Shown: positions 1 through 64,000 of the stretch, in pieces
Numbering within the stretch: position 1 is the first letter of the stretch
How the letters are laid out: every line of letters begins with the position of its first letter
Virus record (IMG/VR): IMGVR_UViG_3300010413_000005
Span: 32,001 to 96,000 of that record
From: a virus
Direction: 5' to 3' (one strand)
Length of the DNA: 64,000 bases
Position numbers and translations under genes: made by a program
The notes under the pieces: model-generated
The model's database searches: none
What the model saw: only the letters and a program-made list of their open reading frames with translations
What the model was told of the DNA's origin: nothing

Positions 1-129
1 GCGCCAATGAACTATCTTGTTTCTGTTACGATGCAGCGGGCAACGTTCGCAACCTGAACACTTCTTTTCCACTCTGGACAGTAAATCCAATTCGTAGAAT
101 CCTTCTGATCTGGACTTCGTCGATTCCAT
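1..129 (-). CDS. Uracil-DNA glycosylase family 4-like protein, N-terminal fragment (runs off window)
   Basis: Hand translation from ATG at 129 (overlaps the TAA of the upstream gene): MESTKSRSEGFYELDLLSRVEKKCSGCERCPLHRNRNKIVHG. CxxCxLHxxRxxxVxG resembles the Fe-S-binding N-terminus of family-4 UDG. Not in the ORF track. Confidence 0.65.
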   Translation of the reverse strand, partial: MESTKSRSEGFYELDLLSRVEKKCSGCERCPLHRNRNKIVHWR

Positions 130-1031
130 TACCTGGCCATCTCCATGATATCGTTCATTTGAAATTTTTCTAGAAACGAAGCAAATCGAAGTCTTTTGAA
201 GTATTTCACCATTTTGTCCCTATTGGGTTCTGGAGGTATTACTTTCAATTCACAATCGACTTTGATCTTGGTCAACTTTTTATACAACGCGACGTCTCGA
301 GCGTGCTTTAGAACCAATTCGCGATACCTTTGTGCTACCGGCCAATCATTGTTATTGACGGCTCCTTCGAACACTTTCTTCAGAGTGACGTAGTGCCCTA
401 ACAAATTCGCCGCGGTCTTGGGTCCTATAGAAGGCACTCCGGGAATTCCGTCGCTCGAGTCTCCGGACAACGCTTTCAAATCGGCGATTTGCGAAGGAAA
501 TACGCCGTGTTTTTGGAATACTTCGTCTATTCCATACACTTTTTCAGGATTTTTGCCAAACGCAGGAGATATCGTCCAAACCGAGTTGGGCATTATCAAT
601 TGCCTCAAATCCGAATCTCCGGAGTAAATAGCTACGCGACCGGAAGATTTCACCGATAGATTTCCTATAACGTCATCAGCTTCACAATCCACGCCGTAAT
701 ATTGCGGAACTCCGATCGCAGTAAGTATTCCCTTCAATATCGCCTCTTGTCGATTCAATTCTCGAGATATCTCAGCCCTTTGCGGATCGGGTTTATCTCG
801 GTTCTTGTAACCGGCGTACAACTTGTATCTGAAGTTCAATCCTTCTCCTTCCCAAGCGACTGATATGGGAGTTCTCCATTTTTCAAATATCCTCAACGAT
901 ATGTTGATGAATCCGTACACTCCGCCAATCGACATTTCTTCGTCGCCGATTTTGGTGCTGAGATTAGAGAAAGCGTCCGACGTCCTCCAAAGCAAATGAC
1001 GACCGTCCAAAATCATTGTGTCGAATTTCAT
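129..1031 (-). CDS. 5'-3' exonuclease / flap endonuclease (PolA N-terminal-like)
   Basis: Motifs ILDG, YKNR, EADDVIG, SGDSDLRQL and helix-hairpin-helix LSGDSSDGIPGVPSIGPKTA. Start set at MKFDT (1031), which makes a TGATG overlap with the upstream gene. Confidence 0.92.
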   Translation of the reverse strand: MKFDTMILDGRHLLWRTSDAFSNLSTKIGDEEMSIGGVYGFINISLRIFEKWRTPISVAWEGEGLNFRYKLYAGYKNRDKPDPQRAEISRELNRQEAILKGILTAIGVPQYYGVDCEADDVIGNLSVKSSGRVAIYSGDSDLRQLIMPNSVWTISPAFGKNPEKVYGIDEVFQKHGVFPSQIADLKALSGDSSDGIPGVPSIGPKTAANLLGHYVTLKKVFEGAVNNNDWPVAQRYRELVLKHARDVALYKKLTKIKVDCELKVIPPEPNRDKMVKYFKRLRFASFLEKFQMNDIMEMAR

Positions 1032-1285
1032 CAAAACGGAACCTCTTCTTCGTCCACCGGAATCTCCGGACATTCTTCGTCGATGTGTCTATTCCACATA
1101 TCCTTTTTGATTTCGTGCCACTTGCCCAATACAGTATTTCGACGTTTGTACTTCCAAGTCGAACTATCTCGATCCGGAGACCAATACATCAAATAGACTT
1201 CGTGGTATTTGAATCCGGTGGTGAATCGTTTGTAGGTTATCCCACAATGAGGACACCTCTCGTCGTTTTTGTAACAGCGACTCAT
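1031..1285 (-). CDS. Hypothetical protein (CxxC)
   Basis: 84-aa ORF overlap-coupled to both neighbours; CPHC; acidic EEEVPF end. Confidence 0.65.
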   Translation of the reverse strand: MSRCYKNDERCPHCGITYKRFTTGFKYHEVYLMYWSPDRDSSTWKYKRRNTVLGKWHEIKKDMWNRHIDEECPEIPVDEEEVPF

Positions 1286-1485
1286 TCATCGACGTACCGA
1301 AGATAGATCTCTCTGATTTTGCACTTTTGCGCTTCGGAGAGCGTCCATTTGTTTTCCAAACGTTCTTCCATCGATACGACGAAATTGGCTTCCCATTCGG
1401 TCAAATCGTGTTCGTCCTTTTGCAACTCTTGGACTTTGCCGTATAGGTCGTCGAATTCTTTCTTTCTGTTATCCCAATATGACAT
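1282..1485 (-). CDS. Hypothetical protein
   Basis: 67-aa ORF, ATGA overlap downstream, fills the gap in the operon. Confidence 0.65.
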   Translation of the reverse strand: MSYWDNRKKEFDDLYGKVQELQKDEHDLTEWEANFVVSMEERLENKWTLSEAQKCKIREIYLRYVDE

Positions 1486-2295
1486 TCAAATCTCCATAAG
1501 TGATAAAATGAATTTCGATAGCTTCGGACTTTTACTAGTGTTATCTCTACACCACTTATGAATTTTGTTGATCACCACCGTATCGTACCTTATATCTCCG
1601 GATATGTCGGCTGCTATCCATTCCCTGTCCAGGATGTTGTTGGGATACATTTTTGTAACGCGATTGAATACCCTGATTTCCTTCTCGTTGCCCAAATCGG
1701 ACACCCTCATCCGACCGGTCCTGATTAAGTATTCCGTCCAAACCAGATACGCGACTCCGTACGCGTCTGCCAAATCTTCGCTCGTTTGTCTATTCTGCTT
1801 CTTTCCCTTCTGCGGAAGATTGTATTGACTGAAATCGGCGCCCCAACGACTCAGAACGAACTCCTCCATCAAATCCTTCTTCGCGGTTCCGTCTCCGGTA
1901 ACGAACATCTTCACGGAACCGGGATCATGCAAACGGAACGGTATTCCGCTTCTCAAAAGACACATTCTGGCGACTCCTCCCAATTCGCCCTTGTGATGCG
2001 CTCCGTGAGAAGCGTCCAGCGCGTAATCTTCAACTCCGGCGAAATCTGGAGCATGGTCTCTGATTGTTTCTTCGAACCACAACAGGGCATTGTATAGACG
2101 CAACATATTGAACGTCTGATTGTCCTTCGATTTGTCCACGGTCAATCTATAGGCGTCTTTGTGTTTGGCAGCAGCTCCGGCCAAATCAGTGTAGTACGAG
2201 AACCAATTCAGTCCTCCGTCTTTCAGTTGAACGACCGCTCCGTGATTCAACCCCAAATCGTATCCGTTTACCAGTACGCTTTTTTCAATCTTCAT
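1486..2295 (-). CDS. ruvC: RuvC-like Holliday junction resolvase
   Basis: GYDLGLNHGAV, GVEDY, SVKMFVTGDGTAKK and EDLADAYGVA match the RuvC catalytic motifs. Confidence 0.85.
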   Translation of the reverse strand: MKIEKSVLVNGYDLGLNHGAVVQLKDGGLNWFSYYTDLAGAAAKHKDAYRLTVDKSKDNQTFNMLRLYNALLWFEETIRDHAPDFAGVEDYALDASHGAHHKGELGGVARMCLLRSGIPFRLHDPGSVKMFVTGDGTAKKDLMEEFVLSRWGADFSQYNLPQKGKKQNRQTSEDLADAYGVAYLVWTEYLIRTGRMRVSDLGNEKEIRVFNRVTKMYPNNILDREWIAADISGDIRYDTVVINKIHKWCRDNTSKSPKLSKFILSLMEI

Positions 2296-2464
2296 CTTCC
2301 GAAACGTATTCTTTCAGTTCCTTGACTACGATTTCCAATTCGACTACGCGCTGTTGAAGCTTTTCTATGTTGGCCATGGCCCTATATAGGAAATACAAAG
2401 CCACGACCAGAGCGAAAGCTCCTATATTCGTAATCAACGTAATTTTTTCTAAAGCTTGTTCCAT
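2285..2464 (-). CDS. Small membrane protein (TM helix + coiled coil)
   Basis: Hand translation: MEQALEKITLITNIGAFALVVALYFLYRAMANIEKLQQRVVELEIVVKELKEYVSEDED (59 aa, below track cutoff); fills the gap between Rad50 and RuvC. Confidence 0.65.
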   Translation of the reverse strand: MEQALEKITLITNIGAFALVVALYFLYRAMANIEKLQQRVVELEIVVKELKEYVSEDED

Positions 2465-2465
2465 A

Positions 2466-4370
2466 TCAAGCCGCTTCTTCTACCGTAGATGTGCTATCCT
2501 CTCTCACCACCTCCAGGTTCCTATCGAAGAAGTCACACACGTTAGGATCGTGCGATATCACGTAAATGGTTCCGCAGTCCTCTCTCATCTTCTGCAACAA
2601 TATTCCTACTCGAGAGGCGCCCTCTTTGTCCAACCCGTCGAATATCTCGTCCAACAACAGTATTCCCGGCCGGCCGTTCTCTCTCGAAGCTACCAAATCC
2701 ATCAACGCCAACTCCGCTGATATAGTGATCTTGCGTTGCTGTCCGGAGCTGGGTGGGTAGTTCGCCAATCCTTCGATTTCCCACTCCATAGATATCTCGT
2801 CTCTGGTAGCATTCTTTGAACTCTTCAACTGTCGCTGCGTATCGAACGTGACCCGGATATCTCCGTCCGAGAGCGTGTCTAGATAGTAATTGGTTCTCTC
2901 GGTTATGAACGGCATCACAGAATCCAATATGTAACTCGGGAGGCCTTGATCAGAGAATCCTCTCACCCAGAATTCTTGGTGTGCCAATTCATTTTCCCAT
3001 CCGCTCCGGCGAACCTTCAAGTTGGACAACGATTCTTCTGACGTCTTGTTGTCTTTGGCCAATTCGTTTATCTGCTCTTCGTACGGATTGACCTCGTTTT
3101 TGATTACGTCGATGCTTTCGCGTTTCCGTTTGATTGTGGCTTTCAGTTCGGCCGCTTTGGAATCGGTAGATTTCAAAGATCTCAATTCCTTTTCCAACTC
3201 TTCGATCTTTGTGTTTATGGCCAATCCGCGCTCTATAGAAGCTCTGCATTCTTTTATGTGATTCTCGTTATCTTCGTTGCTCTTTTCCAATTTGGAAAGC
3301 TCGACTCTCTGAGATTTCAACCCGTTTTCCAATTCTGATATCTCGAGATTCAACGAGTCCTTGTAATCCTTAGGAGCTCCGGAGTCCAACGGAGCAGTAC
3401 AAGTGGGACAGTTATCCTGTTCCAATTCGGATAACGATTCCTTCTTCAGTCTCAAACTGGCATTTGTAGAACCTATGCCCGAATTGCAAACGCCCAACTT
3501 TTCTCTAATCTTGGATCTATTGATTATCGCAGCTTCCATGTCGGCGCGTATGGATGTTACGTCTATCACCGTGAGCTTCAATTTGTCTATCTTTTCGATG
3601 AGCGCCGGAATGTTGGAACGCTTGGATTCCAATTCTCTCAGTTCGTCCAACATAGTTTTGCAATCTTCGGCGACCACCTTCGTCCGATCCTTCTGCGATT
3701 GTGCGTAAGTATCTTTCTTTTCTTTCAAACGTTTGATCGCCTCTTTATTCGAAGACATTTTGTTTTCAAGAGAATCGATATTGACGGCGACCGATAACAG
3801 AGAATCCTTCAATTCTTTCGCTTTATCTTTCACCACCTGTCGACACTTCTTGAATATATCGGTGCGCATGATGACGTGCAATATGTCTTTTCGATCGGAA
3901 TCTTTGGATAGAACGGAGGCGAACCTCTTCGTATCTCCTTCTGCGTACAACACCACGTTCCTGAAGGTGTGGTAATCCATACCCAACATCCTATCGATCT
4001 TGGTTTGGATGTCGTTCTTCTCTCCCTGCCATTCTGCTCCGGAAGGTTGTATCAAAGCCAACTTCGGTTGGTCCTTCCTTCGTTCCCTCTTTATTGTCCA
4101 GATTCCGTCATCCATCTCTATTCTGGACTCGAGTATGGAGTGCTTCTGCCCGTTTTTGATTACTTGATTCCCGATCTTATCGTCGATGTATTTTCCGAAC
4201 CAGCACCAACTTATCGCTTTGAAGAAATTGGATTTTCCGGATCCGTTGGAAGTCGCCGAAGCAGTATCCTTGTTCACTCCGGTTATCCCTATCAAACCCT
4301 GTTTGTGTAGTTGGATATTCAATTCTTCGTATCCGCAGAAATTCTTTCCTATAACATCCAAAGGTTTCAT
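2466..4370 (-). CDS. sbcC: SbcC/Rad50 (T4 gp46-like) ATPase
   Basis: Walker A SNGSGKS, long coiled coils, zinc hook CPTC, signature-like SSGQQ, Walker B LLLDEIFDGLD, H-loop ISH. Confidence 0.93.
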   Translation of the reverse strand: MKPLDVIGKNFCGYEELNIQLHKQGLIGITGVNKDTASATSNGSGKSNFFKAISWCWFGKYIDDKIGNQVIKNGQKHSILESRIEMDDGIWTIKRERRKDQPKLALIQPSGAEWQGEKNDIQTKIDRMLGMDYHTFRNVVLYAEGDTKRFASVLSKDSDRKDILHVIMRTDIFKKCRQVVKDKAKELKDSLLSVAVNIDSLENKMSSNKEAIKRLKEKKDTYAQSQKDRTKVVAEDCKTMLDELRELESKRSNIPALIEKIDKLKLTVIDVTSIRADMEAAIINRSKIREKLGVCNSGIGSTNASLRLKKESLSELEQDNCPTCTAPLDSGAPKDYKDSLNLEISELENGLKSQRVELSKLEKSNEDNENHIKECRASIERGLAINTKIEELEKELRSLKSTDSKAAELKATIKRKRESIDVIKNEVNPYEEQINELAKDNKTSEESLSNLKVRRSGWENELAHQEFWVRGFSDQGLPSYILDSVMPFITERTNYYLDTLSDGDIRVTFDTQRQLKSSKNATRDEISMEWEIEGLANYPPSSGQQRKITISAELALMDLVASRENGRPGILLLDEIFDGLDKEGASRVGILLQKMREDCGTIYVISHDPNVCDFFDRNLEVVREDSTSTVEEAA

Positions 4371-5539
4371 GCAGCCTCACTATCGTCGGATAGCGCTCGA
4401 GTCTGTTCCAACGCTTTCAAACCTATCGATTTCAATTTGGACGTGTCCAGACCGTCTGTATTCACGCCCTTGGAATCTACGTAATCCATTATCGCGCGCT
4501 CCGGCGAAGAGGACGCTTCACCTGCCGTTTGTTCCAGACGCGATTCGTGGTGGTATACTGGATCGTGTTTGTATTCCGCTCTGATTCCCTTGGACTTTAG
4601 TTCCTTGACGTGCTCTATCACGCCGGATTTGATTTTAGCCCATTCTGCGTGGGTAGCTTTCACTACGAATCTGACGTAATCCTTCTCCGCGAATTCCATT
4701 TTACCGGAGTATGAATTCCAATGTATTAGATGAAATTCGGGCATACCGGTTTTGATCTTTTTCCTCTTCAAACGACCGTCTTCGTAGAATTTCAGAAACC
4801 AAACGCACGATTCCCTTCCGACGTCGTCGAATCTGTGGTGCATAGGAGAACCGAGATAGAAACCCTTTCTCTTACCTTCATTCAAGAACGTCTGATGTTT
4901 ATGGAAGTGTCCTCCTATCACGTGATTGAAAGAAGTGGATATCTCCTCTACAGACAATCCTATATCGCAATTCCATCCGTAATGCTGGCAACCCAATACA
5001 CTATTGTGGAACAGCAAAACGTTTACTTTATCCTTGTGATTAGCGGATATCGATTCGCGATAGGATTCCAATATCGATCTGCTTTTCTCCAGAGAAGAGT
5101 ATTCCAAGTGCCAGAAATTCAACCAATTGGTAGGAGAAAACGGAACCTGGCTGTGCTCGAAACACATCACCTTGTTGTTTCCGTATTTGTACATCTCGGT
5201 CACGAATCGGCCGCCTTGGAGATTGTTGGCGTCGTGATTTCCCGGAATGAGATATACGAACGCCTTGCATTCGCTCAAACATTTCGAAGTCTCGGCTGCG
5301 GTTACTGCGTCCAATCTCGATACGTTGAATAGATCTCCTATTATGTGAAAATCCATCCATTTTTGTTTCGTACCGTATTTTTTCAAAATCAAATTGAATT
5401 TCTTCCACAACTCTATTTGATCATCCAAACGATCGGTCCGGCCTTCGTCGGTAGGTTTGGCGTGAGGAAGAAAATTCCCCATATGCAAATCGGCCGCAAA
5501 CAATCCCGAGTAAACACATTCTTCGGATTCAGATGCCAT
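4367..5539 (-). CDS. sbcD: SbcD/Mre11 (T4 gp47-like) nuclease
   Basis: Metallophosphoesterase motifs ADLH, GDLF, PGNHD, FHN, GGHFH; adjacent to Rad50. Confidence 0.92.
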   Translation of the reverse strand: MASESEECVYSGLFAADLHMGNFLPHAKPTDEGRTDRLDDQIELWKKFNLILKKYGTKQKWMDFHIIGDLFNVSRLDAVTAAETSKCLSECKAFVYLIPGNHDANNLQGGRFVTEMYKYGNNKVMCFEHSQVPFSPTNWLNFWHLEYSSLEKSRSILESYRESISANHKDKVNVLLFHNSVLGCQHYGWNCDIGLSVEEISTSFNHVIGGHFHKHQTFLNEGKRKGFYLGSPMHHRFDDVGRESCVWFLKFYEDGRLKRKKIKTGMPEFHLIHWNSYSGKMEFAEKDYVRFVVKATHAEWAKIKSGVIEHVKELKSKGIRAEYKHDPVYHHESRLEQTAGEASSSPERAIMDYVDSKGVNTDGLDTSKLKSIGLKALEQTRALSDDSEAA

Positions 5540-6599
5540 ATTCCCATCCGTGTTTAGTTCTCAATTCACTGAGCAATTCGGAACGAAGTTGATCGTTTTC
5601 GTTCAACAATGCCACAGTGCTATCTATTCCATTAGCTAATCGGTCGTCTCCGCGCGAATACCACGCTCCGGAGCGCGTCAATATACCGTCCCTTTCACAT
5701 TGGACTATCAACGACCTGCTTTTGTCGAATCCCTGCCCGTATCTCACAACTACCGGCGCTTTTCTGAAAGGAGGGAATATCTGATTCTTGCGGATGTCCA
5801 CGATGGCATTGTGGGCTGTTTTCACGCCGTCTTCATCCTTCTCGCTACCGGTCGCGCGGCGAACGTAAGCGACGATTGTAGCGTGGTGTTTGGTAGCCCA
5901 ACCTCCGGATATCTCTTCCTTGTCCCCGTAGGCTACGCCGATCTTGGTTCTCACCTGAGATATGAATAGCAACGCCACATCTTCTTTGAATACCTTGGGC
6001 ATCACTTTGGGAAGATATCTCGAGAACGCTCCGGCCGCGTCTCCGATCTTCTCCACTCCGTATCCGGCCTCTATTTGCGCTTTGGTTTTGCAAGGGTTGA
6101 TAGAATCCAACACTATCAATATCGGTATTCGGCGCCCCTTGATTTCTCTTATCTTGCTGGCCCTCAGAGTTATTCCATCGATGAAAGAGAATATTCTCTC
6201 TATATCGTCCGGCTGCGAAATGATCAAATGATCGGTATCGACTCCGACTTGTTTGGCATAATCCGGATCAAGTTTGCATTCTTTATCGATGTAAACCGCC
6301 ACTCCGCCTAACGATTGTGTTTCTGAAACTATGTGCAGAGCCAACGTAGTTTTTCCGCTGGATTCGGCTCCATGTAATACGGTCAACCTTCCCAGTGGAA
6401 TACCTCCGCGACCCATGGCCGCGTCTACGGTTGCCAATTGGGTTCCAATTACGCCTCTCACTTTCATCTTGGCGTAATTGGAACCCAACACGTAAGCGTT
6501 GGATTCGTCGCCGGCCGCGGCCAGAATTTCTTCCAGAACGTTTTTGCCCGGCGACGAATCGGGTTTGCTTTGTGACTTCTTTTTATTGGATTTGGACAC
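5529..6599 (-). CDS. recA: RecA recombinase
   Basis: GGIPLGRLTVLHGAESSGKTTLAL, YIDKE, IVLDSI, FISQVRTKIG, KNQIFPPF. Confidence 0.95.
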   Translation of the reverse strand: MSKSNKKKSQSKPDSSPGKNVLEEILAAAGDESNAYVLGSNYAKMKVRGVIGTQLATVDAAMGRGGIPLGRLTVLHGAESSGKTTLALHIVSETQSLGGVAVYIDKECKLDPDYAKQVGVDTDHLIISQPDDIERIFSFIDGITLRASKIREIKGRRIPILIVLDSINPCKTKAQIEAGYGVEKIGDAAGAFSRYLPKVMPKVFKEDVALLFISQVRTKIGVAYGDKEEISGGWATKHHATIVAYVRRATGSEKDEDGVKTAHNAIVDIRKNQIFPPFRKAPVVVRYGQGFDKSRSLIVQCERDGILTRSGAWYSRGDDRLANGIDSTVALLNENDQLRSELLSELRTKHGWEYGI

Positions 6600-6602
6600 T
6601 TT

Positions 6603-7880
6603 TTATTTATTCTTTTTGTCCTTCTTGTCGCCCTTGTCCTTCTTGTCGCCCTTGTCCTTCTTGTCGCCCTTGTCCTTCTTGTCGCCCTTGTTTTTCTTAC
6701 TTTCCGATTCCTGTTTGACCCTGTCCAATTCCTTGTCTATTTCGTCGAAATCGAAATCGTCGTCGTCTTTAGATGATCCGCCTTTCTTCTCCTTCTTGTC
6801 TTCCTTCTTGTCTTCCTTCTCGTCGTCCTTCTCGTCGTCCTTCTCGTCGTCGTCCTCATCTTCGTCGTCGTCGTCTTCATCCTTCTCGTCGTCGTCTTCG
6901 TCTTCGTCGTCCTCATCTTCGTCGTCGTCTTCGTCGTCCCCATCTTTCTCGTCGTCTTCGTCGTCCCCATCTTTCTCGTCGTCTTCGGAGTCCAAGCCGT
7001 CTTCGTCTTCGTCCTTCTCGTCTTCGTCCTTCTCGTCGTCGTCATCATCTTTCTCGTCGTCGTCTTCGTCGTCCGATTCCAACCCGTCATCTTCGTCTTC
7101 GTCGTCGTCGAAATCTTCGGCGTCATCAGACACCTTGACTCCTGCGAGCATCGCCTCTACGTCCTTGGGAGATTTCACCATGTTTGCGAAAATGGCAAAA
7201 AGATCGCAGATTCCGCCTTCTTCCATGGCCTCTGCTATCTTCCTACGAAGACTCTTTTTGAGCGATTTGTGATCCTTCAAGGTATCGGCGTCCACCGTCA
7301 CCTTGTATTTAGTCTTGATTCCCTTGCCCTTTTTGTTGACTATGAGGAATATGGCAGCGGTTTCCTCTGTGATGTCTCCGTTGTCCAGAAACGCTTCTGA
7401 GATGCCGTCGAATATTGTTTTAGGCGCGAATATGACGCACGGTTCCGGATCTAACTTCTGCCATTTCCGAGTCTTGTCTTTGCGCCAAGCTATCGGAGTT
7501 ATTCCCCAAAGGAATCGACGCGTAGCAGACATTTCTGCTGCTTCGTCGGAGTCCACGTCTCCGGACTCTACGTGTTTTTTCACCGGACACTCTTCCGGAA
7601 TCTTCACACCCTTCTTCTTTAGCAGCCTTTGGACGTACGGATGTTCCAGGACCGGATTGGCCTTTACATCGAGAGACGGAACCATGGAATTGTCCTTGCC
7701 GATTCCGTAGTGAACCTCTGCGCGTATGTAGTTGATGCCGTCCGTCAACGGGAATTCTTCCTTGGTACGGCAGCAACCGTGTACGTATATCAGAGTGTCT
7801 CCGGGATCGAACGAGTAGAAGTCGCTACCCCTCTGCTCCTTTTTGTACCCTTCTTTCATGCGCTCAACGTTGACTGACAT
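6603..7880 (-). CDS. Probable single-stranded DNA-binding protein with very long acidic tail
   Basis: Sits between UvsY-like and RecA genes; folded N-terminal ~260 aa, then ~130 aa D/E-rich tract and a basic repeat end. SSB identity is inferred from synteny and the acidic tail. Confidence 0.6.
   Translation of the reverse strand: MSVNVERMKEGYKKEQRGSDFYSFDPGDTLIYVHGCCRTKEEFPLTDGINYIRAEVHYGIGKDNSMVPSLDVKANPVLEHPYVQRLLKKKGVKIPEECPVKKHVESGDVDSDEAAEMSATRRFLWGITPIAWRKDKTRKWQKLDPEPCVIFAPKTIFDGISEAFLDNGDITEETAAIFLIVNKKGKGIKTKYKVTVDADTLKDHKSLKKSLRRKIAEAMEEGGICDLFAIFANMVKSPKDVEAMLAGVKVSDDAEDFDDDEDEDDGLESDDEDDDEKDDDDDEKDEDEKDEDEDGLDSEDDEKDGDDEDDEKDGDDEDDDEDEDDEDEDDDEKDEDDDDEDEDDDEKDDEKDDEKEDKKEDKKEKKGGSSKDDDDFDFDEIDKELDRVKQESESKKNKGDKKDKGDKKDKGDKKDKGDKKDKKNK
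6612..6692 (-). repeat. 18-bp tandem repeat (about 4 copies) encoding GDKKDK
   Basis: ttgtcgcccttgtccttc repeated on the + strand. Confidence 0.9.
6790..7112 (-). repeat. Low-complexity GAC/GAA/GAG repeat tract encoding poly-D/E
   Basis: (tcg/tct/tcc)n on the + strand with sub-repeats such as DDEKDGDDED. Confidence 0.9.
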
Positions 7881-8395
7881 TATTTATCACCTTTCTTGAG
7901 GATTTTTTTCATTTGTTCGCGCCGTTCCTCTTCCAGCGGCGACTCTTCGTAGGACTCTTCCTTTGTGGATAGGTCCTGTTTGGCTATTTCCTTGCGGGTT
8001 TTCGCACCCAATGATTGGGATAGATTGCCGCGTTTATCTAAAGTCTTCCAGATGTGTTCTGCGGTGGTGACGTTATCGGAAGCGATCGCTATCGCTTCTT
8101 TCATTTTCAAAAACAGAGGATCTGATTCTATTTTCGCTTTCACCTTCCACTCGGACGCCTTGGGATCTTTTTTTAGAATCAGCTCCGTTGTTTGCGCCCT
8201 CCAAGCACGATAAATCGCATCAGCTTTGATTTGCTCTTCGACCGCGGCGCCCCAAACTGACGACCAGAACGCCATCTGTTTAGACACCTTGCGTTGTGTA
8301 TCGTCGATATCGTTTATGACGTATTCTTCCGGTTCGATTTTGATAGAAACGCCGTGTACTTTGATGACGCGCCTCTTGAAAGAAATGTCTGTCAT
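7880..8395 (-). CDS. UvsY-like recombination mediator
   Basis: Helical 171-aa protein (ASEWKVKAKIESDP) upstream of SSB-like and RecA genes; call mainly from synteny. Confidence 0.55.
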   Translation of the reverse strand: MTDISFKRRVIKVHGVSIKIEPEEYVINDIDDTQRKVSKQMAFWSSVWGAAVEEQIKADAIYRAWRAQTTELILKKDPKASEWKVKAKIESDPLFLKMKEAIAIASDNVTTAEHIWKTLDKRGNLSQSLGAKTRKEIAKQDLSTKEESYEESPLEEERREQMKKILKKGDK

Positions 8396-8676
8396 TTCTT
8401 ATCCTTTTTCTTTTTGAGCGAATTCAATACGCGCTTGGCGATTTGGCTTTGATTGAATCTCAGAGCTCTAGTCTTGGCGGTATTGAAAGGCTCGCCGTCG
8501 TTTACCAGAGGCGTTTCCATCTTGCGAGATTTGTAAGTAACCGGCTTGAATACTCCGAATCTCGTAATTCGAACCACTTCTCCGGCGTTCACTTTCTCCA
8601 ATATGGATGCGAATATGTCCTTGATTATTTGAGGCTTTACTCGAGCGTCGCGAGCGATTTCCTTGATTCCTGCCAT
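8392..8676 (-). CDS. HU/IHF-like DNA-binding protein
   Basis: 94 aa, basic; GEVVRITRFGVFKP...METP...GEP...LRF matches the HU beta-arm pattern. Confidence 0.85.
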   Translation of the reverse strand: MAGIKEIARDARVKPQIIKDIFASILEKVNAGEVVRITRFGVFKPVTYKSRKMETPLVNDGEPFNTAKTRALRFNQSQIAKRVLNSLKKKKDKK

Positions 8677-8684
8677 GGAGTCTC

Positions 8685-11600
8685 CTATTTGTAGTTGTAA
8701 ATTTTCAAAGCTGTACCGCAGAAGTAACTCGTGCTTCTTCTTCGATCTGATTTCTTCTCTACTTCTACGGCTATCATCTTACCTATGGAAATGTGTTTGC
8801 TAATACTTCTCCAAGTGCTGGCAAAACTTATGATTTCTATGAGTTTTCCGTCCGCACTTATCAATCCTAAGAAGGCCATTTCATTGCCGTTCTTATCGTA
8901 TTTTTTTCGCACGTTAGTTACGATACCTGTATAAAATCCACCTTCTTTGGACTTATGAAATTTGTAATTGGTAGTTCTAATTTCCTTGATTTTGTCATTT
9001 TTCCATTTATAAGTAAGCGCCGGATGCTTTCCGGTGGCTATCAATTCCCAAACGTTCAATTGTTCCCAAGATTGTATTTTGGATCGAAGAGATTCCAAGT
9101 TTACAGCGAAATGCGCTTTCAGATTCTCGTATTTGGCGTTGGGAGTTACACAAGCGATTACCGGAGTGCCTATTCCCTTATCTATGATCGCTCTGTATTC
9201 ATCGAATACGTCGATATCGAACTTGGTCCGATACTGTTTTCCTCCCGGATCTTCCAAGTTGACGTTGGCGTAGCGCGCGCCCCAAAACATCTCTTTTCGT
9301 TCTCTTTCGGACGGCAAGTCTCCGGTGTGAAAGTCGCCTATTTGATTGTATTTGACTTCTACTATGACCGCGGCGACGATACATGCTTTATTCCCGTAAT
9401 CGGCGAAAAAGTCTTCATCACTCATAGAAACTATCGGCAATTTGATATTTTCTTCTATGAAGTCCTTGTACGCTTCTATGGGGTGCGTCCCGAGCGCTAG
9501 CGGATTCACTTCTGAAGAAATCAAACACAAATCTTCTTTTGAGTATTCTTCGGCGCCCTTCGCTTCTTCCAACATAGCGATGACGTCGGCATACTTCTTC
9601 TTAGCCACCAACGCCCAAATAGATTCCAGATTCTCTACCATCCATTTGACGCTGGGAACCATCCCCTCAAGAGCTCCGGCCTTGGACAGAGCCATAACGA
9701 CTCCTTTGTGGCATTTTCTCGCGTCGACTCTAGATATGAAATCCACGAAATCTTTGAATGGCTGATTGGCCATAATAGTATCTGCGGCCGCCGATCCGAC
9801 TCCTTTGATATCTATCAACGAACCTCTGATAGAACGATCGGCCGCGTCCATACTGAAATGCTTCTTGCTGACGTTGATATGCGGAGGTTTCAATTCTATT
9901 CCGTAATTTTTCTTGGCTGCTTTGGCCAATCTTTGTATCCGAACGCGCTCCGGTTCGTTCTTGAGCAACGCCCAATAGAACTCTAACGGATAATGTATCT
10001 TCAACCACATGGTCCAATAGCCTATCAACCCGTATTCGGTAGCGTGCGAATTGTGCGACACTACCGGAGGCGAATCCGGGCTGTGTCCCGCTACGAAATT
10101 GTGTCCTACGGAATCCATCTCCAAATCGTAACAATGCTCTTTACCGTTGGGCGTTATTTTGATTATTTTATCCGCGAAAGTAGGACGGCCCTTGCCCCAA
10201 CGCTTTGTCCTCTCTCCCTTTTCGTAATCCAATTTCTTGTGACAAGAATTGCACAACAAACGCAAATTGGCTTTGCTGTGAAAGGCGGCATGGTTGTAAT
10301 CGCATTCGGCTGGAGATTTGATGTGCGCCACTTCTCCGCCACCTCTGCCTTGGCGACAAATTGTACCGCAATTAGAACATCTGCTATCGGATTCTATCCA
10401 AACTTGCTCTACTTTCAATTTGTATTTGTCGTTGATACGATCCGCTTGGGCGAATCTGGTATCTTTGTTCATCCACCACGGACAATAATCCTTAGCGGTA
10501 TTTTCTCCCATAAACATCAATTCGTCGCCGACAGACAAGCCGGTAGCTATCGATTTGTACCCCCTAGAAGTCATCAACCTGTGCATTCGGCTGATGGCCG
10601 GAGTTTTGTTGCCGGATTCCGTTTCTATGACAAACGTTTCGCGAATGCCGTGATCATGTATTCCTATTAGACGTGCCGGCCGAACGCGCCCATCTTCGTC
10701 CATTTGCAAAAGATGTAATCGACCACCTCTTATCTTTTTCGCTATCGGAGTCAAACGTCCTTTTTCGTCTCTAGAATCTCTCAAACGAACCAACTCTCCG
10801 ATTTGTATTTGCGATTTAGAATGGCTATTAGCTCCTGGCTTCCAAACCCATGCGTTTTTACATATAGTCTTGTTAAATCCGTACGAGCCAAAAAATGTTA
10901 TCGCGTCCATTATCTTATTGGCAGTTTTCGCGTCGACTCCGGCGTGTTTAGCGGCGCCTTCAACGAACTTCGCGCGTTCTTTCCCCAAAGTCTCGTCGCC
11001 TATCTTCTTGGCTATCGTTTTGCGCAATGAATCCGCGGTTCCGGGAGCGAATCCGGCGATGTCTGTGAATATGCGTATAACGTGTTCTTGGTAAACTATG
11101 ATCCCCAACGTGTCCGATGTTATTTCCGATACCTTTGGGTGGAAGTCTACCTTTTTGGCCAACTTCGGATTCTTTTTGCGTTGTATGTACTTCGTAGCCA
11201 AGCCGGACCGAGCGGTCCCTGGTCTGTTCAACGCAGTCATGGCAGGTATGTCTTCGAAGTCGGTGAAGTTGATACCCATGCAAATCTTATCAGCGCTAGG
11301 CGTATCGTATTGGAAAATTCCGTCGTATTTGTGATCAGTGAATCCCTGTAGCGTTTCCGGATCGTTCAAATCGAAGTCGTCGGATTCCAAGTCCAATTTC
11401 TCTCCGGTATTCTCTTCGATCGCTTCCAAACATTCTTTGATGACGGTGAGAGTTCTCAAACCCAACACGTCTATTTTCACCAATCCCACCGCGGCGACGT
11501 TGTACATGTCGGTTGCTGTGACCACTACCGAATCGCCTCCGGATTCCGCTTTACGAACTTCCAACGGCAATAAATCGGTCAACGGGACCGGAGATGCTAC

Positions 11601-13322
11601 GACTCCGGCCGCGTGTATGCCCGGATTCTTAGCCAATCCTTCCAGGCTCTTGGCGTGATAGAGCACCTTTGGATATTTCTTATCGAATTTTCTACACACG
11701 TCGAAGTCTTTGAACGAATCGGCTATTGTCTGACTGGCGCGTTCGTCTCCGCTCGAACGCTCGATGATGCTTTTGGTTACTTGATTGACTTCCGACAACG
11801 GAACTTCCAAAACGCGAGAAACGTCCTTCAAACATTGTTTACCGGATAGTTTGCCCACGGTTGCGATCTGAGCCACTTTATCGCGCCCATACTTACTCAC
11901 CAAATATTCAAATATCTCTTGTCGTCTTCTGTCTTCGAAATCACAATCGATATCCGGCAAGTCGATACGATACGGATTCATGAATCTTTCGAATATCAAT
12001 CCGTGCTCCAGCGGATCGACAGAGGTTATTCCGAGCAAATATGCCACCAAACATCCTCCTACGGAACCGCGTCCTGGTCCGCACATGATTCCGGAGCTTC
12101 GAGCGAATTTGTACAAGTCTCTGATTATCAAGAAATACGGCACGAATTTCAATTTTACAATTGAACCCAATTCGTACTTCAACCTGTTTCCGTACGTCTG
12201 TATAGCGTCTTCGTAACTCACCCCGTTTTTGGCAGAGTATTTACGCGCTCGGGATTTGATATTCCTCCAAGCCCATCCTTCTAAACACAAATCTTTTAAA
12301 TAAGCTGTTTGATCTCCGCGATATTTATCAGGTACGGATAAGTCGGGCAACAAGGCTTGGTGGTAATCGACTTTGAATTCCACGTTACACATTTCTGATA
12401 ACTTCACAGTTGAATTCAAAGCTTCCTTGACGTCTGTTACGGAGAAAAACGGATGGTATTTGAAGAAAGCGGATTTCATTTCTTTCCGCTTTCTCATATG
12501 AAATTCGTTCCCGTCGAATTTGAATCTGTTCGGATCGCTCATGAAGTTATTCGTACCGATACACAACAAAACCTCGTGATGTTCGGAATCGCTCTGGTGT
12601 ACGTAGTGCGCGTCTTGTGTTGCCAACAGCCTATTGGACTTCCCGTATCTCTTGCGCAACTCGAGAGCGAATTTGTTGGCCGTCAATTGGTCCGGAATGT
12701 TGTGCGGTTGGACCTCAATCCACAGATTACTACCGAACTCATCTCTCAATCGATCGGCAAATTCGATCGCGAACCTTTTCTTACCCAGCACGCATGAATC
12801 GTATACCGGACTAGCCAGACATCCCGTGCCCAAACTGATTCCTTCTTTGTACTCGCACAAAGCTTCAAGATCGATTCTCGGTTTGTAATAAAATCCGTCG
12901 ATGTAAGCCGAACTGGACAGTCTGAATAGGTTCTTCAATCCCTCCGAGTTGTGCGCCCAAGCCGTTATGTGCCAGCGTTTTGATATGCCGTGTTTCTCTT
13001 CGTATTCCTTGATGACTTTCTTGGCTTCTGCTCCCTTCTTGCCTTCTGAAATCTCGTTCTTTTCCTCCGCGGTCAATCCCTTCCTGTGCATATTATTACA
13101 CACGTAAAATTCGATTCCGTATATCGGCTTCACGTCGGTTCCCTTGCACTCTTCGTATTGGTGCATATATCCGCGCATGGTTCCGTGATCGGTAAAAGCG
13201 ATCGCCGGATTGCCTCTTTGTTTGGCTTCTTCTACGTAGTCCTTGATTTTACTTCCACCATCCAAAGTAGAATTATCACTATGCGTGTGCAAGTGTACGA
13301 AGTCTTCTTTTTTATTTGGCAT
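8685..13322 (-). CDS. dnaE: DNA polymerase III alpha subunit (family C), intein-containing
   Basis: PHP domain FVHLHTHS/AFTDHG, GPGRGSVGG, catalytic PDIDCDF, GIHAAGVV, KIDVLGL, YGFNK/SHA split by an intein, C-terminal OB-like region. Confidence 0.97.
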   Translation of the reverse strand: MPNKKEDFVHLHTHSDNSTLDGGSKIKDYVEEAKQRGNPAIAFTDHGTMRGYMHQYEECKGTDVKPIYGIEFYVCNNMHRKGLTAEEKNEISEGKKGAEAKKVIKEYEEKHGISKRWHITAWAHNSEGLKNLFRLSSSAYIDGFYYKPRIDLEALCEYKEGISLGTGCLASPVYDSCVLGKKRFAIEFADRLRDEFGSNLWIEVQPHNIPDQLTANKFALELRKRYGKSNRLLATQDAHYVHQSDSEHHEVLLCIGTNNFMSDPNRFKFDGNEFHMRKRKEMKSAFFKYHPFFSVTDVKEALNSTVKLSEMCNVEFKVDYHQALLPDLSVPDKYRGDQTAYLKDLCLEGWAWRNIKSRARKYSAKNGVSYEDAIQTYGNRLKYELGSIVKLKFVPYFLIIRDLYKFARSSGIMCGPGRGSVGGCLVAYLLGITSVDPLEHGLIFERFMNPYRIDLPDIDCDFEDRRRQEIFEYLVSKYGRDKVAQIATVGKLSGKQCLKDVSRVLEVPLSEVNQVTKSIIERSSGDERASQTIADSFKDFDVCRKFDKKYPKVLYHAKSLEGLAKNPGIHAAGVVASPVPLTDLLPLEVRKAESGGDSVVVTATDMYNVAAVGLVKIDVLGLRTLTVIKECLEAIEENTGEKLDLESDDFDLNDPETLQGFTDHKYDGIFQYDTPSADKICMGINFTDFEDIPAMTALNRPGTARSGLATKYIQRKKNPKLAKKVDFHPKVSEITSDTLGIIVYQEHVIRIFTDIAGFAPGTADSLRKTIAKKIGDETLGKERAKFVEGAAKHAGVDAKTANKIMDAITFFGSYGFNKTICKNAWVWKPGANSHSKSQIQIGELVRLRDSRDEKGRLTPIAKKIRGGRLHLLQMDEDGRVRPARLIGIHDHGIRETFVIETESGNKTPAISRMHRLMTSRGYKSIATGLSVGDELMFMGENTAKDYCPWWMNKDTRFAQADRINDKYKLKVEQVWIESDSRCSNCGTICRQGRGGGEVAHIKSPAECDYNHAAFHSKANLRLLCNSCHKKLDYEKGERTKRWGKGRPTFADKIIKITPNGKEHCYDLEMDSVGHNFVAGHSPDSPPVVSHNSHATEYGLIGYWTMWLKIHYPLEFYWALLKNEPERVRIQRLAKAAKKNYGIELKPPHINVSKKHFSMDAADRSIRGSLIDIKGVGSAAADTIMANQPFKDFVDFISRVDARKCHKGVVMALSKAGALEGMVPSVKWMVENLESIWALVAKKKYADVIAMLEEAKGAEEYSKEDLCLISSEVNPLALGTHPIEAYKDFIEENIKLPIVSMSDEDFFADYGNKACIVAAVIVEVKYNQIGDFHTGDLPSERERKEMFWGARYANVNLEDPGGKQYRTKFDIDVFDEYRAIIDKGIGTPVIACVTPNAKYENLKAHFAVNLESLRSKIQSWEQLNVWELIATGKHPALTYKWKNDKIKEIRTTNYKFHKSKEGGFYTGIVTNVRKKYDKNGNEMAFLGLISADGKLIEIISFASTWRSISKHISIGKMIAVEVEKKSDRRRSTSYFCGTALKIYNYK
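10050..10868 (-). mobile_element. Intein (273 aa) with HNH homing endonuclease in DnaE
   Basis: Interrupts the conserved FNK|SHA. Starts TICKNAWV; block B SRMHRLMT; block F CYDLEM..HNFVAG; ends VSHN before Ser+1. Internal CSNC...AHI...NLRLLCNSCH HNH/Zn motif. Confidence 0.92.
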
Positions 13323-13584
13323 TTTCTTCTATCAAGTACAGAGCGACGTCTTTCAAATCTTCCGGATAATCTCCGAATACTATTTCGTCCAGCACCGACG
13401 GTTCTTCAGCTCCCATCTCGGCCAGACTTCTTTTTTTGCCGTTTATCGTCAATTTCGCGTCGTATCCCCTAACGTCGATATCATATTCCAATTTCTCTTT
13501 GGCGATATTGAATGACGAATTGGTAGGCAGTCCGGAGACTCGAGCTCCGGACGCCCATTGTCTTATCTTCTTCAAAGACGGCAT
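13312..13584 (-). CDS. Hypothetical protein
   Basis: 90-aa ORF bridging thyX-like and dnaE with tight spacing/overlap. Confidence 0.7.
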   Translation of the reverse strand: MPSLKKIRQWASGARVSGLPTNSSFNIAKEKLEYDIDVRGYDAKLTINGKKRSLAEMGAEEPSVLDEIVFGDYPEDLKDVALYLIEENAK

Positions 13585-13587
13585 GCG

Positions 13588-14607
13588 CTATTCGTTCTCT
13601 AATCTTTCTCCGGTCCAAGGATTCCTTTGCCAGAACACTGCGTATTCCGCGGCGCGATCGATCATCTCGTAAGCCATAGGAACCTTGTATTTGTGCAACG
13701 TATCGATTTGATGAGCTTTCGATATATCTTCTTGTTTCCCCATCTGTTCAGGTATTCTGTGGTGACGGAAATGAAGAGGACAAGGAGGATGTTGATCCAA
13801 TCCTTCGTACCGACGTCGATTCTCTTCGTGATAGACGCATCCGGAAAAACAATCGTCCTTGATACACGGAGGGCAAACCAGTTCCGCGAACGCCGGATGG
13901 ACCTTGTTGACCAGTTCGCTTACTATTCCCATGATGACTGGACCCCACAACCCCAATTGCAAAATGAAACAACCTCGTTCTCCGACTATGTGTTGCAACG
14001 AACTGATGTTCATTTTCCAACTCATACGGTGTTGAGATGCGAGCGGCATCGTATCCCGAGCGTCTTCCATAGGTATGTTGCTAGCCACCAAGAAATTGTA
14101 AGTTAGCTGTATTCTCTCCATCAGATCGACGTACGCCCTCAACACGTTAGGATCTCCGTGTCTCAAGATGCTTTCCGGTATGCGATAGTCGCTATCGGTA
14201 AAGAATCGACCTTGATTCCGGATGCGCATTGACTGCGACCAGAACGACGATTTGGCCAGGTCTGGTACAATGTCCATGTAGATATCGGCTCCGATCGATT
14301 CCGGTCCTGGAAGAACTCCGATTCTGTGACGCACGGCTTGTTCCCTCCAAGATATCGAAATGTGTTCCAACATGAAAGTGAAGTCGATGTGTTCTCCTAC
14401 CGGTATGCGTTGTTTTATCACCGAGTGAAAAACGTCTTGCACTTCTTTCGCCGATACCTTCGAATACACTTGGTCCGGAGTCAATAACTCGTCGTCGTTT
14501 TTCGAAGCTTGCCAAACACTGTAAATCGTTTCCAACGGAAACGCTGTGAAAGTCAACAGCGTGACTTTCGGAGTCTTTACCAATCTTTTGTTCGCATTAT
14601 TTTCCAT
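13588..14607 (-). CDS. thyX: Divergent flavin-dependent thymidylate synthase (ThyX-like)
   Basis: EHIDFTF, EQAVRHR, SQSMR, EDARDTMP, MNISSLQH..ER, Cys-rich C-terminus; RBS GGAG. Confidence 0.85.
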   Translation of the reverse strand: MENNANKRLVKTPKVTLLTFTAFPLETIYSVWQASKNDDELLTPDQVYSKVSAKEVQDVFHSVIKQRIPVGEHIDFTFMLEHISISWREQAVRHRIGVLPGPESIGADIYMDIVPDLAKSSFWSQSMRIRNQGRFFTDSDYRIPESILRHGDPNVLRAYVDLMERIQLTYNFLVASNIPMEDARDTMPLASQHRMSWKMNISSLQHIVGERGCFILQLGLWGPVIMGIVSELVNKVHPAFAELVCPPCIKDDCFSGCVYHEENRRRYEGLDQHPPCPLHFRHHRIPEQMGKQEDISKAHQIDTLHKYKVPMAYEMIDRAAEYAVFWQRNPWTGERLENE

Positions 14608-15181
14608 TTCGATCTCCTTTCGTCAATATGCTAACCGCCAAGTCCCAAAGTCCTTCCGGCGATGTGTGATCTGTGATCAATTTCCACACGCGTGGTACGT
14701 GTTTCCCGATTTGATCGGAGGCGTAATCCAACCGATTGTTTATTCGTTCGGCGTTCTCGGGCATCCTAATTCCCACCCTGCCAACCGAAGTTTTGATGTC
14801 GCACATCAAATGGATGTAAGTCAAATCGGTTCTGGATTTGATGATGTCTATCCACCATTGTAACGTTTCTTCGGCCATTTCTCGATTGAAAAAATCTCCG
14901 TCTTCCAACCCGTACGCGAACGCTGACGGCATCGAACGATCTAACACACATTCCAACGACGTGAATTTGGATAACAAATCCGCTACGAATAGATCTTCTA
15001 CGTACGAATTGAAAGGGATCCTGAATCTCCTCAGTTTCAATTCCAATTCCTTGGCGTGTTTGAAATGAATTGCTGTGTCGTCCTTGAATGCTCTTACGAT
15101 AGGGATATTGAAATATCCACTGACTTTTTTGGCTAGAGTCGTTTTACCGACTCCGTTCATCCCTTCGATTATCACTAACAT
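14597..15181 (-). CDS. dNMP / thymidylate kinase-like P-loop kinase
   Basis: IIEGMNGVGKTT, VLDRSMPSAFAYG. Confidence 0.88.
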   Translation of the reverse strand: MLVIIEGMNGVGKTTLAKKVSGYFNIPIVRAFKDDTAIHFKHAKELELKLRRFRIPFNSYVEDLFVADLLSKFTSLECVLDRSMPSAFAYGLEDGDFFNREMAEETLQWWIDIIKSRTDLTYIHLMCDIKTSVGRVGIRMPENAERINNRLDYASDQIGKHVPRVWKLITDHTSPEGLWDLAVSILTKGDRNGK

Positions 15182-16368
15182 CGTGATTTAGCTTCCATCG
15201 CCGAATGTGCTTGTTCCAGAATAGACAATCCGTAATCGAGATCGTCAAGTGTGATATTCAGCGGAGGAGTGATTTTCACCGGTCCTGGTCCCTTCCGGAA
15301 CGCTCCTATGAGCAGACCTCTCTTCAAACATTCCTGCCCCAATTCCAACACGTCGTGCGGACTATCGTACGCTATCAACAGGCCGGTTCCTCTAACGTTT
15401 TTCGGATATCCGATTTTGCCCAACACGCTTTTGACGTGAGACGATTTGCCGTTTATCGAATCCATGTTGGGCGAATACTCCAGATAGTCCAACATACCGT
15501 TCACGTGCGCCATACCGATCGGATTACCTCCGAACGTAGAGAAGTGAGTTCCGGAGGTGAATGTTTCGCTAAACGGTTTCAACGCCAAACAAGCTCCGAC
15601 CGGGCATCCCATAGCTACTCCCTTGGCCATCGTCATTACGTCCGGCTGTACGCCTATCTTTTTCGCGTAAGAGAAATCTCCGCAGCGTCCGGCGCCGGTT
15701 TGGACTTCGTCGAATATCAACGTTATGTTGTGTTCGTTACACTTGACTCTCAAGTCGATCAACCAGTTGTGATCGTATTCTCGGACGTCGTTGTTGCCGA
15801 ATACTGGAGCTATGAGGACCGCGGTGGCCAAATATGGATCTATCTCTTCCAGATGTTCGAATTTTCTGAATCCTCCAGTCAGCGGTCCGAATCCCTCTGT
15901 GTGGTGCGGAGGACCGTCGCCGGCCGATAGCGATCCCAGAGTTCGGCCATGAAATGATCCTTTCACTGTGTAAATGTATTTGCTACGTCCTGATTCGTAC
16001 GTAAAATCTGATTTGAATCTCTTGTATTGATACAAACGCGCCAACTTGATCGCCGCTTCGACCGCTTCGGTTCCGCTGTTACAAAAAAACACCTTATCCA
16101 TACCGGTCAAATAACACAGACGTTCCGCGGCGATGTTTCTCTCCTCGAAGCTGAACAGATTGGGAACGTGAACCGGAGTGTGATTCCCTTTCATATCGCT
16201 AATCACTCTTTCGTGACACACGGAACAATATCCCAACGACGAAGTTCCGACGTCGCAGAAGAAATCCAGGAATCTCTCTCCGCGTCTGGTAATCAAATAA
16301 GATCCGTTTCCCGATACGAACTCGGGAGCGTATTGATTCAAAGTATTCATCAACGATTTGTTACACAT
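15175..16368 (-). CDS. Class-III PLP aminotransferase (ArgD/ornithine aminotransferase-like)
   Basis: NSGTEAVEAAIKLAR, SFHGRTLG, FDEVQTGAGRCG, PLP lysine in MAKG, HFSTFGGNP. Confidence 0.92.
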   Translation of the reverse strand: MCNKSLMNTLNQYAPEFVSGNGSYLITRRGERFLDFFCDVGTSSLGYCSVCHERVISDMKGNHTPVHVPNLFSFEERNIAAERLCYLTGMDKVFFCNSGTEAVEAAIKLARLYQYKRFKSDFTYESGRSKYIYTVKGSFHGRTLGSLSAGDGPPHHTEGFGPLTGGFRKFEHLEEIDPYLATAVLIAPVFGNNDVREYDHNWLIDLRVKCNEHNITLIFDEVQTGAGRCGDFSYAKKIGVQPDVMTMAKGVAMGCPVGACLALKPFSETFTSGTHFSTFGGNPIGMAHVNGMLDYLEYSPNMDSINGKSSHVKSVLGKIGYPKNVRGTGLLIAYDSPHDVLELGQECLKRGLLIGAFRKGPGPVKITPPLNITLDDLDYGLSILEQAHSAMEAKSRC

Positions 16369-17273
16369 CTATTGTCCTCCGCTAATCTGGTTATGTCCTT
16401 CCAATTGTATACCCTTGTGATGCTTTCGTGTTCCACGGATTTGTTTTTAGGAGTGTCGTAAAGTAAAACCTTGATTCCGGCTTGCGCCAATGATAATGCG
16501 TTCCTATCCAAGTCTTCTACGAAAAAAATCGGCCATGCCGGAGAAATGTGTCTGTAAACCGCCTCTACTTTGTCTCTGTTGAAAAGCAATATGTCGTACG
16601 GTATTTTGTATTTGCGCAACCACCATAAGGTATCGTGATACATTCTCTTGAATTGCCATTGCGGTCGCGCCGTTATTATGGCTATCTTATACCCCATCGA
16701 TTTCAATTTTCTGATTCCGGTAATCGCTCCGCGGATCGGTTTCAATTCCCGGAGGAATCCCTTCGAATGCAATTCATCCTTGTATGCTTCGATTTCGTCG
16801 AATCCCTTGCCTCTGTATTCTCTTTCGCTTTTAGAACGCAGAGCGTTGAAATCGGTTATCACGTCGTCCATGTCCAAACAAATCAACTTGGTGAACTTGG
16901 ATAATTTGAATTTGGCCGCGGTCGCGCGCGTCGATATCACTTTGGTTTTGCTATCGAACACCTTGGCTATGTCTTCCGGTTCGATTCCGTACACCAAAGA
17001 CAAAGAAATCGTGATTTTCAGAATATCCACCAATTCCTCTACCACATTACGTTTATCGGGAGAGTGTGTGTCCAAAAGGTGTCGTTTGTAGGAAGGTGAC
17101 AAACGAGCCAATTCGCCCACTTCTTCGTACAACAACATCGTCAGATCTTGAATCGCTCGAGTCGCCTCTAAATTGCTCATGCAAGACGAATCCATTCCGA
17201 ATTCCTTCTGCTGTTCTTTTTGCAGCTTCCAGAATGCGTCCAAGGATCTATCGAGCGATTTCTTACTTTCCAT
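16350..17273 (-). CDS. MazG/dUTPase-like NTP pyrophosphohydrolase fused to HAD 5'(3')-deoxyribonucleotidase
   Basis: N-terminal EEVGEL...EELVDIL (MazG ExxE...ExxD); C-terminal HAD motifs LDMDDVI, ITAR, K, FVED. Confidence 0.85.
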   Translation of the reverse strand: MESKKSLDRSLDAFWKLQKEQQKEFGMDSSCMSNLEATRAIQDLTMLLYEEVGELARLSPSYKRHLLDTHSPDKRNVVEELVDILKITISLSLVYGIEPEDIAKVFDSKTKVISTRATAAKFKLSKFTKLICLDMDDVITDFNALRSKSEREYRGKGFDEIEAYKDELHSKGFLRELKPIRGAITGIRKLKSMGYKIAIITARPQWQFKRMYHDTLWWLRKYKIPYDILLFNRDKVEAVYRHISPAWPIFFVEDLDRNALSLAQAGIKVLLYDTPKNKSVEHESITRVYNWKDITRLAEDNRCVTNR

Positions 17274-18258
17274 CGCCTACTCCCTTTTTCCTCCAACCCC
17301 AATGCTTAGCCAAATCGTACGCTTGCTCCATGACGACGTCGACGGTGGCGCGCGGATTCCAACTCGCGAACCGACCCAACGGCGCGACTCTTTCCGGCCA
17401 TTGAGGAGGTTCCGCCAATGGTAGCAAATGCCCTTTCATATTCCTTTTCCATTCCAGTATTTCGAATCCGTTGGGGAATAGAAAATTCAAATCAGAATAA
17501 ACTCCTGATTCGTTCATTTCTCCGGATACTTCACACGAATAGAATCCGTCTACGTATGACAACCTGTGTATGGAATTTCCCGGAGTGTACGGTGTGTAAA
17601 CGTAATCCCAACGAACGTACGGATTGCCTACCGGTTTCACGTTTATCAAATGCAAGGCCATCGCCGTAGAATCGGGAAAGTGTTCGAAATGTCCTATCTT
17701 TTTGATGATCCACAACGGTATGGTGAATACCAAATAATCGAAATCGAACGTAACGGCGTTGGTGTTTATCGCGATTCCGGCGTCAAGAGAGAACGTAGCT
17801 ATAGCGCTATTGTTTATATTGGCTCGTTTGCCCAATTCTTCTATCAACGCGTTCAAATCACATCTCATGCCCTTTTTCGTGTTACCGGAGAACGGATCGT
17901 TCATGCACTTGGTAGAGAATTCGCTGGGTTCCATCTTGCGCGTTTTTACGTAATGATCGTGCTGTATACGCTCAAACGCCTTCCGTCCTACTTTCTGCAT
18001 GTGTTTACGATAGTCCTTGACTTCTCCTTGTAAGTGTATCCCTCCCTTTATGGTGAAGTTGCTGTACGCCAAACCGAGTTCTCCGAGCATCGATCTGATC
18101 AGATTACTTTTGTGTAGATACTTCAATCCTCCAGAGGAGAACTCTCCTCCCAATTTGTTGGGTTCGAATACCGTCACTTCGATATCGTAAAATTGATTGA
18201 AAACGTAAGACGCGACCAACCCGGAGATTCCTCCTCCTACCACAATTACTTTTTTCAT
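17263..18258 (-). CDS. FAD-dependent oxidoreductase (UDP-galactopyranose mutase / protoporphyrinogen oxidase-like fold)
   Basis: Rossmann VIVVGGGISGL, FE...LGG, C-terminal LGRFASW. Confidence 0.85.
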   Translation of the reverse strand: MKKVIVVGGGISGLVASYVFNQFYDIEVTVFEPNKLGGEFSSGGLKYLHKSNLIRSMLGELGLAYSNFTIKGGIHLQGEVKDYRKHMQKVGRKAFERIQHDHYVKTRKMEPSEFSTKCMNDPFSGNTKKGMRCDLNALIEELGKRANINNSAIATFSLDAGIAINTNAVTFDFDYLVFTIPLWIIKKIGHFEHFPDSTAMALHLINVKPVGNPYVRWDYVYTPYTPGNSIHRLSYVDGFYSCEVSGEMNESGVYSDLNFLFPNGFEILEWKRNMKGHLLPLAEPPQWPERVAPLGRFASWNPRATVDVVMEQAYDLAKHWGWRKKGVGDGK

Positions 18259-18311
18259 AAAACGTCCTTAAATACAAAACGCCCACCACGGCCGGAGATC
18301 GAAGCAGCCAT
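18255..18311 (-). CDS. Putative 18-aa leader peptide (uORF)
   Basis: GGAGG 9 nt before ATG; MAASISGRGGRFVFKDVL*; its TGA overlaps the ATG of the flavoprotein gene (ATGA). Confidence 0.4.
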   Translation of the reverse strand: MAASISGRGGRFVFKDVL

Positions 18312-18323
18312 AGCAGGCGCCCT
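18276..18323 (-). promoter_or_regulatory. Strand-specific 19-bp G.U-rich RNA hairpin followed by U-tract (terminator/attenuator-like)
   Basis: Minus-strand RNA AGGGCGCCUGCUAUGGCUG-CUUCGAUCUC-CGGCCGUGGUGGGCGUUUU then GUAUUU; uninterrupted pairing with 8 G.U pairs. Confidence 0.7.
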
Positions 18324-18324
18324 C

Positions 18325-19209
18325 CTAAACACGATTCGAAACCTCGTCCAAATCGGTTCCGGAAGGTGACCCTATGATACCTTCACCGATGAATCTACAT
18401 ATAATTTCTGCTACTATGGCTATCCCTTCTATATCCATTTTTCCAGTTTTGGTGATGAACTTGCCATCCGAAAATTCTATCAAAAACAGCTTTTCTATTT
18501 CTCCTTTTCGAAAACATTCCAGAGGAGCAGCTATCCTAATTTCAGCCTTTCTGATGCGTATGGATGGACAAATAGCGGCGACCGCTACGCGGCGATTCTT
18601 AGGCAACTCCAAATACACAGACATGTAACGGCTGTTCTTCATCCTATCGATTACCACCAAATCTCCGACCGAAGCGTTTTTGGATCGCGAAATTCTCTTG
18701 CCGGAAATATTGGACAACCTTTGGAAGAATCTCATACAGAAATCTCGCGCTCGATCCAATGCGTCGCTGGCAGCCGTTCTTTTGGATTCGGTGATTTTCT
18801 TTTTCGTGCTATCGTCCATCGGAGACGCTTTACGCAAAGACGTAACGTTTTTACGCCTTTTGGCTTTCACCGCGGAAACCTCCGGTTTTGATTTTGTAAT
18901 TCTGCCATTTACTATTCCCCAAGCTTCGATAGTCTTGTTCAACAACGCTATCAAATCTTCGTCTTCCAAATGTGTGAAACAATACGTTCGGCGATCTCCG
19001 TCTTCGTCGGTGATTCTTTCGCGTCGCATGTAATTGGATACTCTGAGACTATTCGATTTGCAATGTTTCCTCAACGCAACACATCGATTCCTCATCACGC
19101 AAGGCATCTTATCGATCGGAGAATCTCCTTTTCGTTCTCCGTCGCATTGCGTATCTTTACGGGAATAATACCCGAAACATCTAGGGTACTTTTTTTTGTT
19201 TTCGAGCAT
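18325..19209 (-). CDS. Hypothetical basic protein with Cys-rich N-terminus
   Basis: 294 aa; CFG..C..C...C cluster; overlaps the end of the sigma-like gene. Confidence 0.7.
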   Translation of the reverse strand: MLENKKKYPRCFGYYSRKDTQCDGERKGDSPIDKMPCVMRNRCVALRKHCKSNSLRVSNYMRRERITDEDGDRRTYCFTHLEDEDLIALLNKTIEAWGIVNGRITKSKPEVSAVKAKRRKNVTSLRKASPMDDSTKKKITESKRTAASDALDRARDFCMRFFQRLSNISGKRISRSKNASVGDLVVIDRMKNSRYMSVYLELPKNRRVAVAAICPSIRIRKAEIRIAAPLECFRKGEIEKLFLIEFSDGKFITKTGKMDIEGIAIVAEIICRFIGEGIIGSPSGTDLDEVSNRV

Positions 19210-20209
19210 CTGAAAGCTTTTTTACCAGTTGTGAATACCAAGTCACGTAATCTGACACATATTTCCAAGTGTATTCAGCTCCTGAAACACCTCCTGTAAT
19301 CAAATTGTATTTACCCTCTAAAACCAAAGTCTTATGAATCTTTCCCTTCTTCAAGAACAGTACCGCTCCCCAATGGTAGTAATGAACCTCTCTCGCCCAT
19401 TCTCCGGCCGATTGGATATCCCTGGCCGGATCGTTAGGTCTGGGATCAAGATTGCGTTTCTTGATTATCTTTCTGACGAAATCGTAATCGAATTTGTTAT
19501 TCTTGCTTAGGTGTATCATGGGCCAAGTACCCTTGTCTATATATATCTGTGATATCTCGGGAAATTCTGATTCTGCCAGATACGTAAACGCCCTCCTGAT
19601 TCGTAGGCTGGAATAGTCGACCGCGTTCTTGCTCACACCGATATACTTGGCTATCAATCCGTTGGTCATCTCGGATTCGCCTTCGTTGTCCATGAAAATC
19701 ATGAACGCCTCCGGTGGATGACACATGATATCCAAAACGGTCCGATCTCGTTCGCACAACTTGTTTCTCAATTTCATTTTCAATTCCAGGCGACGCTGGT
19801 TGTCTTCGGATTGTTCGTAAACGGAATACGGATCCGGGATGTCTCCCTTGATAGTTTCTCCGGATTGCTCGGCCATCTCTTCTATCGAGACTAACTGCCA
19901 AGCCTGTTTGGAAACTATCATCCGTCCGTTTCTTTCTTGAACTACGTGCGGAACCTTGGAATTGGTCATAGAATTCTGTATTATTCTTATGGCTTCGTAT
20001 CTCAAAACCTTACTGACGAATCTGTGGAATTTACCTCTTCCGGCGTTGAAATCGTACGAATCGAAACACCTCTGAAACATGGCCACGCGCAATTCTTGCA
20101 TTGCGTCGTCGAACGGGATACCGGAAGCGATGTTGATTTTTCTAGCGTGCGTTTTCAGAATTGGCCATACGTGCTTTTCCAAATCCGCGTACAATTCTTG
20201 TAAAACCAT
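19181..20209 (-). CDS. RNA polymerase sigma-70-family-like factor
   Basis: Region 2-like DDAMQELRVAMF..FDSYDFNAGRGKFHRFV; region 4 HTH-like NGLIAKYIGVSKNAV; start moved to ATG 20209 (RBS GGGAG). Confidence 0.7.
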   Translation of the reverse strand: MVLQELYADLEKHVWPILKTHARKINIASGIPFDDAMQELRVAMFQRCFDSYDFNAGRGKFHRFVSKVLRYEAIRIIQNSMTNSKVPHVVQERNGRMIVSKQAWQLVSIEEMAEQSGETIKGDIPDPYSVYEQSEDNQRRLELKMKLRNKLCERDRTVLDIMCHPPEAFMIFMDNEGESEMTNGLIAKYIGVSKNAVDYSSLRIRRAFTYLAESEFPEISQIYIDKGTWPMIHLSKNNKFDYDFVRKIIKKRNLDPRPNDPARDIQSAGEWAREVHYYHWGAVLFLKKGKIHKTLVLEGKYNLITGGVSGAEYTWKYVSDYVTWYSQLVKKLSDARKQKKVP

Positions 20210-21824
20210 TTCGATCTCCCTTTTTACCGAACAACTTCTTTCCCAGACCACTGTACAAAGCCAAGGGTAAATCATCCAATTTCATTATCGCGGAACAAAC
20301 GGCTCCGGTTTTCTGATTGTAAAATGCGGCCACATCTATAGTAAGCACGCCTATGGATATCACTTCTATTCCGGATTTCGTTATCGTTTCCACAGATTCA
20401 GCCAAATGGTTGGCTAAAATACCACTGTCGCATCCGTACGCCAAGGGCGCTCCGTCCGACAATACAATCAACACTTTGCGCTTTTCTTGTCGCACTATCA
20501 AACGTTTAGCAGCAGACAAAATCGCTTCTCCGTCCGCGTTATCCATGTATCCGTCGATGAAAGAGAATCTACTTCTGCACACATTTAGTCTTTCATCGAA
20601 TTCCTTGAATACTATGTAATCGAACGGCGCTCGAGCCTGATATATCTCGTCTTCGAAGTTGATTCCCTTCGGATATCTTTCCACATTGTTGTGAAATCCC
20701 AATACTTCAAACGGGATTCCCAATCTCTCTATGGTGTCGGATAATCCTACGGCGGATACTCTTACGTGCCAAGCCTTGGTCTTTTTCTTTTTCGCCTTGC
20801 CCATGGAACCGGACAAGTCAATCAAAATCAATATCGCTGTTGAAGTATCGACCGGAGCTCCGCGTTCATAATGCACGTTTCGATTACCGGTTATGACCGA
20901 ATGTAGAGAAGAAGAATCCAGAAATCCGCTATCTCGGTCGCCGATCGGAGCGCGTTCCTTTTCCGCTCTCATTGTTTCGATAATCGCCCTGCGCATCGCC
21001 GAAGCATTCTTCTTCGTTTCTGACAAGTCGGATACGAACGTGGACGCGTTTCCGGTAGTCGGTTTCACCCAACGGTCCATGGCCAAACAATCCGGATGCG
21101 GAATGTATCTGCCATTCTTCAACACGTCGTTCTTTGATTCCTGTTCGATTTTGTCTTTCAATCGCGATTTGAAATCGAAAGATTGCTCTCCGGCCGGAGG
21201 GATGAACGAAATCATAGGAGATATCTTCTTGGCCAATTCGTATGTACTTTCGGAATCGGCAAGCGATTTCACAGACAAAAACATCTCAGATATCGGTTCG
21301 TATTCGGATCTAACGTGATCCGGAATCCACCTCAAATCCAGATTCAACCCGTCGGATATCGCTGCGCACAAAAGCATTTTGAAGTCGGACAATTCTCCGG
21401 CCTTGGATTGCTTCTCTAACAACTTCGACGCCTCATTGTTGGAGAAATCCAGATTGTCTTTCATTCCCGGATAAATCGCGCCGTATTTCAATTCTATTCT
21501 GATGTCTTCCAAAGCGTTGAATGCCGACTTCACTTTCACGTCGGATTCGTTTTTGTACAGATCTACGGCGCCCCTCAAACCGCGATTCTTGGAATACACT
21601 TCTTCGGCCGCGTGACACAATTCGTGATCCAGTTCTCCGTTCAACGCGCGCATTGAGGACTTGCCCAGTTTGTCCGAATTGTAAGGCAATCTTATCACGG
21701 TTCCGTCGAAATCACAACGGCATCCGGTCATTTCCACTGATACGTGGTAATTGTTCGATATCGCGCGCGCTATGTTAGCGAACGGAGTCTCCAGCTTCCG
21801 GAGGTGTTGAACAGATTTTTTCAA
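20142..21824 (-). CDS. CobT-like VWA-domain protein
   Basis: N-terminal HELCH and NALEDIRIE; MIDAS IDLSGSM, NADGEAI, VLSDGAP. Confidence 0.85.
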   Translation of the reverse strand: MKKSVQHLRKLETPFANIARAISNNYHVSVEMTGCRCDFDGTVIRLPYNSDKLGKSSMRALNGELDHELCHAAEEVYSKNRGLRGAVDLYKNESDVKVKSAFNALEDIRIELKYGAIYPGMKDNLDFSNNEASKLLEKQSKAGELSDFKMLLCAAISDGLNLDLRWIPDHVRSEYEPISEMFLSVKSLADSESTYELAKKISPMISFIPPAGEQSFDFKSRLKDKIEQESKNDVLKNGRYIPHPDCLAMDRWVKPTTGNASTFVSDLSETKKNASAMRRAIIETMRAEKERAPIGDRDSGFLDSSSLHSVITGNRNVHYERGAPVDTSTAILILIDLSGSMGKAKKKKTKAWHVRVSAVGLSDTIERLGIPFEVLGFHNNVERYPKGINFEDEIYQARAPFDYIVFKEFDERLNVCRSRFSFIDGYMDNADGEAILSAAKRLIVRQEKRKVLIVLSDGAPLAYGCDSGILANHLAESVETITKSGIEVISIGVLTIDVAAFYNQKTGAVCSAIMKLDDLPLALYSGLGKKLFGKKGDRNGFTRIVRGFGKARMANSENAR

Positions 21825-22936
21825 GTAGTTCCTCCGAAATGTCTCTGTACCAATCCGCCTACGAAAACGGAATCCGAAGCGTCCATCTTATTCAATATGG
21901 TGATTCGCGCCGCTCGAGTTACATCTTTCAGTTTCAAATTTTTGCGCGACCATTCGATCAACGACCGAGTTGAAATGGACGAATAGCAATCTCCTCTACT
22001 GCAAGACTCTCTAACCATGTTGGCCAATCTGACCATCTTGGTCGCCGTTCGGTCGTCTATTCCCTTACACCGCTTCATCAATATGGATTTTTCCACTTTC
22101 GGACTCGGGAACGTCATATATATCACGACTCCGAACCGATCGACGAATGACTCTTTTTGAGGCAAATCATTACATGTAGCGATGATTCTGAAATTGGGAT
22201 CGAATTCGATCGATCTGCCTCCGTCTCCGGTGATTACCAGCTGGCGAGGTTTGGTCATGGCGGTGTACAACGAAAACGATATGTGTCCGGGCATCGCTTC
22301 GACTTCTTCCAACAGTAGCCAATAACCGCGATCGGCCGATATCGGTAGCGAACCGTCAAACCATTCGGTTTTTGATTGCCCGGTCTTCTTGTCGATGGTC
22401 ACACCCTTTTCTCCGATGAATTCGGCTTTGCGCATATCCCCATCGTTTTGTACCCTCAATACCGGTTGATTGCAGATCGAAGCCAACTCCATAACCAGGG
22501 TGGATTTACCGACTCCGACCGGTCCGTGTATCAGAACATTGTCGTCATCTTCGATTCCCAAAGACAACTCCTCAAGATGACCCGCTTCTCGATCTGATAT
22601 GATCCATTCCGGATCATGTATCGGAACCATTTTGGAATCTCTCTCCGAGAGCTCTCTTTTGAAAGAAGGACTCGCAGCCCCTATTCTGAATACTGTAAAA
22701 GATGATCCGGTTCCCGGATCGACTCCGATTATGTTATGGCGACTTGCCTCTTTGCGCAATTGGTGCGCTGCGTCGCTGACCGTCGGAGCTCCGGGATACT
22801 TGTTCAGATACGCGATGACGTCCATATCGTGTTTCTTGTTCACGTGGACGTCTAATCGATGATACCATTGTCCGCATTCTTTACACTGTATTTTTTTGCG
22901 GCCTTTTCCGTCAATGCTGCTAGTAGGATCTCCCAT
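21821..22936 (-). CDS. CobS/MoxR-like AAA+ ATPase with N-terminal C2H2 zinc finger
   Basis: CKEC...H...H; Walker A GPVGVGKS; LLLEE; FRIIATCN; DRF; ISTRSL. Confidence 0.88.
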   Translation of the reverse strand: MGDPTSSIDGKGRKKIQCKECGQWYHRLDVHVNKKHDMDVIAYLNKYPGAPTVSDAAHQLRKEASRHNIIGVDPGTGSSFTVFRIGAASPSFKRELSERDSKMVPIHDPEWIISDREAGHLEELSLGIEDDDNVLIHGPVGVGKSTLVMELASICNQPVLRVQNDGDMRKAEFIGEKGVTIDKKTGQSKTEWFDGSLPISADRGYWLLLEEVEAMPGHISFSLYTAMTKPRQLVITGDGGRSIEFDPNFRIIATCNDLPQKESFVDRFGVVIYMTFPSPKVEKSILMKRCKGIDDRTATKMVRLANMVRESCSRGDCYSSISTRSLIEWSRKNLKLKDVTRAARITILNKMDASDSVFVGGLVQRHFGGTT

Positions 22937-22945
22937 ATCTTTTTG

Positions 22946-22974
22946 AATATAATCCGCGTTTTTACGGAAGGCAA
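22946..22974 (-). promoter_or_regulatory. Sigma70-like promoter upstream of the cobS-like gene
   Basis: TTGCCT-N17-TATATT in the 48-bp intergenic gap; ATG lies only ~10 nt past the -10 box. Confidence 0.55.
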
Positions 22975-22984
22975 GTGTATTTTA

Positions 22985-24007
22985 TCAGATTTTTATGTAT
23001 ATTTCTCCGAGAGCGTTTATCCTATCCCTCAGAGCTGATACATATTCCTTACGATCTCCTGTGAATTTCTTGGCCTTTTCTATGGTTTCCATAGCTTGAT
23101 CAAGATTGGATTTTCCCGGATCTATTCCGTCCGGTAATCTGCCGATGTACACGTTCCGGAAATGAGATGATAAGCGTTCCGCGACCTTGAACGGCGCCGT
23201 TTTCTCTTCCGGATCGAGCACTACGGTAACTCCGCACAATTCGTCCAGCCTGCACAGCAAATCAAACTGCTCGTCGTGAAGAACCTTGCCTCCCAGCCCT
23301 ATCGTTGGAATGCCGTGTTGATTGAATATAACAGCATCTATCGGTCCTTCAACCACACAGAAATCGGTAGCGCCCAATTTCGCGATGTCCCAACCTATCA
23401 AAAGTCGTTTGTGGTCTATTCCCTTTGGATTGAGATATTTTGGTTCCAGTTCTCCGGTCATATCCCGAGATGTGAACGATTGCCCGTTGGGACAAACTAT
23501 CGGAATGATCAGTCTGTTCCTATATCTTCCACGAGTGCAATATCCCATGTTCCATGCGCGCGCGGTGTATGATTTGATTCTTCTACTCTTCAAATACTTC
23601 GGAAGTCTCCATTTGCCTTTTCGATAAATCGGCTTCATCTCGCTGGGCAGCTCCGCCATTACGTCGCCGTCCGGTAATTCGTCGTCGTCTTCGGATATCC
23701 TCAGAGATGCTATCCTACTCTTCAACGTTTCCAGGTCATCTCTGCGTCGAAACTGAACAGCTTGGCGAAATACCAATCTGACCGCTTCTTCCCAAGATAT
23801 GCCCTCCGCGGTCGCTACCAACCCGAACACGCTGTTGCCTCTGAAATCGCACTTGAAACAAACATATTTTCCGGAACGCGTATTGAAGTAGAACGAACCG
23901 AACTTGCCGCAGGCCGGACAAACTGCGGTCATCTCGTCGCCGGTTGAAGGTTTACAACGATCTAATCGGGATTCACCCCAAGAGCGTATATCAAACCCCT
24001 TGCTCAT
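22985..24007 (-). CDS. dnaG: DNA primase (Zn finger + TOPRIM)
   Basis: CPAC...CFKC, NRLIIPI, PKYLNP, VVEGPIDA, LDPE, DPG. Confidence 0.92.
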   Translation of the reverse strand: MSKGFDIRSWGESRLDRCKPSTGDEMTAVCPACGKFGSFYFNTRSGKYVCFKCDFRGNSVFGLVATAEGISWEEAVRLVFRQAVQFRRRDDLETLKSRIASLRISEDDDELPDGDVMAELPSEMKPIYRKGKWRLPKYLKSRRIKSYTARAWNMGYCTRGRYRNRLIIPIVCPNGQSFTSRDMTGELEPKYLNPKGIDHKRLLIGWDIAKLGATDFCVVEGPIDAVIFNQHGIPTIGLGGKVLHDEQFDLLCRLDELCGVTVVLDPEEKTAPFKVAERLSSHFRNVYIGRLPDGIDPGKSNLDQAMETIEKAKKFTGDRKEYVSALRDRINALGEIYIKI

Positions 24008-24317
24008 GATCTCCGATTACTTTGTCCACCAATTTCTTGAACATATTTCGTCGCTTTTGGTATTCCGGTTTGGATGGATCGTTGTTCGGACCCATCCACT
24101 TTTTCGGATCTCTGTCCAGCGCTCGTTTGATTCGTCTAAACGATTCCGACCACTCGAACTTCGCCGATGTCACGTTGCCCGTAGTCGCCAATTTGCGTAG
24201 CGACATACGATCGAAAGAACCCAAGGAATCCAAAGCCAACATAGCCCAATAGCATTCGTCGTAAGTAGGCTTTTTTCCGCTTTTTGCCGCTTCTATGATT
24301 TCGAATAGCGTTCTCAT
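23991..24317 (-). CDS. Hypothetical protein
   Basis: 108 aa, overlap-coupled on both sides. Confidence 0.7.
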   Translation of the reverse strand: MRTLFEIIEAAKSGKKPTYDECYWAMLALDSLGSFDRMSLRKLATTGNVTSAKFEWSESFRRIKRALDRDPKKWMGPNNDPSKPEYQKRRNMFKKLVDKVIGDHEQGV

Positions 24318-24535
24318 TTCTTATCCCTGGCTATCCATGTGCGCAATTCTCTGCCGACCAATTCGGTGGCTTCCGTGTATCCGAATCCGCCTCTTTCCGC
24401 GATTCGTTCGGCGCTTTGTCCGCAATGATATTTCTTATCATAAGCCAACCAAATTTCCAAATGCTCTTCCCAAGAAATGGTTCCTCTCGGATGTCCGTTT
24501 TCAGCCTGTATCGGTGCACGTTTTTGTTCGCTCAT
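24314..24535 (-). CDS. Hypothetical protein
   Basis: 73 aa, ATGA overlaps; QSAERIAERGGFG motif. Confidence 0.7.
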   Translation of the reverse strand: MSEQKRAPIQAENGHPRGTISWEEHLEIWLAYDKKYHCGQSAERIAERGGFGYTEATELVGRELRTWIARDKK

Positions 24536-25932
24536 CTTCTGTCCTCAACTTCCTTCTCCCGGATTCTCATCTTGTGATATTCAGCGAGCGCCGGAACGAT
24601 CTTGCCGGATTCTCCGTCGCGATGTTTCGCTATGAACAAATCGAGCGCTTTCTCCGGTCCTTCTTCCGGAGCTTCAAATTCCTCGTCAATCTCTTCGTCG
24701 TCTTCGGTGACCTTGACTTCTTTCTTCCTGTTCTGTTTGCCGTAATCCGGATCGTTCACGCTGATAATCAAGTCGGCAATTCGAGCCTTGTCGTAGCTTT
24801 CGGCCGTCCCTTCAGCCATAGCCGTTTTATCAGCCCACTGAGAACCAGCGTGAACGCTGGAATATATGGCGTATCCTTCGTCTTCTCCTAACCCCTTGGC
24901 TCTCCAATAAACCTCAGATTGCTGCAGCCGAAATTTCTCTCCTCTCATATTCGTGGCCAATATGTGATCCAACGAATCGAAACAAATCAACTTCGGCCGC
25001 CAACCGTCGAATTGTTCTTTCAAATCCTCCAAAAGCGTAATCACGTCTTCGAACGTTGCGGACCGGACCGGGAACGAGGCGATTTTCAATTTGTTATTGA
25101 ACTTCTTGGCCATCTTTTTGTAGCGCTTATCGATGGCTCGAGCGTCCTGCGGTGTGAGATTGTAACCCTTCAAATCCTTGTAGTTCATTCCCAACCACAA
25201 AGCATCAGCTCGAGTCGCGACCTGGCGCGCCGGCATTTCGAACGGTATCACAAGAGTCTCATATCCCTGCTTTATCGAGTGGTACGCCAGATTGTTGAGA
25301 GCGATCGATTTGCCTTTACCGGTCGTTCCCATTATCAGACCCAACTCTCCTATTCGCAACCCCTTTGTTATATTGTCTATCGTCTTCCATCCGGTCATTA
25401 TCGCTGTTACTTCGTCCGGATGTTCTCTTTCGTATTTTCTGGCGTCTTGACGATCGTAAAACTCCTCTACCCAATTGATCAGAGTGTACTTTCTCTCCTC
25501 AACTTTCTTTTTGCTGGCTTCTCCGAAAACCTTGTAAACGTCGTCCAAGTCTCCGTCTTCGAGATGTTTTGCCCCCTGTTCCAAAGCCAGCTGCGCGTTT
25601 ACATACAAAACGAATTTCTTCAATCGCTCGAGCGCCAATTTCGGATTATCCGCGCGTTTCTTGGCTATCCTCTTCACCGCTTGCAGATGGGATAGTCTCT
25701 CCTCTTGTTTCCTGCGGAAGTTCTCCTTGGCTATGGCCATGTACATTTTCGGAGTCGGAGTCTCTCCGAATTGCGTCAAAGAGTATCTCAACACGCTCCA
25801 AATCCAAGAGCGCTCCTTGCTTCCGAAATGATGAGCGTCGCAGATCCGGATGGCCTGTTTCGCGTACGCCTTGTCGCGCATCGCACAAGCTAAGATGGTT
25901 TCTTCAAACTCTTTATCGAACTTACGATCCAT
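24532..25932 (-). CDS. dnaB: Replicative DnaB-family helicase
   Basis: TGWKTID..TKGLRIGEL, GTTGKGKS, FEMP, FDSLD, ADLII, IAKHRDGE. Confidence 0.92.
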   Translation of the reverse strand: MDRKFDKEFEETILACAMRDKAYAKQAIRICDAHHFGSKERSWIWSVLRYSLTQFGETPTPKMYMAIAKENFRRKQEERLSHLQAVKRIAKKRADNPKLALERLKKFVLYVNAQLALEQGAKHLEDGDLDDVYKVFGEASKKKVEERKYTLINWVEEFYDRQDARKYEREHPDEVTAIMTGWKTIDNITKGLRIGELGLIMGTTGKGKSIALNNLAYHSIKQGYETLVIPFEMPARQVATRADALWLGMNYKDLKGYNLTPQDARAIDKRYKKMAKKFNNKLKIASFPVRSATFEDVITLLEDLKEQFDGWRPKLICFDSLDHILATNMRGEKFRLQQSEVYWRAKGLGEDEGYAIYSSVHAGSQWADKTAMAEGTAESYDKARIADLIISVNDPDYGKQNRKKEVKVTEDDEEIDEEFEAPEEGPEKALDLFIAKHRDGESGKIVPALAEYHKMRIREKEVEDRR

Positions 25933-26596
25933 TATATCCCATAGATTTGGACATTTCTGTTGCTTCTTTGGTTCTGTAATCTCCTCCTAACATTTCCACT
26001 GTTTTATATTTCCCAGTAAGCATTGAGCTGATCGTCGGACCGTACGATTCACGCAGATCCTTTTCACTGAGATTGGAAGCCAACAACGTAGGGAAAGCGT
26101 TGTCGTATCTGTTCTTCAACAGAGCTTCCAAACGAGAAGCCAAGAACCCACTTTTCGAAGTGTGCTCTTTGCCCAGCTCGTCTATGAACAGAAAATCGGA
26201 GTTCAAACAATATCGCAACAGTTCGGCCGCGACCGGACTGTCGAATCCGATTTTGATATTGGTATCCAAATCGCTCAAAGTGGTGTAATAAATCCTGTAC
26301 CCTACTCGGACCGCTCTTCCCAAGATGTAACAGCCGAACATGGTTTTTCCGTTGCCGTTATCGCCCACGAATAGCAATCCGTATCCATTGTTGTACGCTC
26401 TGTGTAGTTTATTCTTGTATTTGAGCACTACCGACTGAAAGATATCCACGTTGTGTGTGACGTCCGACGATTTGACGTACCAATGAATCGATGGAACACA
26501 ACCCCTGTAAAGAGCCAAGTCGTATCTGTGTTTTGAGTTCTTCAGGTTGTATTTTCTGTCCATCGCGAACGATAGGACTTCGCTATCACTTCTCAT
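25922..26596 (-). CDS. DnaC/IstB-like helicase loader
   Basis: GLLFVGDNGNGKT, FLFIDELGKE, RY...PTLLASNL; between initiator and DnaB. Confidence 0.88.
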   Translation of the reverse strand: MRSDSEVLSFAMDRKYNLKNSKHRYDLALYRGCVPSIHWYVKSSDVTHNVDIFQSVVLKYKNKLHRAYNNGYGLLFVGDNGNGKTMFGCYILGRAVRVGYRIYYTTLSDLDTNIKIGFDSPVAAELLRYCLNSDFLFIDELGKEHTSKSGFLASRLEALLKNRYDNAFPTLLASNLSEKDLRESYGPTISSMLTGKYKTVEMLGGDYRTKEATEMSKSMGYNGS

Positions 26597-28184
26597 TCGA
26601 ATCACCTAGGTTTTTCACCGCCCAATTGACAATCGGACGCAATGTCGGAGACATAAATATCTTATTTCCGTTACGCACGCTGTCTGCCATACTCTGAATC
26701 GTCGCCAAAAAACGGTCGCTGTACAACGTCGAATCCAACCCCAATGATCTTATGCCTTCGCGCAATCGCTCGTCTAGCGAATTCGTATCTGCGAATGTAT
26801 TTTTGATTTTTTCCCTTGGTTTATCGCTCTTTTTGCGTTTATCCAGATTGGCGCAAGCCACCTGGTCTATCATCGCCGGAGACTTGAGTATGGACACCGG
26901 AGGTATGGTCAAGCCTTTTCTCGCGAAGGAGCCTATATGTTCGTGCCAATACTCGAGAACTTGCCGCGGAGTCACCCCCTTCTCGATGCACAACACTCCG
27001 GCCTCTTCCGCATATGACTTCTCCTTGTCTGGAAGCACAGAAGGAAACGAGATCGGCCGGCCCTGCGATACTTCGGCCGCGCGGCGATACCGGACGTAGA
27101 TTCTCGAGAACTCCACTCCCAGTTTGGCGATCAGTTTCTTGCGTGAGTTGTCACGTTTCGATTTGCTCAATATCCGGAGCATGCGCGGTCGCTCTTTGCT
27201 GTTCGGATCGAACGACACGCTCGGGTGTCCCCTCTGGTCCAGATTCTCGAAGCGAATTTCTTTACCTCGACGCAAGTCGAGTTCGGCAACTTGTTGCCGA
27301 AGGTTTCTCCTCCCAGAATCAGCACGTTTCTTCTCCGAAGAAACGAGTACTTTAAATTTGTTTAAATTTAATTTACTTAAATTACTTAAATTTAAATTAG
27401 TTAAATTAGGGGATCCAAGGGGAGCGACTTTAGTCCCTTCCGAGTTGTTTTCAGATTGTTTGTTTTCAACAACTCGATTCGTTTGTTGTAAGTATCCGTC
27501 TTCTTTGGTGAATTTCCTTCTTTTTATCAATTTTTCTTCAACTTTTATTGTATTCCGAATTGTTGATAAATCGCCAGATAGTAAATACAAATTATCTTGA
27601 TTATTAGTGGTTATATTTTCTATTAGCATTGAATTGTTGTCGTATGTTTTATAATGATGTAATCGATCGCGTAATACGCAAACATAAAATTGTCCCGCGT
27701 AATCATAATAAGTTGTATTTGCAGGTTGTGTATTTCCTTTATAATATTGTAAGCGCTTCGATTGTAAAATCAATTCGGATAACGTGACGGCGCTTACATT
27801 ATTTTCTAACATGAAATTTGACAATCTAGTGACCGCGTATCCGCTCTTGATCATCAATTTTCTCTCCACTACGACTTCAGTAGGTTTGCCAGATCCGTGT
27901 GGAATGAAACTGATGTAATTCTTGCGCTCGAGTTCTCTCAATATCTGATTGCTACGACGTTGTGAATACTCCAACTTGTGTGCCAACGCCGTACGTCCGG
28001 ACTTCAACGTCTTGGAGTCGTACGTCAAAAGTTTCATCCACACTGCTAGCGCCGGACACGATAACTCTTCACAAGCGGTTTCGATATCGGCCGGACCTTC
28101 CCAAGGAAACAATTCTTTCGTAGCTTTGAAACGCGTTCCGGAGGAATGTTTCGTAGTGGAAAGTATGGGAATGTGTTTTTTCAT
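26586..28184 (-). CDS. Putative replication initiator (N-terminal winged HTH)
   Basis: GRTALAHKLEYSQRRSNQILRELERKNYI HTH pattern; upstream of DnaC-like and DnaB; internal AT-rich tract; start set at MKKHIP. Confidence 0.65.
   Translation of the reverse strand: MKKHIPILSTTKHSSGTRFKATKELFPWEGPADIETACEELSCPALAVWMKLLTYDSKTLKSGRTALAHKLEYSQRRSNQILRELERKNYISFIPHGSGKPTEVVVERKLMIKSGYAVTRLSNFMLENNVSAVTLSELILQSKRLQYYKGNTQPANTTYYDYAGQFYVCVLRDRLHHYKTYDNNSMLIENITTNNQDNLYLLSGDLSTIRNTIKVEEKLIKRRKFTKEDGYLQQTNRVVENKQSENNSEGTKVAPLGSPNLTNLNLSNLSKLNLNKFKVLVSSEKKRADSGRRNLRQQVAELDLRRGKEIRFENLDQRGHPSVSFDPNSKERPRMLRILSKSKRDNSRKKLIAKLGVEFSRIYVRYRRAAEVSQGRPISFPSVLPDKEKSYAEEAGVLCIEKGVTPRQVLEYWHEHIGSFARKGLTIPPVSILKSPAMIDQVACANLDKRKKSDKPREKIKNTFADTNSLDERLREGIRSLGLDSTLYSDRFLATIQSMADSVRNGNKIFMSPTLRPIVNWAVKNLGDSNEK
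27345..27830. other. Putative replication origin (AT-rich tract with TTAAATT repeats) inside the initiator gene
   Basis: tttaaatttgtttaaatttaatttacttaaattacttaaatttaaattagttaaattagg at 27351-27410, then an AT-rich flank, against a roughly balanced GC background. Confidence 0.55.
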
Positions 28185-28189
28185 TCGAG

Positions 28190-28237
28190 AATTAAAAGAG
28201 AAACGGCTCCGTGCATAGAGGAACACGGAGCCGTTTC
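28190..28237 (-). terminator. Intrinsic terminator-like hairpin upstream of the initiator
   Basis: Perfect 14-bp inverted repeat GAAACGGCTCCGTG/CACGGAGCCGTTTC (28200-28237), 10-nt loop, followed by TCTTTT on the minus strand. Confidence 0.7.
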
Positions 28238-28322
28238 AATGGGAGATTCGAATATCTTGGTACAGTGCCTTTTGGCGATTAAGTTAGTATAGCGCTTTTC
28301 GCTCGGAGCTACTGATTTTTTT

Positions 28323-29804
28323 TTAGTCATCGGAAGATTCTTTCACAGTCACGCTGAATTCGGACTCCGAGCGATAAACCTTCAATCGCTCTTTGGAATG
28401 CTTAGTGAAGTACGAATTGGTGTGGTCCATGAAATCTATCAAGGTCGCTTCCGTTTTGCCCTCTGCGATCGTCATGTTTCTCATGCGTTGGATGGTAGCC
28501 TTGGCGTCTCTTCCACCTTCAGCGTTGATGACGCATTCGATCTCGGGAATGTCTATCCCTTCTCCGAATACGGTTCCTATCAATATGTTGAAGTCGCCGC
28601 TCAAGTAATCGTCTATCACTTCTTGTCGTTTGTGTTTTTGATGTTTGCCAACTACCACACCGTATTGTGCCCCTCTTGATTCCAAGGCGTCTACTATCAT
28701 CTGTATCTGCTCAAGGCTGTTAGAGACCACAAGGACTTTCATCCTATGGGCAAATTGATGTGCCAACGCAGCGATTCTATCATTTCGATACTCGTTCGCT
28801 ACGATACCGCGGCGCCGGAGCGTTTGACTCCATTTCATGTGAGCTATGTTGTCCGGTTTCCTGATCGGATAGACCAACACGTTTTGTCGCATGAGAAATC
28901 CGTCTTTTATGAGCCTGGAAGACGGAACGTCGATTCTAATCGGTCCGCATGAAGCTTTGAGCCAAATGACTCCCATCGACTGTTCTCTTTTATTGTCCAA
29001 TAACGCGGTCGCCGAAAGTCCTATTTTGAATCGAGCGTCGAAGTCCTGTATGGTCTTGTGCCATTCTCCGGTCCCTTTGAAATGGTGAAATTCATCAGCT
29101 ATGATAACGTCGATTCTCTTTATCAAATCGGCGTATCGCGGATCTCTGGGAACTGTCTTCCATTTGCCATGCTTGTCTTTGTAGCGCCGGCCTCTCAATA
29201 AAGTGAGCGTTTGAGCAGTCGCGACCGTAATGAACTTGGGATCGAATTCGGAGTCTCCTATGATTCCGATTTCAGTACACAAAGCTTCTTCGAGAGAGCT
29301 TATCGTTTGATACAGAAGCATTTGCGACGGAACTATGAACAGAGTCGAATGGCCTAATATGGATATGATTCGAGCAGCGGTTTTCGTTTTACCGCTTCTT
29401 ATGGGCATCTTGATGATGCCGTTGCCGAATAATCGAGCCTTTCTTATGTCCCGAGTTACCGAAAGAACTGCCTCTAATTGGTAGTTTCTCAGTTGGATGT
29501 TTTCGTTCCAATTGATTTTTCGTCGTTCTGTATGTACTTTTCTCAAGTCGACTACGTCGTAATCCACTTTCCATTCTTTCAGCACCTCCGCGACGTCTTC
29601 GAGCATTCCGATCGGGACCGTGTATCCGCGTTTTTCGCTGAAAGTCAACAAATGAGTTCGTCCATCCCAGAATCCGCTTTTGAAGCTCGGAGCGAATCGA
29701 TGCCCGGCGACCAGATAACTGGTGACTTCCTTTATGGCCTTGATCACACTGATGTGTACGCCTTCCAACGTGATCAATCGATTATCCAATATCAATCTGG
29801 GCAT
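28323..29804 (-). CDS. Superfamily 2 helicase (UvsW/Rad25-like)
   Basis: QLRNYQ, MPIRSGKT, DEFHH, GLSAT, GEGIDIP, TIQRMR. Confidence 0.9.
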   Translation of the reverse strand: MPRLILDNRLITLEGVHISVIKAIKEVTSYLVAGHRFAPSFKSGFWDGRTHLLTFSEKRGYTVPIGMLEDVAEVLKEWKVDYDVVDLRKVHTERRKINWNENIQLRNYQLEAVLSVTRDIRKARLFGNGIIKMPIRSGKTKTAARIISILGHSTLFIVPSQMLLYQTISSLEEALCTEIGIIGDSEFDPKFITVATAQTLTLLRGRRYKDKHGKWKTVPRDPRYADLIKRIDVIIADEFHHFKGTGEWHKTIQDFDARFKIGLSATALLDNKREQSMGVIWLKASCGPIRIDVPSSRLIKDGFLMRQNVLVYPIRKPDNIAHMKWSQTLRRRGIVANEYRNDRIAALAHQFAHRMKVLVVSNSLEQIQMIVDALESRGAQYGVVVGKHQKHKRQEVIDDYLSGDFNILIGTVFGEGIDIPEIECVINAEGGRDAKATIQRMRNMTIAEGKTEATLIDFMDHTNSYFTKHSKERLKVYRSESEFSVTVKESSDD

Positions 29805-29886
29805 AGAAGTGCGACGAATTTGAAAAATAATTCGTAGTATCACGCGCGTCTAGCGCGATATGAAATTAATTAGCGCGAACGGAAAA

Positions 29887-30024
29887 TTATTCTGAAGTGA
29901 CTTGTTCTACTTTGTCTTTGGTTTTTTCTGCGTCGTCGGAGCTAAGATATCCTAATGAATACAGAATTGAGATGGCAGCGGTGATTACCGCGGCGATTAT
30001 CGCGCTAATTTGCTTCTTACTCAT
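29887..30024 (-). CDS. Small single-TM protein
   Basis: Hand translation MSKKQISAIIAAVITAAISILYSLGYLSSDDAEKTKDKVEQVTSE (45 aa); GGAGGAG RBS. Confidence 0.65.
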   Translation of the reverse strand: MSKKQISAIIAAVITAAISILYSLGYLSSDDAEKTKDKVEQVTSE

Positions 30025-30025
30025 G

Positions 30026-30559
30026 TCACTCCTCCTGTTCGATTATGACCGGATGTTCTTTGTCTCGTTTGAGCATCCTTTCCGTTATTGTTTCCACGTT
30101 GTTCACATTTTCGTTATCTCTTTTCTTGTACGGATCTTCTTCGGTGCTGATTCGCGTCCACAATCTTTCGTCGTAGTGATACGGAACGGCTAGAGCTCCT
30201 TGTTCGCAATCAGCCAAGGCATGAATCGCTTCGTGCATCATGGTGTGCTTGAAAGCGGTTCCTTTCAAATCGCTGGCGATTGCTATTTCGTTTTTATCGT
30301 AAGTGGTGCAACCAGCTATCGAATCCTTGGTTCTACCGTTACAAGTTATAGGTCTGTCTTTGATTATCACATCGTAATTGAAAAGGTCCGCGTAGCACCG
30401 ATCGCTTACCCTCCATATCATCATGTCCCAAGCTGCGACCGAGATCAACATCTCGGGATATTCGACTTGTTCGCCTGGACGCAGTTCGTACGGATCCGTT
30501 TGGCAGGCGGACGATATCGCGAGCGCCAACCCGATTAGTAGTATGTTCAACTTTTTCAT
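30026..30559 (-). CDS. Lipoprotein with HExxH metallopeptidase motif
   Basis: Signal peptide MKKLNILLIGLALAISSA-C (lipobox-like); MMHEAIHAL followed by a downstream His. Confidence 0.7.
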   Translation of the reverse strand: MKKLNILLIGLALAISSACQTDPYELRPGEQVEYPEMLISVAAWDMMIWRVSDRCYADLFNYDVIIKDRPITCNGRTKDSIAGCTTYDKNEIAIASDLKGTAFKHTMMHEAIHALADCEQGALAVPYHYDERLWTRISTEEDPYKKRDNENVNNVETITERMLKRDKEHPVIIEQEE

Positions 30560-30586
30560 TTACAAACCTTTCTTTTATCGGCGTTA

Positions 30587-33500
30587 TCACGGAAGTGTAA
30601 CACTGGATTGTAGAACGTTATCGTTGATAACAGCTCCGGTTCCAGTATTTTGGATCGCAGGAGTCGTGGTGTATTCATTCAAACAGATATTTTCCGTTAC
30701 GATGTTATAATTTCCACTAGATAGATTGATCCAATCGTTATTGCCCATTCCGACCGAATTCGAGTTGGCAAAAAGGTGATTGGCGTGTACTCGTAATGAT
30801 TGGTGAAGCGTTCCAGCCTTGATGAATTCTCCTTCGTATTCCATGGTGAATTCGCAATTTTCTACTGATCCGCCATTGTGAAGAGAACTATCGGAGAACT
30901 CAACAAGGAATGTATTGAACGCTCCGTTCGATCCTTGGTTGTTCCTTACCTTTCTAATCTGACAATTGTGCGCGTTGCTGACCCTGATGAATGTACGTCC
31001 GTAGCTCGCGTAATTGGAAGTCGTACTTGTGAAGTACCATTGCCCTCCGTATCCGTACAAGAACAAGTCTTCTAAAACACAATGGTCGCCTGTCACCTCT
31101 ATATACGATTTACTAGTCGGTTCCGGAGGTCTTGCCGAATTGTAGAATTCGAATCTGGCGTGAATTATTTTGCAATAATCTCCTGCCATTTCTATGCAAG
31201 ATTCGACGTTGCCGCTTCCGAGAGAAGTATCGAAATCTGTCAACATCTTGAGATTCATTATCGTCGTTTCACCCTTCATGGAAAAGAACGCGAAACCAGG
31301 AGAAACGACATCCCAAGAAGTAGGAATGAAATTCAATTCGAAACCGTCTACGAAACAATCCGTAAAGCAGAAGATTGAATCATTTCCCGGTCCGGCGATA
31401 TCTCGATCCATATACACACTTTGTACGTCTATCACGAGATCTCTGATTTTGCAATCCTGGAATAAAATCCATTCGTAATTGTGAATTGTTCTTTCATCTG
31501 TGGTTCCGGTCGCCTTCCTGAATTTGCAATTGTATAGTGTTCCTTCCTTGATTTTGATCATATGATCGGTAGCGCCGCTGAATCTCATGAAAGTAGCGTT
31601 CATATTGAAGCTGCAATCAATGTAATCGACGCCTTCTGTGTCTATCATACAAGGTTGGGAGGAGTTGTCTCTGTCCGCTTCTGCGCCGGAGAAATGGCAA
31701 CCTCTGAAAGTTCTTTGAGACGTTTCGTGTGAAGTTCCAGCAGAAGAAAGAACGAGTTTTCCGCTATCCGAATACACATAACAATTCTCGAATGAAACCT
31801 TGCGATTGCCACTAGTGATGCTTATGGCCGGAGTGTAATTCGCCGTTCCTCCGGCGTCGATGACGATTACACAACCGATGAAATGCGAATCTTCTCCGTC
31901 GACTACGAGAGCATTTTGTCCTGATTCTTTTTGGATGAATGCGCAATTTACGAAAACCTTTTTTCTGGAAACTGCGTATCCGTTGTTGTACGGCGATCCT
32001 TGCGTCTTGAACGTCGGCGATCCGTTCGTTTCATTCACGAAAACGCAATTGGAGAAGTAATCAACGCTAACACCTGTGGAAGTCGTTATTACTTGGAATG
32101 TTCCGCTCGAGAGCGGCGTTCCGGAACCGGAAAGAGAATCCGGAACATGACAACTGCGCATCGAAGTGGCTTCGTTTCCGCCCAAACCACCTCCACCGGT
32201 GGCTGTGCCGCCTCCGTAGTGTTGAAAAGCGTTCGGAGCAAGTAGGCAATGTTCAGCATGAAACGGACCGTCGTCTCCTAAGATGGAATATAACGTCGCG
32301 CCCATCTGCAGATTTTTGAACACACCGTACCAATTGAATCCAGAAACCGCGGTGGGAGCGAACAATCTCGATTTCAAGATGTTCTCGCCTTCGATAACCG
32401 GCATGTACGATTTGCTCATATTTGAACTGGTAAAGAGAAAAGTTCCGGTTCCTTTCAAGAAGTGTTTTTCGGAACCCCAAGACGAAATAACGCTATCTAT
32501 TCCTTGAAGATCAGCCTGCATGGTCGCTTGGCTAACGGAATGTGTAATGCCGATACGAGATCTGGCGAGTTGACGATCTGCGTCGGTCATCTTGGTTTTC
32601 ACTTCGTTTCCGCTTGTGCCGAGTCCTCCCCAAGAAGCAGAAGCAGAAGGAGCGGTTTGCGCGTAACTGGAAGGATCGAGGCAAATCAGATTTGCGCCTC
32701 CGGCGACGCTGGTCAAATCATCCACCATCTCTTCTATCGCCGTTTGCATATTGGTAGCTGCGATCGCCCAACTGATAGGAGACGCTCCGGTGTACGGTGT
32801 GAAAGATATGCTTACGGCCGAATTGGCAGCCAAGATTATCTGTCCGCTGATGTCGAACACCGTAGGCGTTCCGCCGTTACCGGTAACAACTCCGGCGAAG
32901 AAATGAGCTCCGGAAGTCGATATGGGATTGCCGGCCGCGCGGCGAACGGAAATGCCTACCAGTTGAACCCAATAATCGGATGCGGTCGTGGACACCGTGG
33001 TCTGTCCCAAAGTGCCAGTGGTAGTTATCTTGTTTTCTCCGCCTCCATAAGCTACGGTACACTCTTCTATCGCGATCGCCGGAGTCAACGCTCCGGCCGC
33101 GGGCACCTTCCTGAAGACTCGAACAGTACGTCCGGAGTTGTCTTCTCCGTTTTGGGTTACCGAATCCACACCAAATGTTATCGTTCCGCCATTGTCTACG
33201 ACCGAATCCGGTTCCGCTTGTTCTCCGACGTCCTCTATGTATTTGACATATTCCGGATTGCCATACGTAGGATTGATCTGAATTCCATAAGGTTTGGAAA
33301 TGTATCCGGCGCCTACTTCGTAATCAACAGCGTTCGAATTTTCGAACACCGCGGAACGAGTTACGAGAGAAAGATCCAGAATGTTGCCCAACCCGTCGTG
33401 CGCGTCTCCGGCACCTCCGGTCTTCAGATCCATTTGTACTTGATCCGCTCCCGGAGAAGATAAAGCCATCTTTTCCAAAAAGCTTCCGTTGCTGTAGGCG

Positions 33501-33616
33501 CGCGAAATGATCCCTCTACAGATTCCCTGCGTATATCCCAACAGTCTGGTCCCGAAGTCTTCGAAACCCATAACTCTTTTTTCGCAGATGTTTGAGAATT
33601 CATCTAAAGTGGCCAT
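30587..33616 (-). CDS. Tail spike / receptor-binding protein with right-handed beta-helix-like region
   Basis: Follows baseplate genes; repeated FxNCxF/FxGCxF/FxDCxI units typical of pectin-lyase-like helices. Confidence 0.7.
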   Translation of the reverse strand: MATLDEFSNICEKRVMGFEDFGTRLLGYTQGICRGIISRAYSNGSFLEKMALSSPGADQVQMDLKTGGAGDAHDGLGNILDLSLVTRSAVFENSNAVDYEVGAGYISKPYGIQINPTYGNPEYVKYIEDVGEQAEPDSVVDNGGTITFGVDSVTQNGEDNSGRTVRVFRKVPAAGALTPAIAIEECTVAYGGGENKITTTGTLGQTTVSTTASDYWVQLVGISVRRAAGNPISTSGAHFFAGVVTGNGGTPTVFDISGQIILAANSAVSISFTPYTGASPISWAIAATNMQTAIEEMVDDLTSVAGGANLICLDPSSYAQTAPSASASWGGLGTSGNEVKTKMTDADRQLARSRIGITHSVSQATMQADLQGIDSVISSWGSEKHFLKGTGTFLFTSSNMSKSYMPVIEGENILKSRLFAPTAVSGFNWYGVFKNLQMGATLYSILGDDGPFHAEHCLLAPNAFQHYGGGTATGGGGLGGNEATSMRSCHVPDSLSGSGTPLSSGTFQVITTSTGVSVDYFSNCVFVNETNGSPTFKTQGSPYNNGYAVSRKKVFVNCAFIQKESGQNALVVDGEDSHFIGCVIVIDAGGTANYTPAISITSGNRKVSFENCYVYSDSGKLVLSSAGTSHETSQRTFRGCHFSGAEADRDNSSQPCMIDTEGVDYIDCSFNMNATFMRFSGATDHMIKIKEGTLYNCKFRKATGTTDERTIHNYEWILFQDCKIRDLVIDVQSVYMDRDIAGPGNDSIFCFTDCFVDGFELNFIPTSWDVVSPGFAFFSMKGETTIMNLKMLTDFDTSLGSGNVESCIEMAGDYCKIIHARFEFYNSARPPEPTSKSYIEVTGDHCVLEDLFLYGYGGQWYFTSTTSNYASYGRTFIRVSNAHNCQIRKVRNNQGSNGAFNTFLVEFSDSSLHNGGSVENCEFTMEYEGEFIKAGTLHQSLRVHANHLFANSNSVGMGNNDWINLSSGNYNIVTENICLNEYTTTPAIQNTGTGAVINDNVLQSSVTLP

Positions 33617-33623
33617 AATTTCC

Positions 33624-34886
33624 TCACGTGTTTATATCTACGGTATCGTTCTCCATAGGGTTGAAAAACATTTCCACTTCGGACAACTCGATTTGTGTGC
33701 CCGTTGTTTGGCCTACGCCTAACGAACCGCTGGAGTGCGAAGAGTCGTTCGTATCTATTACCTGCAATGTGTCGAAATACACTCTAATAACGTTATATGT
33801 GCTTTCTGGTATTATTTCTACGCGAATAGCATAATACGTATCAGGTTGTATTTCTGTGGTGTAAGTGGAAAGCATATTGACGCTCGCCAGAACCGTATCG
33901 ATTCCGGCGACCGATTTCGAAAGTCTTATGACGTTGGGGAATGTTGGATGGTCGTTCAAGAATACAGAAATCAAATAGTAATCGTTTTCTCCGGTTCGAT
34001 AGAAATAGCAATGCATCGATTTGGTATCGCTACGTATTTTCCATGTGGCCGTGTAATTGGTCCAATCCGGAGCGGCGTCCAATCCCACGTGTGTTTCGGT
34101 ATCGCCGGCCGGATCATTCAACGTCAGCACGCCTCCGCTGACAGTGGATATGCTATTGGTTCCGTCTTCCCACTGCGAATTGTCACCTTCGGTTGTGAAT
34201 AAGTCCAAGAAACCTAAATAGCTTATCACTACTCTTTCGTTCACTGGACGGGTCAATTTCGCGAGTTCTCTTACGAGAGCGTGATCCAATGTTCCGTCGT
34301 CCACGATTCTTATGTTGTATCGATTCTCGTCGTAATTCGGAGGACCGGGAAGATTTATCATGTGAGGATCGTATCCTTCTCTGTCTTCTGTCAAAGCGGT
34401 TCCGTCCATGACAATTCTGAAATCGAACCAATTCCAAATGCGTACTCGAGCTCCAGTTACCAACTTCAATAGATCGATTATCGAATTCTCCGGACCTCTC
34501 TTCTTCCAAAACGGGACCGATGCTATGATAAGTCTCCGTAGTGTTTCCGAATCCAGTTGATCCGTTATATGGTCCAATTCCGACGTCCAACCCACAATAT
34601 TCTTCTGGTAAATCAAAAACGATTCTGATACAGTAGGAATGTCCCATAGCAACGGTAGATTGCGTATATTCTGTGTTATATCTCTCCATATCTGTTGTGG
34701 TCCTTCGAGATATCTTTCTACAAATTGCCCGCCTTCGTTTTGATCCGCGATCCTGATTCCTTCGATCAGAAATTTGTACATCTCCATCCTCAGCGGTTCT
34801 TCCACACTGGGCATAGGAATGTATCCGATCATAGGACTGGATTGCGTATGGAGCGGATTTCCGGATTGATCTTGGATGACTGCCAT
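33624..34886 (-). CDS. Baseplate wedge protein (P2 gpI-like) with C-terminal beta-sandwich domain
   Basis: LRRLIIASVPFWKKRG..SIIDLLKLVTG gpI-like motif; WTNYTA..YYAIRVE..SGSLGV lectin-like tail. Confidence 0.7.
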   Translation of the reverse strand: MAVIQDQSGNPLHTQSSPMIGYIPMPSVEEPLRMEMYKFLIEGIRIADQNEGGQFVERYLEGPQQIWRDITQNIRNLPLLWDIPTVSESFLIYQKNIVGWTSELDHITDQLDSETLRRLIIASVPFWKKRGPENSIIDLLKLVTGARVRIWNWFDFRIVMDGTALTEDREGYDPHMINLPGPPNYDENRYNIRIVDDGTLDHALVRELAKLTRPVNERVVISYLGFLDLFTTEGDNSQWEDGTNSISTVSGGVLTLNDPAGDTETHVGLDAAPDWTNYTATWKIRSDTKSMHCYFYRTGENDYYLISVFLNDHPTFPNVIRLSKSVAGIDTVLASVNMLSTYTTEIQPDTYYAIRVEIIPESTYNVIRVYFDTLQVIDTNDSSHSSGSLGVGQTTGTQIELSEVEMFFNPMENDTVDINT

Positions 34887-35746
34887 TATAGTATCTGCGC
34901 TGTTATTTGATCGTTTGTAGTTATGTAATCTATCGGATTGGAATACAGAATTCCCTTTACCGTCAAATTATAAAGCTGTCCTTCGGTTTGATCGCTGGTT
35001 TTCAGCGTGACCAAGCTACCTTCCAAACTCTCTACGCTTTGAACAACCAATCCTCCGTCGAAGGAGTAATTGTTCGAATCCAATATCGCCGCGTTGCTTT
35101 CCATGACTTCGCTGAATTGTACTTCTACGGTGTTCTTGTCTTTGGCCAATACCAAAATCACGGTAGGAGATTGCCCTATGCCGGCGAAAATCATATATTC
35201 GCTGTAAATCGGCCGGCCGCTCGAGCTGATAACAGCTCCGGTGACCGCTCCTTCGTATTCGGCGTCATCCGTCATTTCGTTCACGATGACTTCCACATAC
35301 AGAGGATAAGATTGACCCGGAGGCAATACTACACTCTGCGCAAATATGCTTTCCGCTCCTCCGGTAATCGGATTGAAAGAATAGCTGGCCGGATCAATCA
35401 GAGCGGCGTTTATCTGTACAGATTCTTCGAAATCGATTCTTATCTTGTTGGAAGTCAAGGCGCGTATGTTGGATACCCTCAAAGATGTTATAAAATCAGC
35501 GGACAACGAATCAGAAAGCGATATCGTGTCAGATACGGATTTGGATCCGTAAGTTCCGATTGGAGTTTCTTCGACTTCTATTTCGTCTGTATTTACCACC
35601 TCTATTTGCGAACCGGATCCGTCGGACAGAACAATCACCAGGCAAAACGATAGGGATATCGATTCGTCCAAAGTTCTTTCGTTAGTCGTAGCGATTGAAT
35701 CGGACGTGCTTACGGAATCGCCTACTGTTTTTTCGTATAAAGCCAT
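34886..35746 (-). CDS. Baseplate-associated protein with tandem Ig-like domains
   Basis: Two similar units (NKIRIDFEE..DPASYSF; NTVEVQFSE..DSNNYSF..YNLTVKG); N-terminal SDS repeats. Confidence 0.6.
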   Translation of the reverse strand: MALYEKTVGDSVSTSDSIATTNERTLDESISLSFCLVIVLSDGSGSQIEVVNTDEIEVEETPIGTYGSKSVSDTISLSDSLSADFITSLRVSNIRALTSNKIRIDFEESVQINAALIDPASYSFNPITGGAESIFAQSVVLPPGQSYPLYVEVIVNEMTDDAEYEGAVTGAVISSSGRPIYSEYMIFAGIGQSPTVILVLAKDKNTVEVQFSEVMESNAAILDSNNYSFDGGLVVQSVESLEGSLVTLKTSDQTEGQLYNLTVKGILYSNPIDYITTNDQITAQIL

Positions 35747-35747
35747 A

Positions 35748-37916
35748 CTATGCCTGTTGAATTGTTATATTTATGTTGACCGCTACCGGCAATTCATCTT
35801 GGTTCAAGGCTATGTCGGAAGAAGGAATCGATATGGTCACGTCTTGTATCTCTTCGTTGGTGTCGAATATCTCGTGATACAATCTACGCAAGGAGATGGT
35901 TCCTCCGAAATTCCATTCATAAGTCACTCCGTCGCTCTTCAACGCTTCCGGACGTATAATTTGTAACAAACGATTGCTTATGGATTCCGCGGTGACGGTA
36001 TCCGGAGCCGTTACGACAGCGGTGATATCGACCGTTTTGGGTGTGTATGATACCGATGTGACTTGTGTATTGGTTGTGATGTGTTTTTCTTTTATCGGAG
36101 TCGAATACAAATCGCCGTTGAAGTATTCATCCAATTCGGCCAACTGGGCAGAAGTAGGTTGTCCGCCTCCGGCGCCCACCACTATCAATTTCAATGTTTT
36201 GGGTCCGAATCCTTCTTCTACATACGTCGCTCTGCTGAAAGGGCGCGAACCGTCGCTGGCCACGAACGAGGTGGTAAGAGTAACTGCGTCGGACGGACTC
36301 AAAGCCACTTCTTTGATTCTCAAAGATGCCGGCCCTGCTATTTTGGCTTGTTCAAGACTTTCTTCGGTCGCGCCCTCCGCTTCTTTCCATCCGGTCGCCT
36401 GTCTCGGATTCCAAATCGAATTCACGTAAGTCAACCCGGTCTTGTCTATGACCACCGTGTTGGCGCCTACGTTTCCGTCGTTGTTGGCGTCGACTCTGTA
36501 CGATAGAGAGATATTTCCCTGTCCCACCGGAGGAATCGCTCCGTTGTTTCCATCTCCGAATACGATGGTTGCCCGATCGTTCTCTCCGAGTTCTATTCTG
36601 TAATGTTTGCTTTGCGACGTGCTGCTGAGGAAATTATCTACTCTTGTCCACTCTTCGCTGTCCACGGTCAGAATTGTGTAAGTAGAACTGTCTATGAAGT
36701 AATCTCGAGTAGTTTGAAACCTTTGGTTGGAGTCTCCTGTGGATGAACCTAGTGGATCATCTTCGACGCTACGACCTTGTGTAGCGCTGGCCAGAGCGTA
36801 TTGTTTCCCGGTGTCTATTCTGACTCTTTTCAAAGTCGGATTGGTTCCTCCGGTAGAAGTTATCGTTCTCCATCTAATCCAATACGCAGTTGTTCCATTG
36901 ATCGCCGTCTTCTGCCAATTCAACAGCTCGGTCTGCGGTAAAGTGTATTCCAACGCTCCGTCAACAGTCAAATCGGTCGTGTTGTCTACAAAATCGATTC
37001 CGGCCGCTTCCAGTTCCTGCCATTGAGTTCCGACCACGTAATCGTTTATGTCAGTAGACGGAGTAGTTTGTCCGAGAAGTCCTGTGGTAGCTATGTTCGC
37101 GGTTCCTGTCCAAGTGGAAACCACGTCTTCATAGGCTCCGGTATCGTGGCAACGAACTCTGACCACCGCTCCGTTTCTGTTGGACGATCCCAGCAATCCG
37201 GTCAAATTGAAAGTCAATTGAGAACCGCCATCAATTACCGAATCAGGCTGTATATCGTCCCAATCTCCGTCGAAGAACTCCCATATGCCATTGATGTTGG
37301 CCATCGCCGTATCTACGTCGAAATCCAATTCATTCCACATTACAGAGTCGTGTCCGAAGTAGACCTTATCGCCGGCCGCGTCGATATCCGGAGTCCAGTT
37401 GGTTCCAGCATTGGCAGCGGTGGTGTGATCGGTGAACGCTCCGGCGCTGGATTCTCGATAAACCGCAGTCAACTGGTCGGTTCTGGAAATGGTAACAGCT
37501 GTTAGGCACTCGAACGGTATAGGCTCCGCGTCTGCTTGTGATCTAGTCGCCGCTTGGGCATCTTCGGATATCAATTCGAACGACGTGCTGAAAGGTTTGC
37601 TCAATTCGTAAATCAAGTCGACGTTCGCCGGAGTCGCCGAACTCAACTCGTAATCGATCAATCGTAACATATCTCTAACAGTTTCGGTCAAACTTGCAGT
37701 GGGCAGCGTGTTTTCGTTCGCTACCATATCCAGGAGAGTATTATTCAAATGTCCTACGCACGCGAACGCTCTTAACAATTGGATGAACGGTTCGAAGTCG
37801 CTTTCGTCTGTCAATTCCGGAACGTTTTGGCGTTTGAATTGGATCAAAGCTTCTAACAGCTGCGGATAATAATACGCAGCGTAGTTGAAGAATGGTACCT
37901 GTATTGTGCGAGCCAT
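35748..37916 (-). CDS. Baseplate J-like wedge protein
   Basis: ENTLPTA...LRLIDYEL, IVFGDGNNGAIPP, SYRV..GNVGAN, GATEESLEQAK. Confidence 0.88.
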   Translation of the reverse strand: MARTIQVPFFNYAAYYYPQLLEALIQFKRQNVPELTDESDFEPFIQLLRAFACVGHLNNTLLDMVANENTLPTASLTETVRDMLRLIDYELSSATPANVDLIYELSKPFSTSFELISEDAQAATRSQADAEPIPFECLTAVTISRTDQLTAVYRESSAGAFTDHTTAANAGTNWTPDIDAAGDKVYFGHDSVMWNELDFDVDTAMANINGIWEFFDGDWDDIQPDSVIDGGSQLTFNLTGLLGSSNRNGAVVRVRCHDTGAYEDVVSTWTGTANIATTGLLGQTTPSTDINDYVVGTQWQELEAAGIDFVDNTTDLTVDGALEYTLPQTELLNWQKTAINGTTAYWIRWRTITSTGGTNPTLKRVRIDTGKQYALASATQGRSVEDDPLGSSTGDSNQRFQTTRDYFIDSSTYTILTVDSEEWTRVDNFLSSTSQSKHYRIELGENDRATIVFGDGNNGAIPPVGQGNISLSYRVDANNDGNVGANTVVIDKTGLTYVNSIWNPRQATGWKEAEGATEESLEQAKIAGPASLRIKEVALSPSDAVTLTTSFVASDGSRPFSRATYVEEGFGPKTLKLIVVGAGGGQPTSAQLAELDEYFNGDLYSTPIKEKHITTNTQVTSVSYTPKTVDITAVVTAPDTVTAESISNRLLQIIRPEALKSDGVTYEWNFGGTISLRRLYHEIFDTNEEIQDVTISIPSSDIALNQDELPVAVNINITIQQA

Positions 37917-37929
37917 ATCGAACTCCGTT

Positions 37930-38307
37930 CTACACGTTGTTATACGATAACCTGAATTCCTTCTCTTCGTCGCTTTCTAAGCACAAATACGTGAATTTCA
38001 TAGTCGTAGTTTGCTCTTCCGAATCCTCTTCCCAAGTTATCGTGTCTTGTCGCAGCGTGAATCTTTCTTGCGCTTCGAATCTCCTAAACATTTCTATGAC
38101 TTTTCTCTGTATGGCCGAACGCGTAACCGGATCGTTGATAGAGAATATCATATCCTCTCCCAATCCTATATTTTGTTGAAAAGCGTTCTCGTTATCGTCA
38201 GATCCCAAGGCTAAAGAGATGATTTTCAAATCGTTGTCGTCGCCTTCTACCAACGCGGCGCCTCCGTCCGGCCCTACTCCTACTGGTATTTTCAATCCCT
38301 TTGGCAT
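37930..38307 (-). CDS. Baseplate wedge gp25/gpW-like protein
   Basis: Start at MPKGLKIP after a GGAG RBS; GLGEDMIFSIND...FEAQER; position upstream of J. Confidence 0.7.
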   Translation of the reverse strand: MPKGLKIPVGVGPDGGAALVEGDDNDLKIISLALGSDDNENAFQQNIGLGEDMIFSINDPVTRSAIQRKVIEMFRRFEAQERFTLRQDTITWEEDSEEQTTTMKFTYLCLESDEEKEFRLSYNNV

Positions 38308-38315
38308 TTCTTCTC

Positions 38316-38651
38316 CTAATCTATCGGGCAAATGGGAACGATTGGGATATCCGGCAATGATGGGAACGCCGGAACTCCCGGAATCGGATTCGGAATGGAA
38401 AACGACGGAGGCGTGGGCAATGTATACGGAACGTCTATGTCCAATATGGGAGGGATCGGCAACTCCGGAGGGAACGCCGGAACTCCCGGAATCGGATTCG
38501 GGATCGAAAATGAAGGAATGGTAGGTAATGGGAATGGAACGTCTATGTCCAATATGGGAGGGATCGGCAACTCCGGAGGGAACGCCGGAACTCCCGGAAT
38601 CGGATTCGGGATCGACAAAGTCGGATATCCTGGAAAATTGCAATTGCTCAT
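38316..38651 (-). CDS. Proline-rich repeat protein (111 aa)
   Basis: Start MSNCNFPG with ATGA overlap to the spike gene; 36-aa repeats SIPNPIPGVPAFPPELPIPPILDIDVP. Confidence 0.7.
   Translation of the reverse strand: MSNCNFPGYPTLSIPNPIPGVPAFPPELPIPPILDIDVPFPLPTIPSFSIPNPIPGVPAFPPELPIPPILDIDVPYTLPTPPSFSIPNPIPGVPAFPSLPDIPIVPICPID
38362..38612. repeat. 108-bp near-identical tandem repeat (~2.4 copies)
   Basis: gggaacgccggaactcccggaatcggattcgg recurs near 38362, 38470 and 38578. Confidence 0.9.
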
Positions 38652-39556
38652 TGCGTAAATACCTTCAAACTCATTGCCGTTTGCATTTGCGTCAAGAAAG
38701 TGGCGGTGGCCGTTACAAACGTTGCCAAACCAGCAGGCGGAGATGGAACGCAAGTTCCCAATACGGTAGTCAAAGCGGTCGTCCAAGTAGTCATAGCGGC
38801 GAAGAATAGCGTGCCCATGATAACGGGTTGAATCGCGGGTTGGCCTCCGAGTTGCATTTTGCCCGCTTCCAACACTGCATCGGCGCAACTAACCGTCAAT
38901 CCGGCTTGTGCCAAAATCTGCATATTTCCTCCCTTGATGTCTATCAAACTTCCACTCTTATCGACGACTTTCAAACCGTCCGAATTGGAGCTGTACATAT
39001 TGCCGTGTTGATCTATGATCGTCAATTCTCCGTCCTTGGCATTCATATATATTGTGTGTCCAGTGTGAGTTCCGATAACGATCGAACCATTCTCGTCCAT
39101 GCCAAAATACGATTTTTTATTATCCTCGTTGTTCCATGTGACGGATATCTTTCTTTTTCCATCTGTGTCGTCAAATACGACAACGTGCCCTCCCGGAGTG
39201 GCGAATCCGCGACGTTTGCCGTAATTGGTGAGGAAATCAGGAGGAACCGGAGTCGGAGCTTCGCCTTCTTCGTTACCGAAGTATCTTTTTCCAACCCATT
39301 TGGCATCCAAGTTGTCAATCGAAGCTTGTCCATATTGTTCATCTTCGTCGGAACCGGTTACCACTTCTATCTCAACAATCTCTCCGACATCGGGCACTAT
39401 GAACATTCCCCAACCCAAAACCGGTTCGATCCACATGGGCAGATCACTTTCTTCGTCTCCCAGCAGACCAGAACACGCCACCCTTATTCGCCCTCTCTGT
39501 TCCGGATCGTCTATCGAAGTCACAGTCGCCGGATATCTTTCAGTTGTCATCGACAT
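38648..39556 (-). CDS. Baseplate central spike (gpV/gp5 OB-fold)
   Basis: VTSIDDPEQRGRIRV, FIVPDVGEIVEIE, TPGGHVVVFDD beta repeats. Confidence 0.88.
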   Translation of the reverse strand: MSMTTERYPATVTSIDDPEQRGRIRVACSGLLGDEESDLPMWIEPVLGWGMFIVPDVGEIVEIEVVTGSDEDEQYGQASIDNLDAKWVGKRYFGNEEGEAPTPVPPDFLTNYGKRRGFATPGGHVVVFDDTDGKRKISVTWNNEDNKKSYFGMDENGSIVIGTHTGHTIYMNAKDGELTIIDQHGNMYSSNSDGLKVVDKSGSLIDIKGGNMQILAQAGLTVSCADAVLEAGKMQLGGQPAIQPVIMGTLFFAAMTTWTTALTTVLGTCVPSPPAGLATFVTATATFLTQMQTAMSLKVFTQ

Positions 39557-39564
39557 AAATTACC

Positions 39565-40845
39565 TCACGGCAGTTTAGGAACTATCTTGCTCGCATTGAA
39601 ATCGCAAAGATAACCTCCTCCATCAGCGTTGAATTTGTGAGCAACTCTTGTGAAATAGTATTCTCCGCTCAAGCTTTTGCCCACTCCGTCTATGTTGTGT
39701 GTCTGTCTAGACATCAAAGTCTCGGTCCCGATTGTGGTTCCGCTCGAGAGCATGAAATTCTGTCTTTGTCTCCTATACCATTGTTTAGCCCAAGCTACCA
39801 AATCGGCTTCATCCGTAAAGCGACGATTAGCGACCGCTTCGAAACTGTATTCTCCTATGAACAATTTGATATCGCTACCTGTGGTGTGTTCTTCTTCTAT
39901 TGCTTGATCGACGACTTTCAACGTATCGCCGGAAACCGTGACTAACGTTTCCGGAGAATTGTCGTTTGTTTCTTCGATGTTTACTTCCATGATTTTGCCG
40001 GTTCTGACGTTTTTGGTTTGAACCGTTATTTGTGTAATCGCGTCTTGTATCACCAGCTCCGGTTCGAACGACAGAAGAGAAGAAAAGTCTCCTGCGTTGT
40101 ACTTGAACGTGTACACCTTTTCTTGCAAATCGGAACGGCTCAATTTATCTGGATCTTTGAAATGTAAAATCCAGGTTCCGTCTTCGTCCGCGTCCACCCA
40201 AAAGATAAATCCGGTCAAATTGGATATGCCTTGGACAAAATCAAAATCCTTCAATCCCACTTTCTGTATGAAATCATGAGGAGCGTCATGCGTTTGATCA
40301 ACATCGGTAGCGAATCCGTAATCTCGAGCGCGATCGATTACCGCGTCGCTGAAACGAACGTCTTTGAATCGCCGGCCGCCTTTGCCCTTCTTTTTTTTGG
40401 ACTTCTTAGGAGCGCTAATCATTTCCGAATCTCTTGTATATCCCACCCATTCTATGAATGGAATATCGCCTTGCGGAAACGAAGGATGGACACGACGTAT
40501 CACCACAGATCCAATGTATTTGGTTTGCGCTCCGTATCCCATGCGAATGGACACTGTGTTTCCGGGTTGAAACAATTTTGAATCTATCAAACTCTCTACG
40601 TCTCCGGTTCCGGAACCTCCAATTCCGCCTATGCTGGCTGCCAATTTGGGAGGAATCATGGATGGAGCGATAACTACACCCTTGGCCATATCTGCCATTC
40701 CGTCGGTGCTTTCGTATTCCAATGTCTTCACCAGTCTGCGAATACCTTCCGGAACCGCTACGCCTTCGATGTACAAATCGAAATTGGGAGCATTCGAACT
40801 GACGTCGTCGGTCAACGGGTTATCTACCGAACTCAATATCATCAA
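39565..40845 (-). CDS. Baseplate hub (gpD/gp27-like)
   Basis: FQPGNTVSIRMGY, DFDFVQGIS..GFIFWV, GVGKSLSGEYYFTRVAHKF. Confidence 0.82.
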   Translation of the reverse strand: MMILSSVDNPLTDDVSSNAPNFDLYIEGVAVPEGIRRLVKTLEYESTDGMADMAKGVVIAPSMIPPKLAASIGGIGGSGTGDVESLIDSKLFQPGNTVSIRMGYGAQTKYIGSVVIRRVHPSFPQGDIPFIEWVGYTRDSEMISAPKKSKKKKGKGGRRFKDVRFSDAVIDRARDYGFATDVDQTHDAPHDFIQKVGLKDFDFVQGISNLTGFIFWVDADEDGTWILHFKDPDKLSRSDLQEKVYTFKYNAGDFSSLLSFEPELVIQDAITQITVQTKNVRTGKIMEVNIEETNDNSPETLVTVSGDTLKVVDQAIEEEHTTGSDIKLFIGEYSFEAVANRRFTDEADLVAWAKQWYRRQRQNFMLSSGTTIGTETLMSRQTHNIDGVGKSLSGEYYFTRVAHKFNADGGGYLCDFNASKIVPKLP

Positions 40846-41663
40846 TACGCTCCGCTGGTTGATGGTTGCAATACGTGAGATACATATGATCCGCCGTTTC
40901 GCTCGAGAAACAATATGCGCAATCTTCTTTGGGCCGTGTCCTTTCTACCGAAAGCGGTTTTCAACGTGGTCGAAGTCTGCTCTATTTTCTTACTTTTGAT
41001 TCCGTTGATAGCAGGTAGCGCTACCGTATTTCCGCTGGCCAACAACTGTAATTTGGGATGATTCTTTCTGATTACGTCTCCCAACATCGGATTGTTGTAT
41101 TCTCTGTAAGCCAACAATTCATAGTATTCTCCGTCCTTTACTCGGTGGTATCTAGTGTCGGTTTCCTCTTCGTCGCTCAAACTGTACGGAGTAAATTGTA
41201 AAAGAGTCAATCCAAAAGAAACGCTTCTCAACCCTCCGAACCGGTCCGCGCGACCGTAAGATATGTCAGATATTCCGGTAATGACGCAAGTTTGTTCGAA
41301 GTAGCCATCGCCTACCGATATCTGCAATATCGGAGGTCGACGTAACTTCTTGTCCATCTTGATCCAACTCTTCAGCTTGTCCAATTTCTTCTTCGGAGAT
41401 TCGTCCAAAGAGTGCAGTTTGTAGAATTGAGATCTGAATGAAACGGTATCGTTGTTGCCGTTCACGAATTGGATAACGGAATGTTCCCGATTGAAACCCT
41501 TGTGCTGCGCATAATTTGTGGATAGATTCTCGCTCAAATCCTCCGGCTCAAATTGCCCCTTCAACGTATCGCCGGAATCCAAATTGCGTAGAGACCAAAC
41601 CGTATCGTTGGAAATCAACGACGATAATATGGCCAATCCTGTTCCTGCAAATGAGGTAGCCAC
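40842..41663 (-). CDS. Tail tube initiator with LysM-like domain
   Basis: GQFEPEDL..YAQH; YHRVKDGEYYELLAYREY..IRKNHP; directly after the tape measure gene. Confidence 0.72.
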   Translation of the reverse strand: MATSFAGTGLAILSSLISNDTVWSLRNLDSGDTLKGQFEPEDLSENLSTNYAQHKGFNREHSVIQFVNGNNDTVSFRSQFYKLHSLDESPKKKLDKLKSWIKMDKKLRRPPILQISVGDGYFEQTCVITGISDISYGRADRFGGLRSVSFGLTLLQFTPYSLSDEEETDTRYHRVKDGEYYELLAYREYNNPMLGDVIRKNHPKLQLLASGNTVALPAINGIKSKKIEQTSTTLKTAFGRKDTAQRRLRILFLERNGGSYVSHVLQPSTSGAY

Positions 41664-41674
41664 TATTTCACCTC

Positions 41675-44098
41675 TTACGCCGGAGACGCTCCGTGTTCCA
41701 GCGCTATCCTTCGAGCGTACGGCTTTGCTTTGAATCCAGCACGCTCATGTATTTGTTGCTTGTGTCTGGAGGACGCGACCGAGATTGCTCGACTATCCAC
41801 CTTCAAACTGTTATCAATCTGCAGACATCTCTTATCTTCCAGATTGACGTTGGCTTCTACTTTGGGCTCCTTCAAAGTGGCTCCCTTGCCCTCCGCAGCT
41901 CGAGCGGCGATTTCTTGTGCAACCTGTGTAGCCGATTTGCCTTCGGTAGCCAACGCCGTTTCTTTGAAGGTATCCATCAATTTCTCTTCGGGAGTCCTTA
42001 TTTTCGGTTTTGTCACCTCCGCTTTCGTTTCTTTGACTATCCTGAAAGTTCCTTGTTTGGAGAATTCACGGAGTTCTTTCGGTATCGGGAAATTGATAGC
42101 ATCTGCCGCTTTGACTATCAATTTGATCATAGAAACCAGACCGTTTACGATATCCTCCAAGATAAATTTACCTATCTCTTTGAAAACGTTCAGGACCGGT
42201 TTGGCGAACTCTAACAGATTTCCCAAACCCATCGCTATCATTCCAAATACGATTCCTACCACTTTCCCGATTATCTTGAACGTTCCGATGAATAACGGCT
42301 TCAAAAATGACATGGCTTGTGCGAATCCGTCGTACATTTCCTTGGCCATGGCTATGACGTACTGTATGAATCCGACTACTTTCACTTTCAAGAATTCGAC
42401 TGCCGGAGCGGCGAACTCCATAAATGCGTCAGCTCCGGCGATAATCGCTTCTTTCATGTGTAGCCAAGCGAGAACTGCCACTCCTATCGCGGCCAACACG
42501 GGCAAAACGAATACGCTCGAGAATAACGCTGCTACAAATCCGATTACGGCGCCGATCGCCGATATCGCCGGAACCAACACGGTCGTGATAAAGAAGACTA
42601 TTCCACCCAATCCCAGCAAGACCGGAGCGAGCGCTCCGGCGAATATCACAAACATGGTGACGATTTTGGCTATGGATTTCACTCCGCCCTTGCCCAAATC
42701 CATTCCGAACTTTTGAGCCAAAGAAGTGACGTACGAACGGACCGTGACGATGGTGTTTTTCAAAGTCAAGAACGCTTCTCGAATCCCCATCGCTATTTGC
42801 ACAACTGTGGACCCTGCCTCGTCTGCGGTCTTTTCTGTCAAACCAGTTTCGGAATTCAATTCCTGTAACACTGTAACTATGCTGCTGAGTCCTTTGACCG
42901 CGGATTTTGATCCTCCGGATAACGTGTCGATTAGCAATCCGCCCACTTCGATGTTGAATCCTTCGACCGCGGACTTGAGTAAGGTAATTTGTCCTTGGAA
43001 CGTATCCAAGCGACGTTCGGCCATTCTTTTAGCGACACCATCGGCTTTTTGAAGTTCTTCGACCAATCCGGTGAACTTGCCTTGTTCGAGCGCCGTCTCC
43101 ATAGCGCCCACCGCTTTTTGGCCACGGACACCGAATATCTCGGTCATCATCGCCGCGCGTTTGGTTTTACTGGTGATTTTAGACAATCCGGTTTCGAACG
43201 ATTTCATCGTACGAATGGTGTCGATGGAACCGTCTTTGAATTCGTATACCGAACCTCCCAATTGTCGCATATATTCTTGCGCCTTTTCGGACGGTTTGGT
43301 CAATTTGATCAGCATATTCGTGAAACTTGTGCCGGCGATCGATCCTTTCAAACCTGCGTCTGCGAGCACTCCGAGTATTCCGGAGGTCGTTTCGAGCGGA
43401 ACGCCCATCGTTTTGGCTTGTGTGGAAGCGTATCGGAACGCTTCTCCGAGTTGGGATATGTTCGTGTTGGTTCGAGCGGAGGTCAAAGCCAACACATCCG
43501 CGACTCGAGTAGTTTGATCCGCTTGTAGACCCATCCCCTTCAAGACGCTGGCTACAATATCGGTCGCCTCCGCCAAATCCATGCCTTCGGCTGCGGCCGC
43601 GTTCATTACGCCGTCCAGACCGGTGATGATTTCCGAAGCGTTGAAACCGGCCCTGGCCATATATTGCATGGCTTCGGATGATTGGGTGGCCGAGAAGACG
43701 GTAGTGGCACCCATTTGTTTGGCTTTGAGTTCCAAACGCGACATGTCCTTGTCGGACACATCCAGCAAAATGGCACCTACGTTTGCCATTCCCTGTTCGA
43801 AATCTGCGGCCTGCTTTACCGCAAAGCCTAGACCTGCAGCAGCTGGCAACGCAGCTACGCCAGCACCTCGCAGCGCGGTGCCCATTTGTTTGACAGCTCC
43901 GCCCAACTTGCCCGCAGCGCCCCTCAACGCCGCGAACGAACTTGTAGCTGCCAAGCCAATTCTATTCAAAGCAGGAGGAACTTGATTCGCCGATCTCACG
44001 AACCGGCCGAATTCGTCCCTTGGCTGCTTCATGGCCCGAACACCTTGGTTGCCGTCGAACGTAAAAACGCCGCCCAAGCCTATTCTTTCCAGGGCCAT
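41675..44098 (-). CDS. Tail tape measure protein (TP901-family core)
   Basis: AADFEQGMANV, ATTVFSATQSSEAMQYMARAG, ADAGLKGSIAGT; hydrophobic segments. Confidence 0.95.
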   Translation of the reverse strand: MALERIGLGGVFTFDGNQGVRAMKQPRDEFGRFVRSANQVPPALNRIGLAATSSFAALRGAAGKLGGAVKQMGTALRGAGVAALPAAAGLGFAVKQAADFEQGMANVGAILLDVSDKDMSRLELKAKQMGATTVFSATQSSEAMQYMARAGFNASEIITGLDGVMNAAAAEGMDLAEATDIVASVLKGMGLQADQTTRVADVLALTSARTNTNISQLGEAFRYASTQAKTMGVPLETTSGILGVLADAGLKGSIAGTSFTNMLIKLTKPSEKAQEYMRQLGGSVYEFKDGSIDTIRTMKSFETGLSKITSKTKRAAMMTEIFGVRGQKAVGAMETALEQGKFTGLVEELQKADGVAKRMAERRLDTFQGQITLLKSAVEGFNIEVGGLLIDTLSGGSKSAVKGLSSIVTVLQELNSETGLTEKTADEAGSTVVQIAMGIREAFLTLKNTIVTVRSYVTSLAQKFGMDLGKGGVKSIAKIVTMFVIFAGALAPVLLGLGGIVFFITTVLVPAISAIGAVIGFVAALFSSVFVLPVLAAIGVAVLAWLHMKEAIIAGADAFMEFAAPAVEFLKVKVVGFIQYVIAMAKEMYDGFAQAMSFLKPLFIGTFKIIGKVVGIVFGMIAMGLGNLLEFAKPVLNVFKEIGKFILEDIVNGLVSMIKLIVKAADAINFPIPKELREFSKQGTFRIVKETKAEVTKPKIRTPEEKLMDTFKETALATEGKSATQVAQEIAARAAEGKGATLKEPKVEANVNLEDKRCLQIDNSLKVDSRAISVASSRHKQQIHERAGFKAKPYARRIALEHGASPA

Positions 44099-44119
44099 GT
44101 GCTACCTTTCTTCGATCTC

Positions 44120-44301
44120 CTATTTCTTCTTCGCCTCTGCTAATTCCTTTTCAAGCTGCCTTTTCAATCTTCTCAAGTGCCAAAATCTTTCTTCGTAATC
44201 CATATCCTGAACAGCTTCCCAAGTCATGCCACTTATGCAATAAGTCAAGGCGAAAGTCTGTTCATACAGATCTTCCCGTCGACTTAACGGGAAGAAATCC
44301 C
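44120..44301 (-). CDS. Tail assembly chaperone frameshift extension (gpT-like, -1 frame)
   Basis: Open -1 frame after the slippery T TTT TTT; GMTWEAVQDMDYEERFW typical of GT C-termini. Confidence 0.75.
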
Positions 44302-45132
44302 AAAAAAATTGTTGTAACTCCAATCCAACGAAATCACGTAATCGTTCGAGTATCCGCATTTGGGACATTTGTCTTTTTTGGTCATCTCTATGGCCATATT
44401 CGGACCCATGTAGTGGATATCGATTTTGTTGATCAGAGACTCCACGTCTCTCTTGGACATATCGTCCAGTTCTCCGGAGATCAACTCGAGCGTATTCGTA
44501 TCGTCGTTGATTCCCTTTATCGAACCGATCATAGCCAATTCCTTGGCTACACTATCGTCTTTAGTGGCGTAGGATTGTTCCGCTATCTCCCAACGCTGAG
44601 GACCGAGAATGAATTTCTTGACCTCTTTACTTCTGATTTCGAACGGATCTTTGAGTTCGTATTCCCATTTTGACGCATCCAAATCGGACGCGTGGTTGAC
44701 TTGCAGAGTCTGCAAATTGGCTTGGTAATCAAATTCAATTCCGCATCGAGGACAAGTGAGTTTCATAGGGACTTCTTCGCCGATACATTGTTTACGAACG
44801 TAAGCGTAAACGTACCACACGTCACCCATGAACATCTGTGAAACGACAAGCTGTTTTTCCGGATGCTGCAGCTTGGTGAAGTCGTGGTTGCCCACCGAAT
44901 TCAGCATATGCGCAACGACTAATCCGGTTTGTTGCGCTACGCTCACCGTTCCCTTGATTTCGTTCCGAAGTTTGCCCAGCTCCTTTTCCTCCTTCATCCT
45001 CCACGGTCTGACGGAGAATTGCTTGGCTAGAGCTCCGGTCGGATCTAAAACGCCTAATGGCAGATTAGCGCCGAGATCTGACATTGTCGTCTTCTCGACG
45101 CCCTTGTTCTTTTTCGATTTCTTCTCAACCAT
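44284..45132 (-). CDS. Tail assembly chaperone (gpG-like)
   Basis: Between tube and tape measure genes; CPRC and CPKC pairs; start at ATG 45132 after GGAGG. Confidence 0.8.
   Translation of the reverse strand: MVEKKSKKNKGVEKTTMSDLGANLPLGVLDPTGALAKQFSVRPWRMKEEKELGKLRNEIKGTVSVAQQTGLVVAHMLNSVGNHDFTKLQHPEKQLVVSQMFMGDVWYVYAYVRKQCIGEEVPMKLTCPRCGIEFDYQANLQTLQVNHASDLDASKWEYELKDPFEIRSKEVKKFILGPQRWEIAEQSYATKDDSVAKELAMIGSIKGINDDTNTLELISGELDDMSKRDVESLINKIDIHYMGPNMAIEMTKKDKCPKCGYSNDYVISLDWSYNNFFGISSR
44302..44308 (-). promoter_or_regulatory. Programmed -1 frameshift slippery site T TTT TTT
   Basis: AAT TTT TTT GGG near the end of the chaperone gene; X XXY YYZ in the correct phase. Confidence 0.72.
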
Positions 45133-45177
45133 CTCGGTTGCCTCCAATCAGCCTTGCGGCCTTGTTAGGTCTACCGT

Positions 45178-45201
45178 TAGGGTCGAACCATTTCGACCCT
45201 A
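45178..45201 (-). terminator. Hairpin immediately 3' of the tail tube gene
   Basis: TAGGGTCGAA-ccat-TTCGACCCTA perfect 10-bp stem; no clear U-tract. Confidence 0.5.
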
Positions 45202-45203
45202 TT

Positions 45204-45641
45204 CTACAACGGCAATACGTCATCAGCGGACATCATATATTCGACGACCGCCATTTCGCCTTCGTTGGCCATCTCCAAATCGGGCAGAGTGCGCTTCTTG
45301 ATAAACACGCCGTTGAGCGTGTAGGTCGCGTTCGCTGATCCGCTGATCGATTTGTGAACCAGATTGACCACTTTCTTGTACGTAGGAGAAACCGGATCTT
45401 GGCATTCGATGTACCAAGCTTCCATCGCTACGCGTTCGACGGTGTGGTGCATGGGAATCTTGATAGAGAACTCCGTGGCTCCTCTATTCCCTCCCGATAC
45501 CACGGTGCGATCCGGCAACTCGTTGGTTTGCAACTCGTCTTCGATTCCGCTCACTTCCACCGCCGTCAACGTCACGAATCCCATCACTCTGACGTCGTAC
45601 TTGTTGACCGGCATGTGGTCTGGTTTGATTGCGCCTTTCAT
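45204..45641 (-). CDS. Tail tube protein (gp19-like)
   Basis: 145 aa downstream of sheath; EVSGIEDE, AWY, YKK, PDLEMANEGEMAV. Confidence 0.85.
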   Translation of the reverse strand: MKGAIKPDHMPVNKYDVRVMGFVTLTAVEVSGIEDELQTNELPDRTVVSGGNRGATEFSIKIPMHHTVERVAMEAWYIECQDPVSPTYKKVVNLVHKSISGSANATYTLNGVFIKKRTLPDLEMANEGEMAVVEYMMSADDVLPL

Positions 45642-45688
45642 AACGTCCTCCTGTGATCGTAATTGTTCCTACGATTGGATTCTTCGGA

Positions 45689-46126
45689 TTACTCTACGGT
45701 AACTCCAGCCATGTGAGCGGTGGCCGAAAGAGCAGCTCCGGCCGTGGGCGCCGCGGTAACGGAAAGCGTGACTACGTCGTTCTCGACCAACGCGACGTCC
45801 AGATCCAAACTCTTGACGGTTCCGTCCGCTTCCGTATTGGCAATGGTCAGCGACCCCTTGGAAACGCCGTTCACCAAAACCGCTACAGTCGTGGAATCGG
45901 CCGTTCCGGTCGTTCCCACGGCGATCTTGAGTTCGCGTAGTTTGCATGCATGGCGTACTACCAATCCGGCGATGACTGCTACCGCGATTGTCGCTTGGTA
46001 AGCGGACAACGGAGAGCCGTCATAAGCCATCTCTTTCAGCACGTCGTACAAACGACTATCCCGAGCGTTCGACTCGTCGAAAAACGCTCCTGCTTCACCT
46101 AGTGATTTCTTCAAAGTGGCGGTCAT
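45689..46126 (-). CDS. Hypothetical virion protein (beta-rich)
   Basis: Between sheath and tube; AGGAGG RBS; Ala/Val/Thr-rich beta pattern. Confidence 0.7.
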   Translation of the reverse strand: MTATLKKSLGEAGAFFDESNARDSRLYDVLKEMAYDGSPLSAYQATIAVAVIAGLVVRHACKLRELKIAVGTTGTADSTTVAVLVNGVSKGSLTIANTEADGTVKSLDLDVALVENDVVTLSVTAAPTAGAALSATAHMAGVTVE

Positions 46127-46138
46127 CAGAATCCTCCT

Positions 46139-48460
46139 TTATGATGATACGTTCTCGAAAACTCCTTGCTTGCTCATCGTTATGATAAAGCGCTCGGTGG
46201 TATCGGCCAACCTTAATGACACCGCTGCGTTTTTATCGCCGGCCGCGCGCGTCGCATCGGTGTTGTTCTCAGAATCTACTTTGATGATGGCCGCTTCTCC
46301 GAACGTATCGCCGCGGATCGCCCTCTTCGTCCATTCGGGCAGGAAGAACGAAATCAGAGCAGCTTTCGCGTCGTTGTCTGAATCGGCATCGTTTATGGTG
46401 AAGATGATGAAGTCCAGAGCGGCGTATAGAACCTGCTCGTAATACGACATCAACTCACGTTGGTGCTTCCAACGCCAAGTCGGATCGAGGTGCAACGTTC
46501 TGTCGCCCCAAAGAACGTAGTTGCCCCTTTTCTTCAGGATCATACCGATGCCTGCTGGATTGAGCAACTCCTGATCCAATATATTCGGATCCGTCGTCAA
46601 TTTGATGATCTTGGGCAGCTTGACGTTGATGCCTGCTTCGGCTTTGTGATATCCGTTGTAATCTCGAGCGACTGCCGCTTCAGCTCCGTGAATCATTCCG
46701 GTGGCCGGAACCAACTTCAACTTGCCTTCTCGAGAGGCAGCGGGATTCGGATCGAGCACGTAAACGTAACTCGGAAACGTAACGACCGAGAAATCGCTAC
46801 GACCCAAGGTGTCGTTGATTTGAGACAGAGCTGATTGCTCCGTCACGATGTTACTCGGAATCTCGTGACGATATTGGTGATTATAATGTTCTACGTAGGC
46901 TACAGCCGCTTTTGCGACCGCGGTCGCTCCGATTCCCGGAGTGGCGAACTTGACCAATCCAAGATTCTGGTCGGCCAATTGATTGAACGGGCTGTTATCC
47001 AGGTCCCACGCCTGTTGGATATAATCGGTATCGGTCAAATCCGCATTCCCGTCTGCTCCGTCCGCCAACTCCTGCGCGAACTGGACCAAGAACTTCTTTC
47101 CGGCCGCGGATACGGTAGTCATGTCTCCAGACGAAATCGTGATCGTGGAATGTGTGTTGTCCGAAATCCGGAACTTGTCCAACTTGTTATCCACCTTGTT
47201 GGGATACACATATCCGCCTATCAACTCATCTACGATGAACGGTTTGTAGTTGATAACCAGAGTATCGGTAGCCACCAAAGCCGTGCCACCTGCGGTAACG
47301 GTGAATGACGGTGCCCATTTGTTCACGTTCGCTCCGCCTGCTCCGTTCGGAGGATCAAATAGCGTTCCCAAAGTGACTGTCCCGAGAGCTCCGAACTTAT
47401 CGGAAACCGCGTCGCCTGCGGTAGCAGACGTCATGGTAATCGTGATCTTTTGCGCCAACTGGGCGTCGTTTGTAGTTCCCAAAGCGAACGTAGGATCACC
47501 TCCGCTCGGAGAGTTGATCGTGAAATCGTGTATGATCGCCGTCAAAACCAAAGCGGTAACGGTGCTGACTTCGCCGTAATAATTGGCAGGACGTTGAGCC
47601 GCGGTATGCGCTCCGGTTATCAAGTCAACTACGAATATCTCGTCGTTTGCGTCGTCGTTGTTGATGACGTTTACCCAATACCTGGCGTTATCCGGATCCG
47701 TGTGTAGATTTCCGTACTTTTTGACGAATTCTCCATCCACGAAAACGGACAAACTGAATTCGCTATCCGGATTATCTTCGCCGTCTCCGACTTCTACAGT
47801 TATCGCTTTGTCCTCGGTTTCCAAAACAAGATAGAAAACCAAATCGGACGCGCCTCCGGCCGTCCAATCCGTCTTCATAGTCTGATCCGATTCCACGGTA
47901 ATCAAACCGGTCGCGTTGTTCCCGACAATCGGATATCGAGAATTCGGAACTTCGCTCAACTCGATATATCCGCCCTTCCACTCGTCGGTGTTGTAATTAG
48001 AAGCCACAGCTGCGGGCAATTGCAACGTGGTTTCGTTCAAATCTCCGGCCGCGTCCAATTCATATGTGGCGTTCTTTCTTTTGCCGCCCCATCTGCCCCC
48101 GTTCGCCGCTTTGACGGTTCCCATCGGAGTTAACAGATCTGAATTGCGTTGATACAGAGTGAGTTGCGCTTGTCTTTCGTTCCCGTCGGTGACTCTGACC
48201 AGCGCCAATCCTCCGGCGCCTCCAGCCCCATCGTAGAAGTCCAACGCGCAATCAGGGGTGAGATAACCGTCTACGATTCCTCCCATCTTTTTGCTGAATA
48301 ACTTTTTGCTGCTAGCGAGTATTAATTCGCCAACTTTGCCTTTTTCGAACACTCCGGCGTATCCGGCCCAACCGAGCGCACCTGGCTCTATTGTCTTCTC
48401 GCCTTCTTGTTCGATGATTACGACTCCCGCTCCTCTGGTAGGTCCGAATCTTTTAGCCAT
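46139..48460 (-). CDS. Contractile tail sheath protein
   Basis: GAGVVIIE N-terminus; GGRWG; VPATGMIHG, HKAEAG, LNPAGI, LWGDRTL, TERFII. Confidence 0.93.
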   Translation of the reverse strand: MAKRFGPTRGAGVVIIEQEGEKTIEPGALGWAGYAGVFEKGKVGELILASSKKLFSKKMGGIVDGYLTPDCALDFYDGAGGAGGLALVRVTDGNERQAQLTLYQRNSDLLTPMGTVKAANGGRWGGKRKNATYELDAAGDLNETTLQLPAAVASNYNTDEWKGGYIELSEVPNSRYPIVGNNATGLITVESDQTMKTDWTAGGASDLVFYLVLETEDKAITVEVGDGEDNPDSEFSLSVFVDGEFVKKYGNLHTDPDNARYWVNVINNDDANDEIFVVDLITGAHTAAQRPANYYGEVSTVTALVLTAIIHDFTINSPSGGDPTFALGTTNDAQLAQKITITMTSATAGDAVSDKFGALGTVTLGTLFDPPNGAGGANVNKWAPSFTVTAGGTALVATDTLVINYKPFIVDELIGGYVYPNKVDNKLDKFRISDNTHSTITISSGDMTTVSAAGKKFLVQFAQELADGADGNADLTDTDYIQQAWDLDNSPFNQLADQNLGLVKFATPGIGATAVAKAAVAYVEHYNHQYRHEIPSNIVTEQSALSQINDTLGRSDFSVVTFPSYVYVLDPNPAASREGKLKLVPATGMIHGAEAAVARDYNGYHKAEAGINVKLPKIIKLTTDPNILDQELLNPAGIGMILKKRGNYVLWGDRTLHLDPTWRWKHQRELMSYYEQVLYAALDFIIFTINDADSDNDAKAALISFFLPEWTKRAIRGDTFGEAAIIKVDSENNTDATRAAGDKNAAVSLRLADTTERFIITMSKQGVFENVSS

Positions 48461-48471
48461 TTGGAAACCTC

Positions 48472-49710
48472 CTAAACATTCGATGTAGCAGACAGCGCAA
48501 CGTTCAGAACGCCAGTTATATCCTCTGCATCCTTATGGTAGAATAGCGCTTGAACGATCCGAAATCTAAATTTGCCCACGTGCAAATCCTTTTGATTAGC
48601 TGTTGTTTGTTGATCATAATCGTCTAATAACCACAAACGGAAATTTTCGTCCAATCCCAACGACGTGAGAAAGTCATTGTTGCCGAAGTATTTTTGTACT
48701 GCCTCTTTCATCCGGGCGTGGTCCTTGCCCTTGTTAGTTACAAATTTGCCCAATATTTCGATGTCTGATTGGGTGATTGATACTTTTTTGCCGATGCCAG
48801 TCACCTTGCTAATTACGAAGATGTCTCTCAAAGCGTCTTTGCCATCCACTTCCGAGATATCTTCCAGCACTATTTCTGGCACTTTTTCCAACTCCACGTA
48901 ATCCTGTCCGGTTGTTACAACGATCTCGGGATAGTAAACGAATCTTATCAACAACACGGAACCGGAAGATTGCGAAGACGAAAGCGTGATTACTTTGTTA
49001 TTCGAATCGTACGATTGGAACAAATCGTTCAACTTGTTGGAGTCGACGGATATGTTGTACACGGAATCGATGCTGACTATGTTGTACGGAGTCTCTATCG
49101 GAAAATCGTTGATCAAATCAATCGTAGAAGAATTCGAAGCCAATTGAACGGAGTGTTCTCCGATCGGACGAATTTTGTCCTCCATATCTTTCAACAGAGA
49201 ACGCCAAACGTAATCCTCCATCTCCTCTATGTCGCTTTCGTACATGACGCGGATTTCTTTCACGATCGGAGTGTAAATCGGATTGGTAGTTCTCAAATTG
49301 ACTATGACTTGTAGAGTCTGAGCGGCGACCGGGAAACTGCTAATGTTGTTGTGAACTTCTTCTTCCGTATTCCAATTGTTGGAAGAAGCCACTATCCAAG
49401 CTCCGGCGCCGGAATTGTAATACAACTCCTGCGTTCCGTCGTGTAATCGATATTTGACATCCGTAACAGGAGAATTGGAAATCAACTTGTGTACGACGTC
49501 TACCATAAATCCGGTCCATCTCTTCAAACTTTTCGGATTGGTTGACTTAGTTTTCACATACAAATCGTAATCGAGCGGATACGAACCGCTGGCATCTTCC
49601 AATTGAATCCAATTGTTTTCCGGAGGCAAACGCGTTTTGGGACCCAAGGTGATGCTATTTCGTTCGCTATCCAAGAATTCGAACGTTTTTATCAGAGTCT
49701 TTACTCTCAT
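48472..49710 (-). CDS. Probable tail completion/terminator protein
   Basis: Immediately upstream of the sheath; function from synteny only. Confidence 0.55.
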   Translation of the reverse strand: MRVKTLIKTFEFLDSERNSITLGPKTRLPPENNWIQLEDASGSYPLDYDLYVKTKSTNPKSLKRWTGFMVDVVHKLISNSPVTDVKYRLHDGTQELYYNSGAGAWIVASSNNWNTEEEVHNNISSFPVAAQTLQVIVNLRTTNPIYTPIVKEIRVMYESDIEEMEDYVWRSLLKDMEDKIRPIGEHSVQLASNSSTIDLINDFPIETPYNIVSIDSVYNISVDSNKLNDLFQSYDSNNKVITLSSSQSSGSVLLIRFVYYPEIVVTTGQDYVELEKVPEIVLEDISEVDGKDALRDIFVISKVTGIGKKVSITQSDIEILGKFVTNKGKDHARMKEAVQKYFGNNDFLTSLGLDENFRLWLLDDYDQQTTANQKDLHVGKFRFRIVQALFYHKDAEDITGVLNVALSATSNV

Positions 49711-50336
49711 TTTTTACTCCTGGCCGCTGCAGCTTGTTCTCTAAACGAAGCTTGAAGCGCTTGCTGCCAATTTCTTTTCATCAACCTTTTCATTTCCGGA
49801 TCATCGTTCGCGTTCCTCATCCATGGTCTGGCCGGTATTTCTATGACATTGGTGCTTTCTTTCAAAGGATACCAATTCTGCATTGCTTCGAACAATTCTT
49901 TAGCGCGTCCGGTCAACTCGGAGGGATCTATCTTTCCGATACTCGCCTGCCAAAGCATATAAAACATGTTGCGCATCTTTTGACTCACCGGAATGGTTGC
50001 CCCTTCGTGTACTATCACCGCTATGTTGTAAATATCGTCTCTACGCAAAACTCCGGCGAACGAGGTGAAATCGTTTACCACCTTCGAAGTGATAGCGTTG
50101 AACATTTCAGAAGTTCCTACCAATGGTTTGTCGTCTCCCTTTATCGCTTGGGTGAGAGCGGCGTTGGCTGGCTTAACTCCGGCTTGTATAGCCCTCCTGT
50201 ACGCCGCTTGTGCTACCATACCGTTCAACTGCGTAGCTCTGCGCATATTCCTACGCATTATCTTGTCAAATTGCTTAGAATCCAACGCCGCTTCCATTTT
50301 CTTCATTCCCTTGAATGTGATCTTGGTTTTGGGCAT
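49707..50336 (-). CDS. Neck / virion morphogenesis protein
   Basis: ANAALT..IKG..KPLV.T, IAVIVHEG, IPARPW motifs. Confidence 0.75.
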   Translation of the reverse strand: MPKTKITFKGMKKMEAALDSKQFDKIMRRNMRRATQLNGMVAQAAYRRAIQAGVKPANAALTQAIKGDDKPLVGTSEMFNAITSKVVNDFTSFAGVLRRDDIYNIAVIVHEGATIPVSQKMRNMFYMLWQASIGKIDPSELTGRAKELFEAMQNWYPLKESTNVIEIPARPWMRNANDDPEMKRLMKRNWQQALQASFREQAAAARSKK

Positions 50337-50749
50337 TACAGATTACCTCTATTCTGATTTCCCGGTTGTCGATCGGAAAAGAACGCCTTTACAGTGGTAG
50401 GTCCGCCTTGGTCATCCCAATGTGCCTCCGGAAGCATTTCGGTGATGTATACGTCTACGTTTATCGTTCCAATTTTCGTGAATCTATCTCCTCTTTTCAA
50501 AGCCACTCCAGACGCATTCAAATCAACGTATCTGAACAGCACGTATCCTATAGAGTCTTCGCGCGCGCCTCCCTTTTGCATGTCCAAAGAGACGTCCTTT
50601 CCCCATCTCGGTTGGCCGTTCACTATTACAGTGGAAGCTCGAGCTGATTGCTGTACGGTTTCTCTGAAATCGTCGTCGTAAAACGTATTAGCAGGCACAG
50701 AAACCTGTATGCTCACAGGAATGGGGTGTAACAATAACGGTATCGGCAT
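50336..50749 (-). CDS. Head closure protein
   Basis: Size, position and LKRGDRF; start at MPIPLL (TAATG overlap). Confidence 0.6.
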   Translation of the reverse strand: MPIPLLLHPIPVSIQVSVPANTFYDDDFRETVQQSARASTVIVNGQPRWGKDVSLDMQKGGAREDSIGYVLFRYVDLNASGVALKRGDRFTKIGTINVDVYITEMLPEAHWDDQGGPTTVKAFFSDRQPGNQNRGNL

Positions 50750-51837
50750 TATCTGTAACTCCAATCAGCAGGAGTCGCCAACCCTATAGGCGCCCTGTAC
50801 AATCTCAAAATGTCCAGAATCTCTTGGTCTGACGTTATTCCGGACAATCCGTACGTTTTTCTCGTAGAGGTATCGGCCCATTTCCTTTTGTGTCCGTCGA
50901 CCCATTCTTCAATTATCTGCCCGCCCATGACCGGAGGTGGTGTTATTCCGCCTGTTCCCGGAACGATCGGGTTGGTCAACTTCTCGATTACCAATTTGAT
51001 CAAAGCTCGTTTGATCAACGCGGGACACACTCCGTTGTCGAGATATCCGAAAACGCCCTTTACGTATTGATTCTGCCTTCCCTTGCGAAACAGCGTACGT
51101 CCGGTCCTCATCGGAGCCGTGTAAATATCTCTGTAATCATTCCAACTATCGATCAATTTGATTCGAGGATTTTGCTTGTCCATCGGATAAACGCTCGCAT
51201 TATACACCTTGTAATAATCGGTGTTTAGCGCGACAGTGTCGTCGTTTATCTTCAACGTTTCTATGGATATGATGGGAACTCCGAAGAACAACGTATCGGA
51301 ATCGTTTCCGTCCACGTAAAGCTCGAGAGTGAGCGGATAAAACCATTGCCTAGTCGCTCGTTCTATGAACGGTTGCCACGTACATATTGACGCTTGTATC
51401 GCTGCGTCGTCCGGAGGATTGGCGTTCAATCCGGCAGCTCTGACTTCGGCGATGCTTACATATTGTTGTCCGGCCGTCAATACGATTTCTGAATTGACCT
51501 GGAATTCTTCGTTGAAGTATTGTTCCTGGCTTCCTACGGTGGCTTTGACAAACCATCTTATTTCGTGCGTCCCGAGAGGAGCGCTGGCCGGAACGACGTA
51601 TCTGGCCACGTATCTTCCAGTTTCCACCCTGTCTCCGACCGGACAAGCATTCAAATTGACAGATTGCCTACCGGATAACGGATACACTTGGATAGGATTG
51701 TTCGGATCCGTGACTTTTTCGAATATTTGGAATTCTAATTGGGCAACATTCGTAGGAACGCCGTAGCTATCGTTAGTGTACACGTCCAATTTCGGGTTGC
51801 TACAATCGCTTACTTCGTTTCGCGTCAATGCTGGCAT
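50749..51837 (-). CDS. Head-tail adaptor with extra N-terminal Ig-like domain
   Basis: YVSIAEVRA..FIERATRQWF..CPALIKRA..LRLYR adaptor pattern. Confidence 0.7.
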   Translation of the reverse strand: MPALTRNEVSDCSNPKLDVYTNDSYGVPTNVAQLEFQIFEKVTDPNNPIQVYPLSGRQSVNLNACPVGDRVETGRYVARYVVPASAPLGTHEIRWFVKATVGSQEQYFNEEFQVNSEIVLTAGQQYVSIAEVRAAGLNANPPDDAAIQASICTWQPFIERATRQWFYPLTLELYVDGNDSDTLFFGVPIISIETLKINDDTVALNTDYYKVYNASVYPMDKQNPRIKLIDSWNDYRDIYTAPMRTGRTLFRKGRQNQYVKGVFGYLDNGVCPALIKRALIKLVIEKLTNPIVPGTGGITPPPVMGGQIIEEWVDGHKRKWADTSTRKTYGLSGITSDQEILDILRLYRAPIGLATPADWSYR

Positions 51838-51838
51838 A

Positions 51839-54800
51839 TCAACCTGCCGTTTCTACGGAATCGTTTATCACCAAATTGTAATACATGTCCACTTTCAAGC
51901 TGTCATTGTATTCTAAAACGTCTCCGTTGTTTTCAACAAACCCCGTTGGAATGGGCGAACAAATGCGCCCTCCCGATATTGATAACGGTCCCGTGGGATT
52001 CACTGTGTGTATTTTGCTGTCTCCGTAATTGGCTCCGTTGAGTATTCCGTGTATGACCAATATAGGTTCTCCCGAATACGACACATCTTCCGTCTCTACG
52101 ACGTCGGACAATTCCCTATTGTATTGTGCTTCTATCAACAACGAATCCGTCAAATCTATTGCATCCGGAGGAACGAATAGCAAATCAGCCGTTATGGAGT
52201 CAGATATCGATATGGAATCGGCCGCTTGTCCTCCCAGAATCAATACCGCGGACAATGAATCCGATACGCCGGCCGTATCTTGAATTGATCCGACTTTTTC
52301 CAGCGACGCATTGGCTTCATCGATAACCGAAATGGAATCGTAAATCTTCACATCGAAGCTGGGAGCTTGATATTGCAACGAATCCGTTACGGATGCGGAA
52401 TCCGAAATCGTTCGGCTGGCTTGGTGTTCTTTTGTTGGGAGCTCCGAAACCGCAGCCGAATCGTTTATCACAATGTAGAATATCTTCTCCAAAGAAGTCG
52501 TCAACTGGTCGGTGACGGACGGAGAATCAGATATCGTACGTCCGAAATACATTTCAATTGTCGTTTGGTCGGACACCGGAATTGTGTCAGACAACGAGAT
52601 TATTCCGCCCAACGATATGTCTATCGTGTCCGATACTTCGGAAGTATCGTTTATGTAGCGAGATGCGTCGTGTTCTCGAGTAAGTTGTTCCGATACAGTC
52701 GGAAAATCCGACACAGTCTTGTCAAAATCGGCGACTCTGGACAATTGATCTGATGTCGAAATGGTGTCTGATAGCGCTATCTCGAAGGATGATTCTTGGC
52801 TATCCGAAGTACTGACGAAATCTCCTACGGTCCTGGATGATTCGTGAGAACGAGATAATTGTTCTGATAACGAAACGGAATCGTCTATTGTTATTTGAAC
52901 CGTTCCGCTAAACGCGATTTGTATTTGATCAGATACGGATACGGAGTCCGAAGTCGATCTGTCGTATTCGGTTGTCTTCAATACGGAGTCGTTCACGACC
53001 GCGGTATCCGAGAAAGTCAGATCAAATATGCCTGCTGATGCTTGGTCTGAAACGGATACGGAATCAGATAACGCTCTGTACGACTCCCAAGACCTCTGTA
53101 TTGCATCTGAGGTGGAAATCGAATCGGATATCTCCACGCCCAACGTTTTATATTCGGAAATCTGGTCAGACGTAGACGCTGAATCGGACGCGCTCCGGGA
53201 ATATGACAATGCGTTCGCGACCTGATCGGACGTAGAAACGGAGTCGGATACTATTCGTCTGATCGATCCTTCTTCGAATTCTGTGGACAACGAATCGGAT
53301 ACATTGATCGAATCGCCGGCCGCTCTGCCGTACGACATCACTGCTTTGATGCTTTCGTCGCTGGCGTTTACGGTATCCGATATCGCATATGATCTTATCA
53401 ACGAAGCTTTGAACGTGTCATATGGGACAACCCAGTTACGGATCAACCTTCCGAACGTCATGGACACTTTCAATTGATCCATGACTCCAACCATAGATTC
53501 GCCGTCTCTTTGCGTTTCTACGGATATGGTGTCGGACATTACGGTGGAATCGGAAATTGTTCTGATACAATTGAAAACGCGAGCGACTTGATCCGAAGTG
53601 GAAATTGAGTCGGATATCTTCGCTCCCAATTCCATTTCTACGGCGACGGAATCCGCTACGTTCAAGGAATCTACGGCTGATCTGCTGAATGCCAAGGACG
53701 GTTTGGTGGTGTCCGTAGTGACGGAAAAATCACTAATCGTCCTGGAATAAACCAGCGAAATATGCAATTCGTCGTCTATAGATATGGAATCTTGCTGGTA
53801 TCCTTGTATCTCTACGAAAAAGTGTTCGCTCAAAGAAACGGAGTCGGATATCGTACGAACTGAGTCGAATACGCGGTTCAATTGATCGGACGTAGAAACG
53901 GAGTCGGATGCTGATCGTCCGGACTCCAGATTGGCTACTATTTGATCCGAAGTGGAAACAGAATCAGCGCTCGAGCGTCCAAGAATTCTATTTGTCTTCG
54001 TCGTGTCTGTCGTTATTATCCAATCAGATTGCGTCCTATTCGCTTCCCATGATCGTTGAGTTTGGTCGTTTACGGTCGACGAATCGCTTATCGTCCTATT
54101 CGCTTCCCAAGATCGCTGCAGCGTATCAGTGACCGAAACTGAATTGGCATCTCCTCTGAAGAAATCAGCCTCTTTGTGCAATTGATCTGAGACAGATACG
54201 GAATCCGAATTCGAGCGCTCGAATGTCATTTCTACGCCCAATTGATCCGACGTAGAAACGGAGTCGCTTATCGTTCTGTTCGCTTCCCAAGAACGAGATA
54301 TCTGATCTGCAACGGATGTGGAATCTGATACGGTTCTTCCGTATTCCAGAACCGTTGCAGATTGATCGTTTACTGATGCAGCATCCGATATCGTCCTGTC
54401 AGCTTGCCAATCGCGCGCGGTCGCGTCCGAGATTGACACGGAATCTGACAAAGTTCTGCCGAATTCCAACTCTGCTGCTACGGAATCGGTCGTTGACAGA
54501 GAATCGGATGCTGTCCTGCCGTATTCAAGCTCGGTGGCAATTTGATCGGAAGTGGAAGCAGTATCAGATTGTGTCCTATTCGCTTCCCACGCGCGCGCGG
54601 TCGAGTCCGTAACTGATGCCGTATCTGACAGATTGATTCTGTCGAATTCCATAACCGCTGCTATGGAATCGGAAACGGAAGCAGTATCGTTGATCGTTCT
54701 GGTGTATACTTGCCCGATAAAACCGAGCGTGAACAAACATATCAGGTGATCAACGGTATTGTTGGTTGACCAATCGATGTAATCTGGATAATAAAAACGA

Positions 54801-56572
54801 CCTACCTTGCCTGGAGAATTCAAGTCTCCGGACGAATGCATCAATATGCCTTCAAATGTCTTCCTTCGTCGTTCGGATGTACTTCCGGTTTTGCCTAGCG
54901 CCATTCCGTCTTGATCCACAGCTGTGTACGAAAATTTCACGTGTCCTTCGGAACACCCTCCGGCTTGTATTCCGACGTCGGTTCCGTCTCTATTCGTCAG
55001 AGCGTGAATCAGCTTCTTGGTGCCGTACGTTTGATCCAATCCGAATGAAGGAAGATATTGATCTGCGCCTCCGGTTCCGGAATTATCCGCTACCAAAGTC
55101 TCAACTTGGTACGGAAAATAAGTCGTTCCTCCGAAATACAACGCCAAATAGAAAAAGTAATCGGCATTGGTTCCTACCCAAGTCCACCCGCTGGATGTGG
55201 TTTGCTCGAAAGATATTTCGTAATTTGCCGTTCCCGAAGTAGTCTGGCCATAGAATCCAGAATGTCTGTATATGAAGTCCGGTTGCCCGGTTTCTTCGGT
55301 CCCCACGAACGAATAACATTGAGCGCCGGCTTGGCAATCCACCCATCCGGCGTTGCCGATTCCGGCCGCAGTTCTGAGTTGATCTGAATCAGAATCCAGA
55401 CATTGTCCTATTATGTGGAGAGCGTCCGGCCTGAAATTCAATCCGCTCACGGCTCCGGCGCTACACAGAGCGGCGCCCACGGCAGCCTGGACGTCGGAAC
55501 CTCCGAAAGCTATGTAACTAAACGCGTATCCGCTGCCCATAACCGCGGACCAATTCAATCGGAATCCGTCGGTTATTCTGCTGTACGTGGCCAACAAATC
55601 CGGACTGCCTACCGTCGAATTTCCGGCAATGTACAACGCTATAATTTCGCCATTTCTGCTGTATCCGGCCGCTCCGGATCCGGAATCGTGCCAAACTCCG
55701 AACGATCTTTGCGCCGCGGTCGTAACTCCGTCATCGGCTCCGATTCCGTGAGTGTATTCTATATCTGTCACGGCTGAATCCAGATTGTTTCGCGTGCCGT
55801 AGATAATCAACGCTTTACAATCGAATCCGAGTCCGGTTATGTCTTGGTTACCTGTGGAAGTAGGGCTGGCGAAAGTTCCGGTAGCTATTCGAACATCTTT
55901 CGGAGTGGCAGTTTGTGGCGGCTGGATGACCATCATATGCGCCGTGTACGCATAAGACGTTATTCCGGGAATGTCGGTGGACGGATTGCCGGTGGAAGTG
56001 CTGGCGCTTGCAATTCCCTTCGTTTGTACGTAGCAAGTTACTTCGTCCAACAACACGCCTATGCCGACGTCCAACCTTTCAGTCCACCCGCTCGCAGGAC
56101 TCGCTCCGGTGTTGTTCCCTTCGACCAGATTCGCCGAAGCTATTGCGAGACAATCGGCGACCGGAGTGGTTTCGGCCAACCAATTGTAAGTTCCGGAGTC
56201 TTCATAGTTTATGGAATGACGCGCGATCGGTCTTGCCTTGTCCGCTCCGCGAATGCAATGGATGTATGCTACGGAATTTAGAGTGCCGATGCCGGGATAA
56301 GAAAACTGTACGCTGTTGGAATCTCCGCTCTCTCTTATCTTCCAAAATACTACGTCACGACTTGCGTTTTGATATCCTCCGAGAATGTGCCATCCAGATG
56401 GCGGATAAACAAATTCATCTACGTTGGGATTGGCATTGGGCAAACAAATTTGGGCTATGAGCAGGTCGCCGGTAGTGGGAGGGCTGCCACCGTCGATGCC
56501 GGATATGTCTACGGTATTCGAAGAAGCGAAAGCCGTATTATACGCAATCCCTTCGTAAGACGGAATAGCCAT
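51839..56572 (-). CDS. Large virion-associated protein with ~22-aa Ser/Asp/Thr repeats
   Basis: 1577 aa; beta-rich N-terminal ~620 aa, then repeats like RTISDSVSTSDQ. Confidence 0.8.
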   Translation of the reverse strand: MAIPSYEGIAYNTAFASSNTVDISGIDGGSPPTTGDLLIAQICLPNANPNVDEFVYPPSGWHILGGYQNASRDVVFWKIRESGDSNSVQFSYPGIGTLNSVAYIHCIRGADKARPIARHSINYEDSGTYNWLAETTPVADCLAIASANLVEGNNTGASPASGWTERLDVGIGVLLDEVTCYVQTKGIASASTSTGNPSTDIPGITSYAYTAHMMVIQPPQTATPKDVRIATGTFASPTSTGNQDITGLGFDCKALIIYGTRNNLDSAVTDIEYTHGIGADDGVTTAAQRSFGVWHDSGSGAAGYSRNGEIIALYIAGNSTVGSPDLLATYSRITDGFRLNWSAVMGSGYAFSYIAFGGSDVQAAVGAALCSAGAVSGLNFRPDALHIIGQCLDSDSDQLRTAAGIGNAGWVDCQAGAQCYSFVGTEETGQPDFIYRHSGFYGQTTSGTANYEISFEQTTSSGWTWVGTNADYFFYLALYFGGTTYFPYQVETLVADNSGTGGADQYLPSFGLDQTYGTKKLIHALTNRDGTDVGIQAGGCSEGHVKFSYTAVDQDGMALGKTGSTSERRRKTFEGILMHSSGDLNSPGKVGRFYYPDYIDWSTNNTVDHLICLFTLGFIGQVYTRTINDTASVSDSIAAVMEFDRINLSDTASVTDSTARAWEANRTQSDTASTSDQIATELEYGRTASDSLSTTDSVAAELEFGRTLSDSVSISDATARDWQADRTISDAASVNDQSATVLEYGRTVSDSTSVADQISRSWEANRTISDSVSTSDQLGVEMTFERSNSDSVSVSDQLHKEADFFRGDANSVSVTDTLQRSWEANRTISDSSTVNDQTQRSWEANRTQSDWIITTDTTKTNRILGRSSADSVSTSDQIVANLESGRSASDSVSTSDQLNRVFDSVRTISDSVSLSEHFFVEIQGYQQDSISIDDELHISLVYSRTISDFSVTTDTTKPSLAFSRSAVDSLNVADSVAVEMELGAKISDSISTSDQVARVFNCIRTISDSTVMSDTISVETQRDGESMVGVMDQLKVSMTFGRLIRNWVVPYDTFKASLIRSYAISDTVNASDESIKAVMSYGRAAGDSINVSDSLSTEFEEGSIRRIVSDSVSTSDQVANALSYSRSASDSASTSDQISEYKTLGVEISDSISTSDAIQRSWESYRALSDSVSVSDQASAGIFDLTFSDTAVVNDSVLKTTEYDRSTSDSVSVSDQIQIAFSGTVQITIDDSVSLSEQLSRSHESSRTVGDFVSTSDSQESSFEIALSDTISTSDQLSRVADFDKTVSDFPTVSEQLTREHDASRYINDTSEVSDTIDISLGGIISLSDTIPVSDQTTIEMYFGRTISDSPSVTDQLTTSLEKIFYIVINDSAAVSELPTKEHQASRTISDSASVTDSLQYQAPSFDVKIYDSISVIDEANASLEKVGSIQDTAGVSDSLSAVLILGGQAADSISISDSITADLLFVPPDAIDLTDSLLIEAQYNRELSDVVETEDVSYSGEPILVIHGILNGANYGDSKIHTVNPTGPLSISGGRICSPIPTGFVENNGDVLEYNDSLKVDMYYNLVINDSVETAG
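52090..54715 (-). repeat. Degenerate ~66-bp coding repeat array (roughly 40 units)
   Basis: Recurring protein motif (R/T)xSDSxSxSDQ; DNA such as gatcggacgtagaaacggagtcggat recurs near 53224 and 53884, with a variant near 54244. Confidence 0.85.
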
Positions 56573-56593
56573 ATCACTTCACCCTACCACTCC

Positions 56594-57304
56594 TTACACG
56601 TACGCCCAACCGTTTACGGCTATGGGCAAATTGGTTTTACCATCCGGACCGGTTCCGGGCACCATTCTTTCAAATGGCTGATCGTATTCGTCGAACCATT
56701 CTCCGTTTTTGTATTTAGCCAAAGCAGTTCTACCTGTGAAAGTCCTTACGTGGACCAACGTGTCTTCGATCGGTTTGGTAGACAAATCGTTGAATACTAC
56801 TTTCGGCGACTCCGGCGTTTCTATCCACAACGAAGAGATGCCTATCTTCGGATAAAATCCGGAGCCGTTTACAATCGCGGTTATGTACACGCGTATCCAC
56901 AAATCTCCCATGTATTTAGATATGTAGTCTCCGTCTCTCCCTTCTATCACTTTCACGTAATTATACCAATCTTCAAACGTTATGAAAATCGGATCGATGG
57001 TAGATATCAATCGCGGGTTGTTTGTTTTTTGGGGATTCTCTCCCCATATTGAAGCCGAAATCTGCGATTCGTTTCCTCCGTCTATCCGATTCGCTCTCAC
57101 GTGCAATTGTGAATTCCCGAATTCTATCGGTCCCTTGGATTCCATGTGTACATCGAAGAAATTGCCCTCTGCTCCTTCTTCGATGTACACGTACGCGTCA
57201 TCACCCAACAACGGATTCATAGCAAAGAACTTCTCCGTATCGCTGGTCGCTTTCCAATCGCCTACGTATATGCCGTCTCCGATGGGGTATAGAATCTGCG
57301 TCAT
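56594..57304 (-). CDS. Hypothetical protein
   Basis: 236 aa, ATGA overlap upstream. Confidence 0.7.
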   Translation of the reverse strand: MTQILYPIGDGIYVGDWKATSDTEKFFAMNPLLGDDAYVYIEEGAEGNFFDVHMESKGPIEFGNSQLHVRANRIDGGNESQISASIWGENPQKTNNPRLISTIDPIFITFEDWYNYVKVIEGRDGDYISKYMGDLWIRVYITAIVNGSGFYPKIGISSLWIETPESPKVVFNDLSTKPIEDTLVHVRTFTGRTALAKYKNGEWFDEYDQPFERMVPGTGPDGKTNLPIAVNGWAYV

Positions 57305-57732
57305 CCTGCCGTTTCTCCTGCTCCTTCGTTGATCAGAACGTTCGACAACGCCGTAGCGAGCGCTTCCGATTCGTTCGTGCTTACGCCAGCGGTCACCAAC
57401 GCACTCGCCAGATTGCCTTCCAAGGCACCGTTAGAACCGACTCCGGCGAGCCAAGTCCGCGCAGTGCTGATATGCGTCAACACCATATCGAACCAATCGT
57501 TGGCGCGCCAAAAGCGGATGATTCCGCTGAAGTTAGCCTTGGCCGCGATTACGCCGGCCTTTACTCCGAAAGCCAACACTTGGTCGACTATCACTTGGTT
57601 TATCGATGTGCTGGCTGCTACTTCGGCCGCGGTGCTTCCGGGATTAGTAGCCAAATCGCTCAATATCGCTCCGTCGTTGGAGCGTATTGCGCTTGTGAAA
57701 TCCGAAGCGTTCGCTATCCGTCTCTCTGCCAT
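57301..57732 (-). CDS. Hypothetical protein
   Basis: 143 aa, AGGAG RBS. Confidence 0.7.
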   Translation of the reverse strand: MAERRIANASDFTSAIRSNDGAILSDLATNPGSTAAEVAASTSINQVIVDQVLAFGVKAGVIAAKANFSGIIRFWRANDWFDMVLTHISTARTWLAGVGSNGALEGNLASALVTAGVSTNESEALATALSNVLINEGAGETAG

Positions 57733-57780
57733 GATCCACTCTCCTTTCGGGTCTGAGCCCGAATCCGACGTGGATCCGGA

Positions 57781-58116
57781 CTATGTCGCTTTTATTATAT
57801 GCCTACAAGCAGGATCGGAACAAATTCTGGATTGTTCGATTTCTGGTTTGTTTGACTCGTGCGCTTTCGTTTCTTTGCCGCATTTCCGACATGGAAACGA
57901 AGGGTGCTCTCCTGGTGAAGTGTCTTCGGGAGGAGCGTCTTGTTCCTCCCGGCATTCCGCGTTGGAACAGATTCTTCGATTGCTACCTGCGTTGGGAGAG
58001 CCACCATGTGACTTCGTTTCTTTGCCGCATTTAGGACACGGAAACAACGGCGCTTTGGGCACGTTCTCTATGCTGACCGCCAACAGGTCGGAGAACTTTT
58101 CGTGATCCGAAGTCAC
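57781..58116 (-). CDS. Protein with duplicated zinc-ribbon
   Basis: FPCPKCGKETK..RICSNAEC and FPCRKCGKETK..RICSDPAC. Confidence 0.7.
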   Translation of the reverse strand: MTSDHEKFSDLLAVSIENVPKAPLFPCPKCGKETKSHGGSPNAGSNRRICSNAECREEQDAPPEDTSPGEHPSFPCRKCGKETKAHESNKPEIEQSRICSDPACRHIIKAT

Positions 58117-58118
58117 GA

Positions 58119-58601
58119 TTACACGATCCGTACGTTGTATGTCAACTTCAGTTTGTCAGCCGTGGTCTTATTCACCGAAGTGAAAACGGCTCTCATCAAC
58201 GCCGAACCTCCGGGAGACGTGTTCTGATTGAGAACGCACACCTCTTGGATGTTATTCGCCGATATGGAACCGCCACCGCTGGGATAGCTGATGACCAATT
58301 GAAGAGTACGCGTGCCGGATAGCAACGTCTTGGAATCCGCCGTGTTTAGCGAGGCCGCGACCGGAGACAACACGTTGGATTGCCCGCTGTTCGCTGCGGC
58401 GCCGCAAGTGCCGATTCGGAATTGATCCCAAATATTGGTATTCAACCCGGTGCACATCCGCCAAGTTTGACGCTTGCCGGTATTCACGACCAGGTTGTGT
58501 GTGACGATACGCTTGATTACTTCCGGACCGTTCTTGCCGTCGCGAATAACTTCAACGGTAACGAATCCGCCGAACTTTGCATTATCTTTGAGTGGTAGCA
58601 T
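58119..58601 (-). CDS. Hypothetical structural protein (collar/fibre-anchor-like)
   Basis: HNLVVNTGK..IGT..IQEVCVLN..LMRAVF..VNKT..LTYNV; GGAGG RBS. Confidence 0.6.
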   Translation of the reverse strand: MLPLKDNAKFGGFVTVEVIRDGKNGPEVIKRIVTHNLVVNTGKRQTWRMCTGLNTNIWDQFRIGTCGAAANSGQSNVLSPVAASLNTADSKTLLSGTRTLQLVISYPSGGGSISANNIQEVCVLNQNTSPGGSALMRAVFTSVNKTTADKLKLTYNVRIV

Positions 58602-60318
58602 CGATAGCCTCCTTTATGATTGCCATATTTCTTTCGGCTTCACGGAACGCTTCTGGAGGCGTTCCCTCTGGAAACAATTCTATGACCTTTTGTGCCCAAA
58701 ACAAACTTTCTTCCAATTTCCCCAATTCTCCACAAACCATAGCTAGGCGTTGGGCCGGAATGTGTCCGTAATAGGACAAATCAATCCACCACACAGTGAA
58801 CGGAGGGTCACCCATAGTGGTGGTAGCGTACACGTAGAATCTGTACGCTTTCTCGTATTCCTTGGATAACATGGCCATATCGCCTAACCAAACCCAATGT
58901 TCGGTACGACACCAATCGTCCTTCGTACAACCCATAAGGCATTCGTAGGCTTCTTTTCGTTCTCCGCGGCGCATTCGTTCTTTTGCCAACATCAATCTGG
59001 CTTGATATTTTTGAACTCCGTTGTTGGAAACGCCTAAAAATTGCTCCAAGCGCTCGATCGCCTTTTGCGGATTCAATTCGCGCCATTCTTGTCCGAGATA
59101 GAAAAGACTTTGCACACTTTCTCCGGTGCGCCAATCGTCCATCAGTTGTTTTCTATTTTGTGCCCGTCTTTGTACCGCTCGAGTCTCCGCCCTTTGTTGG
59201 CTTCGTTGATGAAGCGTTTTCACGAGCGGCAATTGAACGCACAGAGCCTTTTCCGGCCAAATCAATTCGTTGTGGACCGGTCGCCGGAACCGGATATCCG
59301 GCCGATTGCGAAACAACCAAGGAAAAGCCCACCGCTGTCCGTTGCCTTGTCGGAATACAAATCCCACGGAACAATTGGACGGTATGATGGTATCGAGATT
59401 CAACAATACGTCCATGCCTTCGACGAGATATTCGTGCCCTTCGGTCATGAATATCCATTCTCCGGAACATTGTTCGATACACTGATTGCGACACCAACTG
59501 AAATGTATTTTGTCTCCTCCCAAATCCTCTTCGGGAGGTCCGCTCGGTCGATCTAAGTAGAAAACCTTGTCGGCGTACTGTTTGGCTATCTCGAATGTGC
59601 GATCTTTCGATCTAGGATCCACACCTACGACAAATTCATCTGCGATTCCGCGATACGTAGCCAACGTATTTGCTAGATCCAATTCTTCGTCTCGGACCGG
59701 AAGCGTCACCGACATCTTGTATTTCTTACGGGCGATATCTCCGCAAATGCCTAACAGATATCCGCCGATAACTTCGACTCTGACACATTCCCAATACTCT
59801 TTGAGATAATCCAGAAATTGTTTCGCCGTCCATTTACGCGTGTGTTGTCTCTCTTCGTCCGGACCCAACCTATTGTTCGGAACGCTGATGAAGGCATAAT
59901 TGGAATTGTCCGCGATGAATGACAACAATCGCGCGCGCGCGCGTTTACCTAGATGCTCGATGAATTCGGTGGAAACAAATACGTCGCTGACCGGAATCGA
60001 GTCAACTTCTGATCTCAAATCGGCTTTGTGCGTGATATCTACGCAGCCAGTATCCATTGCGTGCTTCAACGCGATTTCGCTGTGGTCGACTACGCATATG
60101 GATACTTTCGGGAGGACTTCGGAGAACACTTCGGCGAAAGAACCGACTCCGCCTCCGACGTCAGTCAGCGTCGCCGCTTTATATGGAGTGCATTGCGCTA
60201 TTCTTTGATAAACGCGAACTAGAGCGCTTTTCCTCCAAGTCTCGTGCCCTTCTTCGCCCCATATTTTATCCCAAACTAATTCGCTGTTTGCCTTATCGGC
60301 TATTCGGTCGATGGTCAT
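58582..60318 (-). CDS. SAM methyltransferase - GT2 glycosyltransferase - TPR fusion
   Basis: DVGGGVG, VDHSEIAL, EFIEHL (class I MTase); VRDEE..ADEFVVGVD..SKDRT..FSWCRN..GEWIF..RPVHNEL (GT2); helical TPR-like C-terminus (SLFYLGQE). Confidence 0.88.
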   Translation of the reverse strand: MTIDRIADKANSELVWDKIWGEEGHETWRKSALVRVYQRIAQCTPYKAATLTDVGGGVGSFAEVFSEVLPKVSICVVDHSEIALKHAMDTGCVDITHKADLRSEVDSIPVSDVFVSTEFIEHLGKRARARLLSFIADNSNYAFISVPNNRLGPDEERQHTRKWTAKQFLDYLKEYWECVRVEVIGGYLLGICGDIARKKYKMSVTLPVRDEELDLANTLATYRGIADEFVVGVDPRSKDRTFEIAKQYADKVFYLDRPSGPPEEDLGGDKIHFSWCRNQCIEQCSGEWIFMTEGHEYLVEGMDVLLNLDTIIPSNCSVGFVFRQGNGQRWAFPWLFRNRPDIRFRRPVHNELIWPEKALCVQLPLVKTLHQRSQQRAETRAVQRRAQNRKQLMDDWRTGESVQSLFYLGQEWRELNPQKAIERLEQFLGVSNNGVQKYQARLMLAKERMRRGERKEAYECLMGCTKDDWCRTEHWVWLGDMAMLSKEYEKAYRFYVYATTTMGDPPFTVWWIDLSYYGHIPAQRLAMVCGELGKLEESLFWAQKVIELFPEGTPPEAFREAERNMAIIKEAIDATTQR

Positions 60319-60369
60319 GCCATAACACCTATTATGCTGCGGATAGATGGTTGCCCATAATCCTTTGGT

Positions 60370-61056
60370 TTACAATACTTCTCCCCAAAACGCTTTCGAA
60401 GTCATCGCCCAACCCGGATAACCGTCCATCTCCTTTTTGACCGGAGTCTTGTAGCTGGGCAACAGCGCTTTCGCATGTGCTTGCAAATGCGCTTTCGCGG
60501 TCGCGATCTGCTGCGCGCTCATTTTGGCTTGGGACACTCTAGCGAGAGCGTTGGCGAGATGAATCTTATCGACGGAGCTGTTTTCGGACGCGCTCTTTAC
60601 GTTCGCGTTGTGATGTGGAAGCATACGGAGCGACCGCGGCACGGTTTTGCCTTCCTTGTCCTTTTTGCCGCCTGGAAGAATCATCGCGAACGCCGCATCC
60701 GGAAGGTTGTTTATGAACGCCGCGGTCCAAACTGCCTTGGTAATCGGTATGGCTTTCTTACGATACGAAGTGAACCTTTCTACTTCTTGCATATCTCCGA
60801 ATTCGAAGTTGCCGTATTTGTCCCGTTTGTAGGACATGGCGTAATAGGATTCCTTGTCGTCCTCTTTGTAGGTTTCGACAATCAATCCGGAGCCGAATAC
60901 TTCGACCACGTACGCGTACGCTTTGGTCGAGTTGAGTTTCATCTTTACGTGCTCTCTGCAAGCGTTCGTGAGAGCCGTAGTGAATTGCTTTAGAGACTCC
61001 CCATTAGCCAATTCGATAGTTGATTTGTGGACAGCGACGTTTTGTTCCATGGCCAA
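60370..61056 (-). CDS. Hypothetical head-region protein
   Basis: 228 aa; WTAAFINNLPDAAFA..LPHH..HLANALAR domain; AGGAG RBS. Confidence 0.7.
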   Translation of the reverse strand: MAMEQNVAVHKSTIELANGESLKQFTTALTNACREHVKMKLNSTKAYAYVVEVFGSGLIVETYKEDDKESYYAMSYKRDKYGNFEFGDMQEVERFTSYRKKAIPITKAVWTAAFINNLPDAAFAMILPGGKKDKEGKTVPRSLRMLPHHNANVKSASENSSVDKIHLANALARVSQAKMSAQQIATAKAHLQAHAKALLPSYKTPVKKEMDGYPGWAMTSKAFWGEVL

Positions 61057-61077
61057 CTCCTTTGCGTAATCGCTATA

Positions 61078-61509
61078 CTATAATTTGTTGCTATGGATAG
61101 GAAATTTCCGTTTGGGTGAATGTCTTCGTTTGCCGACGTGATTGACCGTTACTCGAGCGCTCGGTTGAGCAGCGTGCGCTACCAAGGTAAGTCGAACGTC
61201 ATCCACGAATAGATCTATTTTTTCTCCGCCCTTTACCGCTCCGCTAGGCGGAATTCTTTCTATTTCGTATATGATCGATCGAAAAGATCGCGGTCGCGAA
61301 ACCGAATATTGAACCCCGATTTTCTTAGTGGCCTCTTCGTTACAATTGGCGCACCTACAAGTTACGAGGTGATTTTCCACGAGAGACACTCCGGTTATTC
61401 TGGATTGAAAATCGGAGCGCTCGAGCATCGGCAACCATTCGCGTGCTTGTTCTTCGTCCGACAAATCTACACGAATAGTATCACCATCTATCGTGTGTAT
61501 TTTGAGCAA
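61078..61509 (-). CDS. Hypothetical protein
   Basis: 143 aa, TTG start after AGGAG. Confidence 0.65.
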   Translation of the reverse strand: MLKIHTIDGDTIRVDLSDEEQAREWLPMLERSDFQSRITGVSLVENHLVTCRCANCNEEATKKIGVQYSVSRPRSFRSIIYEIERIPPSGAVKGGEKIDLFVDDVRLTLVAHAAQPSARVTVNHVGKRRHSPKRKFPIHSNKL

Positions 61510-61526
61510 AACTGCTCCTATGGTGG

Positions 61527-61892
61527 CTATTCAGAAGATTCGTTCGTTTCGTCTACCAGATTGATTCCCCTCAGCGCTGGAGATTCGAAATCCGCAGATT
61601 TGGCCGCTTCTCTTTTCGACCTTCTGCTGTGTCTCGCTTCTTTATCGACATTGGTCTGTTCGGAGTCTTCTTTTTCTTCTTGAACAGGTTCTTCTTTTTC
61701 CGATGACACCACCACTCTGTCGATCAATTTAGCGCAATACGATTCCAGATACTCCAATTCAGCGTCGTTCAACTGATACATCGTTCCCGGTCTGACGTGC
61801 ATAGATCCTTCGAAAGAACGAGCGATGTCGGACGGAAAATCAATTTGTTGGATGGGTGCCGATTTGGACACCACAATAACGTTGAGTTTCAT
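61527..61892 (-). CDS. Hypothetical protein
   Basis: 121 aa, GAGGTGA RBS. Confidence 0.7.
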   Translation of the reverse strand: MKLNVIVVSKSAPIQQIDFPSDIARSFEGSMHVRPGTMYQLNDAELEYLESYCAKLIDRVVVSSEKEEPVQEEKEDSEQTNVDKEARHSRRSKREAAKSADFESPALRGINLVDETNESSE

Positions 61893-61901
61893 GATTCACC
61901 T

Positions 61902-62354
61902 CTAATCGTCGTCGCCTTCTACTTCGTCGTCGTCATCATCTTCGTCGTCGTCTTCGTCGTCATCGACGTCCATTGGTTCGTCGATTTCCGAAGACGGTTC
62001 TCCGTCGCCCAACTCCTGCTTTACCAGAAGTGCTTTGACCATCTCCGGTTTCTTCATATCCGATTCCATGTCCAAATTGAACTGTTCGGATTGTCCGAGA
62101 CGAATCAAGTCCGTCTTGGTCATGGCGTCCAAATCGGACTTGGTGTAAACCTTTTTGACTGGCTTCGGTTCCTCTTTGGGTTTGGCCGGAGCTGTCTTCA
62201 CTTCTTGAAGCATGGTTACGCTGAATTCAGCCTGCCTCTTGTAGTACATAATTTCGCGGTCGTCTGTGATTATTTGCGGTGTTCCGCGAACGAATTTGCG
62301 ACCGCGCGCGTCGTAAGTCTCACATTTGTTTAGAACCACTCGAGCTTTTGCCAT
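61902..62354 (-). CDS. Hypothetical protein with Rho-N/HeH-like helix pair and acidic tail
   Basis: DLDAMTKTDLIRLG...MKKPEMVKALL; poly-D tail; follows the major capsid gene. Confidence 0.7.
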   Translation of the reverse strand: MAKARVVLNKCETYDARGRKFVRGTPQIITDDREIMYYKRQAEFSVTMLQEVKTAPAKPKEEPKPVKKVYTKSDLDAMTKTDLIRLGQSEQFNLDMESDMKKPEMVKALLVKQELGDGEPSSEIDEPMDVDDDEDDDEDDDDDEVEGDDD

Positions 62355-62427
62355 CTTTGTATCTCCTTTTGACCAATTAATGGCTGGGTTGACGATGAGC
62401 GACTAAGTGTCACCCTTTTGACGCTTA

Positions 62428-62458
62428 AAGCTCGCCAACCTCAAGGGCTAGCGAGCTT
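62428..62458 (-). promoter_or_regulatory. RNA hairpin downstream of the major capsid gene
   Basis: Minus-strand AAGCUCGCUAGCC-CUUGA-GGUUGGCGAGCUU, 13 bp including G.U pairs. Confidence 0.55.
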
Positions 62459-62480
62459 CGAAGCTTCGTGTGGACGGCGA

Positions 62481-63686
62481 TTAGACGCCTGTTCCGATGT
62501 TCTTGGTCTTGACGATTGCCGTCAATTCCTCAAACTGTACGGCGACTTTCGCCGTGATGGCGTATTGGTTTACGCCCTTGTAGATGTCGCGGTCCTTCTC
62601 GATCCTGATGTCGCGTCCGATACCCACGATGAAGTTATTCATGTGTGTAAGCATCAGTTGCGGATAGGCTCGATACGTGACTTTGACCGTGTCTCCGTCG
62701 CCGATCGCCCCACCGCCGATACGCGCTATAGTTCCGTTGGTCGCGTCCAGGGTGTAATCGGTTGCGGAAATGTACGGAGTAACCGGAGTCGCGTCCAACG
62801 TACTCGGGACAACTACCACGGATTCCACCGGTCCATTCTTCAAAGCAACAGCGGTCGTACCAGAAAGAACGATGTGCTCTGTGATAGGCGGTTTGAACTC
62901 CCACAACGGAACCGGAACAGCGGTAATACCGAACGGACCAGGCATCCCGCCTCCGCCACGGGCCGCATCGTCACCTAGTGCGGTCGCGCGCGTCGACAGT
63001 TTCTCCATATATATCTGCCATAGATCCGGAGACAGGTACCATCGCAAGTTGTTTCGATTCCGACGGAACTTGGTAGGCATCGCCAAGATCGAATCCGAGA
63101 ACACTGACAGGCCTATATTTTTGCCCTCCGCGTCCTTCACATTCGCGCCGTCCGCTAACAGACTCCATCCGTCTTGCAACTTCAGGTAGCTGTCTACGCG
63201 GTACTTGGTGTTATCGCCGTTGTCCAGATAATCGCTCTCGAGAACGGCCGGACCTAGCTTGTTGCCGTTGATGTATAACTCTTCCAGGTCGTTAGCCAAC
63301 CTGGTGGCCATCAATCGAACGATCGTATCTTCGATGCTGTCGCCTTCGATGTTCAATTCACGGAAGTTGTCTCCGATTTCGAACGGCACCATGATCTCGC
63401 TGGGAGCCAAGGTGATTTTCGAAGTGGTAATTCCGCGTCGAACTCCGGGATCGACTGCTTCGCTCTTGGGGACAGCCGCGCGCCGGCCAACGCCGATCTT
63501 ATCGATTTCGAGCGATTCATTCCTGAACCGTACGATTCGCGCGTTATCCTTCAAGACTGTCTCATCGATCACGAAATCGATGAAACGGTCGGATTGTGCG
63601 GGATTCAGTTTCCCTGCGGTGGCCAGATCGTCAGCAACTATTGCCGCCTTACTAACCAATTCCTCGTTTGAAATGTTTCCTGGCAT
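62481..63686 (-). CDS. Major capsid protein (HK97 fold)
   Basis: GKLNPAQSDRFIDFV, EIDKIGVG, NIEG..IEDTI..LANDLEEL.INGN, RDIRIEKDRD. Confidence 0.9.
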   Translation of the reverse strand: MPGNISNEELVSKAAIVADDLATAGKLNPAQSDRFIDFVIDETVLKDNARIVRFRNESLEIDKIGVGRRAAVPKSEAVDPGVRRGITTSKITLAPSEIMVPFEIGDNFRELNIEGDSIEDTIVRLMATRLANDLEELYINGNKLGPAVLESDYLDNGDNTKYRVDSYLKLQDGWSLLADGANVKDAEGKNIGLSVFSDSILAMPTKFRRNRNNLRWYLSPDLWQIYMEKLSTRATALGDDAARGGGGMPGPFGITAVPVPLWEFKPPITEHIVLSGTTAVALKNGPVESVVVVPSTLDATPVTPYISATDYTLDATNGTIARIGGGAIGDGDTVKVTYRAYPQLMLTHMNNFIVGIGRDIRIEKDRDIYKGVNQYAITAKVAVQFEELTAIVKTKNIGTGV

Positions 63687-63734
63687 CTCACTATCTCCTT
63701 TTGGTTGTTCGTTAGGAACCGGCAGATCCGGCTG

Positions 63735-64000
63735 TTACACTACACCCGTGAAAAGGCTTTTGCCCTTTTGGACTTGCGTTTCGGTGTTCCCGTCGTCGAT
63801 TGACCGAGACGGATTGTGTGGTTGTTCCAGAGCATCCAGACGCTTCACAACGTCGTCGATGTTCTTTTGAGTCTTCTCTTGTCCCGCCTTGACCACGGTG
63901 GCCAAATCGCGAATGGCAGATACCAATTCGCCTTGAGCTTCCGGAGCTTGTCCTTCGCTCTTGGACACGCCGGCCAACGCCGGTTTGGTCGTGTTGGGAT
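63735..64000 (-). CDS. C-terminus of capsid scaffold/prohead protease (truncated by window edge)
   Basis: Frame open to the window edge; coiled coil and KSLFTGVV end directly upstream of the major capsid gene. Confidence 0.6.
   Translation of the reverse strand, partial: PNTTKPALAGVSKSEGQAPEAQGELVSAIRDLATVVKAGQEKTQKNIDDVVKRLDALEQPHNPSRSIDDGNTETQVQKGKSLFTGVV

Follow-up and report, generated by a model that had tools for sequence, protein, structure and literature searches.

A ThyX-like enzyme, a class-III aminotransferase and three further enzymes encoded beside DnaE in a sediment phage: a candidate route to a modified deoxyuridine nucleotide

Gene content and surroundings of the locus

An uncultured sediment phage with a 114-kb genome is the source of the five-enzyme operon described here, which was analysed within a window of 64,000 nucleotides. 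Six open reading frames (ORFs) and the gene for DnaE lie on the minus strand in the following order:

17263..18258, minus strand, FAD flavoprotein, 331 aa (Pfam NAD_binding_8/DAO)
16350..17273, minus strand, MazG-like/HAD-nucleotidase fusion, 307 aa (Pfam dUTPase_2 and NT5C/HAD)
15175..16368, minus strand, class-III aminotransferase, 397 aa (Pfam Aminotran_3)
14597..15181, minus strand, thymidylate-kinase-like P-loop kinase, 194 aa (weak Pfam AAA_28/dNK; PHROG)
13588..14607, minus strand, divergent ThyX-fold flavoenzyme, 339 aa (Pfam Thy1)
13312..13584, minus strand, 90-aa ORF between the ThyX-like gene and DnaE
8685..13322, minus strand, DnaE-type replicative polymerase, 1545 aa (Pfam PHP, DNA_pol3_alpha, finger and HHH_6)

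Neighbouring genes are 3 nt apart or overlap by 7–19 nt. The original observation that five overlapping, co-oriented genes run through the 90-aa ORF into the polymerase was borne out by the ORF coordinates and the Pfam domains. The 90-aa ORF itself is a doubtful member of the module; it had no Pfam or PHROG match and is poorly conserved, being found among relatives only in L011 and L018 with 27–40% identity. DnaE has an inserted segment of about 250 aa, and its relatives align only to residues 4–812 and 1064–1542.

A separate canonical thymidylate kinase (6e-40) and a cytidylate kinase are also encoded in this genome. With this additional thymidylate kinase, the gene content does not imply that T is replaced completely. 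Flanking the replication module is a gene of the UDG superfamily, and UDGs go along with T-modifying replication systems (PMC13697223). A complete assembly of the genome was obtained from ordinary shotgun metagenomes, which counts against a modified base.

Properties of the five enzymes

The ThyX-like protein matched Pfam Thy1 (2e-17, 64 bits) and is the sole product of its type in this genome, ThyA being absent here and from the relatives checked; the synthase is of the ThyX rather than the ThyA type, as originally noted. Its gene is likewise the single thymidylate synthase gene in all genomes checked. Foldseek comparison of the AlphaFold2 model (pLDDT 89.6) with Thermotoga maritima ThyX (TM0449) disclosed the same fold (TMt 0.74–0.78) at 18% identity. 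Both proteins share the RHR motif, and the family is invariant at the positions equivalent to the dUMP-binding arginines R78, R90, R147 and R174. In contrast to canonical ThyX, an insertion of 20–25 aa splits the RHR...SxR signature (RHRx7S), the equivalent of the folate-stacking His53 is missing across the family, that of Tyr91 is not conserved, and the C-terminus is extended by about 100 aa that bear a Cys4 pattern with invariant C213, C248, C257 and C276. A search of 185,579 prokaryote species genomes found no member of this family, which is virus-only.

About 35 of the 68 loci of the ThyX-like family are without the aminotransferase, flavoprotein, fusion and kinase. These loci belong to a PolA-type phage group whose ThyX-like proteins have virtually all conserved residues in common with those of the cassette, with no cassette-specific change in the active site. 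The ThyX-like reaction is therefore independent of the aminotransferase and could be plain dTMP synthesis by a viral ThyX subfamily; the suggestion that ThyX attaches a transaminase-derived aldehyde to dUMP becomes less likely on the same grounds. The complete 55-kb phage G011 has two ThyX-superfamily paralogues 3 kb apart, a pair which argues that not all members of the superfamily are plain dTMP synthases.

The aminotransferase matched Pfam Aminotran_3 (1.5e-66) and, in the PDB, acetylornithine aminotransferases as top matches (2.6e-57); among characterised enzymes it is closest to ArgD, AstC, OAT and putrescine aminotransferases. Arg142 (FHGR), the DEVQxG motif and the PLP-binding Lys249 are invariant. 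The canonical glutamate-switch motif EPxQGExG has become APV(L/F)GNN throughout the phage clade, and this clade-wide change with Lys249, Asp220 and Arg142 retained is better explained by a new, conserved substrate than by decay. The equivalent of the C-terminal Arg is Lys in the subgroup of this phage and Arg in the other. Identity above 40% is seen with approximately 95 phage-type relatives, and cellular ArgD appears only at about 38%. Elsewhere, class-III aminotransferases are all but missing from genuine phage genomes in GenBank, where the matches are host-like records.

The flavoprotein matched Pfam NAD_binding_8 (5.2e-5). Its viral or metagenomic homologues, all unnamed, number more than 120 and are about 320 aa long. 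Foldseek neighbours of its AlphaFold2 model (pLDDT 93.6) were amine oxidases, UDP-galactopyranose mutase (UGM) and renalase, and VIA-align favoured UGM (Z 26.7, 323 aa aligned, rmsd 3.3) over protoporphyrinogen oxidase (Z 23.5) and LAAO/MAO (about Z 21). In ESM Atlas, the nearest named clusters bear Amino_oxidase. Judged by the model, the protein has the amine-oxidase/protoporphyrinogen-oxidase/UGM fold, with UGM closest. Its invariant residues include GxGxxG, E32, R107, R232, R296 and R303. The flavoprotein is dispensable in at least one complete relative, which is without the gene.

In the fusion protein, a MazG-like/dimeric-dUTPase-like NTP pyrophosphohydrolase (aa ~11–120; dUTPase_2 at aa 16–120) precedes a HAD 5'(3')-deoxyribonucleotidase (aa ~124–299; NT5C/HAD, including HAD_2, at aa 121–297). 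PHROG matches were to an NTP-PPase and a 5'-3' deoxyribonucleotidase, and the PDB match was to mitochondrial deoxyribonucleotidase (8e-3). The motifs EExxE...ExxD and DMDDV were found, and conservation within the clade reaches at least 90% at E50, E51, D83, D134, D136, K235, E253 and D254. Phages of the SPO1/phi-e type with hmU classically exclude T by a pair consisting of a pyrophosphatase and a nucleotidase.

The kinase matched PHROG 761, thymidylate kinase (1.6e-9), and its homologues in relatives gave weak Pfam Thymidylate_kin matches. It has a P-loop (GMNGVGKTT) and a DRS motif resembling the DRY/DRH of Tmk, with G7, G12, K13, D81 and R82 conserved, and BLAST revealed no similarity to the 5-hmU DNA kinase of phage M6. 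In several complete relatives it is the only Tmk-like gene product.

Recurrence of the gene set and comparison with known systems

In each of roughly 20 distinct IMG/VR viral contigs related to this one, the five families lie together beside DnaE, whose identity ranges from 68% down to 35%. The arrangement is therefore more than chance, and homologues are clustered elsewhere. Three different internal orders occur among the relatives. The ThyX-aminotransferase-kinase trio is also adjacent in two further genomic contexts, namely behind a primase and an MCM-like gene and followed by a sulfotransferase (L002), and beside an SNF2 helicase and an M23 peptidase (L005/G001). Catalytic motifs are intact in all five proteins and conserved clade-wide. 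The gene set is real, and its conservation runs deep; within the DnaE lineage, that conservation could be largely vertical inheritance of the replication module. All four roles originally assigned to a base-replacement system are present at the level of domains and motifs, and a literature search found no paper describing the five-family combination, in keeping with the first impression that it had not been characterised.

In the Bacillus phages SPO1, SP8 and phi-e, 5-hydroxymethyl-dU replaces thymidine pre-replicatively, and hm-dC in T4 is analogous. The logic of those systems resembles that of the operon, with a TS-type dNMP modifier, a pyrophosphatase and nucleotidase, a dNMP kinase and a phage polymerase. 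Unlike the operon, they use ThyA-fold hydroxymethylases and have neither an aminotransferase nor an amine-oxidase/UGM-fold flavoprotein.

PLP and flavin tailoring enzymes beside a TS homologue and a kinase are the known signature of thymidine hypermodification (PMC8989533, PMC13458397). Clusters of this kind near the polymerase, as here, occur in M6, ViI, PaMx11, PhiW-14, SP10 and SH-Ab 15599; they act post-replicatively and yield C5 side chains that carry an amine, 5-aminomethyl-dU being a known PaMx11 intermediate (PMC5889632, PMC8989533, PMC11472151, PMC13458397). Their PLP enzyme in M6-type clusters is a decarboxylase, whereas that of the operon is a class-III transaminase. BLAST of this genome and the related loci found no ThyA-type dUMP hydroxymethylase, 5-HMUDK, aGPT-Pplase, radical-SAM isomerase or PLP decarboxylase.

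Bacillus phage SP-15 makes 5-(4',5'-dihydroxypentyl)uracil as a dNTP from ribose and has two Thy1 genes (PMC5977210). It thus shares with the operon a phage ThyX-family gene, and its C-C-linked C5 side chain is built at the nucleotide level. In contrast to the operon, no aminotransferase has been described for it, and its Thy1 proteins gave no match to the ThyX-like family profile at E <= 1.

Similarities were also seen in Pbunaviruses, of which F8 and 14-1 are reported to carry hypermodified thymidines, in a TG motif and at about a quarter of T (PMC12191111); both have homologues of the replication-module genes of Pseudomonas phage PB1 (gp68, gp61, gp59 and gp57). The 'FAD-dependent thymidylate synthase' gp61 of PB1 matched the profile of the ThyX-like family from end to end (E 8.6e-23; hhalign 99.1%) and has the four Cys as well (R-x-C and PxC...C...C), so by sequence it is a distant member of the family, without the insertion. 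PB1 gp68 (333 aa) gave a weak flavoprotein match (81% probability, N-terminus only), gp57 is a DnaE with 34% identity to that of this phage, and both phages share the gene order flavoprotein, ThyX, kinase-type gene, DnaE. PB1 differs in having no aminotransferase and no MazG-HAD fusion, its MazG being separate (gp51), and in having the PNK-like gp59, which is without similarity to the fusion, in place of the Tmk-like kinase. The Pbunavirus modification is a sugar-alcohol or pentose-type side chain rather than an amine.

Candidate pathway and alternative explanations

There is perhaps an even chance that the five genes form a translationally coupled module making a C5-substituted, probably amino-bearing dU nucleotide, a thymidine analogue, pre-replicatively for DnaE. 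Several observations favour such tailoring: the set is conserved through shuffled orders and two foreign contexts; the ThyX-like protein keeps the dUMP arginines while losing His53 and Tyr91 and gaining the insertion and Cys4; the cassette kinase is alone of its kind in several complete relatives, none with ThyA; class-III aminotransferases are nearly absent from other GenBank phages; PB1 gp61 and, weakly, gp68 resemble their counterparts, and F8 and 14-1 carry modified T; and a UDG-superfamily gene lies at the replication module. Counted against it are a ThyX-like enzyme that, as the only thymidylate synthase, the phage may need for ordinary T, the lack of detectable M6-type hypermodification enzymes, the canonical thymidylate and cytidylate kinases, and the relative without the flavoprotein. 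The original base-modification proposal is partly supported, by roles, intact motifs and clustering, and is weakened by a ThyX that is not operon-specific, a dispensable flavoprotein and the canonical Tmk.

Ordinary nucleotide supply is an unlikely explanation. The ThyX-like enzyme would then be a dTMP synthase, the kinase a dTMP kinase and the fusion a housecleaning or pool-control enzyme, acting as dUTPase and nucleotidase as in T5-type phages, with the aminotransferase and flavoprotein serving an unrelated auxiliary metabolism (of ornithine, polyamines or glutamate) and travelling as a pair with the replication module. Such a role agrees with the sole synthase and its intact dUMP-binding arginines, with identical conserved residues in the half of the loci that have no aminotransferase, with the ArgD, AstC, OAT and putrescine kinship, with the amine-oxidase-type fold, and with synteny that in one lineage can be inherited rather than selected. 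It does not account for an aminotransferase that stays with ThyX and the kinase despite reshuffling and in two foreign contexts, nor for its remodelled motif, unlike that of a borrowed host ArgD. The missing folate-stacking His and the Cys4 extension also speak against it, a second plain dTMP kinase would be redundant beside the canonical Tmk, and the Pbunavirus relatives carry modified T (PMC12191111).

Distinctly unlikely is a mechanism in which a ThyX of the PB1 gp61 type joins a non-folate aldehyde, for example an open-chain sugar or semialdehyde, to flavin N5 and transfers it reductively to dUMP C5, giving 5-(substituted alkyl)-dU. The UGM-like flavoprotein would prepare or oxidise a sugar-type side chain, and the aminotransferase would aminate its carbonyl. 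With a uridine nucleotide as its substrate, UGM, the best structural neighbour of the flavoprotein, forms an iminium between flavin N5 and the sugar. The family-wide loss of an equivalent of His53 is consistent with this chemistry, as are the titles of PDB 7ndw and 7ndz, by which ThyX takes formaldehyde via an N5-carbinolamine. For the F8 nucleoside, the mass of 362 (PMC12191111) is, by our own arithmetic, that of dU (228) plus aldopentose (150) minus O (16), and SP-15 with its two Thy1 proteins builds its ribose-derived side chain at the dNTP level (PMC5977210). On the other side, those Thy1 proteins fail to match the family profile, the TG motif and partial T modification in Pbunavirus suggest a step on DNA (PMC12191111), the gp68 match is weak, the cassette holds no sugar-nucleotide genes, and the reading is inferential throughout.

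We consider tailoring after replication improbable; here 5-hmdUMP from the ThyX-like enzyme would enter DNA, the kinase would work on DNA as 5-hmU DNA kinases do, and the base would be tailored within the polymer by the flavoprotein and aminotransferase. Class-III aminotransferases have buried active sites for small molecules, which speaks against a polymeric substrate, as do the Tmk-type motifs and PHROG/Pfam affinities of a kinase dissimilar to M6 gp54 by BLAST, the failure of BLAST to find aGPT-Pplase, and a MazG-HAD fusion that points to control at the pool level. Its logic is nevertheless common to all characterised thymidine hypermodifications (PMC5889632, PMC8989533), PaMx11 flavin-dependent lyases act on DNA (PMC11472151), and the Pbunavirus modification is motif-specific (PMC12191111).

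Very improbable is folate-independent dTMP synthesis, with the flavoprotein and aminotransferase supplying a one-carbon donor (formaldehyde or iminium) to a non-folate ThyX: the lost His53 equivalent, the sole synthase, formaldehyde acceptance by ThyX (PDB 7ndw title) and formaldehyde release by amine-oxidase-type flavoproteins such as sarcosine oxidases would fit, but the same ThyX-like enzyme occurs in PolA-group phages and in G001, where the flavoprotein and/or aminotransferase are missing, and it is not obvious what an ArgD-like enzyme would contribute to C1 supply.

For a module that makes a C5-substituted nucleotide before replication, four steps can be envisaged. The MazG-like domain would take dUTP and/or dTTP to the monophosphate, and the fused HAD nucleotidase would clear the unwanted canonical dNMP, most plausibly dTMP. 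The ThyX-like enzyme would then bind dUMP and add a carbon substituent at C5 through flavin-N5 iminium chemistry, stopping short of methyl reduction or taking a non-folate donor, with 5-hydroxymethyl-dUMP as the simplest product. The UGM/amine-oxidase-fold flavoprotein may oxidise or otherwise activate the side chain, and the remodelled aminotransferase would convert its carbonyl to a primary amine, for instance 5-formyl to 5-aminomethyl; hydroxymethyl to formyl to aminomethyl is a plausible guess at the specific route. Finally, the Tmk-like kinase would yield the diphosphate and host NDP kinase the triphosphate, to be polymerised by DnaE, the presumed consumer of the product.

Organization of the operon and its genome

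The operon lies in a complete IMG/VR phage genome of 113.8 kb (CheckV completeness 100%, GC 47%), in which bases 1–144 are repeated at 113675–113818. This terminal repeat of approximately 144 bases agrees with the IMG/VR class 'direct terminal repeats' and with a complete genome. The window corresponds to positions 32001–96000 of this genome. The original prediction described five genes running through one 90-aa ORF into the phage DNA polymerase, and this arrangement was borne out as written, with every ORF recovered on the minus strand at the positions listed here.

Genes of the operon and the adjoining polymerase (window coordinates)
17263–18258, minus strand: flavoprotein, 331 aa, with an FAD/NAD(P)-binding Rossmann domain (Pfam, PHROG)
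16350–17273, minus strand: MazG-like + HAD fusion, 307 aa, with dUTPase_2 (MazG-like) and NT5C/HAD domains (Pfam, PHROG)
15175–16368, minus strand: aminotransferase, 397 aa (Pfam Aminotran_3, 1.5e-66)
14597–15181, minus strand: P-loop kinase, 194 aa (best PHROG 'thymidylate kinase', 1.6e-9)
13588–14607, minus strand: ThyX-like protein, 339 aa (Pfam Thy1, 64 bits against a gathering cut-off of 24.8)
13312–13584, minus strand: ORF without an assigned role, 90 aa
8685–13322, minus strand: DnaE, 1545 aa

Neighboring members of this run of six ORFs and DnaE overlap by 7–19 nt or are separated by gaps of 3 nt. The source gene call for the aminotransferase is shorter, at 339 aa (P0279, 85% coverage); the 397-aa ORF, which has a 19-nt overlap with the upstream gene, is supported by the conservation of its N-terminus in relatives. 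Upstream of the operon are a primase, a MoxR ATPase, a CobT/VWA protein, and two genes without known function, and downstream are RecA, SbcCD-like genes, RuvC, and a 5'-3' exonuclease, which places the operon in the middle of a replication module. A promoter and terminator scan of window positions 8400–19400 gave nothing above shuffles, so we make no claim of internal regulatory sites. The DnaE carries an insertion of ~250 aa (residues ~813–1063, window ~10130–10890, minus strand) that is missing in the homologues of two IMG/VR loci, L004 and L001, where the alignments skip from residue ~812 to ~1064; this pattern is consistent with an intein.

Elsewhere in the genome, upstream of the window, are a canonical thymidylate kinase (Tmk), a cytidylate kinase, which is unusual for a phage, three DNA methyltransferases, and the other genes listed here.

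Other nucleotide and modification genes (genome coordinates)
1549–2058 (locus L006): nucleoside-2-deoxyribosyltransferase-like gene
3350–4204 (locus L006): radical-SAM gene
16224–16808 (locus L006): DUF7768 gene
20252–21070: Dam-type methylase
25480–29060 (L007:7480–11060): block of N6_N4 DNA methylase, canonical Tmk (PF02223, 6e-40), a 322-aa gene, MT-A70 methylase, and cytidylate kinase (3.9e-54)
31497–32129, minus strand: UDG-superfamily gene (4.1e-29), whose first 43 codons are window 1–129

The UDG-superfamily gene sits on the margin of the replication module, adjoining the 5'-3' exonuclease. Among complete relatives, canonical Tmk is also present in G003 and is absent from G004, G006, G005, and G001. 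We therefore rejected the idea that a universal canonical Tmk makes the operon kinase redundant.

Conservation of the module and of the ThyX-like gene

IMG/VR searches turned up the ThyX-like protein in five loci and the flavoprotein in 22; in each of these loci, the segment from the CobT-side genes to DnaE contains the five families of the operon. Their DnaE proteins are between 68% and 44% identical to that of the window, and the DnaE of locus L090 is 35% identical. The gene-neighborhood check that accompanied the original prediction thus found the five families clustered elsewhere, in related IMG/VR loci and in a varied internal order. Most loci have the order ThyX-like gene, aminotransferase, kinase; in L013, L017, L018, and L019 the order is aminotransferase, ThyX-like gene, kinase, and in the window and L028 it is aminotransferase, kinase, ThyX-like gene.

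Two more distant contexts narrow the set. Contig L002 runs from a primase and an MCM-like gene through a very divergent FAD protein, the MazG-HAD fusion, the ThyX-like gene, the aminotransferase, and the kinase to a sulfotransferase. In G001 (complete, 101 kb; it holds L005), the ThyX-like gene, the aminotransferase, a 149-aa ORF, and the kinase have an SNF2 helicase and an M23 peptidase as neighbors, and the MazG-HAD fusion lies ~15 kb from this group; no flavoprotein homologue was found in this phage. Together, these contexts indicate a minimal conserved set of ThyX-like protein, aminotransferase, and kinase, to which MazG-HAD can be added, and the flavoprotein is a frequent, not an obligatory, member of the module. 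The sulfotransferase-family gene of L002 (L002:12518–13291; Sulfotransfer_3, 6e-8), directly 3' of the kinase, may provide an extra tailoring step.

Among GenBank phages, blastn of the region gave no match, tblastn gave none for either the flavoprotein or the kinase, and tblastn of the MazG-HAD fusion gave weak nucleotidase matches only. Likewise, no ThyX above ~30% identity was present among the cultured phages of that collection. The literature search returned no description of the combination, in keeping with the original view that it is not known to have been characterized. Near-identical DNA occurs in metagenome runs of several studies, labelled as marine sediment, sediment, or soil, and the source may be among them; all of these matches are contigs, and none of the runs is an RNA run.

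A profile of the ThyX-like family recovered 68 IMG/VR loci, in only ~28 of which the aminotransferase, MazG-HAD, and kinase lie within 7 kb of the ThyX-like gene. The other ~35 form a group of uncultured phages in which the ThyX-like gene is directly upstream of PolA, accompanied by a YfbR-like HD 5'-deoxynucleotidase, a nucleoside-2-deoxyribosyltransferase-like gene, DUF6378, and, in 10 loci, a radical-SAM/SPASM gene. Examples among the non-cassette loci L034–L101 are as follows.

Examples of the PolA-type group
L070:5921–6952
L084:5017–5676
L061:3400–5487

This layout resembles that of M6, a phage with a known thymidine hypermodification cluster ordered as TS homologue, HD hydrolase, and PolA. 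The nucleoside-2-deoxyribosyltransferase-like and radical-SAM families that accompany the ThyX-like gene in the PolA-type group are also those seen upstream of the window in the present genome.

Comparison of ThyX-like sequences with and without the cassette disclosed that essentially all conserved residues are common to both, with only K36/R differing systematically. In a tree with the protein of the Pseudomonas phage PB1 as outgroup, the non-cassette sequences form nearly one clade; the branches are long, and we claim no direction of cassette gain or loss. Given these common residues, the ThyX-like enzyme probably catalyzes one and the same reaction whether or not the aminotransferase accompanies it, which counts against the earlier proposal that a transaminase product is what ThyX attaches to its substrate. 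The same observation is compatible with a plain viral dTMP synthase and with the main rival explanation, in which the operon serves ordinary dTMP supply and the aminotransferase/flavoprotein pair is unrelated; we consider this rival unlikely.

Sequence and predicted structure of the enzymes

The four roles claimed for the operon, namely a thymidylate-synthase-type enzyme, a dedicated dNMP kinase, a pyrophosphohydrolase/nucleotidase, and the phage's own polymerase, were all recognizable at the level of domains and motifs, by Pfam, PHROG, and conserved catalytic motifs. The AlphaFold2 model of the ThyX-like protein (pLDDT 89.6) adopts the ThyX fold, and Foldseek aligned it with Thermotoga maritima ThyX (TmThyX; TMt 0.74–0.78, E 7e-9, 18% identity), the folate complexes 4gt9 and 4gtf being among the structures found. 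A phmmer search of the PDB with the sequence alone gave no match, TmThyX being reached by profiles only. A profile search of 1.84 billion representatives (E < 1e-30) returned 222 clusters, so the family comprises at least 222 clusters at 50% identity; no relative was found in the 185,579 prokaryote species genomes scanned, and the family looks virus-only.

Residues Arg-93, Arg-128, Arg-184, and Arg-211, corresponding to Arg-78, Arg-90, Arg-147, and Arg-174 in TmThyX, are invariant in 44 family representatives, which suggests that the substrate is most likely still a uracil mononucleotide. Among the dUMP/FAD-binding arginines, which in TmThyX also include Arg-80, Arg-95 shows a conservation of at least 90% across 58 locus sequences. 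The compact RHRx7S signature is absent, as all members carry an insertion of 20–25 aa between RHR and S-x-R (FWSQSMR). TmThyX His-53, the folate-stacking residue of canonical ThyX, and Tyr-91 are not conserved, the aligned positions being Gln/Arg/Ile and Ile or variable, respectively. A C-terminal extension of ~100 residues follows the core. Four cysteines are invariant, Cys-213 two residues past the Arg-174 equivalent and Cys-248, Cys-257, and Cys-276 in the extension, which suggests a candidate metal site.

No ThyA (PF00303) was detected in this genome or in the others examined, and these genomes usually have no Thy1 besides the ThyX-like gene. The exception is G011 (complete, 55 kb; it holds L098), in which two Cys-rich paralogues of the ThyX superfamily lie 3 kb apart.

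ThyX paralogues of G011
L098:3437–4318 and L098:7031–7987: one compact (RTHR...SESHQ) and one with the insertion

A G011 paralogue has the four-cysteine pattern of PB1 gp61, and the coexistence of the two hints at non-redundant functions.

Among solved structures, the closest to the aminotransferase are acetylornithine aminotransferases (2.6e-57), and succinylornithine, putrescine, and ornithine aminotransferases come next. The first cellular ArgD (~38% identity) appears only after ~95 relatives of phage type, many of them on ~100-kb contigs. All 18 clade sequences examined retain Lys-249 (the PLP lysine), Asp-220 (DEVQxG), and Arg-142 (FHGR), the last being the arginine that binds the distal carboxylate in ornithine-type enzymes. 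The EPxQGExG motif, which holds the glutamate switch (Glu-235 in OAT), is replaced by APV(L/F)GNN in 18/18 clade sequences, and the equivalent of the C-terminal arginine (Arg-413 in OAT) is Lys in the subgroup of the window and Arg in the other. Such specific remodelling, conserved across the clade, points to a substrate that is itself conserved, differs from that of ArgD, and would still carry an anionic group, for which a nucleotide phosphate is one candidate.

For the flavoprotein, more than 120 homologues of ~320 aa were found, all unnamed. Its model (pLDDT 93.6) was placed by Foldseek in the amine-oxidase/UGM/renalase fold. The best VIA-align matches are eukaryote-type UDP-galactopyranose mutases (Z 26.7, 323/331 residues, rmsd 3.3, 14% identity), followed by protoporphyrinogen oxidases ~3 Z lower (Z 23.5) and by bacterial UGM, L-amino-acid oxidases, and monoamine oxidases at ~Z 21. 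Pfam gave no match to the GLF domain, and the nearest named clusters in the ESM Atlas carry Amino_oxidase. Several arginines are invariant, which is compatible with a phosphorylated substrate; the fold alone does not reveal what this modelled protein does.

The metal-binding EExxE...ExxD motif is retained in the MazG-like half of the fusion, as are, in the HAD half, DMDDV, the lysine of motif III, and the acidic pair of motif IV, each of them at least 90% conserved. The fusion is accordingly predicted to combine a MazG-like NTP pyrophosphohydrolase with an HAD 5'(3')-deoxyribonucleotidase. The kinase has a Tmk-type P-loop (GMNGVGKTT) and a DRS motif; it falls short of the PF02223 cut-off, and its homologues in relatives give weak Thymidylate_kin matches. 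No similarity was found between the kinase and the 5-hmU DNA kinase of M6. At the sensitivity of BLAST and Pfam, tblastn of M6 gp51–gp58 against the genome and all loci matched PolA only, and homologues of 5-HMUDK, aGPT-Pplase, and a ThyA-type dUMP hydroxymethylase were not found in the genome or the loci.

Relation to Pbunaviruses and proposed function

PB1, a Pbunavirus, encodes a counterpart of the ThyX-like protein. Its gp61 matched the family HMM with E 8.6e-23 over positions 4–307 of 314 (hhalign 99.1%), and all four cysteines align (R-x-C in the core helix, PxC...C...C in the extension), although it is without the insertion. PB1 gp68 (333 aa) matched the flavoprotein weakly (hhalign 81% over the N-terminal 120 residues; clade HMM 3.7e-6), and gp57 is a DnaE of 34% identity. 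The order gp68 ... gp61 ... gp59 (PNK-like) ... gp57 parallels the operon. PB1 has no aminotransferase, and gp59 resembled neither the MazG-HAD fusion nor any of the clade HMMs.

The Pbunaviruses F8 and 14-1, long thought unmodified, were described in a 2025 preprint as carrying hypermodified thymidines: the modification affects about a quarter of T and is found in TG motifs, the nucleosides have masses of 362 and 390 Da, and the biosynthetic genes are unassigned, the known ones being absent (PMC12191111). By our arithmetic, 362 equals dU plus an aldopentose minus O, the mass expected of reductive C5 alkylation by a pentose, a match that is suggestive only. The TG-motif specificity points to a DNA-level step. 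In phage SP-15, which has two Thy1 genes, 5-dihydroxypentyl-dU is made from ribose at the dNTP level (PMC5977210); we rejected the SP-15 Thy1 proteins as members of the present family, since they do not match its profile.

The analysis thus establishes a translationally coupled and deeply conserved set of five genes whose catalytic motifs are intact, including a ThyX subfamily that looks virus-only and is altered in its cofactor region. The module would be a variant of the phage pathways of pyrimidine replacement or hypermodification, with enzyme families that are not known to be used in any characterized pathway. In our judgement, it is an evenly balanced proposition that the module produces, ahead of replication, a dU nucleotide with a C5 substituent that is probably amino-bearing. 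ThyX gives a hydroxymethyl product if its exocyclic-methylene intermediate is trapped. In the simplest route, dUMP would be converted to 5-hydroxymethyl-dUMP, 5-formyl-dUMP, and 5-aminomethyl-dUMP and then to the diphosphate, while MazG-HAD would feed dUMP and remove dTMP; we offer this route and this role as the most economical guess and nothing further. Ordinary dTMP supply is one rival to this proposal; the others are a variant with aldehyde alkylation, a post-replicative variant, and dTMP synthesis independent of folate.

A more far-reaching version of the pre-replicative reading, which we regard as doubtful, would treat the virus-only, PB1-gp61-type ThyX as a new class of flavin-dependent dUMP C5-alkylating enzymes that halt at a reactive exocyclic methylene/hydroxymethyl or take non-folate aldehydes. 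In the DnaE lineage, the UGM-like flavoprotein and the remodelled class-III transaminase would then produce a side-chain amine on the mononucleotide, giving a fully pre-replicative, ThyA-independent route to an amino-thymidine, and the same family would explain the thymidine hypermodification of the therapeutic Pbunaviruses.

To our knowledge, all characterized phage thymidine modifications start from a ThyA-fold hydroxymethylase. If true, the proposed pathway would add a route via ThyX, a transaminase, and a UGM-like flavoprotein, with a new reaction for the ThyX fold and a nucleotide substrate new for class-III aminotransferases, and enzymes that give amino-functionalized dNTPs in vivo would find use in DNA labelling and synthetic biology. 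Through PB1 gp61 and gp68, the hypothesis becomes directly testable in cultured, therapeutically used phages whose thymidine hypermodification is without assigned genes. A large clade of uncultured ~100-kb phages from sediment and soil is marked by the module, and their DNA may escape or resist standard restriction-based defences and tools.

Follow-up and report, generated by a model that had tools for sequence, protein, structure and literature searches.

The window examined here, a 64,000-nucleotide stretch of an IMG/VR virus record (IMGVR_UViG_3300010413_000005, positions 32,001 to 96,000), contains a string of genes comprising (i) a small flavoprotein resembling UDP-galactopyranose mutase (UGM), (ii) a dUTPase-like/HAD fusion, (iii) a class-III aminotransferase, (iv) a divergent P-loop kinase, (v) a ThyX-like protein, here called ThyXL, and (vi) the phage DnaE (Table 1). 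The members of the string overlap by 7-19 nt, with the stop of the kinase gene overlapping the start of ThyXL by 11 nt, and the only non-overlapping joints are the two ends of a 90-residue open reading frame between ThyXL and DnaE.

Table 1. Genes of the string and features of ThyXL, in window coordinates
Feature	Coordinates	Strand	Basis
UGM-like flavoprotein, small (331 aa)	17263..18258	-	NAD_binding_8; structure alignment
Fusion of MazG/dimeric-dUTPase-like and HAD NT5C 5'-deoxynucleotidase domains (307 aa)	16350..17273	-	Pfam dUTPase_2, NT5C, HAD_2; PHROGs
Class-III (omega-type) aminotransferase (397 aa)	15175..16368	-	Pfam Aminotran_3, 225 bits
Divergent P-loop kinase (194 aa)	14597..15181	-	Weak AAA_28/dNK matches; PHROG thymidylate kinase, 1.6e-9
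ThyXL, ThyX-like CDS (339 aa)	13588..14607	-	ORF, Pfam Thy1, AF2 model, structural alignment
RHR motif, R93-H94-R95	14323..14331	-	Aligned to Tm R78-H79-R80
Insert 1, ~22-residue loop (about 99-120) between RHRIG and SSFWSQSMR	14248..14313	-	hhalign gap vs canonical phage ThyX
S126-M127-R128, equivalent to Tm S88-G89-R90 (dUMP contacts)	14224..14232	-	hhalign
R211-G212-C213, catalytic Arg (Tm R174 equivalent), then first conserved Cys	13969..13977	-	HMMER alignment to TmThyX
Insert 2, about residues 246-310 (~65 aa), PPC...GC...PPCP motifs with C248, C257, C276	13678..13872	-	Conservation, pLDDT, structure alignment
Phage DnaE, intein-containing, last gene of the overlapping string	8685..13322	-	Pfam DNA_pol3_alpha, PHP, finger, HHH_6

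ThyXL is a true Thy1/ThyX-fold protein and a heavily rebuilt relative of ThyX. The first-pass annotation, which had described the gene as a ThyX homologue with a remodelled active site, proposed a family alignment and a structural superposition, and the two agree on the fold: ThyXL matches Pfam Thy1 (PF02511) over residues 49-213 with 64 bits (E 2e-17; gathering threshold 24.8 bits), and its AF2 model (mean pLDDT 82) displays the ThyX fold according to Foldseek (E 4e-8) and superposes on T. maritima ThyX in VIA-align with Z 12.7 and an rmsd of 2.8 Å over 200 residues. The score against the ThyX equivalog of NCBIfam (TIGR02170), 48.2 bits, lies below the curated cut-off of 87.9, and a phmmer search with ThyXL alone returned no match in the PDB, where T. 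maritima ThyX was reached by the family profile only. No match to the ThyA fold (Thymidylat_synt, PF00303) was found anywhere in the genome, which contains a single Thy1 gene and no ThyA; no gene other than ThyXL could therefore form a carbon bond at C5 in this genome. The same holds for 25 of 26 related genomes, where ThyXL is the sole thymidylate synthase homologue and ThyA is lacking.

Residues of the T. maritima enzyme (Tm) are numbered here by what we take to be the TM0449 scheme, together with the 12-residue tag offset seen in the HMMER alignment. All strings quoted in the first-pass annotation occur in the translation, including QRIPVGEH (66-73), RHR (93-95), IGVLPGPESIGADIYMDIVPDLAKSSFWSQ followed by SMRI (126-129), EDAR (181-184), NISSL (200-204) and LQLGL (216-220). 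Its view that RHR, the Ser/Arg pair and EDAR are kept, and with them the nucleotide side of the site, is borne out by HMMER alignment to PDB sequences, hhalign and structure alignment, which disclose the retention of Q90, R93, S126, R128, E181, R184, N200, R211 and Q217. The dUMP-contacting set Q90, R93, S126, R128, R184 and R211 (Tm Q75, R78, S88, R90, R147 and R174) is invariant or nearly so: RHR is invariant in homologue alignment A1 and its residues recur in 115-130 of the 132 representatives of the family, position 126 is Ser or Thr in 126 of these and Gly in 6, and R128, R211 and C213 occur in 132, 131 and 128, respectively. Since more than 240 homologues, and these 132 representatives at no more than 50% identity, share the features of ThyXL, the remodelling described below is neither chance nor a lone oddity.

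Tm H53, the folate/NADPH-stacking His of ThyX located about 25 residues before RHR, is replaced by R67 in ThyXL, and across the 132 representatives the position is occupied by Asp, Gly, Lys, Glu, Ala, Gln or Arg. The alignment suggested as a check on the altered folate pocket thus leaves the signature His unconserved, and that claim holds insofar as the H53 equivalent is absent; the loss is no proof that folate use was abandoned, because ThyX binds folate through few side-chain contacts. ThyXL displays Ile at the position of Tm Y91, which agrees with the reported change of SxRY to SMRI and is Ile or Val throughout the family, Ser at those of E86 and R165, His at N169 and Ile at H178. The proposed retention of FAD binding is consequently supported in part only, RHR and N200 being kept and the equivalents of E86, R165, N169 and H178 changed. 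In addition, the ThyXL branch has acquired four invariant Trp residues (W123, W197, W221 and W326), which could replace the lost H53, and two invariant acidic residues (E89 and D182).

The changed FAD contacts, together with the tight gene coupling to DnaE, would suit a non-catalytic or regulatory ThyX-fold protein, such as a nucleotide sensor or a polymerase accessory factor. We regard this as highly improbable, given that the active-site residues are near-invariant over hundreds of sequences, that the RHR flavin motif is kept, and that inteins, which typically target catalytic sites, use S126 (homologue P0121) and C213 (homologues P0122 and P0061) as their +1 residues.

Two inserts distinguish ThyXL from canonical enzymes. 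The stretched RHR-to-Ser motif is genuine, with a spacing of 30 residues rather than the 28 or so first counted, against 7-8 in canonical ThyX; among 239 family members the distance from RHR to Ser/Thr varies from 7 to 57 residues (median 26), and only five have 7-8. Insert 1 varies in length within the family and ends in a conserved (I/V)PDLxxS, and residues 91-118 have pLDDT values below 50 in the AF2 model. The second insert, which the first-pass annotation did not mention, is modelled with pLDDT values of 84-97 and constitutes an insert and not a tail, because the structural alignment picks up again at the C-terminal helix (312-326). C248, C257 and C276 are each present in all 132 representatives and make, with C213, a set of four near-invariant cysteines; a regular expression for this pattern (one Cys two residues after the catalytic Arg and three before the C-terminal helix) matched 244 of 269 sequences. 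The four cysteines may bind a metal, either Zn or an Fe-S cluster, and by this sequence pattern ThyXL is assigned to a viral four-Cys ThyX-like branch that includes the ThyX of Pbunavirus.

The ThyXL family comprises 169 clusters at E<1e-30, all viral among those found. A scan of genome contigs with the family profile revealed no bacterial or archaeal locus and therefore neither cellular members nor a clue to the host, and megablast of 12 kb of the locus against isolate phages gave no match. One relative carries two ThyXL paralogues, which flank NADAR, radical-SAM/SPASM and DUF488 genes.

The gene string recurs as a cassette in about 25 related viral contigs (phages of ~100 kb) at 26-58% identity, with the DnaE-ThyXL synteny in all related loci. 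The flavoprotein, modelled with a pLDDT of 94, superposes in VIA-align on the T. cruzi UDP-galactopyranose mutase with Z 26.8 and an rmsd of 3.1 Å over 322 residues, followed by PPO (Z 23.3) and amine oxidases (Z about 20); its nearest structures are eukaryote-type UGMs, some of them crystallized with NAD(P)H. The dUTPase-like/HAD fusion is conserved in the relatives. The aminotransferase falls short of the NCBIfam cut-off for each of the 25 best families listed, and stands on either side of ThyXL among the relatives with the linkage kept, where the kinase is likewise a conserved neighbour of ThyXL or of the aminotransferase. Because a genuine Tmk (137 bits) is encoded elsewhere in the genome and the cassette kinase is divergent, the latter points to a second nucleotide substrate. 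The phage also encodes a dCMP deaminase, and dCMP deaminase, thymidylate synthase and Tmk make up the classical dTTP-supply trio.

The wider family is less uniform. About 35 of 50 more distant loci contain no aminotransferase, flavoprotein or kinase within 9 kb, which rules out a strict linkage of ThyXL to the aminotransferase/flavoprotein set and implies that the generic role of the family need not involve tailoring genes; moreover, the cassette travels with the replication module, so that the synteny partly reflects shared descent. Neither the cassette kinase nor the flavoprotein had a tblastn match in isolate phages, and the flavoprotein HMM matched nothing in PolA-type loci and nothing in Pbunavirus at E<1e-3, the Pbunavirus link being made by hhalign only. 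A flavoprotein and a ThyX-like protein are also encoded side by side in an unrelated 40-kb Vibrio podophage.

As a rebuilt ThyX within a conserved set of enzyme genes next to a DNA polymerase gene, ThyXL may start an altered thymine and not make ordinary thymidylate. The reading we favour, with a confidence just short of even, casts ThyXL as a dUMP C5-carbon transferase that depends on flavin and takes the first step towards a modified thymidine nucleotide. Building on the observed fold, the residues kept and lost, both inserts, a family found only in viruses and the recurrent cassette, the pathway would run as follows, with flavin binding, substrate, product and order of steps as we infer them. 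The phage dCMP deaminase and the dUTPase-like domain would supply dUMP, which ThyXL, as a flavin-type enzyme, would still bind and link to carbon at C5 of the uracil. The folate/NADPH-stacking half-site would have been rebuilt through loss of the signature His, the 22-residue loop after RHR and the four-Cys insert anchored two residues past the catalytic Arg, and ThyXL with the UGM-like flavoprotein would yield 5-hydroxymethyl-dUMP or a longer 5-alkyl-dUMP instead of simple dTMP. The class-III aminotransferase would then tailor the side chain, the divergent kinase would phosphorylate the product, and DnaE would incorporate the modified nucleotide, in a pre-replicative pathway. The earlier suggestion of a carbon donor other than methylene-THF, or of a different product, fits both this gene context and the experimentally modified relatives.

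Several lines of evidence appear to support a modified thymidine, including (i) the conserved dUMP side next to an unconstrained H53 equivalent and a score below the ThyX equivalog cut-off, (ii) the recurrent overlapping cassette, with ThyXL as sole C5-carbon enzyme and a second kinase beside the true Tmk, (iii) by analogy, the Thy1 homologues of Pbunavirus and SP-15, both T-modified phages, (iv) the Vibrio podophage gene pair and the paralogues beside NADAR, radical-SAM/SPASM and DUF488 genes, and (v) the reaction of the ThyX flavin with formaldehyde in PDB entries 7NDW and 7NDZ, a chemical precedent for an aldehyde donor. Nearly as likely is a conventional thymidylate synthase of the flavin-dependent type (dUMP to dTMP) from a divergent viral branch, in which folate would be held by other residues, for instance the new invariant Trp residues, the four cysteines would serve as a structural Zn site or as an Fe-S relay from the flavoprotein acting as NAD(P)H reductase, and the aminotransferase and kinase would serve something else. 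The ThyX fold, RHR and the complete set of dUMP-contacting Arg, Ser and Gln residues are compatible with it, as are the NAD(P)H-bound UGM structures; the dTTP-supply trio, completed by a sole thymidylate synthase homologue without ThyA, and a very large family often lacking tailoring enzymes, with synteny partly due to descent, speak for it and against a modified thymidine. On the other hand, an ordinary synthase explains neither the unconstrained signature His and the failed equivalog score nor the duplicated paralogue beside a radical SAM gene, and it leaves the conserved, translationally coupled aminotransferase, the extra kinase and the flavoprotein without a role. It also leaves the modified T of Pbunavirus without an enzyme to account for it, since we know of no other C5-carbon-forming enzyme in these phages.

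The Pbunavirus evidence cuts both ways. A sugar-like thymidine hypermodification of Pbunavirus DNA has been shown experimentally, its genes not being assigned, with roughly one T in four modified, in a TG context, and a 362 U nucleoside in phage F8 (PMC12191111). Because only a fraction of T is modified and in a specific context, a nucleotide-pool enzyme alone cannot explain the pattern, which fits a post-replicative, ThyX-independent route and hence an ordinary synthase. For the phage studied here, a bulky and complete replacement of T is argued against by the assembly of the contigs from ordinary metagenome sequencing.

The substrate might instead be another nucleotide, either dCMP, with a 5-substituted cytosine as the product, or a ribonucleotide, as with UMP in PolB, with the dUTPase-like/HAD fusion clearing canonical dCTP/dCMP. 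PolB is structurally as close to ThyXL as true ThyX enzymes are (Z 12.4), the equivalent of Tyr91, a sugar contact in ThyX, is Ile or Val, the invariant E89 and D182 could recognize an amino group, and T4 sets a precedent by combining a hydroxymethylase, a dCTPase and a kinase. We nevertheless consider this quite unlikely, as the Arg residues corresponding to the uracil-carbonyl ligands Tm R90 and R174 are invariant, the phage dCMP deaminase makes dUMP, and the experimentally modified relatives are modified at T and not at C.

Within the modified-thymidine reading, a more specific and rather doubtful variant takes ThyXL and the UGM-like flavoprotein as a reductive C5-alkylase that uses an aldose or aldose phosphate instead of methylene-THF or formaldehyde. 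The flavin N5 iminium is an intermediate of both UGM and ThyX. In this variant, C5 of dUMP would attack a flavin N5-sugar iminium and reduction would give a 5-(polyhydroxyalkyl)-dUMP, whose chain would be aminated by the aminotransferase before phosphorylation by the cassette kinase and incorporation by DnaE. By arithmetic, dU + pentose + 2H - H2O gives 362.3, equal to the 362 U nucleoside of F8 and two oxygens above the dihydroxypentyl-dU of SP-15.

The signature residues of ThyX, a textbook enzyme and antibiotic target, are regarded as essential; in this very large branch, found only in viruses, the signature-His position is unconstrained, the RHR-Ser motif is stretched and a four-Cys site adjoins the catalytic Arg. 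Should the branch make dTMP all the same, it would represent an alternative construction of the folate/reductant half-site, perhaps with a flavoprotein reductase as a separate partner. Otherwise, it would supply the carbon-bond-forming enzyme that is missing for the sugar-like modifications of thymine in Pbunavirus therapy phages and in SP-15-like phages, and would be the first ThyX-fold enzyme in DNA hypermodification; our literature search found no ThyX-type hydroxymethylase and no pathway pairing ThyX with an aminotransferase.

Compared to T. maritima ThyX/FDTS (TM0449, PDB 1O26/8REQ; PF02511; TIGR02170), ThyXL preserves the fold, RHR and the equivalents of Q75, S88, R90, E144, R147, N163, R174 and Q180, but lacks that of H53, spaces RHR and Ser by 30 residues instead of 7, contains the 65-residue insert with the four-Cys set and has only viral members among those found. 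PolB of Streptomyces cacaoi (PDB 4P5A/4P5B), a UMP/dUMP C5-methylase, shares the ThyX fold and sets a precedent for functional drift, although it is a bacterial enzyme of antibiotic biosynthesis with canonical length and no Cys insert. The ThyA-fold dUMP hydroxymethylases of SPO1, M6 and ViI, phages with hmU or hypermodified T (PMC8989533), would resemble ThyXL in function only, the fold and chemistry being unrelated: the role proposed for ThyXL is analogous to theirs, as the first, pre-replicative step of thymidine modification, with a dNTPase or nucleotidase and a dedicated kinase alongside, and their pathways continue post-replicatively through 5-HMUDK and aGPT-Pplase.

The best isolate-phage match, gene 124 of Listeria phage LIS04, is an SP-15-like orphan Thy1 with 23% identity over 86% of ThyXL, and the two proteins have the WxQ(S/T)xR and IxQxxLWxPII motifs and an extra C-terminal region in common; the LIS04 protein displays RSK where ThyXL has RHR, and contains neither insert 1 nor any of the four cysteines. 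It is probably the counterpart of SP-15 gp130, an orphan Thy1 proposed as hydroxymethyluridylate synthase in a phage whose DNA contains 5-dihydroxypentyluracil (PMC5977210). In Pbunavirus (PB1-like phages), for which the DNA modification is experimental, the cassette lacks the aminotransferase and P-loop kinase and has a HAD fusion of another type, BLASTP against the Pbunavirus phosphatase fusion disclosing no similarity to the dUTPase-like/HAD protein, and its ThyX carries RTR in place of RHR and no insert 1. Besides these differences, hhalign aligns the two ThyX proteins as far as C248 with a probability of 99%, the R-x-C and P-x-C positions both carrying Cys in the alignment and two further Cys following downstream, the flavoproteins are homologous (hhalign probability 86.7%), and the Pbunavirus pair lies beside DnaE.

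The first-pass annotation of the 339-residue ThyX-like protein (ThyXL) had described a ThyX homologue with a remodelled active site, and all the motif strings that it quoted are present in the translation. Alignment to Pfam Thy1 confirms genuine membership (64 bits, cut-off 24.8); the NCBIfam ThyX equivalog gives only 48.2 bits, below its cut-off of 87.9, and a single-sequence phmmer search matched no solved structure. The AlphaFold model (31 homologues as input, mean pLDDT 82) superposes on T. maritima ThyX (TmThyX) with a Z score of 12.7 and an rmsd of 2.8 Å over 200 residues, and structure comparison gives matches equal to that of TmThyX for M. tuberculosis ThyX and the UMP/dUMP methylase PolB.

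For the residue comparison, ThyXL was aligned with TmThyX through HMMER profiles and, by hhalign, with a canonical phage ThyX that has RHR-x8-SQRY; the numbering is one that we take to follow the TM0449 positions, with a 12-residue tag offset visible in the TmThyX alignment. TmThyX Q75, R78-H79-R80, S88, R90, E144, R147, N163, R174, and Q180 are kept (ThyXL Q90, R93-H94-R95, S126, R128, E181, R184, N200, R211, and Q217), and H53, E86, Y91, R165, N169, H178, and E182 are changed (R67, S124, I129, S202, H206, I215, and G219). The intact nucleotide site argues for plain dTMP synthesis, a reading to which we assign an appreciable but clearly less than even probability.

The stretching of the RHR-to-Ser motif reported at first pass holds, with 30 residues in ThyXL where canonical enzymes have 7-8; an inserted loop, insert 1, accounts for about 22 of the 30, and its region is of low confidence in the monomer model (pLDDT <50, residues 91-118). 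The structural alignment with TmThyX picks up again at the C-terminal helix 312-326, so that residues ~246-310 constitute a second insert, not a tail, overlooked in the first-pass annotation. The cysteines are spaced C-x34-C-x8-C-x18-C, with no CxxC pair, the first putative ligand, C213, lying two residues past the catalytic Arg; judged from its sequence, this arrangement would fit a metal centre near the active site, Zn or Fe-S alike.

More than 240 ThyXL homologues occur at 50-80% identity, and an exhaustive search returned 556 clusters (50% identity) at E<=1e-3 and 169 at E<1e-30, with no family member found in the 185,579 bacterial and archaeal genomes searched. Among 132 representatives, R88, R128, R184, R211, W221, and W326 are invariant or at most three sequences short, C213 is present in 128, and C248, C257, and C276 are each present in all; the H53-equivalent position accommodates D, G, K, E, A, Q, or R and is therefore unconstrained. 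RHR and the Ser/Thr lie a median of 26 residues apart (range 7-57), the canonical 7-8 occurring in only 5 of 239 members. Inteins are typically placed at catalytically critical sites; in the homologues P0121, P0122, P0061, and P0209 they lie immediately before S126 (FWSQ/C...VHN/SMR, ThyXL residues 125/126) and before C213 (KRG/C...VHN/CWILQ, residues 212/213), with S126 and C213 as the +1 residues. That so large a family is often found without tailoring genes speaks for plain dTMP synthesis.

The window lies within a complete viral genome of 113.8 kb with direct terminal repeats. The cassette runs from the flavoprotein through the dUTPase-like/HAD fusion, the aminotransferase, the P-loop kinase, ThyXL, and the 90-aa ORF to DnaE. 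Neighbouring cassette genes overlap by 7-19 nt, except for a short gap at one side of the 90-aa ORF, which matches no family and has a tblastn counterpart at only one related locus (L016).

Genes of the ThyXL cassette and other genes of the genome (rows marked G000: whole-genome coordinates, outside the window or at its edge)
Feature	Position	Strand	Remarks
ThyXL	window 13588-14607	minus	ORF, 339 aa
90-aa ORF	window 13312-13584	minus	between ThyXL and DnaE
DnaE	window 8685-13322	minus	1545 aa, probably intein-bearing
Flavoprotein		minus	331 aa
Dimeric-dUTPase/MazG-like domain + HAD NT5C 5'-deoxynucleotidase domain		minus	fusion
Class-III aminotransferase		minus	
Divergent P-loop kinase		minus	
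ECF-like sigma factor, CobT-like VWA protein, CbbQ/MoxR-type AAA_5 ATPase	window 19181-22936		364, 560, and 371 aa; upstream of cassette
Thymidylate kinase	G000 26028-26654		bona fide, 137 bits
Cytidylate kinase	G000 28281-29060		
UDG-superfamily protein	G000 31497-32129		
Dam-type methyltransferase	G000 20252-21070		
MT-A70 methyltransferase	G000 27644-28276		
Radical SAM protein	G000 3350-4204		
dCMP deaminase	G000 106509-106898		

The flavoprotein model (pLDDT 94) finds its closest folds in eukaryote-type UDP-galactopyranose mutases (UGM; Z 26.8, rmsd 3.1 Å, 322 of 331 residues), compared with Z 23.3 for protoporphyrinogen oxidase and about 20 for amine oxidases. The whole cassette recurs in about 25 related viral contigs of ~80-116 kb, the aminotransferase standing on either side of ThyXL; this conservation may partly reflect shared descent with the replication module, a possibility that counts towards plain dTMP synthesis. 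In DnaE, the finger domain and HHH_6 are separated by a large insertion that was labelled an intein at first pass, and the sigma factor, VWA, and AAA_5 genes are syntenic in most related phages.

ThyA, a trimeric dUTPase, and RNR are absent from this genome, ThyA is absent from all 26 related viral genomes, and ThyXL is the sole Thy1 gene in 25 of these 26. Its position as the only TS homologue in phages that also encode dCMP deaminase and thymidylate kinase again supports dTMP as the product, in which case the flavoprotein might serve as a dedicated reductase for a Cys-bound cluster. On the other hand, synthesis of a modified nucleotide, to which we give nearly an even chance and which stays close to the dTMP reading, is favoured because (i) nucleotide-type enzymes, an aminotransferase, and a UGM-like flavoprotein are translationally coupled to ThyXL and DnaE, (ii) ThyXL is the sole enzyme present that might form the C5-carbon bond, (iii) the cassette has a second, divergent kinase despite a true thymidylate kinase in the genome, and (iv) relatives carry unexplained T modifications.

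About 35 of 50 more distant ThyXL loci come from phages of another type, in which the neighbours comprise a UDG-fused family-A DNA polymerase, an HD YfbR-like 5'-deoxynucleotidase, and a nucleoside 2-deoxyribosyltransferase-like protein; 10 loci include a radical SAM/SPASM protein, and the aminotransferase and flavoprotein are absent from this type. A PD-(D/E)XK nuclease, AAA_24, and DUF6378 also occur there (L084:10786-13677 and neighbours, L049-L088). The nearest polymerases from isolates occur in SP-10 and SPO1-like phages, and T-modified genomes have been associated with UDG-fused PolA enzymes (PMC13697223). In a complete 55-kb phage genome (L085:5437-9987), two ThyXL paralogues flank NADAR, radical SAM/SPASM, and active-clade DUF488 genes, the second paralogue displaying RTHRH and SESHQ with the four Cys kept.

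Among isolates, ThyXL is matched best by an orphan Thy1 protein from Listeria phage LIS04 (species Thornevirus SP15), which we take to be the counterpart of gp130, the orphan Thy1 protein and hypothesised hydroxymethyluridylate synthase of SP-15, whose DNA contains 5-(4,5-dihydroxypentyl)uracil (PMC5977210). Neither RHR nor the Cys set is present in the LIS04 protein. In the Pbunavirus phages F8 and 14-1, nucleosides of 362 and 390 U, read as sugar-alcohol or aldopentose derivatives, replace about one quarter of thymidine, in TG context, with genes not assigned (PMC12191111). The Pbunavirus 'ThyX' aligns with the ThyXL family at 99% probability through C248, and its four Cys are similarly arranged, but RTR stands in place of RHR and insert 1 is missing; DnaE follows it, and upstream lies a flavoprotein homologous to that of the cassette (hhalign 86.7%, E 4e-6), labelled UDP-galactopyranose mutase in one record. 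A TG-specific and partial mark cannot be produced by a pool enzyme alone, a point in favour of plain dTMP synthesis.

UGM forms a flavin N5-sugar iminium. Analogously, formaldehyde is activated on flavin N5 by ThyX (PDB 7NDW, 7NDZ). By this analogy, a modified nucleotide might, speculatively, arise by reductive coupling of an aldopentose donor to C5 of dU, which fits the first-pass suggestion of a carbon donor different from methylene-THF; the sum 228.2 + 150.1 + 2.0 - 18.0 = 362.3 matches the F8 nucleoside in mass, and the dihydroxypentyl-dU of SP-15 has two oxygens fewer. Such coupling is at odds with TG specificity if no further steps act at the DNA level.

In the 40-kb podophage Vibrio phage vB_ValP_VA-RY-3 (L091, record 19580-21108), a UGM-like flavoprotein gene stops 2 nt short of a directly downstream 236-aa ThyX-like gene, so the pair travels outside DnaE phages; that ThyX-like protein differs in having RNR in place of RHR and no Cys after the catalytic Arg. 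By tblastn, the flavoprotein is also matched in phages of Escherichia, Serratia, Xanthomonas, and Rhizobium, among others. Particular to the present genome are a ThyXL that retains RHR followed by a long loop and a cassette enlarged by the class-III aminotransferase, the P-loop kinase, and the dUTPase-like/NT5C fusion.
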